Below are positions 1-64,000 of a stretch of 64,000 bases of DNA, piece after piece; the first letter of the stretch is position 1, and each line of letters opens with the position of its first letter. A program made the translations under genes and the position numbers. The stretch is taken from the NCBI GenBank assembly GCA_030704615.1, contig CM060732.1, forward strand, positions 77,624,001 through 77,688,000, read 5' to 3'. The notes below the pieces were generated by a model. It searched no databases and had not been told where the DNA came from. It saw only the letters and a program-made list of their open reading frames with translations. The stretch is from Takakia lepidozioides (lineage: Eukaryota; Plantae; Bryophyta).

Positions 1-3000
1 GAGCTGCAAAAGAAACATCCAAGCACACTCAGGCTAGAAATTATCCATATAATGGGTTTAACAAACATACCACACTGTCCAAAAGGATACACATTTTGAA
101 GTTGGGCGCGTGAAACACCGCCAAAAGACAAACTGTGATAGGCCAACCTACTTTACTTCCAATATCTATCATCACACCACCACATAAAATGGCAACTGTC
201 TGCAGAAGATTTGCAAGCCTCCAAAAAACCTAGGAGAGAGGTGAGAGCTTACCAGGGCAGACTGCCTCAGAGCCCTTCATGATTCGGAGCCTTTTCACAG
301 TACTTATAAAATTCCTGCATGAGCCCAACACACCTCACTTAGCCTAAAAGTCCCAGGCCAGCAGCACAAGTGAGGAGCCCCCGCAGAGAGGAAAGCTCCC
401 AAGAATGCAACAGACAATCACTTCAAACTTGAAACTTGAAACTTGAAACTTAAAGTGATTCATACACATCTCAATGTGCCATGACAACAGTAAAACCAAA
501 AGGGATTCACATTTGCATGTGACTTAAAAGGGGAAGGGATGAGGATAAGACACTTACTGCCAAGGGACATCGCCCACAAGCATGAGGTCCCCATCCTGGT
601 CCTCAAAGGTGAGCACAAAGTCGGACCCCTGCAGGAAGTTGACTTTCCGGTTGTTGCTGGACAAGGTGCTGCCATTCTCTCCAACGCTTGAGCTCTGTGA
701 GCCAGCAAGCTGGCCTGCATCAACAAATCAAAAGATTCTATCAGGTCAAAGCCCAGGTCCTCTTATTATCCAGTGGACATCATCACTCACAGGAACTGTT
801 GTGAATTTGAATCAGAACGAAGAGGCATGACCAGTTGAGATGAATGCTTTAGATGCACAATGTCCCTGGTGACAGAATGAAGCAGATTTCACCTAATATG
901 CAAGTGTCAAGGCATATATATCTGCACACAAAAGGAAAATGAGAGACCAGGGCCCGGAACAAACCATTGATGGGGGGTTGAAACATGTCTTCTAGTGCCC
1001 CAGACAACTTATCATAGCTGCAGTTTTTCTTCAAGTCCACCTTCCGGCCAATAGTGATCCCATCCATGTAGACCTTCACCAACCAGGAGTTTGGTGGTTG
1101 TGAGGATGGGGTACCTCCGTTGGCAGGGACTGTAGGAGCTGAAGGGGTAACAACTGCCGGTGGTGGGGCAGGCCTTGGTTGCGTTTCCTGAGGTGCAGGC
1201 CTTGGTGGCTGCCCTGCAATTGTGTTCTTGCGGAAAGGTCGAATAGGTGGCCAACCAACTACTTGCTGAGGCCTGCACAGGCCAGAAGGGAAGAAATGAG
1301 AGGACTACACATGCACAAGCAATCCAAGACCTTTACTAGAGTAGAATCAGAGGATGGAGCGGTACCAGCTTGTACCACACAACCAACCTACCAAACTTCA
1401 TTTAATTAGTTTCCACACAGCAGAGAATGAATCATACCACAAGGACCAAGTCTAGTTGCCTCCAGCACAAGATCAACAAATCTGAACAACTATTTACCTT
1501 GGAGCTGAGGCAGGTGTGGCTTCGTTAACCACAGCCGGCCGAGCCTCAGTGGAACCATGATGGTTAGACTCAGAAGGTGTCTCATGATGGGACACATCCG
1601 CACCCACCTCTCCTGCCTTGTTTGCCAGCTGGCCACGGGGGTTCCGTTGTGAGGGGAAAGGACCGCGTGCGTGCTCCAAACCAATCTGCTGCCAGGATGG
1701 TGGCTTTGGCCCCCAGGGATGCATGGCAGCCGGAGGTGTCCCTGGCTGATGCTTCACTTGTTGAGATGTCACTGGTACAGGCGCAGCCTCATCCCCCATG
1801 TTCCCGGACAGCTCTTCTCGAGAAGCCCCAGACATCCCTACCATGCCAAACCCATTTACACCGTCATTGAAACTACCAGTTCTGGACTCAGGTGCAGGAC
1901 TACCAATAGCCTCTGAGAAGCCTCGCTTAGCCCCCGCCACTCCTCCATATTTGGGAAAAACCATCCGAGATATTGGGTATGAACCATGCCTCCCCCCTGG
2001 GTATCCACACAATTGCCCCCCTTCATGCTCTTGAGAGGACTGTGGCATGGGATGATCAGATGTGCCCATTGTCATGCAAGTTCCTGCTGAAGCTGCCTTC
2101 ATCATCTGGGATCTTTGAGCATAGTACAGCTTCTGCATAGAAAACTCCTGCAAAATGGGAAGACGATCAAGAGGCCCCAGGAGATTATCCTGGGAGAAAC
2201 GGGATGCAGGTCTCTCCAGTGGATACCTTGTCTCTGGGCCTGATTGTGACATGCGGGATGGGCCCAGACCTTGTATGGAATCATGTGGTGATACCCCAGA
2301 GGTCGGCGTTTGGGTTTGTGAGGGTGCGACAAGGCTCCCTTGAATCCCTTGCATATCCGATAGGGACCCTTCTTGCATCATCCTCTCTTGTTTCGGCCTC
2401 TCCATGCTACTGGGTTGATCTAGGAGACTTCTTTCATACAATGGGCCTCCAGCAGATCCTTCTTGTTGCAAGACCCCATTGCTATTGCTTCTTTCAGGCC
2501 ATGCCCTCTCCTTAGAACCAGAGGTTTCATGAGAGGATGCTAGGGGAATTTGCTGTTGCTGCAATTTTTCCCGCTGCAGTTGCTTATGTTCCTCCATAGA
2601 CACCCCCTCTGCCACTTCATTGCTGGGTGCCATCAGGCCAATGCCTAGCATTAAGTTTTCAGTCATGCTTGTGTGCTCCTTGGCATGCTCCCGATATTGT
2701 TTCTGCAAAGAGTCGCAGTTTATAAATGTCTGGCAAGCACCACTCGCTGTAGACACGTCAGTAGGGAGACCCCTTGCTTCGTCTGAAGGTGTGTGGACAC
2801 CACCGTATGCAGCAAACCCCCGATCCATCGCATTTCTGTACTCGACACCAAATGGACTCTTTTCAGAGCAATGTTCTGCTGAGGAACTGTTCACATAGTT
2901 ACAACCCGCATCAGTCTGTGAAGGTGGTGCACTATGATCTTGAGATGAAGCTCCTCCAGGAGTAGAGTGCCCTCCTTCCTCTACGGCATTCACAACATGA

Positions 3001-3314
3001 TCTTGCAGATTGTAACATGCTCTACTTGAGGCAATGGCCTCCTCCTGAAAGGAAGACTCAATATCTTCCTCTTTCATGTGTCTACTGTTCAGCAGAGTAG
3101 CAGGCGGGCCAAGACGCAACTCCGTGGCACCCAAGTTCAAGTTAAGCTCCACCCCCTGCACCCTCTTCCCCTTCACGAGACATCGTGAGCCCTCCACATG
3201 TCGGGGGGATGAAGAAACCTCCGAAAGCCCAATGTAGTCATGCTCCCTGAGAGTAGTTCCACTCTGGCTGCTGTTTCCTTGTGATGTAGATGAGACTTTG
3301 GCATTCACATACAT
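1..3314 (-). CDS. IAA: Aux/IAA auxin co-repressor, long bryophyte type (3' end runs off the window)
   Basis: Exons 3314-1498, 1272-965, 714-558 and 314-253 are GT-AG and phase-consistent. The next acceptor (TTTCTTTTGCAG) opens an exon at position 3. Motifs: LREHDYIGLSEVSS, LNLNL and LRLGPP (EAR-like), GAKRGFSE (KR), degron VVGWPPIRPFRKN, PB1 (VKVYMDG..GRKVDL ... FEDQDGDLMLVGDVPW ... VKRLRIMKGSEA). The ORF-track start at 3491 is TTG; the first in-frame ATG is 3314. A possible extra upstream coding exon lies at 4171-4057. Confidence 0.93.
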
Positions 3315-5459
3315 GGTGTCCGAGTTTGCATCATCAGGGCCAAATGAGTCTAAACATGTCGAGTTATGGTCACCCGAAGAGTGAGGAAGGGAGCTGTGTG
3401 TGCCATTGGCAGTCGGACTATTTTGATGAAAACCATGGTTGCAAAGTGTGTTTCCAGGACCTCCCACATTCTGGACCCCTGCATAGAACAATGGGTTGTT
3501 TAGTCACCACTGGAGAACTCAATTCGCAATTCAGAGACGTGCCTCTAGCAACATCGAAAGCACTCAACATTGGGATGGTTGAGGATGACGAGTGAGCCTC
3601 TCTCCCCTAACATTCATAAGTTGAAATTCAGATATACGGGAGATCTGCGTGGCATTCAGCTGTGACTGCACTAGAGCCTATCTCCCCAGGCTGCTCTTAC
3701 TACCTCTCTCCTCGTCCCTCTTTGTGGCCTGATATATAACCTCTCTCGTAACTCCATCCTGACGCGTGCTGCACTACTAGTACTGGCTCCCCCCTGCAGG
3801 CCTCTCCATGACGGCTTCAACAAACCCTGATCTACAAGTGCTGCACTTTATCAAATTGTGCACCAGTACAGCAGGTGAAAATGGCACATTCATTTCAGGG
3901 TGCTGTGTCAGACGTCAGCAAGCATACAGCAGCAAGGAAACCAGTAACTTTCTTGAGGAGCATCTCTCGTTTTAGCATACATTTCTTTTCGCCTCATCTA
4001 CATTTTCGAAATGGAACATCTGACAGACAAAGTAAGAAGGGACTCGAGGAGCTGACCTGTACGCATTTCAGCCTTGCAAAGATCTGTGTAGGGAAATTTG
4101 TGCTGCAGACCTCGTACACTAGATGTGCTTTTGCTGCCGTAGGAACTTGTAGGTGACTCACATCTTGACATGGTGGATGATGGATAGGCAGGAACAGGCC
4201 ATTCCCTGGCCTATTAGTTAGTGGTTAAGACATCTGGTGAAGGTAACGTCCGCTCTCGAACCTCTCATGTCGTAGAGCTGTCATTGGCACACACACACGG
4301 AGACAGCTCCTTTCAGTCACCGGAAACAAAAGATATTCCCTTTAACAGCACAAGCGAGATCATTGCACAGTTCATCACCGATTGTTCCGTACTGCAACTC
4401 GGATCGTGGGGAAACGACGGAAACCAATGTTTGTCAATTACTGTGCAAAGCTCTCAAGGCGATCAACATTGCTAGGTACTACATTTACCGGGTTGCGGAT
4501 CCTCGACACAGACTCTCATCATACTGCTACGCTGTATATGGTCACAGAGTATGGGATGAGCAAGTAACAAGTACAAGTCAAGAGTTGCTTTGATAACCGC
4601 TGGAAAGGGATTACCATCCTCAGGGTATGTAAATTGCAGCGCAGGAAACCTAACACACAGATTTCCTTACACATAGTACTAAGGCTTCTCAATTCACTCT
4701 TCAGTGAATTCCCAAATTCACATGAACAATCAGGGGCACAAAGCGGGAGACCGTGCAGCCGATGTTCTTCTTAGACTATTTTCCAGCTGTTGCATCTCAG
4801 TTGAGCAGAGAGTGTCAAATGTGACAGTTGGATCCATCCTAAATCTAACTCAAACAAGCGCATGGTCAAGGTGACAGGCATCCACCACAGATCTGCAGAG
4901 AATCCACCACGCCTGGAGACAGATAACTCGAACCACGGTGCTCGTCCCTGGAGAGCTCCTACCAACTTGCTTAAGGCCAAGAAGACGTCACCACTACCAG
5001 AGACAGTAATCTAAACGCTGTACCGATCACTGAGAGTTTGTGCAAGCGAAGGTGAAGATCCGGAGTGCAAACCTATTAATGCCATGCCTTCCAAGACAAA
5101 AATGGAACAGCTTGGCCGCTACATACAACACCACACCTCTCCACAGCCAGCAAAGAGGGCGATAGGGCTAACAAGACCGACGAGAGAGAAAGAAGTAGCA
5201 CCTTCACTTCTCCCTCCTGAACAAACCGATGGAAATGATTTGGTTTTGGCTACAGAGGTTCGCTCCGCCACCTCGAATGACATTCCAAAACCACCAACCT
5301 CTCTTCTTCCTCAATCCAACATGCAATCTCGCCCCGCACGCATCCCTCTCTCTCTCTCAAATTTCACAGAACGCAGACTTCGACACCCCTTCCACAGACC
5401 GTCTACATACCTGCTCGGCTGGCGACCGGCAGTGACCGGTGGCCGGTCACCCACTCGGA

Positions 5460-5672
5460 AATAATAACGTGCCACGCAAAGGGCACAGTGACGCGGCCTC
5501 CGATCTCGTCGCTCGATCAACCCATCGGAGGGTCCACAGCGATAATGTACAATACGCCTACCCATGGTACAATACAGGCTGCACAGGCGACAGATACGCG
5601 GTGTGGTACGATGGTAGGAGGGAACGCGGGGGACTGTCGGTTGGTGGGGCCTGAGCGCCGCGACAGCGACAG
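5460..5672 (-). promoter_or_regulatory. GC-rich proximal promoter region of the Aux/IAA gene with AuxRE-like cores
   Basis: TGTCGG at 5635-5640, repeated CGACAG cores at about 5588 and 5661-5672, and ACGTG near 5467. These lie upstream of a (GA)n leader at about 5346-5358. The motifs are short, so function is inferred only. Confidence 0.3.
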
Positions 5673-6669
5673 GCGCGCGCGTGCTCCCATTGGCACGACC
5701 GGCGGCGCGGGCCCGCCGCCTGCCACCTCGCTCGCCTCGAAATGTTCTGCCACCCCCGCTACGTCACCCCCTCCCGCAACCCCGCTTTAACCCGCGGTCA
5801 GAACCTGGGCGACGGGATGAACGTCATCTGAATGAATTCTCTTAGCCACAGCAATGGACGGAATATACCTAGTGGCGCAGAACTGGAATGGGATTCATCC
5901 ATAGCCCCACTTTTCGTACACGAAAATGAGGAACGCAACGTGTTTGTTGACGAGGACGAGCTTGTGATGGACAATTAGTTATTAGGGTTCGTAATGCAGT
6001 GACTAATTGGGCACTTGAATATCCATGATTGAGGCTCTTTTATTCGACATTATTGTGGCATTGGGCAGCATGATCAGACGGTGGGGTGAGAGCTTTCGTA
6101 AGGCCTTACTGTTTATGAGAACCGTGCTGAAAATTAGTTGGGGAAATTAAAGAGATTTTTTTCTTATTTTTTAAATACTTAAAAACAACAGTTTTTTCTT
6201 AAAAGGAGAAAGGGGAAGTTTTGAGTTTTGAGAGCTTTATTATGCTTTCCTTAATTTTATAAAAATTTCGAGTAGTGCGTTGAAATAAAAAACCATCTGG
6301 GCATTTCAATGTACATGAATGGGTTGTTGTGGAGGTTCATAAGTATGACGGTTAGGATCCTCTGCAGAGATTGGTACTGTGGCCTTTGGCATGGCGACGC
6401 TACCAATACTAGTCCTGTACCTACAAAATGAAATGAAATGACGATAAAGAGCATAAATCAACGAGCCCTTAAAGGCACCATGTGCTGGTAGAACAATGTC
6501 AAATCTCGCCTTCCATATCGCACGGGGCAAGATGTGGATGAGAAATGTTTTATCATCCATCTAAGAGGATGAATCCCACTTTCCATTCCCCAATCGGGTA
6601 AACTCATCAACCTTGAATGGAAGAGTTGTCCTATCCAGAACTCATCCATCATGATGGTTCAGAACTAAC

Positions 6670-7556
6670 CAGTGTTGTGCGGGTCCGGGTTTTGAAGGCG
6701 GGTACCCGGCGGGTTAGGATCCGGGTTACCCGGACCCGCACCCGCACCCGTGCTATCACAAAAAACCCGGACCCTAACCCAGGTTCATTTCTAAAATGAA
6801 CCCGGAACCGGACCCGGACCGTCTGCTGGATCTAGAACCTTTTAAACCTACCCGCGGGCCAATGTAGCGGGTCAGGGTCCGGGTCTTAATTTTAGATGGG
6901 CATGCGGGGTCCACCTTGGATCTGGTAGGTTTTGTCATATGTGTGGAGGGGGACCGGCGTTGTAGCCCAGTGATAATGCCCACATACCACCTCAAAAGCG
7001 GTTGTGGGTTCAATCCACGGAGTGGTGTCACAAAGTTGTGCCCTTTGGGACCATGATTTACACCTCCCAAAGGAGACATCATATATTATTATTATGCCAG
7101 ATCCCACACATCCATGCTATAGTGACCGACCCTTGAGGCATATTACTATTCTCAGCATGTTTAAAAAATTGATATTGAAAAATAGAAAATGGAATTCAAA
7201 CTTCTATTTTAATTTTTATTCATGGTATATTTTGAAGGAATGTCTCTTAAAATAAAATAATTATTAGGATTTAAAGTTTTTTCCAGCCAAAAATAATTTT
7301 ATCCCTAAATGATCTTATTTTTCTAATTTATTTAATCAATAAATTAGGACCCGGATCCGAACCCGTGAACCCGCTAATATTTCCCAACATGTACCCGGAC
7401 CCTAACCCGAGTCCGTGTTGACAACCCGGACCCGAACCGGGACCCGGATTTTCCAAATTTCACAAACCCGGATCCGGACCCGGACTTGGCTCCGAAAACA
7501 AACCCGCACCCCGACCCGGCGGGTTCCTTACAAAAGGCAGAACCCGCACAACACTG
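6670..7556. mobile_element. Non-autonomous hAT-superfamily DNA transposon (887 bp)
   Basis: Perfect 15-bp TIRs CAGTGTTGTGCGGGT (6670-6684) / ACCCGCACAACACTG (7542-7556). 8-bp TSD GAACTAAC at 6662-6669 and 7557-7564. Dense ACCCG/CCGGAC subterminal repeats and an AT-rich core with no ORF. Confidence 0.9.
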
Positions 7557-10460
7557 GAACTAACCCCACCATGCGAATACAGTTAAATTAGGTCAAGTAG
7601 CGGGGGTAACGGAAGAGGCCCACAGCAACAATAATCCCATACAGCGGATGATGCCCCATGTGATGTGCATTTAGTGCCGCACATGATGCCCTAGGGATAA
7701 GTTGATGTACCTACTCATTCATCCGAGGAAAACGCATCCAAACAACATCATAGTGTTCAATGGCTATGTCACTTCATGATGGCCCCATACGACGACCCAT
7801 GACACAGGGCATGATGTGCATGTTCAGGGGCGTGGGTGACGGCAGTAGCCTGACGGCGACGGAAAAGCTTCACGGTCGAACTGGACGCGGCGACCGCGCG
7901 GTACAGCGGCAGAGCAGCAGGCCCACGATCGCAAATCGTCCGGCCCTCCAGGAATCCTGACACCCGCTCATAACCGTGCGGTCAGTGGAAGTCAGCCACG
8001 ACAGTTGAATCCGTCTGTTCATCCCCTGTCGTAAGATCTTACTAATGAGCTGCTTTACTGGCGCACACGACTAAACAAGTCGCTAAAGGCAGTGATGAGT
8101 CAGCAGCAAAAGTACGGGGACAGAACCTTCCATATTCTTCATCCATGTATCCATGCATTCATTCAATGCGGCTGTAGTGACCTAACCTGACACCGGGGCT
8201 GGGTTACCTATCCGGGCTCGAGTCAGCAAAGATACTCTGAAGCGAAGGTTCTCGGGTTCGAACCTGCACAGTGTCAGGGAGTGAATGTCCGCCAATCTCC
8301 AAATATAGGCAGACAAGCGCTGCTTGTGTCAGCCGCTTTAACCCCGTCTGACTCCTTAGTTTCGCCAGGTTCCGCCAGGTTTCGCCGAATACGTGCCTCT
8401 GGGAAAAACATCCATTGGGCAGTTTCTCGTCCGGGAGAATCCGAAGCTCATCTATTCAATAACGTGTCATCCACAGACAGGTATTCTCATCCGGAATTGG
8501 TACGATGATTACGGTCAACTCCGACAGAAATAGCTGTGCAGCGGTACCTGCCACGATATGCACCGGCTTTTGCCGGTCGCCAGCCACGGCATGGGCCCCC
8601 GGAAGCCGGTCATGGGTGCGAGGTGACGGCTGCGTGCCGGTGGCGGAGCGCGATAGCGCAATCGCACCAAATCTGGTCGGCGATAGACTGACAGGAATGT
8701 GGGGCTGTCCCCTCGCCTGTTTTACTGTGACTGACACCCTCTTAACTCTGCTTTTGATTCACTCTCTAATTTAATCGCAGGTCCAGCTTTTTCTTTTCAT
8801 GGAATATTTTTAAGCAAATCCAAACTAATAATAATAATAATCATCATCATCATGTCAATTATAGTTTAAATAATTTAAAAAGAACATCCCCAAATGATTC
8901 CAAATAAAGTTTTAATCCGGGCCTAGGCTGTCCCCTGTTCATCGAGGAAAAAATAAGAACCCATAAAAAAACTATAAAAAAACTATTCTTAAAATTCAAA
9001 CTAAAATAATTACACATTCTATGGTTGATGTCCCAAATGTTCTGAGAGTTGGGGACATGGTTGAGGAGTTGGGCGGATTTGCTGTCGGAACAGTCACTGC
9101 AACAGATATATCCCGTCTACTTGTAGGTGGACAGTGGTCTGTTCTTGGTTGTAACGGCATCGACAAAGTGGGGATTAAGCTTATGTGTTTTGCACATCCC
9201 AATTCTGCCTGATTGCCGGCGCATGTTCAGACGAAACGGGTGTGTTTGTTAATGAGCAAAACTCTGATTATGTTGGAGAACTGTTCCGTAGGGGGATTCC
9301 AGTTGAGGGTCATCATTCCACTACTCAAAAACTTAGTATAAAAATAAATACACAAATATTCACATTACAAAGATTGTAAGATTGAAATATTTATATTTCA
9401 ATTGCGAAATTCAGTGCATTAATATACTTCTCACTAACTTCTCAATCATAAAAGATAAAAGATAAAGAAAAACTTGAAATTGCTGCCGGACTGCAATTTC
9501 TTTATTTTTGTTTTTGTTTATAAAAAAAGTACAAGGAACACTATTTCTTGGTTTATGGTACTCCCTTCTTGACTTTGCAGACAAGGAGGAGTTTGGTGAC
9601 GGGCTGCTGGTTCCTGGTGGGGCGGGGGGCCCGCCCTCCCAGCGGACCTACACCCACCTTTTCTTCGGGTCCCCAATGGGGCCCTCGGGAAGGCCTATGG
9701 GGGCATCGGCACGAATATTATTCCCGGGATGGGTGGGTCCGGAATGATAATTCCCAATTAATAACAGCACAGTCCAGACCTACCTATTATCTGTGGCTCC
9801 GGAGGGTCAACGTATTCTCTCTTTGCTGAATCATCCATCTCCGGAAAATTGAGTCCATGTTTTATTCGTCGAAAAATTCCCACCGAGGGTAAAATATTTG
9901 TCGGGTCGTGCCCGACCAAACACCGTTCTGTATTTTGTAATTATAGCGGCTTGTTGCTTACCGGGCTAAGAAAACTAATTAAAAATAAATTATATATCTC
10001 TGCTTTCCATATTTAAATTGGAATTCTCAAGTCTCAAGTATTACTACTAGGCTGGGTTAGGGTATTACCCCATCTTCTTGATGTATCCCTCATGGACCCC
10101 CTCATGGTTAATTTTTCCATGGTTTTGTTAATATGAATTAGAGGGCCTCCGTACCCTTTCTGGTAAAATAAATAAAAATAAAAACTAACTACTTGTTTAA
10201 CCACCTGAAATACTACTAACCTAATTGCATAACAATTTTAGAGATAATAAAATTTAATGACGTGTGTGACGAAGAGAGAAAAGACTCCGGCCAAAGCCAA
10301 CGCAAATAAGTGCCCTTCCATGCCCTTTTTTTTATTGCATTTCAGGGTCTCAGTCCCCATTTTTGTTTGTTTGTTTCAAGAAGTAAACAAGACCCATTGT
10401 CCCCGGAAGATATAGTTATTAATATTCGAGCAATTTAGATTAGAGTACACTATCTCTGAA

Positions 10461-10486
10461 ATATATATATATATATATATATATAT
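10461..10486. repeat. (AT)n microsatellite
   Basis: Directly visible run of about 13 AT units. Confidence 0.9.
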
Positions 10487-10489
10487 GTT

Positions 10490-11240
10490 TTTTTTATTAA
10501 AAACAGGAGACTCACAGTGGCCCTAGATTTAATTTTATTAAGATTGAAGGAAAAAAAATTAAAACCCTGATTGGCACGTGATCGCCATAAGGCCCAAACG
10601 CACGACGAGCGTGACGGATACCCCCGAAGATCAATGACGAATAGCAGAGCTAAACAAGGAAAGCATGATCTCAGAAGTGATTCCGAGAGTAAGCTCCTGA
10701 ACAAAGAACAATTCAACCTAGAGTGAGATCAAGGTTCAGATGAGGACCAGACTAATAATTACTCATATTCTGAATGACCTGGAAAGACTAAGAACTCGAT
10801 CTTGGAGAAGCAAGTGAAGAACAGAGATGGAGCGAGACTAGATCTATCAAAGATAGGAGAGCTTGGTTTTCGTGGAACTTCCTTGACGTGCTTCCAGTTG
10901 ATATCTGCCTTGTCGAATTCAGGGGAAGTGGAAGAGGAGGGTGTGCTTACCCCTCCACTGAGGGGGGATCTACCTTGGCCAGCCACATAAGTGAGGTCCT
11001 GAGCAGCTGTAGATGATGCCCCTTCTCCCCCAAGTTGAATTTGTCAAGGATAGATTGTTGACATTCTGGAGCCTTGGCGATTTCTGCATTCATCTTATTC
11101 GAAGCCAACTTAGCCGCAATGGTAAGATAAAAAAAGAGTCTTGTGAGAAGAGCAGAAGCAGTAGAGTTTAATCTTTCCAAAGACCAATTGCTTCTAGCTT
11201 TCCATAACTGCCAGAATGTGGCTCCTTGGAGAGCTTCAAA
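10490..11240 (-). mobile_element. Degenerate 3' end of an L1-type LINE
   Basis: The minus strand reads FWQLWKARSN, resembling the W..W..RN motif at L1 ORF2 C-termini, and ends in an A-rich tract next to (AT)n. The segment GATATCAACTGGAAGCAC and its flanks are shared with about 55190-55230 (+). Confidence 0.45.
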
Positions 11241-14200
11241 GACTGGGCATCTGCAAGTTATAGATTTTGATCAATGTGGGTAGCATGTCTATTAGTGGGA
11301 CTGTTCGGCTCGCATCATTTGAAGAATCTTGAGTGTGAATAAAATGACAGTGTGGGTAGTAAGCAGGTAACAATTGCCAACACTCCCGTGAATAAGTTTG
11401 AGAGCTATGAAGTTTGAGAGCTTCAAAAGTAAACATGCAATGCAAACATGCCTCGTTCGACTTTGAAACGGGCTGCCATGAGTGCGAACATCCCACTAAA
11501 ATATAATAATGAGCCAACTCGCATTTCAATGCAATCCCACTAAAGTCTCACACTGGATAAAAACAAAGACAGTATAGAAACAATCCAAGTGGTCCGCACG
11601 TGCTGCCATATTAGCACCATGGAAACCCTTGAGCACTGCCTCATTTCCTATCAGGCTCCAACCCTCATACAACAAAGCATCCTGGAAGTTTAGATACTGC
11701 CCTACTTTTAGTACCCTATTAGGAGGTTGGATAGCGTGTGAGCATGCTCACGTGAGCACAAGCGAATATTAAGGATATTCCCTAGATGCCTTTCGAATAT
11801 TCTCCAGCGAAACTAAAAACTTTGCGAAACTTTTTTTTAACTGCTCGCATAGGCCCTCACAGCGTCACTTAAGAAACAAGTAACACCTATATACGATAAA
11901 CATGTTACCCTATAGGCGTGGGGTTTCCTCATGTTATGCGAACCGGATACCCTAGAAAACCCCAAAAAAACAAAAATCGTGGTTTTCAGTCCGGGTATCC
12001 GCAATTTAAGCCCTAGAAAAGTTATTTTCGCACTGAGAAAATAAATCTGAAGGTACTCATATGCACCGTGCCTGTTAACATGTAATTCCTACAGTTTGAA
12101 AATATTTAACCCCTATGACCGCGGGTTGTGCTCACGCCGTACTCACAAGATACCCCCACCCCCCTCCCCCCCATTAGCAACCTGCCATAGGCACTGAGTT
12201 TGGCTGGTTTGCTTTTCTCCCAAACCAAAACCCGCATACCCTCCTAGTTCTCATCTTGGAAGTTTTCATGCCCCCATTTGTCATTCCACTTTGCTGCAAA
12301 AGCCGTGTTCGTGTTCATGTTGAGGGCCCTGTATGCTTTCTTAGCAGAGTAAGTAAAGAACTGAGAGCGGACTCTTTCCAAGTTCCACTCCCATTCCCCT
12401 GGGTCATTTTGGCTCGATTGGCCCTCCTCCTATCCAAGCCAAAGTACTGGCTAGAATCCAAGGCAGGACTGGTTTATATAGGGGTGCGGCGGGTTGAATT
12501 AAGACAGTCATATAACATAACCAAATTATGCTTCCAGATTATTTGGAATTCAGTTCCAAACTAGAAACAAAAAACCCACAAACTATTTTGAAAAATAAAA
12601 TAAAGATAAAAGAATAGGCAGGGTTTGTTCAGCAACATGACTGAGCCACTTGGGCTCTCGTGTCAACGTGAGTTTGGTGGCTTGCACGTGTGGCTTTTGC
12701 TTGTGGTCGACATGAATGATGAGAAATGTAGTGCTTTGATGCGTGGCTAAGAGGGCGAGAGGTGTGCGTAAGAACTGGGATGGAGAACTGGGTCAGACAT
12801 TCAAGACAAAAGAGAGAACAGGGAATAAGAGATGGGTCCCGTGTGTCGATGCAGGGACAGAACCAGAGATGTTTAATTGAGGAGCGTGTACACAAGTACT
12901 GCAACACACAACTGCATGTGTCCTCCAAGTCTTTAACACCACCGTTGCGAGTAGGCACACTTGCGGATCAGTTGCTTGTCATAAGATTGTAGCCATGACA
13001 CATGAGGTTTCTGCTCGATGCATCCAGAAAATGCAACGCCTGGATTTGACATGATATACAAATTATCACGCACGTAGCGAGTACGCTTTCTATTGCGAGG
13101 AGTTTGCATCTGTTAAGTGCATTTGGTTGCAATAGTGGAGGTCCGAGACGCGAGTTCGTCTGAGTCAAAAGTAGTTACAGTACTTAAGAACTAAATCCAT
13201 GCCGTCTACAAAGACTAGGCAGTCACATGTGTGATTCAAGCTCGTCAAGTTCCTTTCTGCATCGGGACTCGGGAGCATCTCATGGACTTCAACAGATGCT
13301 TAAGATTAACGGATTTGTCATGGGTATTAATTCCTGATTGCAAGCAAGCAAATCACTTACAGCCAGATGACTGGGAAATGTCATCTTGGCCATCGAAGGT
13401 GAAGAACGGGTGTGTTTTACGCAACGCGCAGCTGTGATTGACAGGTGAATTAGCACACGTTCGCATTATGAATGATGGACGGGCTGACAACATTAGTGAA
13501 CAATTGGGAACAAAGTGACTTTTCTTCAGAAAAAGGGTGGGGGGGTGTGTGGCAGAAGAGGAGGCCAACGAGTCAGTCAAATGAAACAAAAACTTATCTC
13601 ATTTCTGTGAAGGTGGGAGGTCTGAATTGGGTGAAACGCAAGCTTTCTACTGCTCACCAGCTAAGGACCCAAGTCTGACTACATTTGTCCACAAGGTTTC
13701 GCCGAAGCAATGATGTGCAGTAAGTCCTCCACTTCATGCCTCTTAATAGCTACACATATGAGCCCCCCGGATCCTTTGGGCTTTGCATGAAGCCTACCCT
13801 CACAGTGCACATACTAAAATAAGAGTTAGCATCACTGTGCATACATTAATGCCATCATCATCTTCACCATTTTTGCAACCCTTTGCTGTTGTGAGCTGAA
13901 AGCAACTTGAAGAATGGAACATCTGCAGTTCCCTCTGAGAACTGGAAGCTGAATTCAAGGAGAATGTGAAATAGCCGTGAATGCAAAAAGAGATTCGATG
14001 ACCTCATGACACTCATCTCGTCCTAATTTGTCACAGCCTGATTGCAAACTAATAGCCTCACGGTCCTTGCTTGTTTGACTGCAAACGCATTTCAGTTGCA
14101 ATCACGTCAACAAAAAGCACGCACTGAGAGGTCGAGAAGAGAAGCTGGGCATAGCAAGCCTTCAATCGTTTGTCACTTTGTGACTTGATCTCATCTACTA

Positions 14201-17200
14201 ACACCAAAACTTTCTCGTCTTCACTGCTGAGATCTCTTGATTGGGCTACACATATACTGAAGGGCAGCGTGATTCCCTATAAATAGTGTACATGTGAATA
14301 TTAAAAGCCTGCTGAGTGGTATTGTTAAGAAAAGGTTGACTGGATTTGAATGCATTTTAAGAGATGGGTTTGATTACTCTGCACAATATGTTATTAGGGT
14401 TTAATTGGTGAATCAAAGTGATTTCTTAGTGATATTTATAATGTAGTTGAACAGTCCTTTTCTGAAGGGCACCTGTACCCTAGAAACAAACAAAGTCTTT
14501 GGTTTTATAAGCAAATCTCTGACCAACATCCGAGACTCTCACAGTGTCATAAAGCCCTCTATTTCCCTTCAAGTCACTGCAAATTCATTCAACTTCAGTG
14601 AGCAAGCCTGCTTGACTTGCATGCCCAAGTTTTCAACAAGAACTGAATGCTTCTCCCCTCAACAATTTTGTACACTCACATTCATTCATACAAACTCAAC
14701 ATCCTTCCTAAGTCTCCCATGAATGAAAGTGATATTCAACATCCGGTCCAAGAAAGCAACAACCGAACGGCTTGTAATTTCATTTTGCGCAATCCCTAGC
14801 CCCCCTCTTCGGATAAATAGACGACATGGTTAAAATGCGCATACTTTGTAGTACCGATTGGTAAGCAACTTCTGTCTGTAAAAGTGTTTTGCAAAGGGTG
14901 GGTATTTTGGCGGACGCCAGAAAGCTCAATTCACTTCTGCCAGTCTACTCACACGATAAGCCATGAAAGCTGTGACCACATTGTCAAACATGGCACCAAC
15001 AGAAACAGAGAAGCATGAGTGAGAGAGGAGTGGAGACTGGAGACCTGACAAGTTTGGTGGCGAAGAAAACCAGCCCAAAAGTTTGAGTTTGTCTTGTTCT
15101 TCCTTTTCCCACCATCAACCCACTTTATCATTTATCATCTTCCTTGTCTTGCTCACTGCCCACTAGCAGTCATCATTCCTTTGTGAAACATGAGGACACC
15201 CTCCTCTTTTCGTTCCGAATACCACCAAACCTCCGCTTTTTTGCGAACCTATTTGTTCCCGAGCCTTCCATGATTCTCCGGAAAAAAATTCACTAGCATA
15301 ATTCTCAATGAATTTGTTTTCACGCCGATGACGACAATACAATCTGACCGTGCCATTTCCGTTCACTTTGTAGTGAGGACGTATTTAGGGCTTTTCAAGT
15401 GGGAGTGTACAACAAGGGAGTGTCGACAAAGCAGCGAGTAAAGAGCCTGGCCGCACACTGACACCCACACAAAACAAATTTCTGCTTTTTGAAAGAAAGT
15501 GAGAAAGTGTGTGCCCTATTTTTGGGTGTACTCTGCACAATCATATTTAATGTGTCCGTACATTTCGTCCAGAAAATCTCTGGAAGTATTGATTTTTCAG
15601 GGATTTGCTTAGGATTTTATCAGGATTTCTAGGGTTTTTTATAGTTATTACTTGGCAATGCGGCGCTCCACGTTGAGATATTTCTAGTCGTTGGATCTAC
15701 CTGTTAGATGATCTGAGCCGCTAAGCTGTAAAGTGGAAGAGATTGCATAAAAGAGTCAGCAGTAGATCTGGCCCGTCGCAGATTCATTCTCGTTCGTCCA
15801 TCTATTCATTCGTCCATGCATCATCCAACTTCATCAGTTAGAACTTAAAAACGTCGTTGCCAGTAAATACAAATCATAGTAAATCATAGGATGGAGAGAA
15901 ATAATATCTATGTATATATCTACTTATATAAATAGCAATAAAAAATATGTAGAGTAGTCGACTAGTAGAGCAAAAACCAAAGAAGACGATAACAGAAAAA
16001 TAAAATAAAAATATTTTATGTAAATAAAACAAAAATAAAATAAGCGAGAGTGAGGCGTGGGCCCAACGGAAGAGAAACGCCGGTGTCGTTAACTGCGACC
16101 GTTAAACTGGAGGCCCCGACGGCGGCAGCTGCGCCCGACCGGCGGGGCCCAGCGGCTCGCCGGCGCTTTAGCCGACCGGCTCAGCTTTTGCCGCCGAGCA
16201 AGGGCCCACCGGCCGGCACAGGATTCTCGGCCGGGTACCCCCCGGCATGTCACGCTGTCCACGCACAGGTGCCAGCTGGCCGGGCCTGGCTATTGACTGC
16301 TGCACGAGGTTTCGCCAGCGAGATTTCGTCAGGGGTGACGGAGACGACGGACGGCGTCCGTGGGCCTCCGTCCGTCGACGGCAGGCAGAGTGGCAGAGGG
16401 TGGAAGGCTGGCAAGCTTTGGCTGTTGTGATGTGTAAGTAGAGCTGGAGGGCAGTTGGTGAGGTTTGTTTTGTTTGGATCTGTGCGACCTTCAATTGCAA
16501 GCAATCTGTGCAGGAGGCAAGAGGTTTGCAGGGAAAAGATGGTACCTCTTCAGAGGTTTCTGACGAGTACGGGAGTTGACAACACAATCTGCTGTCTCGG
16601 ACTGCTTCTGACTCTCGAGTGCAAGAGTGAAACGCCGGAAGGTTTTTCGTTGTGTAATTCAGTAGATTTGAGTGGTGGCGATTAGCGTGCCGGATTAGAG
16701 GTTCAGCAATTGATCTCGACTTACCTGAGAGCAAGTAACCCCCAGACAAAACGGAAATCTTCGGAAGAAAGCCTATTCGTGGACCTGAATGATGGCAGGG
16801 TTCGACCATACTCTTTATAGGACTGTATCTGTCTTCTCCGAAAGTACAGGACACATTTCACTGTCAGTAGCTTTATCGAATTGCAGATGTATAAGCGGGC
16901 GAAAGAGAGGGAGTACCATTTAGCTCCATCCGATGATCCGACAGTCGAACGATGAGCAGAAAGAGGAACTCGACCGCTGAATGAATTCCTCTGCTACCAT
17001 TAGTCGCCTGGCTGGTTCAACGTGCCTGTGCTGCTTATGACGGATCCAGCATCCTTGTCCCAAAAGATCGGCCAGTACTTTCTCAGGATCCGAAATTTGC
17101 GAAGTTTCCAGACCCAGGCAAGCAACTGGCTGACTCCAGGAAGCGCATGGGCACATGCAACAACCAGCCCCTTGAGTTGTACTCATTACGTACCCATGGA

Positions 17201-19321
17201 TTGGTACCCGGTTTGAACCTGGTAAGAAACTTTGGAAGAGATGAAGGAAGGGAAGGGGATGAGTTGAATGGACAGCACAACCACCTGAGGAAGGATTTGC
17301 CTAGGGGGTTGGGATGAAATTAATCTGTACAACAATTGACTCTGGTATTCCTGCGACTTCCAACAGAGCAGCAAAACCTAGTTATCAGTAGGACACATTC
17401 TCACCCAGCATTTATGCCCAAGGAGTTCTAACCTTTGGGCAGAGCCTTCCCAAACTGCAGGGGAAAAGGTGCAGTGACAATCTTTATCATGCTGTCGAAG
17501 AGAACTTCTTGAAAGACACCATGCAATGCATACACAATGTTTCAACCCTCACGACCATCCCCGCAATCAGACATGCGGGATCCCTTAATACCTGCTCTGC
17601 CCAGTGTGGGAGGTCAGTCCTCTTGGGCCCCATTTGTGATACTAAGCTGTGACAAACCTTACAGGAGACTTTGAGGTGGGTCTTCCGCCCATTCACTTCT
17701 AAGCAGCATTTTCTGGTGGCTGTCATAAAATTGAAGTATTGGTCTTGATTCCACTGACTTCTTTTGAAAATCAGAACTGGGACCTACCATCTTAATTCCT
17801 TGATAGAGGGGAAGAGATAGGGAGAACTCAATGTTTGAACGAATTCAGAACCAAGCTATGATACTTCTCTTACCAAACTGGCCCTACAAAACTGCAATTA
17901 CCACAAAGCAAGGTTTTCAGCAGTGTCCCTGTTCTTGGTTTTCTTAAATCAAGCCCTCCCAGTCTTTTGACAAGATCCTGCCCTAGCAGTGAGGCCTTGT
18001 CAGGAATACGTTGGTTGAAGAGCAGTGACCATTGCAAGATAAAAGCCAAGCTGCTTAGGGAACCAACATTGTGAAAAACTCTGCTTTTTGTTCCAACTTT
18101 GTGAGATTGTGGGCCACATATAGCAAGAAACCTTGAGTTCGGAAGGTAAGCCACTGAAAGAAGATCAGGTTTTCTCCAGCTCGGAGCAATCAATGTGACT
18201 ACACTTGCCTGCTTGCACCCACACCAAACCATCAGCACGGTCAAACATCCATTATAGAGTATACCAACTCCACTGTCTATCTAGCGTCTCACTCCTGTCC
18301 CACTCCACATCTCCGCTGTGTCTCACGGAACAGAAATTGTGGGAGGCAGAGCGACAAACATACAGATGCACACACACACACAAATAGGCAGACCTGTCTG
18401 TGAAGTTGAAAGATATTGGAGTCAAGAGCTGTGTCCTCAGCTCAAGCCAGTACATCTGCAGGAAACCTGGTGCCCAGATTCAGATTAGTGCATCACAGTG
18501 TCAAGAAATCCTTCAACTTCAGCTTTGGCTCTTTAACTTTCGTTGATTTTTTCGTAGGGTGATTAACGTCAAGTGAGGTCTCTACTTCAAAGCGAGTAAA
18601 TCCAAATGCCCGAAGCAAGAACAACGAGAGCATTTGAGGTTGGCCAAAGCGCAGAGGTGGAACAATACATTTTGCTGACTATGCCCAAGGGTGAGAGGTT
18701 CAATAAGTAGGATATACAAAAGATTCCCCTTCTGAATAAGAATGTCTGATGACTGCATTCTGAATACGAGTGACAGATATCGACAAAGGTGAAATGAATC
18801 ATCTCTCTTGACACTCGTGACTGTCTTGACACCTTCATTGCTAATTCCGTTTCCAACCCCTCTTCATCAATTTAAGGTGCAGACTCTGACATCAAGCTCT
18901 GGAAATGGAAAGCAAATCAAACTTGGACATCTTGTGTACCAGCTTTGACAGATTCGGTTTGGTGGTTGCAAAAGTTATTCGACTTACAAAGAGATCTAAT
19001 GGCTACAGGAGACTCATTGGGAAATCATAATTTCAATCTCTTTCATCATATGCTTGTATTCAACCCTATTTGCAAATAATGCAGTACACTTGAGATCACA
19101 GGCTTGATCTGTACGCCATTAACACAGGTCATAACATTCCCCCTAGCTTGGGCCCTAAAGAAAAACTGTACGAAGTATCTCCAGAGAATTGTCCTGTTCT
19201 AAAAGTTCATGTGACACCCATCGTTTGTCGGAAATATTTAGCAGTATGCCTTTTCTCACTCTTCCCCCCTGGCTGTTTGCTTCCTTTACAGGGTACATAC
19301 CTGCTATAAACTGCAGTGCAT

Positions 19322-21026
19322 TCATGGTAAAGTTGGCAGTTCAACAGCATCGAAGGAGAATATGGTGACATGACCACATTCTACTGATGCAAATTTCACT
19401 GGTCTGCCTACACAGGCATGCTCCAGGGCTCGTACTTCCACACGATCGGGTGGACAATTACTGCAAACACCACCACACAACTGTCATTCATTTAAGCTTT
19501 GAAGGAAGAGTCCGGCGAATTAAAATAGGGCGCCACTTGTTGAGGCCATGTTTCCTGTACAGGAGAAAGGGGGAAGAAGGTAGGAATGCTACGAAAGAGA
19601 CCTTCATTGGAGGTTTGATCTACTTGCGAAGAAGAGAAGGAGATACCTTGTGACACATAAGCAGAAATCTGGCTCCCCTGGGCTTGTCTTTTTGAATCCG
19701 CCATTGGGGCGATGCACGTCAAACATCACCCTCATGTCTTGATCATTGTCCCTTGCATGTGGGTTGTAACCATTCCGAGACTGTGGCCCATGTCCATTTT
19801 GCATGGATATTGTTGGGGAAACTTGCAGAAGTAACTGCTCCCCTGAGGCAGAAAAGGCCCCTACATCACCTGCAAAAGCCACCAAATCTTCGCCATGAGC
19901 ACATTGTGAAACTTGGAGCAATTGGATCTCCAGAATTAGGTCGAAGGTTGACCCTGCCAATTGGGACTCTTGCTCACCTCTTCCATTGTCGTCTTGCAAG
20001 CTAGGTTGCCTGCCACCTGCTGCACTGTCAAACTCGAAATTCGTCAGCCTCATTGAATCTTGACATGTTTCGTCACATGAATTGTCCCCCAACTGCGGAA
20101 TCTCAATGAGATTTGTTTCCCCCAACCTGCCCTCCAAGTCCTGTAAATCTGATATCTCAAGACTTGCCGCTACTGGTACACGATTCTTGGAAGAAACTGT
20201 CCAGGGAACATTATGGCGGCCCACAATGTATCCAAGTTTCTTCAAGTAGGAGTAGGCCTGGTAGGCAGCCCAGGAGCAGCCGTATGCATTAGATGCAAGA
20301 AGGCTGTAGGTGTCAAGCAAAGACATCACCTCTCTTTGCTCTCCTTCCCGCATGATGAGGCTCCCTTGCTCTACCATGAACCTGTCCAAGGCAGATGGAA
20401 TTCGTCCAATTATGTTTAGAACGTCCAAGTAGGCTTGTGCAGGACGGACAGTAAAATCATTCGGTGAGACGTAGGAAGAAAGGTATACCGCCGAATGTCA
20501 CCTCACGCTGTCGGGTTGGGAGGGATGGTGAAGGAAAACCTGATGCGCTGAAGGTGTGGGGAAATGCACATCAACTTGGGAAAGCAAAAAGAGAGGAAAG
20601 GGAACTCACGCCGCCTCCTCGACGTGGGCAAGAAGAAGGCTGCTCCGCATGACCCCTGTAGTGTTCCACAACTTCCCCTTCCTCACCACCACCTCTGCCA
20701 TCCCTTTCTCTGCGTCCCACTGTGCCTCAGACACATGCTTCCTACACATCAACAGAACATGGTTGAGATTCTCGATACAGTTCCACGCCAGGCTGCCAGC
20801 ATATCGTAGGAAAATCATACTGCCACGCCATCCCAACCCACATGACACGCAAGCAAATACAATTGCAACATAACACGAACGATGTCCGCCCCCAGCTCTC
20901 TCACAATCCGTACCGAAATGGCAATCGAGCAGAAGAGACGCCATCGTAGTAGAGCGATTCTTCCAATCCATCGTCGTCTGAGAACTCGCTCTTGTCTCTC
21001 TCACTCCCGCTACTCTCACTACCCAT
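19322..21026 (-). CDS. SEN54: tRNA-splicing endonuclease subunit Sen54
   Basis: Exons 21026-20914, 20741-20610, 20381-19647 and 19460-19322 are phase-consistent. Motifs: SEAQWDAEKGMAEVVVRKGKLW..HVEEAAFMVEQG, YQAYSYLKKLGYIVGRH, FKKTSPGEPDF, and C-terminal PVKFASVECGHVTIFSFDAVELPTLP*. Confidence 0.88.
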
Positions 21027-22053
21027 CTTTAAAATCAGCAAAACTCTGCCTGAAATCAGACTGCCATCAGCTGGCACAGAAAGAGGTGGAGATAGCAAGA
21101 CAACGCAAAGGGGTAAAGGCAAATCAATCGTGTGCAGTTTTGTATAGAGCGCTATCATCCACATATTTGCAGATTCTAATAGTCTTTAAGGTTTTCTTTC
21201 CTTTCCATTCCACTCCAACGAGTCTAAGAATAACTTGGCCATGTTTTGCATGTCTGACTTGGTAGCATCTTTTTCCATGTTGAACATTTGTCTGTGATCT
21301 TTGCAAATCTCTGCATCCCTGAGCTCTTGAAATCTTTGACAGAATTGGTTTACTACTACACATAGAAGTTGTCGCATGTTGAGGGAGAGGACTGAGATGG
21401 AGTCCCAAATGCAGCTCAAGCACAAGGACGAGAACTCTGGAGAAACAAGAAATGGTTTGCTGTCTATAGTGGATATGATATCTTGTTACCAATTCATGCT
21501 ACCAATTGTGAGTTTCTCTGGAGATTGTGTGAAGTGTGAACAACTCGAAATCGCCTGGAGTGCGGGTGCACGCCGTGAGAAGAGAGTAATGAAGAAAATT
21601 GAAGGAGCCCTCATGGAAACAAGACAACAGGCTTGTCAGAGGAGATGTGGAAGAAAATGCTGGAAGACTCTAGAGGGGTTAGTATCCAACATGCAGTGAG
21701 TGTCTCTTCTACTCCAAAGTACTTCCTATTACAACCACCAAAAAACATGATGTTATTGTGCCTTTTCCCCTGATGCAAGTTGGAGTAGAAGCCTCAGCTT
21801 GTTACTGGTACTTTACTGGGATGCACCTCATGACCCTGGAGTAATGCAAGTCTGCAGAGACTTTGCTCCACGGGGCCCCTGACAGCGCTTTTGCTCCCAC
21901 TTACAACGTCAAAATACTAGTGCACCTCTACAATAGAGCCCTGCAACACTATTAGACAGATAAACTGGGGAATGAAGCCAGTGATGTCTACCTCTCCCTC
22001 CCTATCCTCCTTCCATTCCCTTGGTCTCATAGCACCAGTATGATGCCTACCAT

Positions 22054-22513
22054 GCAGGTAGCGTACCTTTGAACAGCAAACAGAAAGGAGAGAGGAAAGC
22101 GGGATTGCAAATGCCCGTTGTGTGGGCAACCTGAAGACCATATTCACTTCCTGATTCATTGTCCTGGGTACTCTCACCAGAGAGATTTGAAGAGAGACAC
22201 ATTGAAGGAGACATCCTCATGGAATCGACACTCTACCTCTGTTTACCAACTTTGAAAGTCTCAAGGCTGACCCGAAAGCCCAGGCTCTTTTGGGGCCTAG
22301 TTATTGGGCAAACCACACACAGCAGATTGATGCTTGTGTAAAGGGATTTCTAGAGGATATCTGGAAAACTCAGATCAATTGTCTGTTCCAAGGTAAGTCC
22401 TACTACAGGTGTCAGCCCCTGACAAAGGTAGTTTCTGTCCCTTTGTGTTCCGCTCAAACTGAGCGTGGGGTCAATGGCCACAAGGCTACGGCAAACAATG
22501 TCTTATGAGTACA
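22054..22513 (+). mobile_element. 5'-truncated copy of the LINE at 27367-32223
   Basis: Aligns to about 31776-32222 and ends in the same GGCCACAAGGCTACGGCAAACAATGTCTTATGAGTACA terminus. Confidence 0.9.
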
Positions 22514-23221
22514 TTCTACAGCACCACTGTGATTAGAGTAACTATCACTTAACCATGCACTAGACTGCACATTCTGTGGAAAGTGATTGCTAGGATATTA
22601 TTGTAGTAATCACTAGGGGATAGTTGCCACACAATGAGGTGAGCTCATTTAGGTTCGTGAAGCCAAACATCTGGCTTGCATCAAACAAACAGGTGATAAG
22701 GGACCTGATCATTGTGGCATCATTCAAGTACTATGCTAGAATGCCCTAATATGCTCTTGTAATTACATGGACAACTGACTCTGCTTCACACAATACACAA
22801 GGCTGCTGGAGATGGAGCAGTCAATGGAAGACATAAAAGCTTTTATTAGAACATAGGAGGAAGAAAGGGATGGCACCTATTGCTACTCATCTGATGCAGA
22901 TAGCAAATCCAAAATCTTATTGTAAATGTGTATCCATGGTTGTGTTAAAACTCTTCCTTGAAACTTGTTCACCGGTTTGGCCACAGTGATGCTAGAATGA
23001 CATTCACACCGATAAGGACAACGCGAACTTGCAAAGACTTTTGTTTACTGAAACGACCATAATTTAATGAACACCAGCGAAGCAACAAAGGGATCATCAC
23101 ATCAATTGCTACATCCCTGGTAGGATCATAAAAACCTAAAAGCTTTGTTTTTTCTTTTTTATCTTACAAAGCAAAGTAGATCCGCTTGATGCCCCCTCCT
23201 ATGAGTCTTGTATGGCATACC

Positions 23222-23638
23222 CTAAGACCTAACATACGTCAGCTTTATCGATTTGTTGTACCTCTGTACTGTTGCCAATATAGAGCGGAGAAGTATGGGC
23301 CGCATGAATGTTTCCACAAAACCCTTGGGGAATTTGTGATAGCCTCCTAAGAAAGTCCAATGCCATCCAGTACTCAGGGTGCACGCAAAACGAACAACGC
23401 TAGAGGTAGGTAAATGCTGCAACACTCTCTCCTTCAGCTCTAGTGGTAATTGACTCCACAGACCTTGAAATTCTTCTTCCGTGCTCTGCTCCTGCAGCGG
23501 GTGCATGCCACCAACACAATCCATCGGATCATCGTCTTGATTTGACAAACAAATTCTTGACATTTCGTCCGCAATGGCACGGCCACGGTGCCTCTTGCGA
23601 GCTCTAACCGAAGGTAGAACCTTCACTCTCTTCTTCAT
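23222..23638 (-). pseudogene. F-box protein fragment
   Basis: F-box motif LWSQLPLELKERVLQHLPTSSVVRF. No recognisable C-terminal substrate-binding domain follows. Confidence 0.55.
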
Positions 23639-24586
23639 GCTGCGAAAACACAAACAGACTTACCGAAATGAACAAGAAGTACTACGACACCTACCGCACA
23701 GAAAACCCGGAGCATCATTGCCAGAGGAACACAATTTCACGCAAAGCCTTCTTATTTGGTTTGGATCACTCAAGCCACAACTTCCACGAAACGAACAGGG
23801 AGCCCTACCCCATACAAATATTCATCAACCGATGTAAAACGGAAATTCCCGTAAACACAGACACAAAAATTCTCGAAATTATCACAGCAAACAAGAGAGA
23901 CACAGAGAAAGAGAGACGCCTTACTCGACAGAAAGCTGTAAAACCTCAGCCGATGAATCATACAAGTTCGCAGCGCCAAAAAAACAGCAGCAACAGATCT
24001 CGCAAACAACATTCCGTTCAGAGATAATACAAGCAATTGACATGCAAAAAGCCCCAAAGAGCTAATCGCAGCACCCTCTTCTCCAAGAACGCTCTGCACA
24101 AGCCGAAACGAGCTAGCAAGCGCAGAGACCATGGAAGCTCGTCTCGGCCGCTCAGAAGCGCTTGCCACGTGCCCGTATCTCAACCGTTATGATCACATAT
24201 CGACGGTTAAAATTCCACGTCGAAAGAAAGAGAGAACACAAAGGAAAATACGCGTTTTTCCTGCAGTGTCTCGAGAAGCATCTCAACCGTAAATATTATA
24301 GTCTTCCAAAGGCTAAGATCTTGTATAATCTCAGTAATATCCGACGGCTAATGTTATTCGTAGTAAGTCCTTTTGAGTTTCACTCGTAATCTTTTCGCTA
24401 AAGAAAGTACTTTTGTTCCTCAGTCCAGATTGAGAGAAGTGGAAGAAAATATCTGCCCGTGTATAAAGCATATAACTATAGATCCTCATTGTTGATCAGC
24501 TCCGAGATTCGAGCTTCAGACCTCTCGTAGTGAAAGAGAGCCGCTCGATCACCGCAGACTTGTGTCCGAGACCGCGCGGTGACCGC

Positions 24587-24587
<1 letters not shown>

Positions 24588-24646
<59 letters not shown>

Positions 24647-24652
24647 AGAAGA
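24588..24652. repeat. Compound (GA)n/(GAAA)n microsatellite in the eEF1B 5' leader
   Basis: Directly visible. Confidence 0.9.
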
Positions 24653-24714
24653 GGGTGCCCCTCTTCCGCAGCCGCCACCGTGAGCTTTGAGCAGCCATGA
24701 CTGGATTGCTGGCG

Positions 24715-25440
24715 ATGGCGGTGAGCTTCGACGATCTGTCTACAGAGGGAGGGTTGAAGCAACTGGACCAGTATATGCTTACCCGCAGCTACATATCGGG
24801 GTTTCAAGCTTCACGGGATGATTTGAAGGTTTACAGCTCTCTGGCAGGGGCTCCAGGAGCGGAGTATCCTCATGTGGCTCGCTGGTACTCGCATATCAGC
24901 AATTTGCTGGGATCCAGGTTTCCTGGGGAAGGTGTGGGTGTGCATGTCGGAGGTGGGAGTGTGGCTAGCCGGGAGTTGCCGGCTGCGCCTGCAGCGAAAG
25001 CCCCGGTTCCTGTGGAGGAGAAGCCCAAGGCTGCAACAAATGGTGCTGCTGAGGAAGACGATGACGATGACTTGGATCTGTTTGGAGAAGAGACGGAGGA
25101 GGAGAAGGCGGCCGCAGCAGAGCGGGAGGCGGCCAAGGCGAAGAGTGGGAAGAAGAAGGTGATCGGGAAGTCGTCTGTGCTCATGGATGTTAAGCCGTGG
25201 GACGATGAGACAGACATGAAGAAGCTGGAGGAATATGTGCGTGCTGTCAGCATGCCTGGTCTTCTGTGGGGCGCTTCCAAACTTGTGGCTGTCGGCTATG
25301 GCATCAAGAAGTTGCAGATCATGATGACTATCGAGGACGACCTTGTCTCTCCGGATAACATTATCGAAGATTATCTCACAGTGGAGCCAGCCAGCGAATG
25401 TATTCAAAGTTGTGACATTGTGGCCTTCAACAAGATCTAG
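24715..25440 (+). CDS. EF1B: Translation elongation factor 1B beta/delta subunit (intronless CDS)
   Basis: MAVSFDDL..GLKQLDQYMLTRSYISG, acidic DDDDDLDLFGEETEEE, and GEF domain KSSVLMDVKPWDDETDM..GYGIKKLQI..QSCDIVAFNKI*. An alternative ATG is at 24697. Confidence 0.95.
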   Translation: MAVSFDDLSTEGGLKQLDQYMLTRSYISGFQASRDDLKVYSSLAGAPGAEYPHVARWYSHISNLLGSRFPGEGVGVHVGGGSVASRELPAAPAAKAPVPVEEKPKAATNGAAEEDDDDDLDLFGEETEEEKAAAAEREAAKAKSGKKKVIGKSSVLMDVKPWDDETDMKKLEEYVRAVSMPGLLWGASKLVAVGYGIKKLQIMMTIEDDLVSPDNIIEDYLTVEPASECIQSCDIVAFNKI

Positions 25441-27126
25441 GCCTGAAGATTGTAAGATGCCCAGGGGAGAGATTGTCAAGATACTTCTAATTTTGTGTTT
25501 GCTTCAGGATTGCTCCAGGAGCTCTGATTAGAAGAACCTGGTATGAGGAAATGTCTGCCGCAGCCCACGTCTGTAGGCAGACAATATGCAATTTATTTCA
25601 TTCAGTTTTGTTGATTTGAGTAAACTTGTCTCATTGTCAGCTCTAAGAAAGGCATGTTGGGGTACCATGTTGTGGGTATCTTCAGTTTTCCCCCTGGGCT
25701 GTTGTAAGCATGTTGTCCTGCTCCTTCTCCACGCCAGACCAAGCAATCTCCCCCTTCGTTTCTACTCCCTGGCTGCGTGATGCATCTGTGAGTGGGGTCT
25801 GTTGACACATTTGATTCAGGGAGATTTTCATTTAATGTTTCCATCTCGGTCCGGGAGCTCCATGAATATTTCCTCTAGAATGTTGCCTGGGTTTCCAGTC
25901 TTCCATTCGTTTAGAGTCTGAGAAATGTTCAGATTTTGGAAGCAATTGTCTCTCTACACTTGCACTGCAGATGGTTGGGGTATGGAGCATGAAGTGTTCT
26001 GCAAATGGTGGTGAAATGTTACCAGAGTTGATTGTTGTCTCAATGGAATTTGTTCACTGTTGACCTTGGTGAATGCCTGTCTATGGAAATTTGGCCGAGG
26101 ATGCATTGCATGCTTGTTTCCATCGCCCAGTTGCTATGCAATGAAGGTCTTGCTCAGACCTCCCGTCTCTAATGTCTGTGTCCCTCTGCACAGCCCAAAA
26201 GGGACATAGGCATGTTGGTCTGATACAGGAGGAAGGGGGATTTCTATCTAAAGGTTATCTATCTATCATGGCTCTTCCACATTCTGATCTGGCTCATGGG
26301 GCAGGACAGCAAGAGGTTGATCACACAGTTGTCAGAAGATACATGCACAATTGGCAAGAGTGCCTGCCATATTCGGAGTTGCAATTCTACAAACACATCC
26401 TCGTCACACACAAATTCGAAGTAACATCTGAAGCAACTAAGTGAGGACATGTTACAGAGTTTTATTGTCGAAAATTGTGGTATGAAGAGGCAGGGTAGGC
26501 CACACGAAATTGTTACAGTGAACATGTAGAGCTCGGCCTTGGCTCCAGATAGATCACAGAAGCCAAAGCCTCAAGTGATTGACTGACTAAACTTAGAGAT
26601 GAGAACAGGGGTTGCCCCAAGCAATATATAAGGAGGTTCAAGAACTACGTTGTTGCAGCTGGGTCAGCTTGTTAGTAAAATTTGTCTGAAGTCCTAAAGG
26701 CAATAAGACAGGTGATTGGTTGGTTTAAGATGCTGAGCACTGACCTTGCCTGCCTGCCTGTTTCTCTTCTCCATTCACAGATGGATTTCAAGCACTGGCC
26801 ATCTACTACGATGCCTCAAGAACCCAGAGTGCAAACTGTACACCCGAAGTTGTCTCACTATCAAGGAAGGCTACAATAGATGTACAGGTATCTAGCAAGA
26901 AAGTTGGGAAGGGTCCAGGCTACTTTGCTCCCACCTCCAGCAAGACCCATGATCCCCGTTCCACATTGGTTTCCAGCAAGTGCCCATCATCTCTGCCACA
27001 GCACTGAGGGGAAAAACCTCTCCTACAAGGCTGCTGGCCATGTGTCCTCAACCTTTCAGTCAGGGTGTATGTGAAGGTGGACCAACCACAGTTAGCCATA
27101 AAAGGAAGTCGTTCCATGGGCTACAG

Positions 27127-30100
27127 CTACCAGTTAGCTGTGCGTGTCCTCCGCAACATCTTAGGCTTAGAGGCCATTTGTTGGCCCACGGATTTCATCA
27201 TCTCGATATTCTGCACAGCAACCACCAGGGTTAGTCAAAGACAGAAGATTGACAGTGGCATAGACGGAAAGTGGTCTACATTTTATGGTATTGCACACTG
27301 GCATTGAGTACCTTCCCTGGAAGAGTACGTTGGAGTGAGCTATCAACCTCTCTCTACATCACCTACATCATCTCCCTGTCCTCTAGGAAGCCTATTGACA
27401 TTGGGTGGACTTGAACGGGAGTACATTAATGTCTCTGTGACTAAATGCCGGCCTTGTGACCTTGTGTTCTTGTTTGTTTCAACCTGAAGCGCTTTGCTTC
27501 AGGTAAGGTAGTGCATTGGATTTAGTTGGAAAGCTTGGGGCCTTTCCCTCTTTAGAATATGCCTACACGGGCCATTCCCTGCAACTCCCTGGAGTGTGAT
27601 CTCTGAATGGTAACAAGCGGACTCCTACCGCTTGGGGGCAGCCCCTCCGCCCAAATTGGGCAGTCATATGCTCTGTCTAGCATACTCGGCACTTGGGCTC
27701 GGGTTGGTTCCTGTGCTTAAACTTATGGCCTGCGAAAACAATCAAAAATTTAGCTCCTATCAACATCAACACTCCTCAGGGTGATCCCTGGGAATTGGTT
27801 ACTTATGCCAAATCTAGGGCTTCATGTGTAGTTTTTGGGGTGAATCCCAGGATGGACAATGTGTCCTTTAAAACTACATGCTCTAGCTTAGGCTTGGATT
27901 TCATGGCTAATGGTACCATCTCGAGACTTGATAACAGGGGTACGTTGAAGGTTGCAATGACCAAAGTGCTTCTAATAGAGTCCCGCATCAATTCAATCTC
28001 AAAGAAGTTCGTCCCTTGACTGGCTGGAGAGCGGTCTTAGACATTGGTGATTCAATGGGGCGCTCTAGGAAGACAACCAAGGGCAACAACTTCAACTTGA
28101 GAGTTTCTAATCGGTTTGATGCTCTGGATGAGGTTGAATCCAAACAGCCAGAAGGACAAGATGCCCCTAAGTGTACGGAACCTGAACGTCCTGAATCTGA
28201 AGGATTTGGTACTCTGAATGGTTTACCAATCCTCAAGGTTTACACAAGACGAACAAATTCTATACACGGGGTAATTGTCCCCAAGCCGTCAGATGGACAA
28301 TCTGTCCCTAAGTGTGCAGAGCCTGAACGTCGTGTAACTGAAGGATTTGGTACTCTAAATGGTTTACCAATCCTCAAAGTCTACACAAGACGAGCAAAAT
28401 CTATACACGGGGTAATTGTCCCCAAGCAGTCTGACGGACAATCTGCCCCTATGTGTGCGGAGCCTGTGCGTCGTGTAACTGAAAGATTTGGTACCCTGAA
28501 TGATTTACCAATTCTCAAAGTTTACACAAGACGAGCAAAATCTACACATGGGGTAACTGTCCCCCCTTTGCAGAACGGTTGGCCGTCCAGGAGCAATCAC
28601 AAGCTACCTAGACGACAAACAATTCACACGCAAAGGGCTGGCTTGCGGCTGGCCACTTTCAACTTCTCAGGGTTGACCAACCAAAGGAAACAACTTGAAG
28701 TGGGACAAGTTCTTCGGACTAATGATATTCATATCTGTGCTGGGCAAGAAACATGGGAAACGTCGGATAAACTGGTTGGAGATGTCATTGGTTATAAACG
28801 GGCAGGTAAGATGTGTACTCTCAAGGCAGCCTCTGCCAAACGCGGTCAAAAAGGGGTCGGATTCTTTGTCCGTGATTTCTTGTTTGACAATTGTGAAATT
28901 ATCAACAAGGGTTTGAGGTACGAGCATAGTATCTGGCTAAAACTGAATTTGAAGGGCGGCATGAGTACAAAGGACCTCTTTGTTGGTTGTGTTTACATGC
29001 CCACAGAGGGGACCCTTAGTGCTGACGCAGACAAGGCCTTCGAAGATGTAAAGCTGGACTGTGCTTCGTTCCTTGCCAAAGGTCAGGTGGTACTATTGGG
29101 GGACTGCAATGCCCGGGTGGGCAAAGGGATCCATCAGGACGATATCATTGGACCTTTTGGTGAGGACGAGCTGAATTCTAATGGCAGACGGTTAATTAAC
29201 TGTCTAGAAGAGCTTCAGCTTTTGACCTTGAATAACAGGACAAGAGGTGACCAAGTGCAGTGGACTCGTGAGAAATCCCAAACTGGGGAACGTTCCATTG
29301 TGGACTATATCATAATGGACAAAATTTTGTTCCCCCAGTGTGCCAATGTGTTGATCGACAGAACTGATATTGGTACCTCTGACCACTTCCTGGTTTGGAC
29401 TGAGATCAAAAGGTGTTTTCCCACCACCAAGAGATCTGTGAAACGTTCGATTCGGAAGTGGCGCATAGAAAAATTCCACAATGAGGAGGTCAAGGCTGAG
29501 TACGTCCAGGCCTTGCAAGAGGCTCTCCCTCATTTTGTCCAATCACTCCAAGAACTTCAGTCACGCTCTGTTAACGCAAGAAATGAAGTCGAAAGAGCAG
29601 TGGACTCTTGGGAGAGTTTCGTTTCCTCCGTGGCTGACAAGATCATTGGGAGGAAACTAATTGTCTGCGGTAGAGCAGTTAATTGGTGGACTAATGAGAT
29701 TAAACTCAAGATAGCTGAGAGACGAGCCCTCTATAAAGAGTGCTGCCATTTGGAAACCAACAGAGAATTGTGGGCGAGGTACTACCAGCTCCGTAAAGAT
29801 ATCAATCAGCTTGTTAGGTCTCAGAAGAAATTATACTGGGACAAGTTATACAGTGAAATAAACTCAAACCACCATGGTGGTAATGACAAGAAATTCTGGT
29901 TGGCCCTTCAACGTTTGTACAAGCCGAAAAACGGTCAGCAAGTACAAGCGCTGAAGACTACTAAAGGTGCAGTGGTGACTTCATCGGTTGACATTGTCAA
30001 AACCTTTGAAACTCACTACAGTATCCTTGGCAGAACTTCTAGGTCTAACAGTGAGGGGTCTTCTGCTGAATGGAGGGACACAGTTGGAAAAACTGTTCCT

Positions 30101-33100
30101 ATGATTCAAAACAGCCCTGATGAACTGGAGTATATTTCAATGGCTTATAATGCTCCCATTAGTTCTTCTGAGATTGTGGAAGCAATTGAACATTTAAATG
30201 GATATAAAGCTGGTGGACCTGATGGTATTGTCAACGAGCTTATCAAGCACGGTGGCGGTCCCATGATAGAGGCCCTAGTTCTCCTCTTCAACCTTATCTG
30301 GAAGACTGAAATGATCCCCTTTTGCTGGCGACAGGGGGTCATTGTCAATCTATACAAGAAGGGTGACAGAGAAGAACCGGGGTACTACCGTGGCATCACG
30401 CTCCTCAATGCTGTTGGCAAGACATTCTGCAGAGTTATAAGTACTCGTCTCGAGGTTGATCTGGAGTCTAGAGGTTGTTTCCACGAAGGCCAAGCTGGCT
30501 TTCGGCGAAACAGGGGCTGTGTGGATCATATCTTCACTCTAAGCCAGATTATCCAGGGAAGGAAAAAAGAAGGGAAACCCACTTATGTCTTTTTCCTGGA
30601 TGTCAAAAAGGCTTATGACACAGTGTGGAGAGATGGCCTATGGTTCCGCCTCTGGTCTTGTGGGATCAAGGGAAAGATGTGGAGAGTTGTCCACAACTTG
30701 TATGCTCACACCAAAAGCTGTGTCACTGTTAACGGACAGAAGTCCAACTTCTTTGACATAGACCAAGGTGTAGCTCAAGGATGTACTCTCTCCCCTCTGC
30801 TCTTCAATGTTTTCATCAATCAACTCCTCAAGGATGTGGAAAGTGAGGGATTTGGGTTAAGGGTGGGTGATACCACCATACCAGCCCTTATGTTTGCGGA
30901 TGACTTCGCAGGCATAGGGGAGACTCCAACCAATCTCCAGGAGTTGATTGATTGCGTGAAGAGATACTTTGATCTTTGGGGGCTAGAGGCTAATGTCAGC
31001 AAATGTGCAGTGGTAGCATTCAACGACAGAGGAGAGGGAGGAAGTGAACTTAAGTGGCAGTGGGGTAGTCAAGAAATCCCGGTCCTCCCGTCCTACACTT
31101 ACCTGGGCGTTGAGTTCTCCTCCAATTGTAATTGGGATGCACATATCCGGAAAGTTGTTCAAACTGGCAAGGGCAAAGCTCTGGGGCTCACTAAATTTTT
31201 CCACTGCAGAGGGGTCAACTCTGAGGTTAAGAAAACCATGCTTTGTCGGGAGTACGGATCTGCTATATGGGTTGATAACTCCAACCAGGCTAAGTCTCTA
31301 GAATCCATTCAAGTGGGGGTGCTTAAGGACTGTATGTCAGCATGCTCCAAAACAGCCAATGGGGCTGTTTGGGGTGAGTTTGGCATCCGTCCTTAAGCTC
31401 CCGATGAGATGAATTCAAGGTCAGATGGTGGGGTCAGCTGCAACATATGCCCAACACCAGATATCCTAAGTTAATCGACTCTATATCTTGGAAACAGGAC
31501 CGCCCTGTCAAACAGGCGAAGTCCTGGCAGAAGAGAGTAGAAGAGATCCTCAAGGACCTGGACCTGGATCCGCAAGTCTTGACCCTGCTGGATAAATCTG
31601 ACTTAGAGGCTGTAGTGTCCTCAGCCATGTCTGTTGCCATGAGATTGTCTGATGAAAATGAAGTTAGGCAGAAAACTTCCCTGAACTTGTTTCCAGTCTG
31701 TGACATGGGGGAGGACATCTTGGATGACCTCAAGGGTCTACCCACTCTCGGCACTAGACTGAAATTTAAACTCAGGGCAGGAAGCCTACCTTTGAACAGC
31801 AAACAGAAGCAGAGAGGAAAGGGAGAGTGCAATTGCCCATTGTGTGGGCAATCTGAAGACAGTATTCATTTTCTGATACACTGTCTGGGGTTCTCTCACC
31901 AAAGAGACGCTCTCTTCAAATCTATTAAGGGTATTGTGCCTGTACCCCTGTTTACCAACTTTGAAACTCTCGAGGCTGAGCCAAAAGCCCAGGCCCTCCT
32001 GAGGCCTAGTTTTTGGGCAAATCACACACAGCAGATTGATGCTTGTGTGAAGGGATTTCTACAGGATATCTGGAAAACCCAGATTAATTCTATATATGGA
32101 GGTAAGTCTTACTACCAACGTCAGCCCCTGACAGAGGTAGGTTCTGTCCCTTTTGTTCCTGCTCAAACTGGGCGCGAGGTCAATGGCCACAAGGCTACGG
32201 CAAACAACGTCTTATGAGTACAATCTCTACATCACCTACTTTTCTCTCTTCATGAAACTGAGGTCACGGGTGGACCATTGCCAGTCCTTTACATCATAAA
32301 AATTCCCTTGTTCTTCTATCTCTCTTTCCCTTTTTGTCAACTGAGTAACTCACGCATCTACTGGATGGTTAAAAGCCAGGATTGCAAAGCAGGACCTAGC
32401 AAGCCTTTATCTGCTAGAATCCATGCGTAACCCTACATCCCAAAACCCTAAGTGCGATGCTGATTAGTCCACTCCTGGGGAGATGATGGAGATCTTCCAA
32501 CAGAATTATTTTGGCTAGGCCAGTACATCATGCCCGACAATAGCAGTACAATGTGTTCTTGGGGGAATTAGTACCTGGGTTTTCCTTCGTTCTGCCTCTT
32601 CCTCCTAATGAACAAACACACAAACCACGCACCCCGTACATCATGTCAGTGTCTCTTGCTAAGAACATGCATTCACATACAATGTGGCAGTTACAAGTTG
32701 AACTTCCATAATGGGCTAAACAAGGTTTGCAATACAAATTACAAAACAAAGAAGCTAGCTCGAGTACCTAGCAGATACGTCAATATCTTAAATGGGACTA
32801 CCGTTAACACCAAAACTTGTCACACTAGTATTTCTGGAAGTGATCATTTTTTACACGCACACCAGGATTGATCCTAGTTAGAGAGGACTATAAAAGCTCC
32901 TGTGGCCAGTGTGAGACCCTACTGTAGCTTTATCTTCCCCAAAACACTTTGCCAAAACAGAAAGCAGAAAAGAAAGATGAGGGGATGGCAAATTGCCAGG
33001 CTGTAATATACGTACAGTCTTTCTCATGGATAGGTGCTGCTTCCTAAGTCTCATGTTCTCTTCCTTCAGTTGCGTAACTTCTGCTTCCAACTCCACTGTG

Positions 33101-34829
33101 TATGCCTACAAACCCCCACAAAGAACAAATTCTCCATTTACCCATCTCTATACAACTAAGAGTGTACCAATGGCAAGTAATTTGCATCAAGCTATTTGTC
33201 AAATGCAATTTTGGTAAAATTTCTGTATGGTTGCAACTTACTATGGTTCACAAAGGAACCATAGGATGCATTATTTTCAACTGCAGTTGCTGAACCTACA
33301 TGCTGCAATAGTGGTCACAGGTCTCTAACGTGCTTCCTTGGACTGGCATGCCTCTCTCTCCACATTAGGTTACAATATGAACGGTTGAAAAACATTACAT
33401 GCAACTGACCTGTTTTCGAGCCCTTGAGCGTGCAGCCGATTCCCGGTTCTTGATCATCCTCCTTTGCCGTCTCTCCACTACCCTCTCCACAGGGCCCTCT
33501 CCCCTCCTCTTTCTTCCTGCCTGAACTCCCTCCATCCCATAATGCATAGGGGACAAACCATTGTGTCCACTGTCTGAGTCGGGGCTGGGCGGGGATTCTG
33601 GGGCAATCCCCATATTCACCCCCATACCCATTCCTCCCCCTCCCATTCTCATTGCTAATCCGCCACCCGGCATACCACCTGCCATGTTAGGCCCCATGCC
33701 CCCACCCATGGGCCCTGCCAGCCCCATGCCCACCATGCCAGCCATCTGTACCACATGCCCGGGTCCTTTAGCCATCCTATTGGCTGCACTGGCATAAGCC
33801 GCTGCTTGCTGTTGAAGCATGTGTTGTTGCTGCATACTTTGAAGCCAGCCTGCCTGCCAATTTGATCCACATTTGAAGGATCTGTTATTTGATGGCTTGG
33901 CTAATTGTGACAAACTCCGTCTCCCATTGCAATCTGGGAGTAACCATCCTAGTTCACATCTACCAATAATGTTCAATCAAGTTGCACATGGTTATCCCTG
34001 CTTCCGAGCATAGCCGGTGGTGCATGCTTAAATTAACAAGAGGCAAGTACAATACACCACCAACGATAGGAACTATTTCAAGAGCACGCCAAATAAATAC
34101 CTGTTGCTGAGAAGCAGCTTGAGTTTTGAAGGCATCTATTTGCATGCTGTCAACTGTCGCTTGACTGGGATGCGCATTGGCAGTAGAAAGAGAGAGTATA
34201 GGTGCAATGTCTCCTCCTGCCCGGTCCCCTCCACCCTGTCCGTCTCTCTCTACTGACCCAAGGCCACCGCCAGCTGAAGAGAAGCCTTGGTTCCCAGAAT
34301 CCGGATCGTCTCTAACCACTCCAGCTCTCACTAAGAAGTCTTCCAGTGTCATCTCTCCAAAAGTGCCCTGACGCTGTTGTTGTTGTACACTGCTAGGGGC
34401 TCCTCCTCCAGCGTCGAATGTACCCCGACGAATATCTCTCCATACTTCGTCAACCGTTTTCAAGCCAAGCGTCTCTGGGAGAGTTATTGACCCCTGCCTC
34501 TGCAGGCTGGGTTGCCGGGTAAGCATCCCACTGGACCCTGTTCCACCTTCCCCAGTTCCTCCCATGGCAGCGGCCATGGCTTGACTCTCTTCTGCAGTCC
34601 ATATGTTCTTCAAAAACTCATCCATGTTCATAGATCCGAAATGCTTACCAGGATCAGTGATCGCATTTTGAAACTCGTCAAGAGTGAGAGAGTAGATAGA
34701 TGACTGCCTTGCGAGCGAGTTGAACCGGGTGATCCCGCTAGCGACATTGGAAGGCATGCCGTTGCTGGCATTTGATGGACCTGCAGGCTGGGGCTGTGTT
34801 TCTTGGGGACTCTCAGACTGCGGGCTCAT
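27127..34829 (-). CDS. ABI5: Group A bZIP transcription factor (ABI5/AREB/ABF family)
   Basis: Exons 34829-34101, 33853-33410, 33105-33016, 32604-32575 (30-nt mini-exon EEEAERRKTQ) and 27210-27127. C1 LARQSSIYSLTLDEFQ, C2 LQRQGSITLP..KTVDEVW, C3 RQGTFGEMTLEDFL, basic region RRQRRMIKNRESAARSRARKQAY, C4 LRRTRTANW*. The exon-3 donor is the least certain junction. The symbol is family-level. Confidence 0.9.
28055..32217 (+). pseudogene. LINE endonuclease/reverse transcriptase polyprotein, disrupted near the C-terminus
   Basis: ORFs 28016-31396 and 31447-32217 are separated by a 1-nt frameshift at about 31390 plus an in-frame TGA at about 31402. Confidence 0.85.
28140..28563 (+). repeat. Three tandem 141-bp (47-aa) in-frame repeats at the LINE ORF N-terminus
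   Basis: Units start at about 28140, 28281 and 28422, each encoding ..PKC.EP.R..EGFGTLNGLPILKVYTRR..S.HGV.VP. Confidence 0.9.
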
Positions 34830-35629
34830 CGTTCCTTGCCAAGCTGCAGCAGCTTCAGGTGGAGTCCGCTGCTTCTCAAGCGCTAAGGTTCTTCGTGCAG
34901 CCCGATCGCGCGCCCGACTACGGGCGTCTGGAGCTGCCAGCGCTGCCAGCTTATATTACAAAGCAAAGAAATTCAAAGGATTGAGAGAGGATTGAAGCCA
35001 GACCCCTGCCTCCCTTGTGCCTGTGTGTGTGTATTTCTCACTGACGACAGAGCCTCTGCTTCCACAATCTGCTCATTGAAATCTTGCCAATCCGAGAGCC
35101 TGATCATGTGCACATGACCTTGTCATTGAACTCCTGAAAATTTGAGCTACTGAAACTCCACCTACTCCCAGTCGATCTGTATACTGCAGAGACAGAACAA
35201 ACCTTGCATACATCTAAGAATAAGAAGAAGCGAGAGAAGAGGGAAAGATAGAATCCACACCGACTACTGTTTGAAACCACAATCAAGAACCTAAAGACAG
35301 ATTGAATCAGGAAAGAGAAAGCAAGAAAATCTGAAAGCAAAGATACCAAATCGAAATCACCAAATGTACCATACTACGAGAGACGTGATCCAAAGGAGAT
35401 GGGATCAAAGGACATGTTAGAGTTCAAAGCTTCGATTATTAAGGAAACGAAACAAAACTCGGAAAAAAAAATGGGACTCGAGGAGGAGTCACAAAAGCAA
35501 AGAGAGAACCGAGTTCAAAAAAACTTTAACAACCAAAAAAAAACTAAAACCACCAGCTCGCCGTACTCCCATGAGCTAGGAAACGAACCAGTCGAGCGAT
35601 AAGAGAGAGAGACGGAAGGCAGCGTCGGC

Positions 35630-35745
35630 CGAGCCCCGTGGCGATCGCTGCACGCCCTGCTCCTGGCTTGAGGGGTTTGAAAAACCAGCCCTGCGAGCGT
35701 GCACATTCTTTGTTAACGTGGCGCTGCCACTGCCTGCCACGCTAC
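35630..35745 (-). promoter_or_regulatory. ABRE and coupling-like motifs upstream of the ABI5-like gene
   Basis: ACGTGGC at 35716-35722, CCGTGGC near 35636 and GCCACGC near 35736. Consistent with known ABI5 autoregulation, but the motifs are short. Confidence 0.35.
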
Positions 35746-36208
35746 CCCTCTTCGTCTTCCTTCCACCACCCGACCGTACCCGCCCACCCTTGCTCCCGGT
35801 TGGGAACGATGCCTATGATTTTTATTTCATTTTTCTTCTTTTTAGTTTTTAGTTTTTAGTTTTTAGTTTGTTTTTGGACAGTAGACAGTAGCCTCAAGAA
35901 AAAAATGAAATTGTGTAATAATATCATTGGCATGGTGTTGAAGAAAGGGATGCAGAAAACATATTTGTATCGTCCGGAGCCGTCACATCGGCATGCGCTG
36001 CGCCGTCGAGATCCCTGTTCAGGATGTTGATGTAATTTGGACTGAAAGTTATATTTATATTTAATCTGATATTTTAAAAACAACAACCCCAAGTGTTTGT
36101 CATGGTAGCTACCACTTCCTGCAATCCGGTATCAACCATTAGGTTCAATCTCAAGATTCACTCCCATAGCCATAGAGACTGTAGCTTTCCTTTCGGCAGC
36201 AAGCTTAC

Positions 36209-36430
36209 GCGTCTTGCCTTAGGCATTCAAAGGGCACAAGCCATGTCTATTTTGCGTCTTGCCTTAAGTCTACGAAGGGCACAACTGCTATGTCTATACC
36301 GCGTCTTGCCTTAAGTCTACGAAGGCACAACTGCTATGTCTATACTACGACTTGCCTTAAGTCTACGGAGGGCACATTTGTTATGTCTATTTTGCGTCTT
36401 GCCGTATGCCTACAAAGGGCACAAGCAATG
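36209..36430. repeat. Minisatellite, about 46-47 bp x 5
   Basis: Unit GCGTCTTGCCTTAAGTCTACGAAGGGCACAACTGCTATGTCTAT.. starts at about 36209, 36254, 36301, 36347 and 36394. Confidence 0.85.
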
Positions 36431-36456
36431 CAGAGGTAGCCTCCAAGCTTCTCAAA

Positions 36457-36719
36457 CAGCATTTTTTTTCTTGGCGAATTCTCACCAAATTTCGACCTCA
36501 AAAATAAAATAAAATATTCTGTCGCAATCCCCTGTTTTTTATGGATGAAATCACCAAACTTCTCAATAATTATGGATGATATTGCAAAATATGAATGATA
36601 TAAATGGATGAAAATTCCTAGGAAAATGATTCTATCCAAATTTCACTGGATGAACAGAATATACGGCTATTTCTTGTAGCCACTCGTGCTGTTTTCCAAA
36701 TTTCGAAAACAAATCGCTG
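36457..36719. mobile_element. Possible old hAT-like MITE
   Basis: Imperfect TIRs CAGCATTTTTTTTC / GAAAACAAATCGCTG. Flanking 8-mers TTCTCAAA / CTCCCAAC match 5/8. Internal ATGGATGA repeats. Confidence 0.35.
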
Positions 36720-38588
36720 CTCCCAACCCCCACCCTTTTGGACTCGGTGATCTAAGTTAGGTACTTCCGGCAGTAGGCGATTGGCTTAATTCGCTTGTTG
36801 TCACTTTATTTCCCTTTCCGTATGGGGCTTTACTTCTTTGTTACAGATCCTTTTTGTCTCACGTACAGTCACTTGCTTCATTGGGGTCTTTGGTTTGTTT
36901 CAAGTAAAAAGGTGAAAAGCCTCACGCCATGCTGCACACTCTGCAAGGGAAACCGCAAGTGTCGATTTGCTGTTTACTCTTTTCCATTCTAGACAAATAT
37001 TTAAGGAAAATAACTTATCCTTCCGTTCTAAATTGAAAAACTTTACCAGGCGAGTAAGGCTACAGAGTGACACCAACGAGAAACAAGGATGAATATCAGA
37101 TATATCATCTGTCGAGGGACGCAAAAGTCGGGACACATTCATCCATCTCGTACGGCACGACTTCGTCACGGTCTGCAATTTGCATGGGCTATTGAATGGC
37201 GAAATGACGGCGCCTGGACGCCGGCCACCTGGCAGACGGCGACGCGCTGGAAAGCCGGGCCACCCATCCAGTGCCACAGAGCACGGCTTTGCAAAGCCAC
37301 CACACGTGGCGGCCCCCGGACCCCTGCCCACCCCTTTGCATTATTCCCTTGCGCTCTACTTTAGCTCGCCCGAGCCGCCTGTTACTACTAGGGTTACTAG
37401 TTACCCGCCAACGGATGGACCAGTCACTGACCTAATTTCATTCATCCACACTTTACGCTTTACGCACGTGGGCTTACTATTATTATATGTTACTGAACTC
37501 CCCGAACCGTGCGACGGGCGACAAGTGGACGGACCAGCACTGAAGCCTCGTTCAACTCGTGTATTAGCCGACCGGTTCTACGTACATACGGCGCGCATAC
37601 GAAACCGGCTGGGGCAGACGGATGGATGACTACATCCATTCATCCCGCTATGTTGTGTGCCACACCTCTCTCACATCCTCTTCAGTGGTGATGGGGACTG
37701 CCTTTGTTGAGATGTTTAGAAAAGCATAGCACTGCCTGCCCGTTGCGCACAACAAATGCTCCAGAAAAAAATTTCAGTGAATGTTTCAAAGATGGGAAGA
37801 ATCGGGATGAAAGGCTATCAACTTCCGCACAAAAATCAGTTCCCTCACTAGTCGTGCTTAGATTGACATTGTCATACCACCAAAAAGCACAATCCTCAGT
37901 CTTGGTTGATGCACAATAGGCAGTCTATGAGATTTTGGAAGGCCGATGCTTGGCACTGGTTTTCTGGAGTCGAATTGACGTGCCAATGTTTGCAACCAGA
38001 AACCTAGTATACCATGTCAGATGGGATCCGAAGCAATTATGTATAATAACATGCCCGCGTAATTCACCAATGAAAAAAGTGTACATGGCCCTTTTAAGTC
38101 GACAAATTCAAACAACTTCCGCCAAGCAGCTCCTCTGCTTTTGACCTACGCTCTGAACAGACTCAGAATTGAGCACACAAAAGCTGCATACGCACACTCA
38201 TATCTTTTAAGCTAAAGCAACCCACTGTGCCAACTGTTAACCACACCACTTACCTGTAGATGTCACCCAAAAAAAAGAAAAAAAAATCAATTTAGAAGCG
38301 AAGATAGAAGCAAGATGGAAAGCAAAGACAATCAACTGAATGCCTTTACACTCCACCCAACTGCCTACCGAACTGCTTGGATGAGCCCAAGGCTATAATC
38401 CGTATGAGAATCTTGACGTACTTACCATAAATGAGAGGAGCAGCACACAAGTTCAGAAATCCAATAGGATAGTATGCCATGAATGGGAAACCACAATTCA
38501 AAGATCAATCAGCTGAGAAGAAACTAACCTTTCTTTGATAACCGACAAAGGATTGAGCTCGAGCAAGTGACCTATGTAGACGCAATGC

Positions 38589-41025
38589 TTAGGGTGGTGA
38601 AGTTGCAGATTGTAGGGGCTCCAACTCAACCAGCTCTTGTTCCTTTGGCACCTGCAAACGCCAACATCCCTTCCACAGTTCCTAACTCAGTTCTGTGGTA
38701 AAAGTGCAAACTCCTGAGGATAATCCTCACCAAGTAACACTCCCTCAATCAAATCAATACCAACCCACTCCACCAGATGGAAGCAGTTGTTCCAAGCTCC
38801 TTCAAGATCCAAGATGAGGCATAATCTGCATGCAGAGCCTCTTAATCATGGATCTCCCTGCAATCCATATGCACAACGCACAAGCCACCTTTAAAATGTC
38901 CTGAAGGTGGGAGAAGGAAAACTGCAGCCTAGTAGCCCTTGACTTGACCATGACTGAAGAGCACTAAGTTTGGGGTAGGATTGTCTCCCCCCTCATTCTC
39001 TAACAAAAACTCGGGTTGGTCTACATGCACGTATATTGTCTTATAGGAAGGGCAGGCTACCTCGCAACATTTAAGCTTCCTGATAGCATCCACTAGCCGC
39101 GCATCGCCAGCCACTTTTCGACAGTTTTGAATTAGATTCTCACGAGAAAGTCTCCCAGCCTGAAAACACAAGGTTGCCACAAATTGTGCTTACTGCTCAA
39201 CTTCGAGTTACACAAAGGTTCAAACAATTGAAGAGATGAGTTCCGGGAAGATAGCCTGCAGTGTAGCACCTTGAAGCTCAAATAGTGCTGCTGCAATAGG
39301 AGGAGCTGTGATGGTGCCAGCTGTGGTTGTAAAACATGGAACAGACTGGCGAATGATAGGCAGGTTGACGTGGGGCCCTGCACCTGCCACAAGCACATTT
39401 ACCCACCTCATTAGGCCATGGCTCTGCTCTCAATTGTGTCTTAGACCATCCACACCAATGAGTACACACAATCCCTGCACCCACACACCAATCTGCATTG
39501 AAAGAACAAGTTATCCTTTTGCAAGCCTTTCCACTGCCTGTCTTCTGCAAATACAAATAACCAATAAACCACAACCCTGCAACATCTCCGGCCACCAATG
39601 GCTATCACAAGTTCAACCGACTATTTAATATCAGGAACACTCCAAAAAAAGAATGAACTACTTGACTCAGATATCAGGCAAGAGTCACTATCCAATCCCG
39701 AAGGCAACAAGTGCACACTATGACGACAGAGAGCAGTTTCAACCATGTGAGATCAACAGACCTGGCTGTACATGGGTGAAGGCCTCCCCAATACTTCAGT
39801 ACATCTCCTTGCATTTCCTCCTGTTGTTTCAAGTTTTATCTCTGGTACACTCACTTTTCCGGGAAGCTGCCTCTGCTTACCTCTGACTGCTGCGATCACC
39901 GCTGTAGACAAACATAAGCAAGCTTCAGCCAGGACCTTTACTGAAGACCCATAACCTGAACAGCACCCTCAGCAAACAACGACTGCTGCACCAACGGAAC
40001 TTGGACAGTTTACCCGGAGGAATGTAAAGCAAAAACACTTACCGTGCCATTGAGGAGAGAGCTTGAATCGTATGACATAAAGGGGTAAAATGTGAGTGTT
40101 CATGTGTGTACTCCACACAATCAACCGCTTGGGAGCAAGCAGTTCATCTACACCAGTGTCAAAGTGCTCACTACTAGGGTGGAACTGATCTGAGCCTGGC
40201 TTCACCAACTCTGTTGCCCCTAGTATGACTTGACACAACACAATGTGCTGCTCCCCATTTTCATCATTATCTGCATATACCACACTGCACCCCAAACCCT
40301 CATGTAATCTCACTACCAGTACAACACACCATAACACATCTCAAATTCTGACTGCTCTCAATCAAAACATCACAACCAACCCTCTGCCCTTGCTAAAAGA
40401 AGGAAATTTTCAAAAATATGATGTAGGGATGACAAGAACTACAAGCTCTGTCTATCCAGTTCACCATTCATATTGTTGACAAAATGCTTCACCTGACATC
40501 AGCATGATTTTCTGGGGCAAGATAAACTCCAACACCATAAGCTGAACCATTCTTCGGTTTTCTAGGCTGCCCAAAGCCATGGAGAATGATTCCAGATACG
40601 CCCATCTTTGAAGTCCCATGCCAGCCATATTGCACATTGGCATCTCTTCGAGTCTGTTTTGTCAACTCTTTCCATCTTTCAAAGCCTTGCCGTCGTGCCT
40701 TTCCTGCAGGGCTAGAGTGATTATCTTGATAGATTGCCTTGATATCCACACCCGAACTAAAAAGACCGAGTCCTGCCAGGAAGTGTGTTTTCACTTTTTC
40801 AAATTCTTTGTCTCCATCATGCAGCCTCATAAGCTTGTTATCTAGTAAAGCATAGTCATGACCACTCCCCAAATTGAGAGTCTGCTCTTTTGAAACCCCT
40901 GCATGATGCTTGACTTGTCCAGATATCACTTTTACATCTGCTGCCTCATGCCCTGAGTTTCCTCCATTGCTTGTGATTTCACTCCCAGATGGTCCTTCAT
41001 GAGAGGTCCCAGACATCCCTGCCAT
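38589..41025 (-). CDS. SRO: SRO/RCD1-family protein (PARP-like catalytic domain + RST) with an Aux/IAA-derived N-terminus and no WWE domain
   Basis: Exons (41025 or further upstream)-40493, 40284-40043, 39901-39795, 39383-39270, 39159-39061 and 38651-38589. PARP motifs: YGWHGTS, YGVGVYLAP, DENGEQHIVLCQVILG, FHPSSEHFDTGVD, VWSTHMNTHILP. RST motifs: PTSTCLSFASLF..YLSFKAGRLSRENLIQNCRKVAGDARLVDAI. The start codon is uncertain. Confidence 0.85.
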
Positions 41026-44000
41026 ACCTTCAACAAACCTGCTCCTGGTCTCAAAGAAATTACCATTCCTGGACTCAAAAACCGGACCTCCAATGTCCTC
41101 AGAAAAGCGACGCTTGGCACCAGCCAGACCTCCAGTCTCAGATGCTGGAATGGCAATCCTGGATAATGGAGGTGAGCCATTCTGCCTGCAAGAAAATCCA
41201 CTACAAACGCACGGCCCTCATGCTGTTGCAAGCTCTGTAGCATGCAGTGATCAGGAGTATCCCCTGCACGTTGGTTCTCTGCTGTAGCTTCCTTCATACT
41301 CTGGGCATGCTGGCCATAGTACAGCTTGGAAATTTCCTGCAAGTTACGAGTTCCATCAAGACCAAGGAGACCATCTTGGGACAAACAGGATACAGGGGTC
41401 TCCTCGCGGTGCCTCACCTCCGGGACTGATTGGGATGGTTGCAGACCGTGCATGGAATCATGTCCTCTTACCCCAGAGGTAGCTGTTAGGGCAGATTCAA
41501 CAAGGCTGCATTGCATCCCCTGCATCTCCTTGGGTGAATGGTTCGCAGAAAGGGAGCCTTCCTGCATTATCCTCTCTTGCTTCAGCCTCTCCATACTACT
41601 GGTTTGATGACGGGTACCTCTTCCATAAGACGCCATTCCTAGAGGTTTCTCTCCAATGCATCCTTCCCCGTTTCTCTCATATTTCGCAGGCCATGCCCTT
41701 TCCTTAGCACAGGAGATTTCTTGAGAGAATACAGGTAGTTGTGGGGCCAGAAGCTGTACCTTGTCCTGCTGAAGTTGGTTCATCTCCATCATAGAGCACC
41801 TTCCCAGGGGCCGAAACATATAGTTTTCCAACCTGTCCTCAGCAGGTGCCACCTCAAGGTCCAGTCTTAAGCTTTCAGTCATGCCTGGGGAGTTTTTAGC
41901 ATGCTTCCCATGTCGTTTTTGCAAGGAGTCAAAAGCACTCCTCCCTGTCAGTGTGTGGACATCATTGGAAGCAGCAAACTCCCAATCCATTGCATTCCTG
42001 TTGTGAGCAGCATATGAACTCGTTTCAGAGACAGATTCACGGTCTATTGCAGAACTGTTCTCAAAGTCCCCACCTGCCCTAGTCTCAGGTTCACTTTGGT
42101 CTATACAGGCAGCTTCTCCAGTCGCAGGAAGACCTCCACTCTGTAGAGCATTTGAAACATGCTCTTGCAGATGATGCCCGGCAGAGGTAATGGCACCACC
42201 CTGAAAGGAGGATATGTGGTCTCCCCCTTCTTTTGTGTTTCTACCAATCAGAAGAATGGCAGGTGGGCCTAGCTGCAGTTCCGTAGCACGTAAGTTCAAG
42301 TTGCACTGCACTGTCTCTGCATGTGTGAGACATTGTGAGCTCTCCAGACTCTGGTAAGATGAGGAAACCTCTGAAAACCCAATGTAATCGTGCTCCCTAA
42401 GAGTGGTTCCACTCTGGCTGCTGACCACTCGTCCAGATGCAGGGCAACCTCTGTTCTGTACAGCATCTGAAACCAGCTCTTGCAGATGATGGCGTGCAAT
42501 ATCTGAGGCATCGGCACCCTTCTGACAGGGAGACCTGTTGTCTACCTCTTCTTTCATGTTCTATCTAACTCAATCAGCAGACCGGCGGGTGGGCCTAGCT
42601 GCAGCTCCATGGTAAGTAAATCCACCCCCTGCACCCTCTCTGCATGCATGGGAAACTGTGAGCTTGCCAGATTCTGAGAAGGTGAGGAAACCTCTGAAAG
42701 CCAGATGTTGTCATGCCTTATAAGAGTAGTTCCACTCTGGGTGCAATGTCCCTTTGAGGGAAACAACACTTTGGCATCCGCATCCATGGTGTTAAAGTTT
42801 AAAGAATGACAGCCAGAGGTGTCTAACCACGAGCATTCACCACGGTTGCTTGCAACCCGCATCGAGGTTTGGCCGGAACCTGCTGCCCCATTACTGCCAT
42901 GGTTGAGGGTATGGGCCACATGACTCCATACGGCCGTTTTGGCATTCCAGCCAATACTGGAAAACAGAGGAGGAGAACAGCGGGTACCTACAGCCTGGCC
43001 ATTTAGAGGGGAGTCATGGCTGACACAAATGTGACTGCCTCCACGACCCCCCACATTCTGCGACCATGCACAAGAACCATGACTCGCTTTACCAGAGCTC
43101 CACACTCACATCACTTCAGATGGAGCCACTGAACATATGAAACTGACCAGTTATCTTGCAAAGCAGTGGAAGGCTCTCATGCATTTGATTCCGCATAGTA
43201 ATGTTTCCCTGGCCCAACTCCATAACCTCCTCTTAAAAGCTGCCTTCCTTTGCCTCTCTTAAGAGACATAGATATACCATGTTTCTCTTCCTACTCACAG
43301 CTTGCTCTCTTGTCTGTCTCTATATCATGACCTGCTCAGACTCCTTTCCCTTGCCCTCCACACGTTATTTCTTTCCAGCTTACGTGATCTGTCTAATTCA
43401 CCAAGCTATGATGTAGAAGGTCACCTGAGAAACTCCCAGTCAACACTTAGAGCGCATAGAGTGCATTACTTGTACCGTCTCCCCCTTTCGGGTCCTCTGT
43501 GATGACTCAACATGACCAACACGTAAAATGATGTTCACTTTCTTGAGTTTCAGCACCATTATGGCATCTCAACATGAGACATTCACCTGTAAGTGTTGTC
43601 TCATGTAAGCAGAGCATACACCAGCGGTTTTGATAAATCAATGCAGCACCTTTGTTACGGTGTCTTTTTAGAAACTATTTCATCACCTCTGTATTTTTCA
43701 GAACTGATCATGTGGAAGTCCATCTCTCCTGGGTGTGTAGGCGTTTTATGAACACACTCGGCATATCTCAACGTTGATAGGGATTACCGGCGTTGCCCTA
43801 TATGCACTTGAGCCTATGTATTGAGCGATTCCTGCTGTAGACCTTGAATGCTAGTCGTGTTTGTGCCGCTGAAGGAACTGGGAAGTGGCTAACATCCTGA
43901 CATGGATGACCGCGGATAGGCACAAACAGACCAGTCCCTGGCTTTGTGACTTAGTGATCAAGTAAATTTGGAGAAGGCACCAGCAGCTCTCAAACCCTGC

Positions 44001-44100
44001 AGTTCATGCAGCTGCCATCCACACATACTCAGGCATGCCCCCTTCAATACACATAAACAATTCCTGATTCCATGGTCAAGACAAATTTTGATCCTTAGCT
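40895..44100 (-). pseudogene. Diverged duplicate of the Aux/IAA 5' region and first large exon (no degron or PB1), with two frameshifts
   Basis: Colinear similarity to about 1740-4330: SQNVGG, SQSGTTLREHDYIGFSEVSS, ATELQLGPPA, KERAWP, SSMERLKQERIMQEGSLS, GAKRRFSE, GMAGMSG, EAA.V.V.S.QVKH. Frame changes at about 42557 and 41205. Confidence 0.88.
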
Positions 44101-46033
44101 AAATCACACCAGAATTGGGAATCTTCCTATGTTTTTGTAGTGGCAGCTCTGGCGGGACGCCATGGAAACCTATATTAGATTAAAGACTATGCATGGTCCC
44201 GTGCTGCTCGCTATATGGACCCACATGGGTCTCCCTGGATTTAATTTCTATGACAGGAGGGTGTGCCTGCGCAAGGTGAGTTTGTATTGAGTCTGACGCA
44301 CCTTGAGGGAATAGTCAATCCGGCATATCAATCCTTGGGGAGCCGGGGATATCTATTCACACAATATGAAAACTCCCCGAAATCGACGAAAGGGACACAA
44401 TGATTTCGAGGAAAGATGTCCGGCCAGAGCTGCGCTGCGAGAGAAGGAAGTGGCACGATCTGCGGCCTGTTGCTCGTCTATGCGCCACTTTTCCCTCCCC
44501 TCTACGAGAATTCATGACCCTTTCAACTAAAACCAAAAACTCTTTACCTTGTCGACATTACTGCCAGAGTGTTCATGCCGAATAAACGACGATCCACTCA
44601 CTTACAGGGAGTTTTTGACCCAAGAGACAATATTGATTCAGTATGCTGCTCTAGCTCCTATCTAGCCCAAATGTGACAGAGCCACTATTGCCCTGCCTAA
44701 GAACCAAAGACGCAGCTTTCAGGCTACATACCTTTGGGCGATCCAACTCCATGCCTTCCCACTTTCCTACGGCCAACAAAGACAGGTAGATAGCGAAGCG
44801 ATAAGCACGAGTGGATCGCCCACCTTCATCTTTATCGGCGCTGAACCTTGCGTCGCGCCATGACCTCGGAATGACTGCAGCAGCCTTGCCCTGTAGTCCG
44901 CTAACGAGACTTAAGAACCAGACTTGAGAATATCAGAACTTTCAAAGTTTGTGGCACGTTTGTGTATCTCCACGACCCTATTCTTCAAACCTGTGTTTCA
45001 AGACGTTTCAATGACATCAAACGGCTGGGTGAGTTGGGAGGGGAAGCGCTGCCACACTGACCAACGAACCCTCGGCCAACAAACCAGATTCTCAGCTCTT
45101 CCAACAGAACTTCACATATTCTGGCGATTTCACACACCAACTTCTTGGAGATTGATCACACAACCCCATGCACACACATTCTTACAGCTCTCTAAAACTC
45201 TCTCGACATTGCAAATGCAATTGTACAGAAAGAAAAAAACTCGTCCACAGATCCACTCAGCGTGTGTCCGTTCATTGGGCTCTTAGTTGGCTAGACAAAC
45301 AAGGTCAAACTTGGGACACATCGAGTAATCTACAAGAGAGATGCTTCCCCATACTTACTATGGTACACCAGTGAGGAATGTAAAGAACCACCAGAAGGTC
45401 AGAAGGTCAGAAGAGTGTAGAAGACTGTAGAGAGTCCTTCCCAGTCTGACAATTTGGGTCAGTGAGACAGTATTTAATGACTTGCTTCTCCTCTTCAGCT
45501 TTCCCGTCTTCTTCTGAGAGTCTCTCATTCTCTCTTTCTCATGTTTATCCTAGCTTTAGGATTGGCAATCCTTCTTGGGCCACAAAATCCCTGCATAGTC
45601 TCTATTGTACGTTTAGAAGTTCTGCAGCACTAACTTGGTGTAACAGACACTGAATGTGAAGTACCGCAAATTTGTTGCTCAATTCAGCATGTAATAAGAA
45701 AGGATGCAATTGCATGATCACAGCATACATGATACAAGTTCATTTGTTGGAGATTGAAGATGAAGCATGATAGACCTGCGACGCTTAGGCATTGCGGCCC
45801 AATGGTCCATGAAAGTACACAGTCCTAGCAGGTTGCAGAAGTATCATTTGGCCTTAGGTTTCCTACTATCTGTTGACAGGCCCTCTCCAAGAGGGTTTTG
45901 CAAAGCTTCGGTGCCACAGTTCGATGGTAATTCGCATTGCATGATCATGACCATGGACAGATACTACCTGTCATTGCGGAAATGGCATGAGTACATTCTT
46001 TGTCTGTCTGTCTGTCTGTCTCGTATGGCACAA

Positions 46034-46068
46034 GGCCACAAGGCTGCGGCAAATGTCTTATGAGTACA
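46034..46068 (+). mobile_element. Extremely 5'-truncated (about 35 bp) LINE 3' end
   Basis: GGCCACAAGGCTGCGGCAAATGTCTTATGAGTACA, flanked by degenerate direct repeats (TCTCGTATGGCAC / TCTCGTGTACGCAC). Confidence 0.7.
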
Positions 46069-46231
46069 TCTCTCTCGTGTACGCACTGCAAACAGAGATC
46101 TTGGAGCAAAACTAGCATGGGATGCTCCTTCTATACATGGGTTCAGAGCTCTGGATATTGCATAACTGTCTTTATGAGGAAAATGCAGGTGGAGCTGAAA
46201 TGGCAACCGGAAACGATGCAGAGGATGTCTG

Positions 46232-48526
46232 TCAGTGGCTTGCATTGTTTTTGAGCCGCATTGCTTCATTCTCCAGCAAATTGAGGTCCCTTTTCAACTT
46301 TGTCATATGTGTGCGCACCTGCAACCAAGCAAAAGCCCCTACTTTAAGACAAACAAGAGAAAACGAGGTGTTGTCAAACCAAGTCAAACTCAGTGTGAAG
46401 ATTTAGGATGTTCTTGGCTATGTAGCTTACCTGTTGACGGGCGGCAGCCAAAAGGTTTAGCTCATCAGCTTCTGAATGCCTCAAAAACCACTGTGCCAGA
46501 GGATGCTCCTTTGTTTCTCCTTTCTTTCTGTCTACAGACTCATCGACCCCACCAGCTGCCCACAAGAAAATTAGCAAAACTCTCTAGTGTATGCTTGCTT
46601 CACACTATGCAAACTCAAACACACTGAAAGACTTGATCCTCAAAAAAACTTGAACGTGAGTTAAGTAATCAGCATCCATGAAACAGGCACAAACAAACCT
46701 TGAAGAGCAAGGGCAGAAGCCTGGGATCCAGTGACCAAGACCCCAGGATGATTCCGAATTCGTGCAAACAAGGCCTCCGAAGGCTCCGTGAACACAATTT
46801 CATCGTACGCCTCCACAACTACAGGCTTCTTTGTGTTCTGCGGCCCTGATTCATCCTCTGGATATAGCTTGAGGTGATGGAACCTGCACCCTCAACTTCT
46901 TCCCGTTGAACTCCAACAAGCCAGCAGCACACTCTCCTTCCGTGAAAATGCAATGCTGACCCACTTTGCCTTGCATTTTCAAACATTAAACATGTTAAGC
47001 AGCTTATGTTACATAACTAGCTCTCCATCAAACATATAAATTCGGGAAGGAGTAGAAATCAGGCTACATACAGCTCCAAGGGTTTCTCAGCGACATCTGC
47101 ATGAAAGAAAATGGTTATGCCGATTTCAAATTCGCCCCAACCTGTCTCAGACAGCTCAAAAGGAGCCATCTCGACTGTCCTGGTTGGATTGCTGAAGCTG
47201 TGATGGAGCTGAAACACCACCCTCTTGATCACCACACTGAGGTCCTCATTGGTGGCACTCCGTACATAGGCAGTCCACTTATTTGAATGGTATCTGCATG
47301 CATCTCCATATGACTCAAATCATCTACTCCTGAGCTGCATAAACCCTTCTTCACACCATTTCATGCACAGACAAGGTTCGACAGTAGTTGCACATGAATG
47401 CCATCATCCAACGATTTCTTATCATCTGACTCCCACCGAGTTTTTTGTTCACTATGAAACCCTTTCATATGTTTGGAAATTGAATAAATTGCAATATACT
47501 CCACAAAGCTTCGGCTCCATCCATGACTCCCCTAGTCTATATTAAGACAACGGTAGCCCACCAATCTAAGAGGTTATACTTTCATCTTGTTACAGATCAT
47601 ATGAATGTGAAAAAGGAAGAGATAGTTGAAATCATACTCATCAGCCTTTTTCCCGAGCCAAAAGGAAATTGTTCCATACACAATGGGAACAGTCAGCTCC
47701 ACCTCCTTCACCCTTCTGACTGGGTTCTGCAGCAACTTAGCAACGCCTGTCAGCTGAGTGCTGCCATCAAGCGACAGAGAAAGGCTCCTTGCACACTTCA
47801 ACATCTTCAAGCGAGACGGATTTAATATACGACTCCTACACTGCCAACTGACATCAACCCAGACCCTGCCATCCGCATCGATGCAAGAAGCATGGCAGCA
47901 GAAAAATAGAGCCCACAATTACAAGATGGGCATTACAATATTAAAGTATGACGCTAGTACATCCTTGCTCTGTCATTTAAGCTGACAACTGAATTGTGCA
48001 ATGCAGCAGGGGGCATAGAAGGAAAGGACCTTTTTTTCGTGGTCATCTAGCAGACGGGCAGTCTTAGCACGCTGCAGTCGCTGAATAGCACTCACTTCCG
48101 TTTGCTCAATGCCAAACTTCTTTCCCACGATCGCTTGGGGCATCTTCCCTCTCAAAGCTACTATCTCATTTATCTGCACCACATACGCACCACCTGTTTC
48201 ATCTTAACCCTGCTTTAAGGGCTCCATCAACTACATGACTCAGGTAATCAACCGGGGAAACCCGGGGAAACCCCGTCGATCTCTGCGCATCACTGCGACA
48301 CAACGAAACCCTCACATACGAATGTGGCAGGCTAAGAAATGCAATACCGCAGGGCAAAAAAATGGGGAATACAAACCTCTTCAGAAGTGAGGTCGTTGAG
48401 GCGGCGCTTGCGTTTCGATGATGCAGTGGCACCTCCACTGGAACCAGCACTGGTGGTCGACCCCGAGGGCACTGCAGCAGACGAAAGCGGCGATGCAAGA
48501 CGAGCTGGAGATGGAGGAGCAGCCAT
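46232..48526 (-). CDS. YAF9: YEATS-domain protein YAF9/GAS41 with a putative N-terminal HTH extension
   Basis: Core exons ~47804-47638, 47293-47072, 46883-46699, 46555-46431 and 46318-46232 encode [71 protein letters not shown] and a C-terminal coiled coil. Upstream exons 48526-48377 and 48173-48030 (both phase 0) are less certain. Confidence 0.88.
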
Positions 48527-48584
48527 CTAACCCACCTCGGTTCCCCCTTATATGCCCTCCCCCCGCCACGTCCTCCAGCTAGTC

Positions 48585-48710
48585 TCTGGGTTTCGATGCA
48601 GCAAGCTGCTGCTGCACCATCGCCAGATTCTCGCAGAGCGTTGAACTTGAGCCGAGGAAGACGGCCCCGTACCCGCTCCTATCACCGTGGCCTATATTGC
48701 GGCCTAGAGT
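48585..48710. repeat. Left arm of a ~125-bp inverted repeat (partner 53061-53196)
   Basis: TCTGGGTTTCGATG.AGCAAGCTGC.GCTGCACCATCGCCAGATTCTCG.AGAGCGTTGAACTTGAGCCGAGGAAGACGGCCC is the reverse complement of the partner with few differences. Confidence 0.85.
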
Positions 48711-48872
48711 GATTTACACTACCAGCCTGCCCGAGTCAAACATGTAATTTTGGAGCAGTAGAGGAAGGACCCACACATGAGATTTGTTGTGGAAGCTTCA
48801 TTGATTGAAAGGGATGGAGGGAGAGCGAAGAAGAGAAAGACGCTCGGTTGGACAGGAGGGTCGGAGGGAAAG

Positions 48873-49724
48873 ATGAGTGGGTTGGTGGAGGGTTTGGGTT
48901 CCCTCAGAATGGCTCCAGGCAGAGAGCCCTTGAGCAGGAGTTGGTGGAAGGATTTTACAGGTGCAGCATTACGTGTGAAGACCCCGCCGCTCTTGGTCGG
49001 CAGTTCAGCTGATCAGAAAGGGGCAGGCCGGCAAGGGAATGATGGAGGGGGGCTTACCCGACGATTAGGATTGTTGGATATTATCTTACTGGGAATTGGA
49101 GCATCCATTGGCGCGGGTATTTTCGTGGTCACAGGCACTGTCGCCCACGATCTGAAGCGTCCCATCTCATGAATCTTCACGACGAGAAACAATTTCTGGC
49201 AGAGGGGAGGAATGAGTGGTGAAATTCTTGTTTCCTCCTTTGTTCGCAAGCTTGTTTTTGTTTTTGTTTGTTACATGTCCTTGTCGGCTGTGGCTTATTG
49301 GTAGCTTCTGCTCACAATCTCTATCTAAGAATCAGGTTGAAGCAGAATGTTAGTCAAATTGGTCTCAGGCTTATATTGGTTGCAACTCTTCTTGGTCAGG
49401 AAGATCTGTATAGGCCATACTATCTTGCAGTCATGGCCCAGCCACTCATTCTTTTTAAACTACTTTAGTGAATTTGCTCCTTTTGGCTTGGATTGGAGAG
49501 GTTGTTGTTTTGTTGGACAATTTCTATTTCGTGTAAGTTTTGATCAAGCTTGGGTGCTTTCGATTTTTAAACCCTGGACAACCTGGTCATTGCAGAAAAG
49601 TTCTGACTGCAAACTCATGGTATTACAGGGGTCGTATTGAGTTTTGCGCTGGCAGGTGCCGCCTGCGTGCCGAATGCTCTCAGCTATGCAGAACTTTCCA
49701 GCCGCTTTCCAGCTGTAGTGGGGC
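48873..49724 (+). pseudogene. Cationic amino-acid transporter (CAT9-like) 5' fragment
   Basis: Exon 1 encodes LTRRLGLLDIILLGIGASIGAGIFVVTGTVAHD, with the expected AGP/donor junction missing. Exon 2 from 49629 encodes GVVLSFALAGAACVPNALSYAELSSRFPAVVG, then reads straight into the PPR ORF. Confidence 0.8.
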
Positions 49725-49801
49725 ATCGGCAGGGGATCCAGCATAGTTGGCCACGATTTCAGGTCCCACTTTGTACATTACTCCCCTCTCTCTCTCGTCA
49801 T

Positions 49802-51976
49802 ATGTATGGTGCTGTTGCAAGAAGACTAAGAGAGGGAGTCAACAACAACTCTACTGGCACTTGTGAGGATGTGACAAAACTATGCAAAGCAGGACGACTG
49901 AAAGAGGCCCTGCAAATGTTGAACCAACAAGGCTTTCGGGCTGGATACAATACGTATGTCTGCCTCTTGCAGGAGTGCATCCACAAGAAAGGCCTGGTAG
50001 AGGGAAAGCAGGTGCACACCCACATAATACAAAGCGGATTCAAGCCAAAGGCCTTTGTACTCAGCACCCTTGTCAACATGTATGCCAAGTGTGGGAGTCT
50101 GGTGGATGCAAGCCAAGTGTTTGACAATATGTCTGAACGGACCGTGTATACGTGGAATATAATGATAGCAGGATACGCCAAGCACGGGTACAGCAAGGAG
50201 GCTTTCAAGATCTATGAGCAGATGAAATGTGAAGGGGTGACGCCTACCAGGGTCACGTTCATTTGCGTTCTCAACGCATGTGCCAGCCTAGGAGTCCTGG
50301 GAAAAGGCAGAGCTGTGCACGCCGACATCGTCAAAGTTGGACTTGTGCTAGACATGATTGTCGAGACTGCCCTGGTTGGCATGTATGCCAAATGCGGGAG
50401 CCTGAAGGATGCACGTCAAGTGTTCAACAACATGGCTGAACGCAATGTGTTCTCATGGAACGCCATAGTCGCGGGATATGCTCAGCAAGGATGTGGAAGC
50501 GAGGCTTTCGAGATGTATGAGCAAATGCAACGGGAAGGGGTGACCCCAGACCAGGTGACATTCACTTGCGTTCTCAATGCGTGTGCCAGCCTAGGAGTCG
50601 TGGAAAAGGGCAAGAAGGTCCATTCTGACATAATCAAGGCTGGAATTGTGCCAGATATCATTCTGGAGACAGCCATCGGTGACATGTACGCCAAATGCGG
50701 GAGCATGAAGGATGCGCACCAAGCCTTTGCCAACATGGGTGATCGAGATGTGGTCTCATGGAACGCCATGATTGCAGGGTATGCTCAGCATGGGTGGGGG
50801 AGGGAAGCTTTCAAGATCTATGAGAAAATGCAATTGGAAGGGGTTAAGCCGAACAGCGTTACATTCATTTGTGTTCTCAATGCATGTGCGAGCCTAGGAG
50901 CCTTGGAAAAGGGCAAAGAGGTTCATGCCGACATCATCAAAGCGGGAATTGTGTCTGACGTAAATTTGGAGACTGCCCTTGCTGACATGTATGCCAAATG
51001 CGGTAGCATGAAGGATGCACGCCAAGTCTTCCACAAGATGCCTAAACAAGACATTGTCTCTTGGAGTGTGATGATCGCTGGATGTGCCCATCATGGTTGT
51101 GGTTGGGAGGCCCTTCAACTCTTTGAACAGATGCAACAGAGAGGCTTGAAGCCCAACAATATCACTTTTACTTTTCTTCTCTCTGCATGTAGCCATGTGG
51201 GCCTGGTAGATGAAGGACAACACTATTTCCAGTCCATGAGTCAAGATTATGGCCTCACTCCTACAGTGGAGCATTTTGGCTGCATGGTGAACCTGCTTGG
51301 CCGTGCAGGGCGATTAGATGAGGCAGAGAGCTTCATTATCAAGATGCCATTTGAACCAAATGCTTTGGTGTGGGGTGCCTTGCTTGGTGCCTGCAGAATT
51401 CATGGCGACCTGAACCTAGCAGAACGTGCAGCAAAAGGCATTCTTAAGTGTGATCCACAGCATGCTGGAGCTTACGTGCTGCTATCAAACATATATGCTG
51501 CAGCTGGCAGGTGGGACGATAAAGCAAAGGTGAGACAAATGATGGAGGACAGAAGGATCAGGAAGGAGCCAGGACGCAGCTGCATTGAAGTGTGTAACCA
51601 GGTCCATACGTTTGTCGCAGACGATAAAATGCATCCACAAGTTGACGAAATCCATGCTGAGTTGCAGAGATTGTCTGAGCGGATGAAGGAAGAAGGGTAT
51701 GTGCCTGACACACGCTTTGTGTTGCATGATGTGGAGGAGGAACAAAGAGGGTCTTCTCTTAGCCATCACAGTGAGAAGCTGGCCATTGCTTTTGGACTCA
51801 TCAGCACGCCTCCTGGGATGCCTATCCATGTCATTAAGAATCTTCGGGTTTGCGGTGACTGCCACACCTCCACCAAGTTCATTTCAAAGATTGTGGGGCG
51901 AGAGATCATTGTACGGGATGCCAACCGCTTTCACCACTTCCAAGACGGGTTTTGCTCTTGTGGGGATTATTGGTGA
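49802..51976 (+). CDS. PLS-class pentatricopeptide repeat protein with E and DYW domains (organellar C-to-U RNA editing factor)
   Basis: Intronless. Repeated L-S-P triplets, E domains, PG box (PGRSCIEV), HSEKLA, CGDCH and terminal GDYW*. The first ATG is 49802, but the frame is open from the CAT acceptor at 49629. Confidence 0.95.
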   Translation: MYGAVARRLREGVNNNSTGTCEDVTKLCKAGRLKEALQMLNQQGFRAGYNTYVCLLQECIHKKGLVEGKQVHTHIIQSGFKPKAFVLSTLVNMYAKCGSLVDASQVFDNMSERTVYTWNIMIAGYAKHGYSKEAFKIYEQMKCEGVTPTRVTFICVLNACASLGVLGKGRAVHADIVKVGLVLDMIVETALVGMYAKCGSLKDARQVFNNMAERNVFSWNAIVAGYAQQGCGSEAFEMYEQMQREGVTPDQVTFTCVLNACASLGVVEKGKKVHSDIIKAGIVPDIILETAIGDMYAKCGSMKDAHQAFANMGDRDVVSWNAMIAGYAQHGWGREAFKIYEKMQLEGVKPNSVTFICVLNACASLGALEKGKEVHADIIKAGIVSDVNLETALADMYAKCGSMKDARQVFHKMPKQDIVSWSVMIAGCAHHGCGWEALQLFEQMQQRGLKPNNITFTFLLSACSHVGLVDEGQHYFQSMSQDYGLTPTVEHFGCMVNLLGRAGRLDEAESFIIKMPFEPNALVWGALLGACRIHGDLNLAERAAKGILKCDPQHAGAYVLLSNIYAAAGRWDDKAKVRQMMEDRRIRKEPGRSCIEVCNQVHTFVADDKMHPQVDEIHAELQRLSERMKEEGYVPDTRFVLHDVEEEQRGSSLSHHSEKLAIAFGLISTPPGMPIHVIKNLRVCGDCHTSTKFISKIVGREIIVRDANRFHHFQDGFCSCGDYW

Positions 51977-53060
51977 AACTGAGATACGGCAGGAAGGTCA
52001 TGCTTTGTCGTTTATCTTCATGACTGCCAGTACCACAAAACCTGCCCACAGTAATGACACCAGTTGAGTCGATCAGCAGCAGTGAAGTCGCGGAAAACCT
52101 TATTGCTCTGAACATGTCAACAGATTCAAGGGAAAGCAGGCACTAAGAATCCTTCAAGTTTTGGGGGTTTGAGGATATTGCACAACTAAAGTTCAAACAA
52201 AGTGTTGATTGATCCCCAAAAGGTAAATCCAAATCCGAGGGAAATCTACTTTGTTTTGAGCCAGACATTTAATTCCACTCATAAAACACACACCATTCAT
52301 ATGGAATAAATGGTTCTATATCATGTGAACCATTAGAACCCATATCTGGACCCAACAGGCCAAGACTGCAAGAAGCCAAGGGCTTTAGACTCCCTGGATT
52401 TGAGGAGATCAAACACAAAAGAAAAGAGAGATAGAACCAAAGACCGAAGAAATTTTCTCACACACTTTCAAGTAAACTTCAGGTCACATAGACGCTTATT
52501 CAGAAGGTTCCAGACCCCATGGAGCAGGGATCTCGGAGTACTCTCTCACGCACATTTGGTCACAGTGGTCCTGAAGAAAGTGGCACAGAATTAAGAGCCA
52601 CTGTTCTTTGTAGCCAGATATTTGCTTTGGTACGTTTTTCTTCTGGCGTTTGTATGTGGAGTGCGAGCTGGGACCGCTCGATTTCATGGAAACGCGAAAC
52701 CGGTAGTGTGGTTTCTCTGTGCTATCGACATTCATCATTGGAATTTGCTGCACGGTTCACATCAAACCATATGTTCTCTTTCTTTTGAAGTTTCAAGGGT
52801 AGGCGTAGGCAATGCTTTCTGTTTGAGACTTGCAATCAGGGCAGTGGACCTGGTGTCGTCGAAGCAACTGGCCTTCACAATCCGTCGCTCTGTTCCATCT
52901 GAACTTGTTTACATAATTTTGTACTGGGCTTTGCTGCAATGTTGTGGGAGAATCCTTCAATGTACCCATTCCAAAGCTAACTTGCACTGAACTCTGAATG
53001 CACTCGACACTGCACACGGTTTGCAAGAAGCATACTTTAACTGGGGGATTAACTGCGGTA

Positions 53061-53196
53061 ACTCTATGCCGCAACATAATGCCACGGTAATAGGAACATG
53101 CAGCGTGGGTACAGGGCCGTCTTCCTCGGCTCAAGTTCAACGCTCTCCGAGAATCTGGCGATGGTGCAGCGGCAGCTTGCTACATCGAAACCCAGA
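53061..53196. repeat. Right arm of the inverted repeat (partner 48585-48710)
   Basis: Reverse complement of 48585-48710. Its outer end abuts a LINE fragment. Confidence 0.85.
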
Positions 53197-53200
53197 TAGA

Positions 53201-53563
53201 GTGGAATGGCACAGTTGGAAAAACTGTTCCTATGATTCAAGACAGCCCTAAGACAGATGAATTGGAGTATATTTCAAAGGCTTACATCCAAGGTGGGCAG
53301 CTCCAGGTCGAGAATGTGAGTTCTTCTGAGATCGTGGAAGCAATTGAGCATTTAAACGGATATAAAGCTGGTGCACCTGAGCATAGTCAACGAGCTTATC
53401 AAGCACGGTGGCGATCCCATGATAGAGGCCCTTGTACTAAGTTCTCTGTTTTTTGGACAATGTATCAGAAAATGGATACTTACCTATTATCTTCAGGTTG
53501 CCTCCTCTTCCTTTCTGCATCTGTTTTCTGTTCAAATGTAGGCATCTCGCCCTGAGTTTAAAC
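53201..53563. mobile_element. Rearranged fragments of the same LINE family (sense + antisense pieces)
   Basis: 53201-53431 matches about 30069-30275 in sense. About 53455-53563 matches about 31765-31890 in antisense. Confidence 0.8.
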
Positions 53564-53599
53564 CAGATTGAATAGAATGTGGGAAAGTGAAGATATTTT

Positions 53600-54941
53600 T
53601 TATTACCATCAAAGGGTAGCCTTAAAGGAACAACTTAGCGCACTGCGTTTGGGCTCACGACCTTCATTCCTCTTAACACCTCCGTGTGTTCCTCTGCAAC
53701 CTAGCATACACCACCACTGCCTTGCCTTCCCTGTCCAAGGGAGTGTTGTCTAGGTTGAGGGTTCGTAGCCAGAGATTGGCTCCCAACAATTCCATGATTG
53801 TTGCAAACACCTTGTCCCCAGTAACAGCCTCACAGTTCTGCAGATGAAGTGATGTCAAAGAAGTGTTGGTGGTAAGCGATTTGAGCAACACCACAATATC
53901 TTCTTCGGAAAACGTCCCAATGTTCGACACATCGAGGTGTGTCAATGTGGAATTGCTTTTCAACATGTTGGCTGCTCTGCTCCAATTATCGTTGCTTTCT
54001 TCATTGCCAGTCCCGTGGACGTCCAGACTTGTCAGAGAAATGCATTGTAGGAGCGCCTCCACACCATCTGCACCTATTCGGTTAAGAGAAAGGTCTAGCA
54101 CTCGGAGGGTATGGTTGCTGGTGGCCAGAGCCCTGCCAATTTCAGCAGCACCCTCCGACGTGATGTCGCAACCAATAAGGCGTAGAGTCAGCAACGAAGA
54201 ATTGCTACACAACATCGCTGCCATGTGCTTGACTCCCTCGTCACCGAATTTTCCTAATATTCCCCAGCTCACCGCATCGGATGGATCGTAAGAGTTCCCA
54301 TAGGTTGCATATTCAATTGATAGCTCCTGCAGGATCCGGTTGGAGCCTAAGGCATCTGTTGCAGCCAAAGGAGCCACCAACACTCGCACTCTCTCTGCAT
54401 CCAAATTCTGTACCCACAGTTGCAGAGATTGCAGGGTACGATTTTGGCGCAACGCGGCAGCAATCAGCGCAGCAGAATTCATGTTCATGTTTGTAACACC
54501 CACTTTAACCTCCGTCAGAAAAGTGTTCACGCGAAGCATTTCTGCAACGTTGTCTGTGACATCGCTCCGCATATTCATGCCTCCGCCGATTAGGAAGCGC
54601 TGTAGAGTCTGGTTGGAGTGCAGGCCTCTGCAAAATTCCTGCACCTCTGCTTTTACGTAATCTGCATCTCCCTCTCTGCCTGGGAAAAGTAACAACACTT
54701 CAGGCGCAGAAGTAATAAGTATATCACGGAGAACATCCAACCGAATGTGGTGGTCTCGGCTCGCATCTTCCTCCAAAGGAAAATTGTACAAAGCAATATC
54801 CTCAGTGTTAGCAAAACTTAGCATAACCTTAGATACCCACAAAAGTACACGAGATGGAGAGCGAGATGAGATTGCTAAGAGAAGATCTCCTAGCTCCAAC
54901 ACAGTATCAATCGCCATTACAACCGGAAGAGAAACCCACAA
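53600..54941 (-). pseudogene. TORNADO1-like RNI-type LRR protein with a broken Roc (ROCO) start
   Basis: 422-aa ORF of ribonuclease-inhibitor-like LRRs (L..N.TL..L.L). Just past its stop, shifted frames read GMKVVSPNAVR/LFL*GYPF.G, resembling the entry to the TRN1 Roc P-loop. LINE sequence follows. Confidence 0.6.
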
Positions 54942-55057
54942 GCCTAAGTTGCTAGCCAGCTGATCTGCAGTAGCAAATCAGGAAATGTGGAGAGTAGAGC
55001 GCTGGGGAAGTTGATACAAAGAAGTTGCAGCAGCGCAATGCCTCACAAGTCAGCCGA

Positions 55058-55789
55058 CTGTCGGTCTCATGGCCCATAAATGAAAGGTGGTTAATTTTTC
55101 CTCCTCCTCAAGGGCCTCAATTGTGGGCACATGCTCTATCCACCTGTGTTCCCTGACACATGGTGGCCCCTCTAGCACCTGGCCATCGCCCCTGGAGTTT
55201 GAAGAAGATATCAACTGGAAGCACAGAAAGAATAGAAACTCCAAAATTAAAGCTCATTTGAACTTTGAGAGATCAAAACTCTTGTTTTTTTCCTGTGCTG
55301 AATCTTCTGGCGTTGGATAGTCTCTATATACATCATTGCTTTGCTCTGCAGGTTTGCCTTAAGCCTGATCAGCATAGATCGGCGTAGTCTAATTTCATTC
55401 TTAGATTTATGCTTGGCGGTAGTTTTTGTGGTCTGGTTTTAGCACGCTGATTAACTCAGTTAACCATGACTGTTGGTCTTGCTCCCCATAGTGGTGCCCT
55501 GGGAGGTTCCCCCTGATTGTATTGCCTCATGGCCCCCACGAGGTTATTTTTCCCTAGTTCCTTAATTTGATTAGCAGATTTGATTAACAAGGCTCCGATC
55601 CCTTTCCTTCAATTTTATTTTTAAAATGATGGGTCCTCCTTGCATTTGAAACTTACATCTCATGCTCTTTTCTTTTCTTTTTTTTGTCTTTTTTTTTTAA
55701 GGAAACCTGGGAGCGACAGCCCACAATTCAGGCCCTTGAGGAGGGGGGAAAATTAACCCCCTTTCATTTATGGGCCATGAGGCCTACAG
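55058..55789. repeat. Cluster of LINE-like 3' fragments including a 71-bp inverted pair (55058-55128 / 55719-55789)
   Basis: The arms are near-identical reverse complements. The right arm is followed on the minus strand by an A-rich tail (about 55667-55698). Internal similarity to 10500-10940. Confidence 0.6.
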
Positions 55790-55807
55790 GTCGATCACCA
55801 CCCAGAC

Positions 55808-58683
55808 ATACCTGCATCATTTGCTCAGAGGTCTCCAAAGCTTCCATCCCGCGCCCCTGCTATGCATATCCTGCGATCATTGCGCTCCACGACACCACAT
55901 TTCGTTCAGCCATTTTGTTGAACACTCCCTTTGCATCCTCGATGCACCCACATTTGCAATACATGTCCACCAGGGTCCTGTTCAGAATTACATCTGCCAC
56001 AATTCCAGCTTTGACGATGTCACCATGGACCTCTTTGCTCTTTTCCAGGGCTGCCAGGCTTGCACATGCATTGTAAATGGAGACAAACGTGATGTGGTGG
56101 GGTTCACCCCTTCCTGCACCATTTGCTCATAGGCCTTCAAAGCCTCCGTCCTGCGCCCCTGCTGTGCCTATCCTGTGATCATCGCGCTCCATGACACCAC
56201 ATTTCGTTTAGCCATATTGTTGAACATTCCCTTTGCATCCTCGATGCACCCACATTTGCAATACATGTCCACGAGTGTATTATTCAGAATGACATTTGGT
56301 ACAATTCCAACTTTGACGATGTCACCATGGACCTCTTTGCCCTTTTCCAGGACTGCCAGGCTCGCACACGCATTGCAAACCGAAACAAACGTGATATGGT
56401 CGGGCTTCACCCCTTCCCGCATCATTTGCTCCTCCATCCTGCGCCTCTGCTGTGCATATCCTGCAATCATTGCATTCCACGACACCACATCCCGTTCAGC
56501 CATATTGTCAAACACTCCCTTTGCATCCTCGATGCACCCACATTTGGCATACATGTCCACGAGGGTATTGTTCAGAATGACATCTGGTACAATTCCAGAT
56601 TTGACGATGTCACCATGGACCGCTTTCCCCTTTTCCAGGGCTGCCAGGCTCGCACACGCACTGGAAACGTAAACAAATGTGATCTGGTTGGGCTTCACCC
56701 CTTCCTGCATCATTTGCTCATAGGTCTTCTTGTGCTTGAATCCGGCCCTCTTGGATGCATCTGGACCCACACTCTATCCCTTCTCCTTCAGTATCCGTGG
56801 CTCTCCATGAATTATGCAGACATCCTCGACTTGCTGCTAGCAGCTGACAATGACAGCCTAAATTTGTTCTAGCAAACACCTAAACCCTTTTCATAACAAA
56901 CTAGTTCCTATGCTGAATTGCATCTACTCCTATCTGTAATCTAACAGGCATTCACCTTTCTGCATCGATTGTCCAACCATTGACTGGGATTGGAAAAATA
57001 TTCCTTCCAATACTTCTCCTCGTCTTGTTATCCGTTTTTGGGTTCTTTCCTGTTGCCAAATTGGCAGTAACATGTCAAAATCAATCGAAACCACCATAGA
57101 TCCACCCACAAGCTAACTTGCAGAATTTAACATGAAAAATTAGGGATGACTCTGATAAGAGACCAAAACAGGCTGAAATGTGATGAAGAAGGTGCCTTCA
57201 TCAGCTGTGGCGTGGCCAGTGCTGCTTCCAAATGACCATCGACCCATGCAGGTCTCTTGTAGCTATCGATCCACAGGAAATCATGAGGTAATCTTGTGCT
57301 TGAAATCCGGCCCTTTTGGATGAATCTGGACCCACACTATATCCCTGCTCCTTCAACTATCCCTGCCTCTGCACAAATCATGCATACATCTCGCCTTGCA
57401 GCTAGCGGCTCACAATGACGGCCTATATTTGTTGTAGCAAACACCCCAACCCTACTCATAACACACTGGTTCCTATGCTGATTGCGTCTGCTTCTCTCTG
57501 TAGTCAAACAGGCATGCACCTTTTTGCCTTGATTGTCCCACAATTGACTGGGGTCGGAAAAATATTCTGTCCAAAGCTTCTCCTCGTCCATGTTGTCTGT
57601 TTTTGGACGCTTTCCTGTTGCCACATTGGCAGTAACATGTCCACATCCATCCAACCCACCATAGATCCACCCAACGGGCTAACTTGCAGAATTCAGCATG
57701 AAAAAGTAGGGACGCATAAGAGGGTCAAACAGGTTGAAATGGGTTGAAGAAGAAGGTGCCGCACCATTTTGTCCTTGGTCTTGTGTCATGGCACCTAGCT
57801 TTTCCTTCAACCATGGAGGAGTCAACCGCCCATCAACCCAAAAGGACCTCTTGTGTGTGCCGCTTGTGTCTGTAGTCGGATTGGTCTGTGAGGAGAACCA
57901 CCACGGTGCAGCTGATCAGCCATAGATTTAAACTCGGCCTCCTAAGACCAAGCTGCTGACTCTCCCAAGGACCTTGTAAACACCAGGGCAAATACCAAAT
58001 CATGCTACTAACAGGAAGAGCCCACATGTGCTGGGTGGAAAACTTCTTCACACCGTACATTAAGAAAGCCACACCTTGCAGTTGTGTTTGTCCCAGCATT
58101 GAGAAGGATCTTAAAAAAAACTCGTGCCAGCTCTGCTCCATGCTCTGCAGTAGAGCTTTGTGCCCGAAAATCCGACAGCATCAACACTTTGTCAACTTCC
58201 TTTCTGGAGGAGTGCTTTTGCTCTTTTAACAACATTCATGCAAGTCACTCCGGGCTCAATTGGACTCTACACAATGAGGAACACTCGAACATGTCCAAAC
58301 TTACACATGCTAAACGAGCAGCTTATGTTTGTAGTCTGGAGATTTTGGAGTGGTCTGTGAAAACGACCAGGGAGCAGCTGAGCAGCCACAGTCTCAACCC
58401 TCCCAAGTACCTTGCAAGCTCCAGGACAATAATACCTTGTGCATCCTACTATGCCCTGCTCAGGATGAACACCTAGATACGGACAGTAACAGCAGTTTTT
58501 CCAGAGCAAAGCGAGATACGATCCAGTCCACGCAATACGATCATACCCGGATCGTACATGAAGAAAGCTCACCTTGTCAAAGCCACTGTCCCACCATTGT
58601 GAAGAATTTTTTAGGAACTCCTGCCAGCGCTGCTCCATGCTCCGGCGTTGACCTACGCGCCAGATATCGGCCTTGTCGAACAA
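55808..58683 (-). pseudogene. Degraded gene with OSB-type PDF motifs followed by PLS PPR repeats
   Basis: Motif halves: WQEFLKNSSQWWD (~58600), WHEFF (~58130), LWTEYFSDPSQLWDN (~57550), GPDFKHK..LWIDSYKRPAWV (~57270, frameshifted) and YWKEYFSNPSQWLDNR (~56990). FKHKKT is joined to YEQMMQEGVKP..ACASL..MYAKCG repeats at 56722-55808, which carry stops and deletions. Confidence 0.75.
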
Positions 58684-59663
58684 TCTCGTGCGCTTTCTTG
58701 CCTCTTTGCCAAGAGCAGCGCATACATTAGTCTCAAAGCTACTGTCGCCATCGCCTTACCAGTAGATTCCAGACCAATCAATCCAAACGCAAAAAATAAC
58801 AACCTTTGGTTCGGTTGTTCTCGGTCAATGAAAGAAGTGCTGCAGCTCCGCAGCATATGATGAATCCTTGATCGTGATTTCCAAGATATCGATGGGTTTT
58901 CATTCGAAGTCAACATGCTATATCACAGCCTACGATTGGACTGACAAGGTCCCCTAAGATTTTGAATTAGATGATGGCACAAGGAAGGAAGCACTGTCTG
59001 TTGGAGAAAACAGTAGACCTGAGGGGGTTTCCGAACAAACCAACTACGTCCATGGAGGCCGTGTTTAAATTATCCTGGATGAGAAACAGTCCCGGGAGAG
59101 AGAGGTGGTGCAGTGGAACGCAGGAGCTTGACAGGCGAAGACGGCAATTGGCCATTCCAGAGAGCCGAGAGTGTTGATTGCAGTTCACTGAAGAGCTGAG
59201 GTAGTTCGAGGAACAAAACAACACATTAATTCCTCTTCCTGTCGAGGTGGCCTCAGGTTGCGTACGAGCGCTGGCTGCCACCTCGACGGGGCAAAAGTTA
59301 AACATGCATGACAGCAGTCCCAAAGCCTCTTGGCCATCGTAAGTAGGTCCGTAATAATAAGTTGTCTGTTTCTTGTCTCTCAAGCTTTCCAGAGATCACT
59401 GTAGAGCTTAATTGAGCTTAATAGAGGGCTGATTCTGATGAGTGCAGTTGTCGCCCCACTGTAGAACTGAGATAGCTTTCTAAGAAATTTGTAGTACGGG
59501 GTTTGATCTGCGTGTGAGCTTCACTCTTTCTTCCTTTCCCACTAATTCTTCTCAGATCCATGTTGCAGTCGTAGCACCCATCTCCCTTCCACTTGGGTAT
59601 GTTTTTGCTTGAATTATAATATTGTTACTTCTGGGTCTCGGCCAAAGAGTTCGGGTTGAGAGG

Positions 59664-62600
59664 ATGGCAACAGCAGCGTCGCTCTTTTGTCTAAGTCCTT
59701 CCACGCCATGTGCATCTCTTCTGGGAGGCGGCTCCTCCACAGCAACGCAGTACCGCGAATTGCACCCACCCAAGCATGTGCCACACACAATTAAGTCGCT
59801 TGGAAATGCGTTGAAAGTTGCAGCGGGCGAGCGACGCACTAGATTAAGGGACAACGTGAACTGCGGTAGCAGTTATGGAGCTTCATCGTCTTCCCTTCTG
59901 CAGGGGCAAGGACGGAAGAGCTTGCAAAGAAGCAGGAACACACAGCAGGATGGAGCTCCGGCTGGAGCTGGCTCAGTTGTGGCAACCCTGGCTCCTCCAC
60001 GGCCTCCGTCAAGCCCTGACACAGGCTCCAAGGAAATAGATGATGACGCGGGAGCTGGAGGTGAGGAGGTGAGAGAGTCGGAAGCGGTGGAGGAAAGTAA
60101 AGAACGGATTGAGAACAGCGAGGAGCCCTTTGTGTGGCGAGATCACTGGTATCCAGTGTCGCTGGTGGAGGACCTGGATCCAACCATGCCCACAGCCTTC
60201 CAGCTCCTGGGCCGCGAGCTGGCGATTTGGTGCGATAAAGAAGGAAATTGGCGCGTATTCCTGGACAAGTGCCCCCACCGTCTAGCACCCCTCTCGGTAT
60301 GTTCTTCTGTTTGAACACCCCGCTTGTCGTGCCAAGTCGCGGTCCTTGCGTCTCGTTCTCTCACTGCAGGCCCTTGGCTTCCTCCACACCCCCCCCCCCC
60401 GGTTTTCCCTTCATCGCAGTAGTGCTGGGAACTATTCCCCAGTGCTATGCGCAATTTGAGATGCACAATTGAGGTATTAACAGGCAATCAATGGTAGATT
60501 GCAGAGTTCATGTGCAGAGAATGAATGTAAGGGGTGGTGAAGGAGGTGGATCAAACAATGACCAGTTTGAGCAGGATCTTTGCAGAGCATACTTGGTCCT
60601 GTATGATCATGTCCATGAGAGGAACAGTATTAGAGGTGGGTCTACAATCAGGAATAAATTTGGAGAGACAGAAGTTGTGTGAATGGTGAAGAATCTTGAT
60701 CAAGTGGGTCCATTGCAATGGGTAGGTTGACATGTATTCTAACCCAAATGCTGCTGCTCCATTTGTACTGAAATCCTGATGTGGAAAGCCTGCCCCTACC
60801 AGAATGAGCCCCTAACAATGGTAGTGTCTGTTCCCTTTTGTTCCACCCAAACTGGACATGGGGCACGGCTACGGCAAACAACGTCTTATGAGTACATTCT
60901 CTCTCTTTACAGTCTTTCACTGCGAGGTAAAGCACTCTGCCAACCAATCCTTACATAGGACTCCACGAGTATCCCGAGTTTCTGTGTGTGTCACTCGTTC
61001 ATTTGAACTCAGGGGAGATGGCATGGCGTGGCAAATGGCGTTTTTGTGATCATTGTGAACCATCATTTGATTCTGGTACTGGTTTGATGACAAGCAGGAA
61101 GGAAGGCTGGATGAGAATGGATGGCTGCAGTGCTCATACCATGGTTGGTCCTTCAGATCCGATGGCAGCTGTGGCTCCATTCCGCAGGCAGCATCTGAGG
61201 GGCCTGAGGCAAAGGCATGCCTTTCTCCCCGGGCTTGTGCAGTCTCCTACCCCACCCTTGTTTCAGAAGGCTTGCTTTTCGTTTGGCCTGATGAAAAGGG
61301 TTGGGAGAAGGCCTCCGCCACTCAGCCCACTATGTAAGTACTTTGGCAATGGATATGCACTTCGCAAAGAGAAAGGAAGAAAAAGCGAAACTTTATAACG
61401 TCTATGGGAAGCTCAAGGAGCCGACAAAGGAACACAGACAACAAGGATGATGGGCACAAGACGAATAAAACTAAAGGAACATGATAACAATTCACAGTAA
61501 GCTTAAAGACTTTGTGGGATGAAGGCCTTTAATCAGCACTCTTGCCCTTATGCCGATCACTGGTATTGACAAGCACTCTCTTGCAATCCACTTTTATGAC
61601 TACATGGTTTTTGGCTTAGCTTTCTCCTAGCATTATTATCTTCAGAGGTAATGTGGTAGTGTAGGTGCTTGACAACTGTTGGATGGTGGGGTCCAGACTG
61701 CCTCCAGAGTTTCAGGACCCGCGTTTTTCAACAGTGACAATACAGCGGGATTTATACTACGGGTATGACACACTTATGGAGAATGTGTCTGACCCCTCCC
61801 ACATTGACTTTGCTCATCATAAGGTGCTTCTCTTCCATTCTATCTTATGCATTCTCTGCTGTAGCCTGGTAAGGCCATTTTAGAGGTTTAAAGCACTCTC
61901 AGGAAGTAGTAGCCCAGGGGAACCAAGGATAGGCATGAACTTCAATGTGCCAATAAGGATGAACATGAAGAAGTAAATACAAAGTTGACAGGAGGTACCA
62001 GGTAAAACTACAAGAGGAAAGATAAGGAAAAGCTTGTTAAGAAAAGAAAAGACAGAAACAAGAAACAAGAAAAAGAACAAGAAAGAACTCCATGTCCACA
62101 AGATGAAATCCCAAGTGCAAAGCAAAAGGAAGAGGGAGAGATAAACCACAATGACCTGTTATCATTTGGTGGCTGTCTCTTGAAGAGGATTGTGAGGACT
62201 GGTTTTGGAAAACCTATGTGAAGAAGAACTGAAAGATAGGTTTGGATCTAAGAGAAGCTAACCAGTCAGTCATTTAGAAGAACATCTCAAATTTATAACA
62301 TCTAGGGGCGGCCCAAGGGACACAAGTAGAACAACACAGAACCACATGATACAAAGTACAATATAGAGCTAAAGAGGGAACCTGGAGCCTGTACTTCGCT
62401 TTTTTCCATGGTGAAAAGAAAAAGAAAGCTGAAGTAGTCGATTGTGCCAAGGAACAGGTGACAGGGAGGAGGGAAAGAGCCAAGCCATTGCCCTTTAAGG
62501 TGGAAAAGAGTGGGCCCTGGGGCTTCAGCGGCTCCAATAGCGACACCCCAAAGATCACGACTGGCTTCTACCCGCCTTGCTACTATTACAACAAGTGAGT

Positions 62601-63971
62601 GTCTCTTCTTGTCTGCTCTCATGTGGAAATTTGTACAGGTTCTCATGGCTGAATCTTTCTCACTTGAGCTGGGGAATCTCCCCAGGTATGTGAGGAGAGT
62701 AATCAGAGGGATGGACTGTGATTGCAGGATAGAAATACCTGTGAAGCTTCCATTGTTGGGGGAGAAGACCTGGACGATATTGATATGTTCATTCAACATT
62801 CCCATGGCCCCTGGAAAGACACGCTCCATTGTTTGCAGTGCCCGCAATTTCTTCCGCTTTCTCATGCCAGGTCCTGCTTGGTGGCAGGTATGTATTTATA
62901 CTTCTCCAGGGTGTCCCATTTCTCTCACTCTATAGTGTCTGAACATAGATCTTTCTCCAGATTGTCCTTTGCTCACTTTTCTTTCCAAAGTCACTGTTTC
63001 CCTGGAGGTTGTGCCAAGCACTCACATCTCTCACATCCTTTGACGGCTTTTGCTGTGTCATACCAATAATGTATGTGCAAGGTTTGAGGTGGCAATGTTG
63101 GTTTTCAGGTGTGCTAATCTATAGAGTTTGTGCAAACAACATGTTACAGGAAACTGACCTTGTTGCTTGGGCTCTGCAGGTAGTGCCACGGTGGTACGAG
63201 CACTGGACATCCAATCTAGTGTATGATGGGGACATGATAGTCCTCCAGGGGCAAGAGAAGGGGTTCTTAGCGCAGGGTGGTGACGTAAATGCCCAATATT
63301 CCAAGATCACTTTCACCCCTACTCAAGCTGATCGCTTTGTACTGGCCTTCCGAAACTGGCTTCGCCGCCATGGTGACCAGCCTGCATGGTTTCCTGAGGT
63401 CAAAGTTGGACAGCCTCTCCCATCCACAGTCTTGTCTAAACAACAGGTGAAGAACATTGGTTGGTCCCAAACTACGTCATGACATGTTTGCCTTCTTTTG
63501 AGGGAGCCTGGGAGAGAGCTTCAATTTTCAGAACTTGCAATTGCACTGTAGCAACTGCATGGCCTTTTTTAGATGGCAGAGTGGACACATAATTGGGCCA
63601 GCATTGCTGAATTGCAGTACTTGTAGTCTTCTGCAGGCACAAAGAGATTTGGAGGTGTTTTCTTGGAGATCTCTGCTTGATGATAACAGGTGTGATTTTG
63701 TACTGTGGGATCTCAGATGCTGGATCGATTTGAGCAGCACACACTGAAGTGTGCATCTTGTAGGAAAGCGCTAGATGGGTTCCGGCTGTGGCAGAAAGTG
63801 CTGTGGGGCAGCACCGTGGTATTGGCTGCAGGTGCAGGTGTTCCACCAGATATGGCACTGCGCTTGTTGTTGGCTGCTGGATCCATTGTCAGTGCTGCCT
63901 TGGCTTATTCCTTGAAAGGAGGAGAGAAGAACTTCACTTTCAGGGACTATGTTCATGCCAAAATTGAGTGA
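59664..63971 (+). CDS. PAO: Pheophorbide a oxygenase (Rieske non-heme iron oxygenase, ACD1/LLS1), chloroplastic
   Basis: Exons 59664-60296, 61098-61333, 61697-61823, 62458-62594, 62728-62887, 63180-63446 and 63717-63971. Rieske CPHRLAPLSEG..CSYHGW, mononuclear Fe ENVSDPSHIDFAHHK, C-terminal CASC and DYVHAKIE*. Ser/Ala-rich transit peptide. Confidence 0.96.
60785..60896 (+). mobile_element. 5'-truncated LINE 3' end in PAO intron 1
   Basis: Matches about 32100-32222 and ends GGCTACGGCAAACAACGTCTTATGAGTACA. Confidence 0.85.
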
Positions 63972-64000
63972 CCCTTTTCGTGGTGTTGTATGTACCATAA

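What the first reader, a model, noticed from the sequence alone, without database searches (positions are those of the whole stretch)
38589..43105. Chimeric Aux/IAA-SRO gene: auxin-repressor N-terminus joined mid-exon to a PARP+RST protein
Seen: a diverged copy of the Aux/IAA first large exon, about 39 kb from the original and on the same strand, runs without an intron into an SRO PARP domain. In one open frame (from ~41218) the IAA-derived GGLAGAKRRFSED..GMAGMSG..GHEAADVKVISGQVKHHAG (parent: GGVAGAKRGFSEA..GMVGMSG..GDEAAPVPVTSQQVKHQPG) continues at ~40895 into LDNKLMRLHDGDKEFEKVKTHFLAG. The downstream PARP/RST exons are intact. Known: RCD1-type SROs normally carry an N-terminal WWE domain and bind transcription factors through RST; Aux/IAA EAR/LxLxPP motifs mediate repression, and the GWPPV/I degron confers auxin lability. 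Inference: the locus swapped WWE for IAA sequence (KR/NLS-like motif, possibly EAR motifs) and lost the degron and PB1. It could be an auxin-stable, TF-binding co-regulator driven by an IAA-derived promoter. I know of no description of such a fusion.
Basis: partly seen in the sequence, partly recalled or inferred. Interest (0 to 1): 0.88.

Follow-up and report, generated by a model that had tools for sequence, protein, structure and literature searches.

The report
Expressed Aux/IAA–SRO fusion gene in moss
A moss-type plant has a real, spliced, expressed gene that joins the repressor end of an auxin-signalling (Aux/IAA) protein, without its auxin-sensitive parts, to the transcription-factor-docking half of an RCD1/SRO stress regulator; I found no other example of this protein layout.

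Summary
On the minus strand, an old diverged copy of the neighbouring Aux/IAA first exon (47-55% aa, 64-69% nt identity) runs without an intron, at about 40897/40896, into an SRO PARP-like domain. Spliced exons that complete PARP and RST follow.

Transcript contigs from two independent studies are colinear with the window from 44013 to 40493. They then splice through five GT..AG introns, so the junction is transcribed.

In the window assembly the IAA-like part is split over three frames. Both transcriptomes carry small indels at exactly those breaks. With them, the mRNA has one open frame of 1101 codons (about 1000 aa from the first ATGs). It encodes:
- two domain-I copies that keep the moss TOPLESS-binding LxLxPP motif;
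- a KR motif;
- a PARP-like domain with an H-Y-R triad;
- a complete RST domain.

The degron, PB1 and WWE are all absent.

The claimed "WWE swap" cannot be shown, because the closest SROs (Sphagnum) lack WWE. No protein with this layout appeared among 1.84 billion representatives or in the literature searched.

The function is inferred, not shown: an auxin-insensitive adaptor that brings TOPLESS to RST-binding factors. Still open are whether the reference frameshifts are real, single-molecule proof of the transcript, and conservation in relatives.

The parts
43111..44013 (-). Transcribed, unspliced 5' leader of the chimeric mRNA. It is also IAA-derived.
   Evidence: X1 contig record 1 is colinear with the window over 44013-40493. 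Colinear nucleotide similarity to the leader of the neighbouring IAA: 43779-44060 with 4038-4329 (66%, E 6e-31), and 43462-43625 with 3770-3933.
40493..42862 (-). Coding part of exon 1. First ATG is at 42862. The second ATG, at 42787, aligns with the neighbouring IAA's first ATG. The exon holds the IAA-derived region and the N-terminal half of the PARP-like domain.
   Evidence: With the transcript indels applied, one frame is open from 43110 to the exon end.
42587..42724 (-). Domain-I copy A. It is degenerate (LIRHDNIWLSEVSS ... MELQLGPP) but retains LxLxPP.
   Evidence: tblastn; tandem duplication 42432-42744 vs 42117-42421 at 73% nt; alignment A1.
42261..42401 (-). Domain-I copy B. It is well kept (LREHDYIGFSEVSS ... 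NLNLRATELQLGPP) and retains LxLxPP.
   Evidence: Alignment A1 with Sphagnum, Diphasiastrum and other IAAs; 70% identity to the neighbouring IAA.
41098..41121 (-). KR motif (GAKRRFSE) of Aux/IAA origin.
   Evidence: Aligned with GAKRGFSE of the neighbouring IAA.
40864..40914 (-). Fusion junction. The last IAA-like residues, VKHHAG, end at 40897. SRO-like sequence starts at about 40896 (VSKEQTLNLGSGHDY..).
   Evidence: IAA tblastn ends at 40894. SRO homologues start at 40896-40860. The SRO paralogue transcript loses similarity beyond 40861.
40495..40863 (-). PARP-like domain, N-terminal half (WHGTSK, GVGVYLAPENHADV).
   Evidence: Pfam PF00644; PDB SRO1 7PLQ and RCD1 5NGO.
40043..40284 (-). Exon 2: PARP-like domain, C-terminal half. 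The third triad position is R (KRLIVW).
   Evidence: RCD1 5NGO, E 4e-21. Intron 40285-40492 is GT..AG in the transcripts. The same intron position occurs in Sphagnum fallax SRO.
39760..39901 (-). Exon 3: linker. The transcripts carry 33 extra in-frame bases at about 39856.
   Evidence: tables 5, 5c and 8.
39269..39381 (-). Exon 4: RST domain, first half.
   Evidence: PF12174 positions 2-36, E 6.6e-7.
39059..39158 (-). Exon 5: RST domain, second half.
   Evidence: PF12174 positions 34-66, E 7.8e-6.
38523..38649 (-). Exon 6: last coding exon, with the stop at 38591-38589. A 3'UTR intron follows, and the transcript resumes at about 38247.
41206..41210 (.). The window has 2 bases more than both transcriptomes here. 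In the assembly this breaks the frame between the EAR-bearing part and the PARP part.
   Evidence: table 4; sequence. With the transcript version, the alignment to the neighbouring IAA is continuous.
42561..42570 (.). The window has 5 bases more than both transcriptomes here. In the assembly this breaks the frame between domain-I copy A and copy B.
   Evidence: table 4; sequence.
1494..3491 (-). Neighbouring canonical Aux/IAA gene, large first exon. It is the paralogue of the copied segment. Its degron exon lies at about 978-1274 and a PB1 exon at about 557-715.

Best explanation
This is a lineage-restricted, expressed chimeric protein-coding gene. A DNA-level duplication copied the 5' leader and the first roughly 585 codons of an Aux/IAA first exon. 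The copy was joined in frame, exon to exon, to an SRO gene just upstream of its PARP-like domain, and it replaced the SRO N-terminus.

The mRNA encodes about 990-1020 aa. The product has two domain-I copies with the moss LxLxPP TOPLESS-binding motif, a long low-complexity stretch with the KR motif, a PARP-like domain (H-Y-R) and a complete RST domain. It has no degron, no PB1 and no WWE.

Inferred mechanism, not shown: the RST domain docks onto RST-binding transcription factors and the LxLxPP motifs recruit TOPLESS. Because there is no degron, this would be auxin-independent repression. It would be a natural counterpart of Aux/IAA in which the ARF-binding PB1 is replaced by the SRO hub module.

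The frame breaks in the window are probably consensus errors of the assembly.
For: Transcription across the junction:
- Spliced contigs from two studies (X1 of 2021, X2 of 2017) run colinearly over 44013-40493 (X1) and 42087-40493 (X2). They then pass five GT..AG introns.

The frame is restored in the transcripts:
- They lack 2 bases at 41206-41210 and 5 bases at 42561-42570. This gives one open frame of 1101 codons.
- It also restores the ancestral frame, which aligns continuously with the neighbouring IAA.

Long-term coding constraint on the IAA-derived part:
- dN/dS is 0.45-0.58 and dS is 0.6-0.7.
- Third codon positions are the least conserved.
- 0 of 5000 neutral simulations stayed stop-free at 18% changed sites, and 22 of 5000 at 9%.

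Domains:
- PARP and RST are intact.
- The SRO part aligns end to end with Sphagnum fallax SRO aa 145-494 at 56% identity.
- Both domain-I copies keep LxLxPP. Mutating this motif abolishes PpIAA-PpTPL interaction (PMC3443911).

The window differences look like errors:
- Window-specific substitutions are 2 transitions to 15 transversions, which is unlike natural polymorphism.
- The old frames stay open for hundreds of codons after each break.

The leader is also duplicated.
Against: - In the window assembly the coding frame is broken three times. No genomic reads of the reference individual could be laid.
- The window-versus-transcript differences are 17 non-synonymous to 6 synonymous. That is what errors would give, but relaxed constraint would give it too.
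- Logan contigs are assemblies, so one contig does not prove single molecules span leader to stop.
- In X2, upstream contigs are shallower (3-5 against 10.7).
- No orthologue was found, so conservation is unknown.
- Domain-I copy A is degenerate.
- TOPLESS binding, transcription-factor binding and protein existence are all untested.
Confidence: 0.68

Rival explanations
1. The IAA-derived sequence is only a long 5' leader, or a separate overlapping transcription unit. The protein actually made would start at an internal ATG (for example 41025, MAGMSG..). That would give an ordinary WWE-less SRO of about 400 aa with about 40 IAA-derived residues.
For: The window frameshifts would be harmless under this reading. 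Differences from the window are mostly non-synonymous. X2 coverage falls towards the 5' end, and assembled contigs can merge overlapping units. The Sphagnum relatives are 472-506 aa PARP+RST proteins.
Against: A stop-free frame of 1101 codons is very unlikely for non-coding sequence that differs from its paralogue at 31-36% of sites (0 of 5000 simulations). dN/dS is below 1 and codon position 3 is the least conserved. The LxLxPP, LREHDYIG.SEVSS and KR motifs are kept.
Confidence: 0.15
2. The chimera is a decaying gene. In the sequenced reference individual the frameshifts are real, so the locus is a transcribed pseudogene, or is split into an EAR-only ORF and a PARP-RST ORF. Other accessions would still carry the intact allele.
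For: There are three frame-breaking complex indels, none in a homopolymer. Non-synonymous to synonymous differences are 17:6. Its k-mer depth is lower than that of the SRO and IAA paralogues (43.6 against 152 and 346 in X1; depth is a poor measure of expression).
Against: Window-specific substitutions are 2 transitions to 15 transversions, which is typical of consensus errors and not of polymorphism. Two independent samples agree on the intact frame. After each break the old frame remains open.
Confidence: 0.12
3. The junction is an assembly chimera of the genome.
For: None was found beyond the general possibility.
Against: Independent transcript contigs from two studies cross about 40895 colinearly with the window, with more than 1 kb on each side.
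Confidence: 0.02

Closest known systems
SRO family (RCD1/SRO1 type A: WWE-PARP-RST; type B: PARP-RST), especially the WWE-less moss SROs such as Sphagnum fallax KAH8953982.1
   Same: PARP-like domain followed by a C-terminal RST. The intron after ..ENHADV is conserved. Identity is 78% in PARP and 56% over 362 aa to Sphagnum. The H and Y of the triad are retained, as reported for moss SROs (PMC2848248).
   Different: The N-terminal 135-265 residues are replaced by about 630 aa of Aux/IAA origin carrying two LxLxPP motifs and a KR motif. There is no WWE.
Aux/IAA repressors, including degron-less non-canonical members
   Same: Domain I (LREHDYIGxSEVSS + LxLxPP), the KR motif, the long moss-type first exon and the 5' leader are homologous.
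   Different: Both domain II (GWPPI) and PB1 (PF02309) are lacking, so it cannot bind TIR1/auxin or ARFs in the known way. Known degron-less IAAs keep PB1 (my own knowledge, not tested here).
EAR-motif adaptors and engineered EAR (SRDX-type) repressor fusions
   Same: The predicted logic is the same: a TOPLESS-recruiting motif tethered to a module that binds transcription factors. PMC3443911 proposes LxLxPP fusions as a repressor tool in moss.
   Different: This one is natural. The tether is an RST hub domain rather than a DNA-binding factor. This is a resemblance of mechanism only and is untested.

Membership tests
SRO (SIMILAR TO RCD ONE) | PARP-like catalytic-core domain | tested here: met
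   PF00644, E 2.9e-7, on the exon-1 piece. PDB SRO1 7PLQ (E 7e-10) and RCD1 5NGO. Groups with moss SROs in the tree.
SRO (SIMILAR TO RCD ONE) | C-terminal RST domain | tested here: met
   PF12174 positions 2-36 on exon 4 and 34-66 on exon 5. The exons are joined in the transcripts.
SRO type A (RCD1-like) | N-terminal WWE domain | tested here: not met
   A WWE HMM built from 6 hits found nothing in six-frame pieces of the whole window (best E 3.4). There were no Pfam WWE hits.
Aux/IAA | Domain I with an EAR-type motif (LxLxL or LxLxPP) | tested here: met
   Two copies, at 42610-42587 and 42302-42261. They are in frame with the rest only in the transcript version.
Aux/IAA | Domain II degron (GWPPV/I) | tested here: not met
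   No GWPP in the model or in any frame of 36000-46000. The neighbouring IAA has VVGWPPIRP at about 1253.
Aux/IAA | PB1 (domains III/IV, PF02309) | tested here: not met
   No PF02309 hit on any piece. C-terminal parts of IAA homologues match only 557-1274, never the chimera locus.
Chimeric gene formed by DNA-level partial duplication | Both source families identifiable, introns kept in the recipient part, and a transcript across the junction | tested here: met
   Single-molecule proof of the full-length transcript could not be obtained with these tools.
Active ADP-ribosyltransferase | H-Y-E (or H-Y-I/L) triad and NAD+ binding | tested here: inconclusive
   H (WHGTS) and Y (GVYLAP) are present. 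The third position aligns to R, against N in RCD1 and L in PARP15. Activity cannot be tested here.

The most novel reading that the evidence does not exclude
The gene encodes a working, auxin-insensitive co-repressor. It would tether TOPLESS through two LxLxPP motifs to the transcription factors that dock on the SRO RST hub (DREB2- or NAC-type). In this moss lineage that would convert a stress-signalling hub into a dedicated repressor and rewire part of the auxin-repressor machinery to stress regulation.
Probability: 0.3. Interest if true: 0.8.

Novelty: new variant of a known kind. Interest (0 to 1): 0.62.

Why it matters
It would be a natural experiment in modular rewiring of plant transcriptional repression. 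The TOPLESS-recruiting end of Aux/IAA is detached from auxin perception (degron) and from ARF binding (PB1), and is attached to the RST hub that binds many stress transcription factors.

It gives a directly testable case of new-gene origin by in-frame exon-to-exon fusion. Both source families, the junction and the expression are all visible.

It also flags that the reference assembly probably carries small consensus errors here that would make gene callers miss or split the gene.

Tried and rejected
- **WWE exons.** I looked for WWE exons upstream or anywhere in the window with an HMM on six-frame pieces. None was found.
- **Orthologous chimeras.** phmmer of the 242-aa junction-spanning piece against 1.84 billion representatives gave 330 hits. 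In all of the best 150 the best-scoring stretch lies in the PARP part. None has PARP beyond residue 700, and the long hits carry WWE.
- **Neighbouring IAA exon search.** Only IAAs at 30-48% identity came back, with Sphagnum and Diphasiastrum the only named species. There were no proteins from organism A, so that collection cannot speak for close relatives.
- **Runs X3 and X4** (other organisms of study P2) had no contig at 80% likeness or more.
- **Is the neighbouring IAA the highly expressed IAA-like contig?** No. Its loose ends differ at 10 of 30 bases, so a third paralogue exists and 'parent' is better read as 'nearest paralogue in the window'.
- **Literature.** Searches for an IAA-SRO, EAR-RST or TOPLESS-RCD1 fusion found nothing relevant.
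- **Earlier notes of this scan** had nothing at this place.
- **Spliced model.** I did not send the joined spliced model to any search tool. Searches were exon by exon, by reference. The joined model was used only inside local scripts, for the frame check, alignment, dN/dS and a tree.
Full report
**What is in the window**

The gene lies on the minus strand. The ORF at 1494-3491 is the long first exon of a canonical Aux/IAA gene. Its degron (VVGWPPIRP, about 1253) and its PB1 exons (978-1274 and 557-715) follow downstream.

About 39 kb away on the same strand lies a diverged copy of that exon:
- parent aa 74-506 match 42422-41160 in frame -3 (47% identity, E 3e-74);
- parent aa 494-585 match 41208-40894 in frame -2;
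- a further partial copy of the domain-I region lies at 42826-42575 in frame -1;
- that partial copy comes from an internal tandem duplication, 42432-42744 against 42117-42421, at 73% nt identity.

The frame that is open from 41217 continues from the IAA-like ..VKHHAG directly into SRO sequence. It carries a Pfam PARP hit. Downstream exons complete the PARP-like domain (RCD1 5NGO, E 4e-21). They also supply an RST domain in two halves, PF12174 positions 2-36 and 34-66.

In the assembly as given, the IAA-like part is split over three frames. The EAR-bearing part is not in frame with PARP.

**Transcripts**

Two small runs of one organism, from two studies (X1 of 2021 and X2 of 2017), hold about half of the sampled words. 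Their Logan contigs, laid on 38201-44100, show the following:
- A 4469-nt contig (X1) is colinear with the window from 44013 to 40493.
- It then skips 40285-40492, 39902-40042, 39382-39759, 39159-39268 and 38650-39058. Every skip has GT..AG on the minus strand.
- A sixth intron lies in the 3'UTR.
- X2 has a 2541-nt contig with the same structure, reaching up to 42087.

Spliced contigs can only come from RNA, so the junction at about 40895 is transcribed in two independent samples.

One caveat remains. These are assemblies of short reads, not single molecules.

**The frame problem**

Both transcriptomes differ from the window by small indels exactly where the frames break:
- 2 bases fewer at 41206-41210;
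- 5 bases fewer at 42561-42570;
- 4 bases more at 43103-43109;
- 33 extra in-frame bases in exon 3.

I applied these in a local script. The spliced mRNA then has a single open frame of 1101 codons, from 43110 to the stop at 38591-38589. ATGs lie at 42862 and 42787, and the second aligns with the neighbouring IAA's first ATG. With the transcript version, the alignment to the neighbouring IAA is continuous through the former break. The transcripts therefore carry the ancestral frame.

I think the window's breaks are more likely consensus errors than real alleles, for these reasons:
- Of 17 substitutions shared by X1 and X2 against the window, only 2 are transitions. The X1-only differences show a mix closer to natural polymorphism.
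- After each break the old frame stays open for hundreds of codons.

This is not proven. The indels are complex rather than homopolymer slips. No genomic reads of the reference individual were available.

**Is the IAA-derived part coding?**

Evidence that it has been kept as coding sequence, measured against the neighbouring IAA over 472 aligned codons:
- dN/dS is 0.45-0.58, with dS 0.6-0.7.
- Identity by codon position is 0.73, 0.74 and 0.60.
- In simulations of neutral change, 0 of 5000 sequences stayed stop-free at 18% changed sites, and 22 of 5000 at 9%.

The open frame has therefore been maintained for most of the copy's history.

Evidence that weakens this:
- The recent differences between window and transcripts are 17 non-synonymous to 6 synonymous. 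Errors or relaxed constraint would both give this pattern.
- The region is low-complexity: 57% of its residues are S, G, P, Q, E, T, A or N.

**What was kept and what was lost**

Kept:
- Domain-I copy B (42401-42261) keeps LREHDYIGFSEVSS and NLNLRATELQLGPP.
- Domain-I copy A (42724-42587) is degenerate but keeps MELQLGPP.
- The KR motif, GAKRRFSE, is kept.

Moss Aux/IAAs use LxLxPP in domain I, and mutating it abolishes interaction with PpTPL1/2 (PMC2708152, PMC3443911).

Lost or absent:
- No degron or PB1 exists at the locus.
- No WWE exists anywhere in the window.

**The SRO part**

Its PARP region is closest to the Sphagnum PARP+RST proteins, which lack WWE (78% identity). It sits in a polytomy (SH-aLRT 92) that also holds a WWE-bearing Ceratodon SRO.

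The whole SRO-derived part aligns with Sphagnum fallax SRO aa 145-494 at 56% identity. In S. fallax the N-terminus and the first PARP half share one exon, and the intron after ..ENHADV is conserved. The fusion is therefore exon-to-exon on both sides and kept the recipient's introns. It arose at the DNA level, not by retroposition.

What it replaced cannot be decided. It was either a roughly 140-aa WWE-less N-terminus or a roughly 265-aa WWE-bearing one. A more abundant SRO paralogue transcript in the same organism is about 85% identical in nucleotides. It loses similarity beyond 40861 and has about 1.46 kb upstream of the shared splice site, which is compatible with a WWE type. That remains a hint only.

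The triad reads H-Y-R. This is consistent with the remark that moss SROs keep more conserved triads (PMC2848248).

**Extent of the duplication**

Colinear similarity to the neighbouring IAA continues upstream through the long leader, to 44060 matching 4329 (66%, E 6e-31). The transcript's 5' end, at 44013 or beyond, lies inside that block. The chimera therefore inherited the IAA leader and probably the start region. Promoter similarity beyond that point is not detectable.

A third, highly expressed IAA paralogue exists elsewhere in the genome. The neighbour is therefore the nearest paralogue in the window and not necessarily the donor.

**Comparison and novelty**

An exhaustive phmmer search of the junction piece against 1.84 billion representatives found 330 SRO-type proteins. 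None had IAA-like sequence in front of PARP. The word-indexed search with the IAA exon found only ordinary IAAs. Full-text searches found no description of such a fusion.

That collection evidently lacks this organism's own proteins. Absence of orthologues therefore says little about close relatives.

By membership test the protein is an SRO (PARP-like plus RST) with a foreign N-terminus. It is not an Aux/IAA, because it fails on both degron and PB1.

**Mechanism**

Shown:
- architecture;
- splicing;
- expression in two samples;
- an intact frame in the transcripts;
- retention of the motifs.

Inferred:
- RST docks onto transcription factors, as in RCD1.
- The LxLxPP motifs recruit TOPLESS.
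- Lack of the degron makes the protein insensitive to auxin.

I give about 0.68 to 'real, expressed, in-frame chimeric gene' and about 0.3 to the specific co-repressor function.

The joined spliced model was never sent to a search tool. Searches were exon by exon, by reference. The joined model was used only in local scripts.

Noticed in passing
window 39855-39857: Both transcriptomes carry 33 extra in-frame bases in exon 3 of the chimera that the window lacks. This is either an indel polymorphism or a collapsed stretch in the assembly.
   Followed up: partly
window 43462-44060 vs 3770-4329: The chimera and the neighbouring Aux/IAA share a leader of about 1 kb, unspliced in the chimera's transcript, with blocks at about 66% identity. 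That is as conserved as the coding part, so the leader may hold regulatory elements such as uORFs.
   Followed up: partly
window 40493-44013: Window-specific differences from two independent transcriptomes are strongly biased towards transversions (2 transitions to 15 transversions, many T>G on the + strand) and include complex small indels. This suggests residual consensus errors in this assembly that could break other gene models too.
   Followed up: partly
not in the window (contigs of runs X1/X2 laid at 41546-42651): A third, highly expressed IAA-like paralogue (k-mer depth 346 in X1) matches conserved patches of the chimera but is not the neighbouring IAA.
   Followed up: partly
P0189 (Sphagnum fallax SRO) aa 112-172 vs 176-236: Sphagnum WWE-less SROs carry an internal duplication of the helical segment that precedes the PARP core.
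   Followed up: no
window 28016-31396 (+): An uninterrupted 1126-codon open frame (the table-11 ORF tool starts it at TTG) that reads by eye as a non-LTR (LINE-type) retrotransposon protein. It contains a peptide block of about 50 aa repeated three times near the N-terminus (..GFGTLNGLPILKVYTRR..).
   Followed up: no
window 49637-51976 (+) and 56168-56770 (-): The C-terminal part of a 779-codon open frame (the table-11 ORF tool starts it at TTG, and its first ~50 residues look unrelated to PPR) reads as an intronless DYW-type PPR protein. PPR fragments nearby may be a decayed paralogue.
   Followed up: no
window 24697-25440 (+): Intronless ORF that looks like elongation factor 1-beta, judged by eye from the translation. 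It may be a retrogene.
   Followed up: no
window 33395-34829 (-): Two adjacent ORFs that read by eye like the N-terminal and basic-region parts of an ABI5-type bZIP gene.
   Followed up: no
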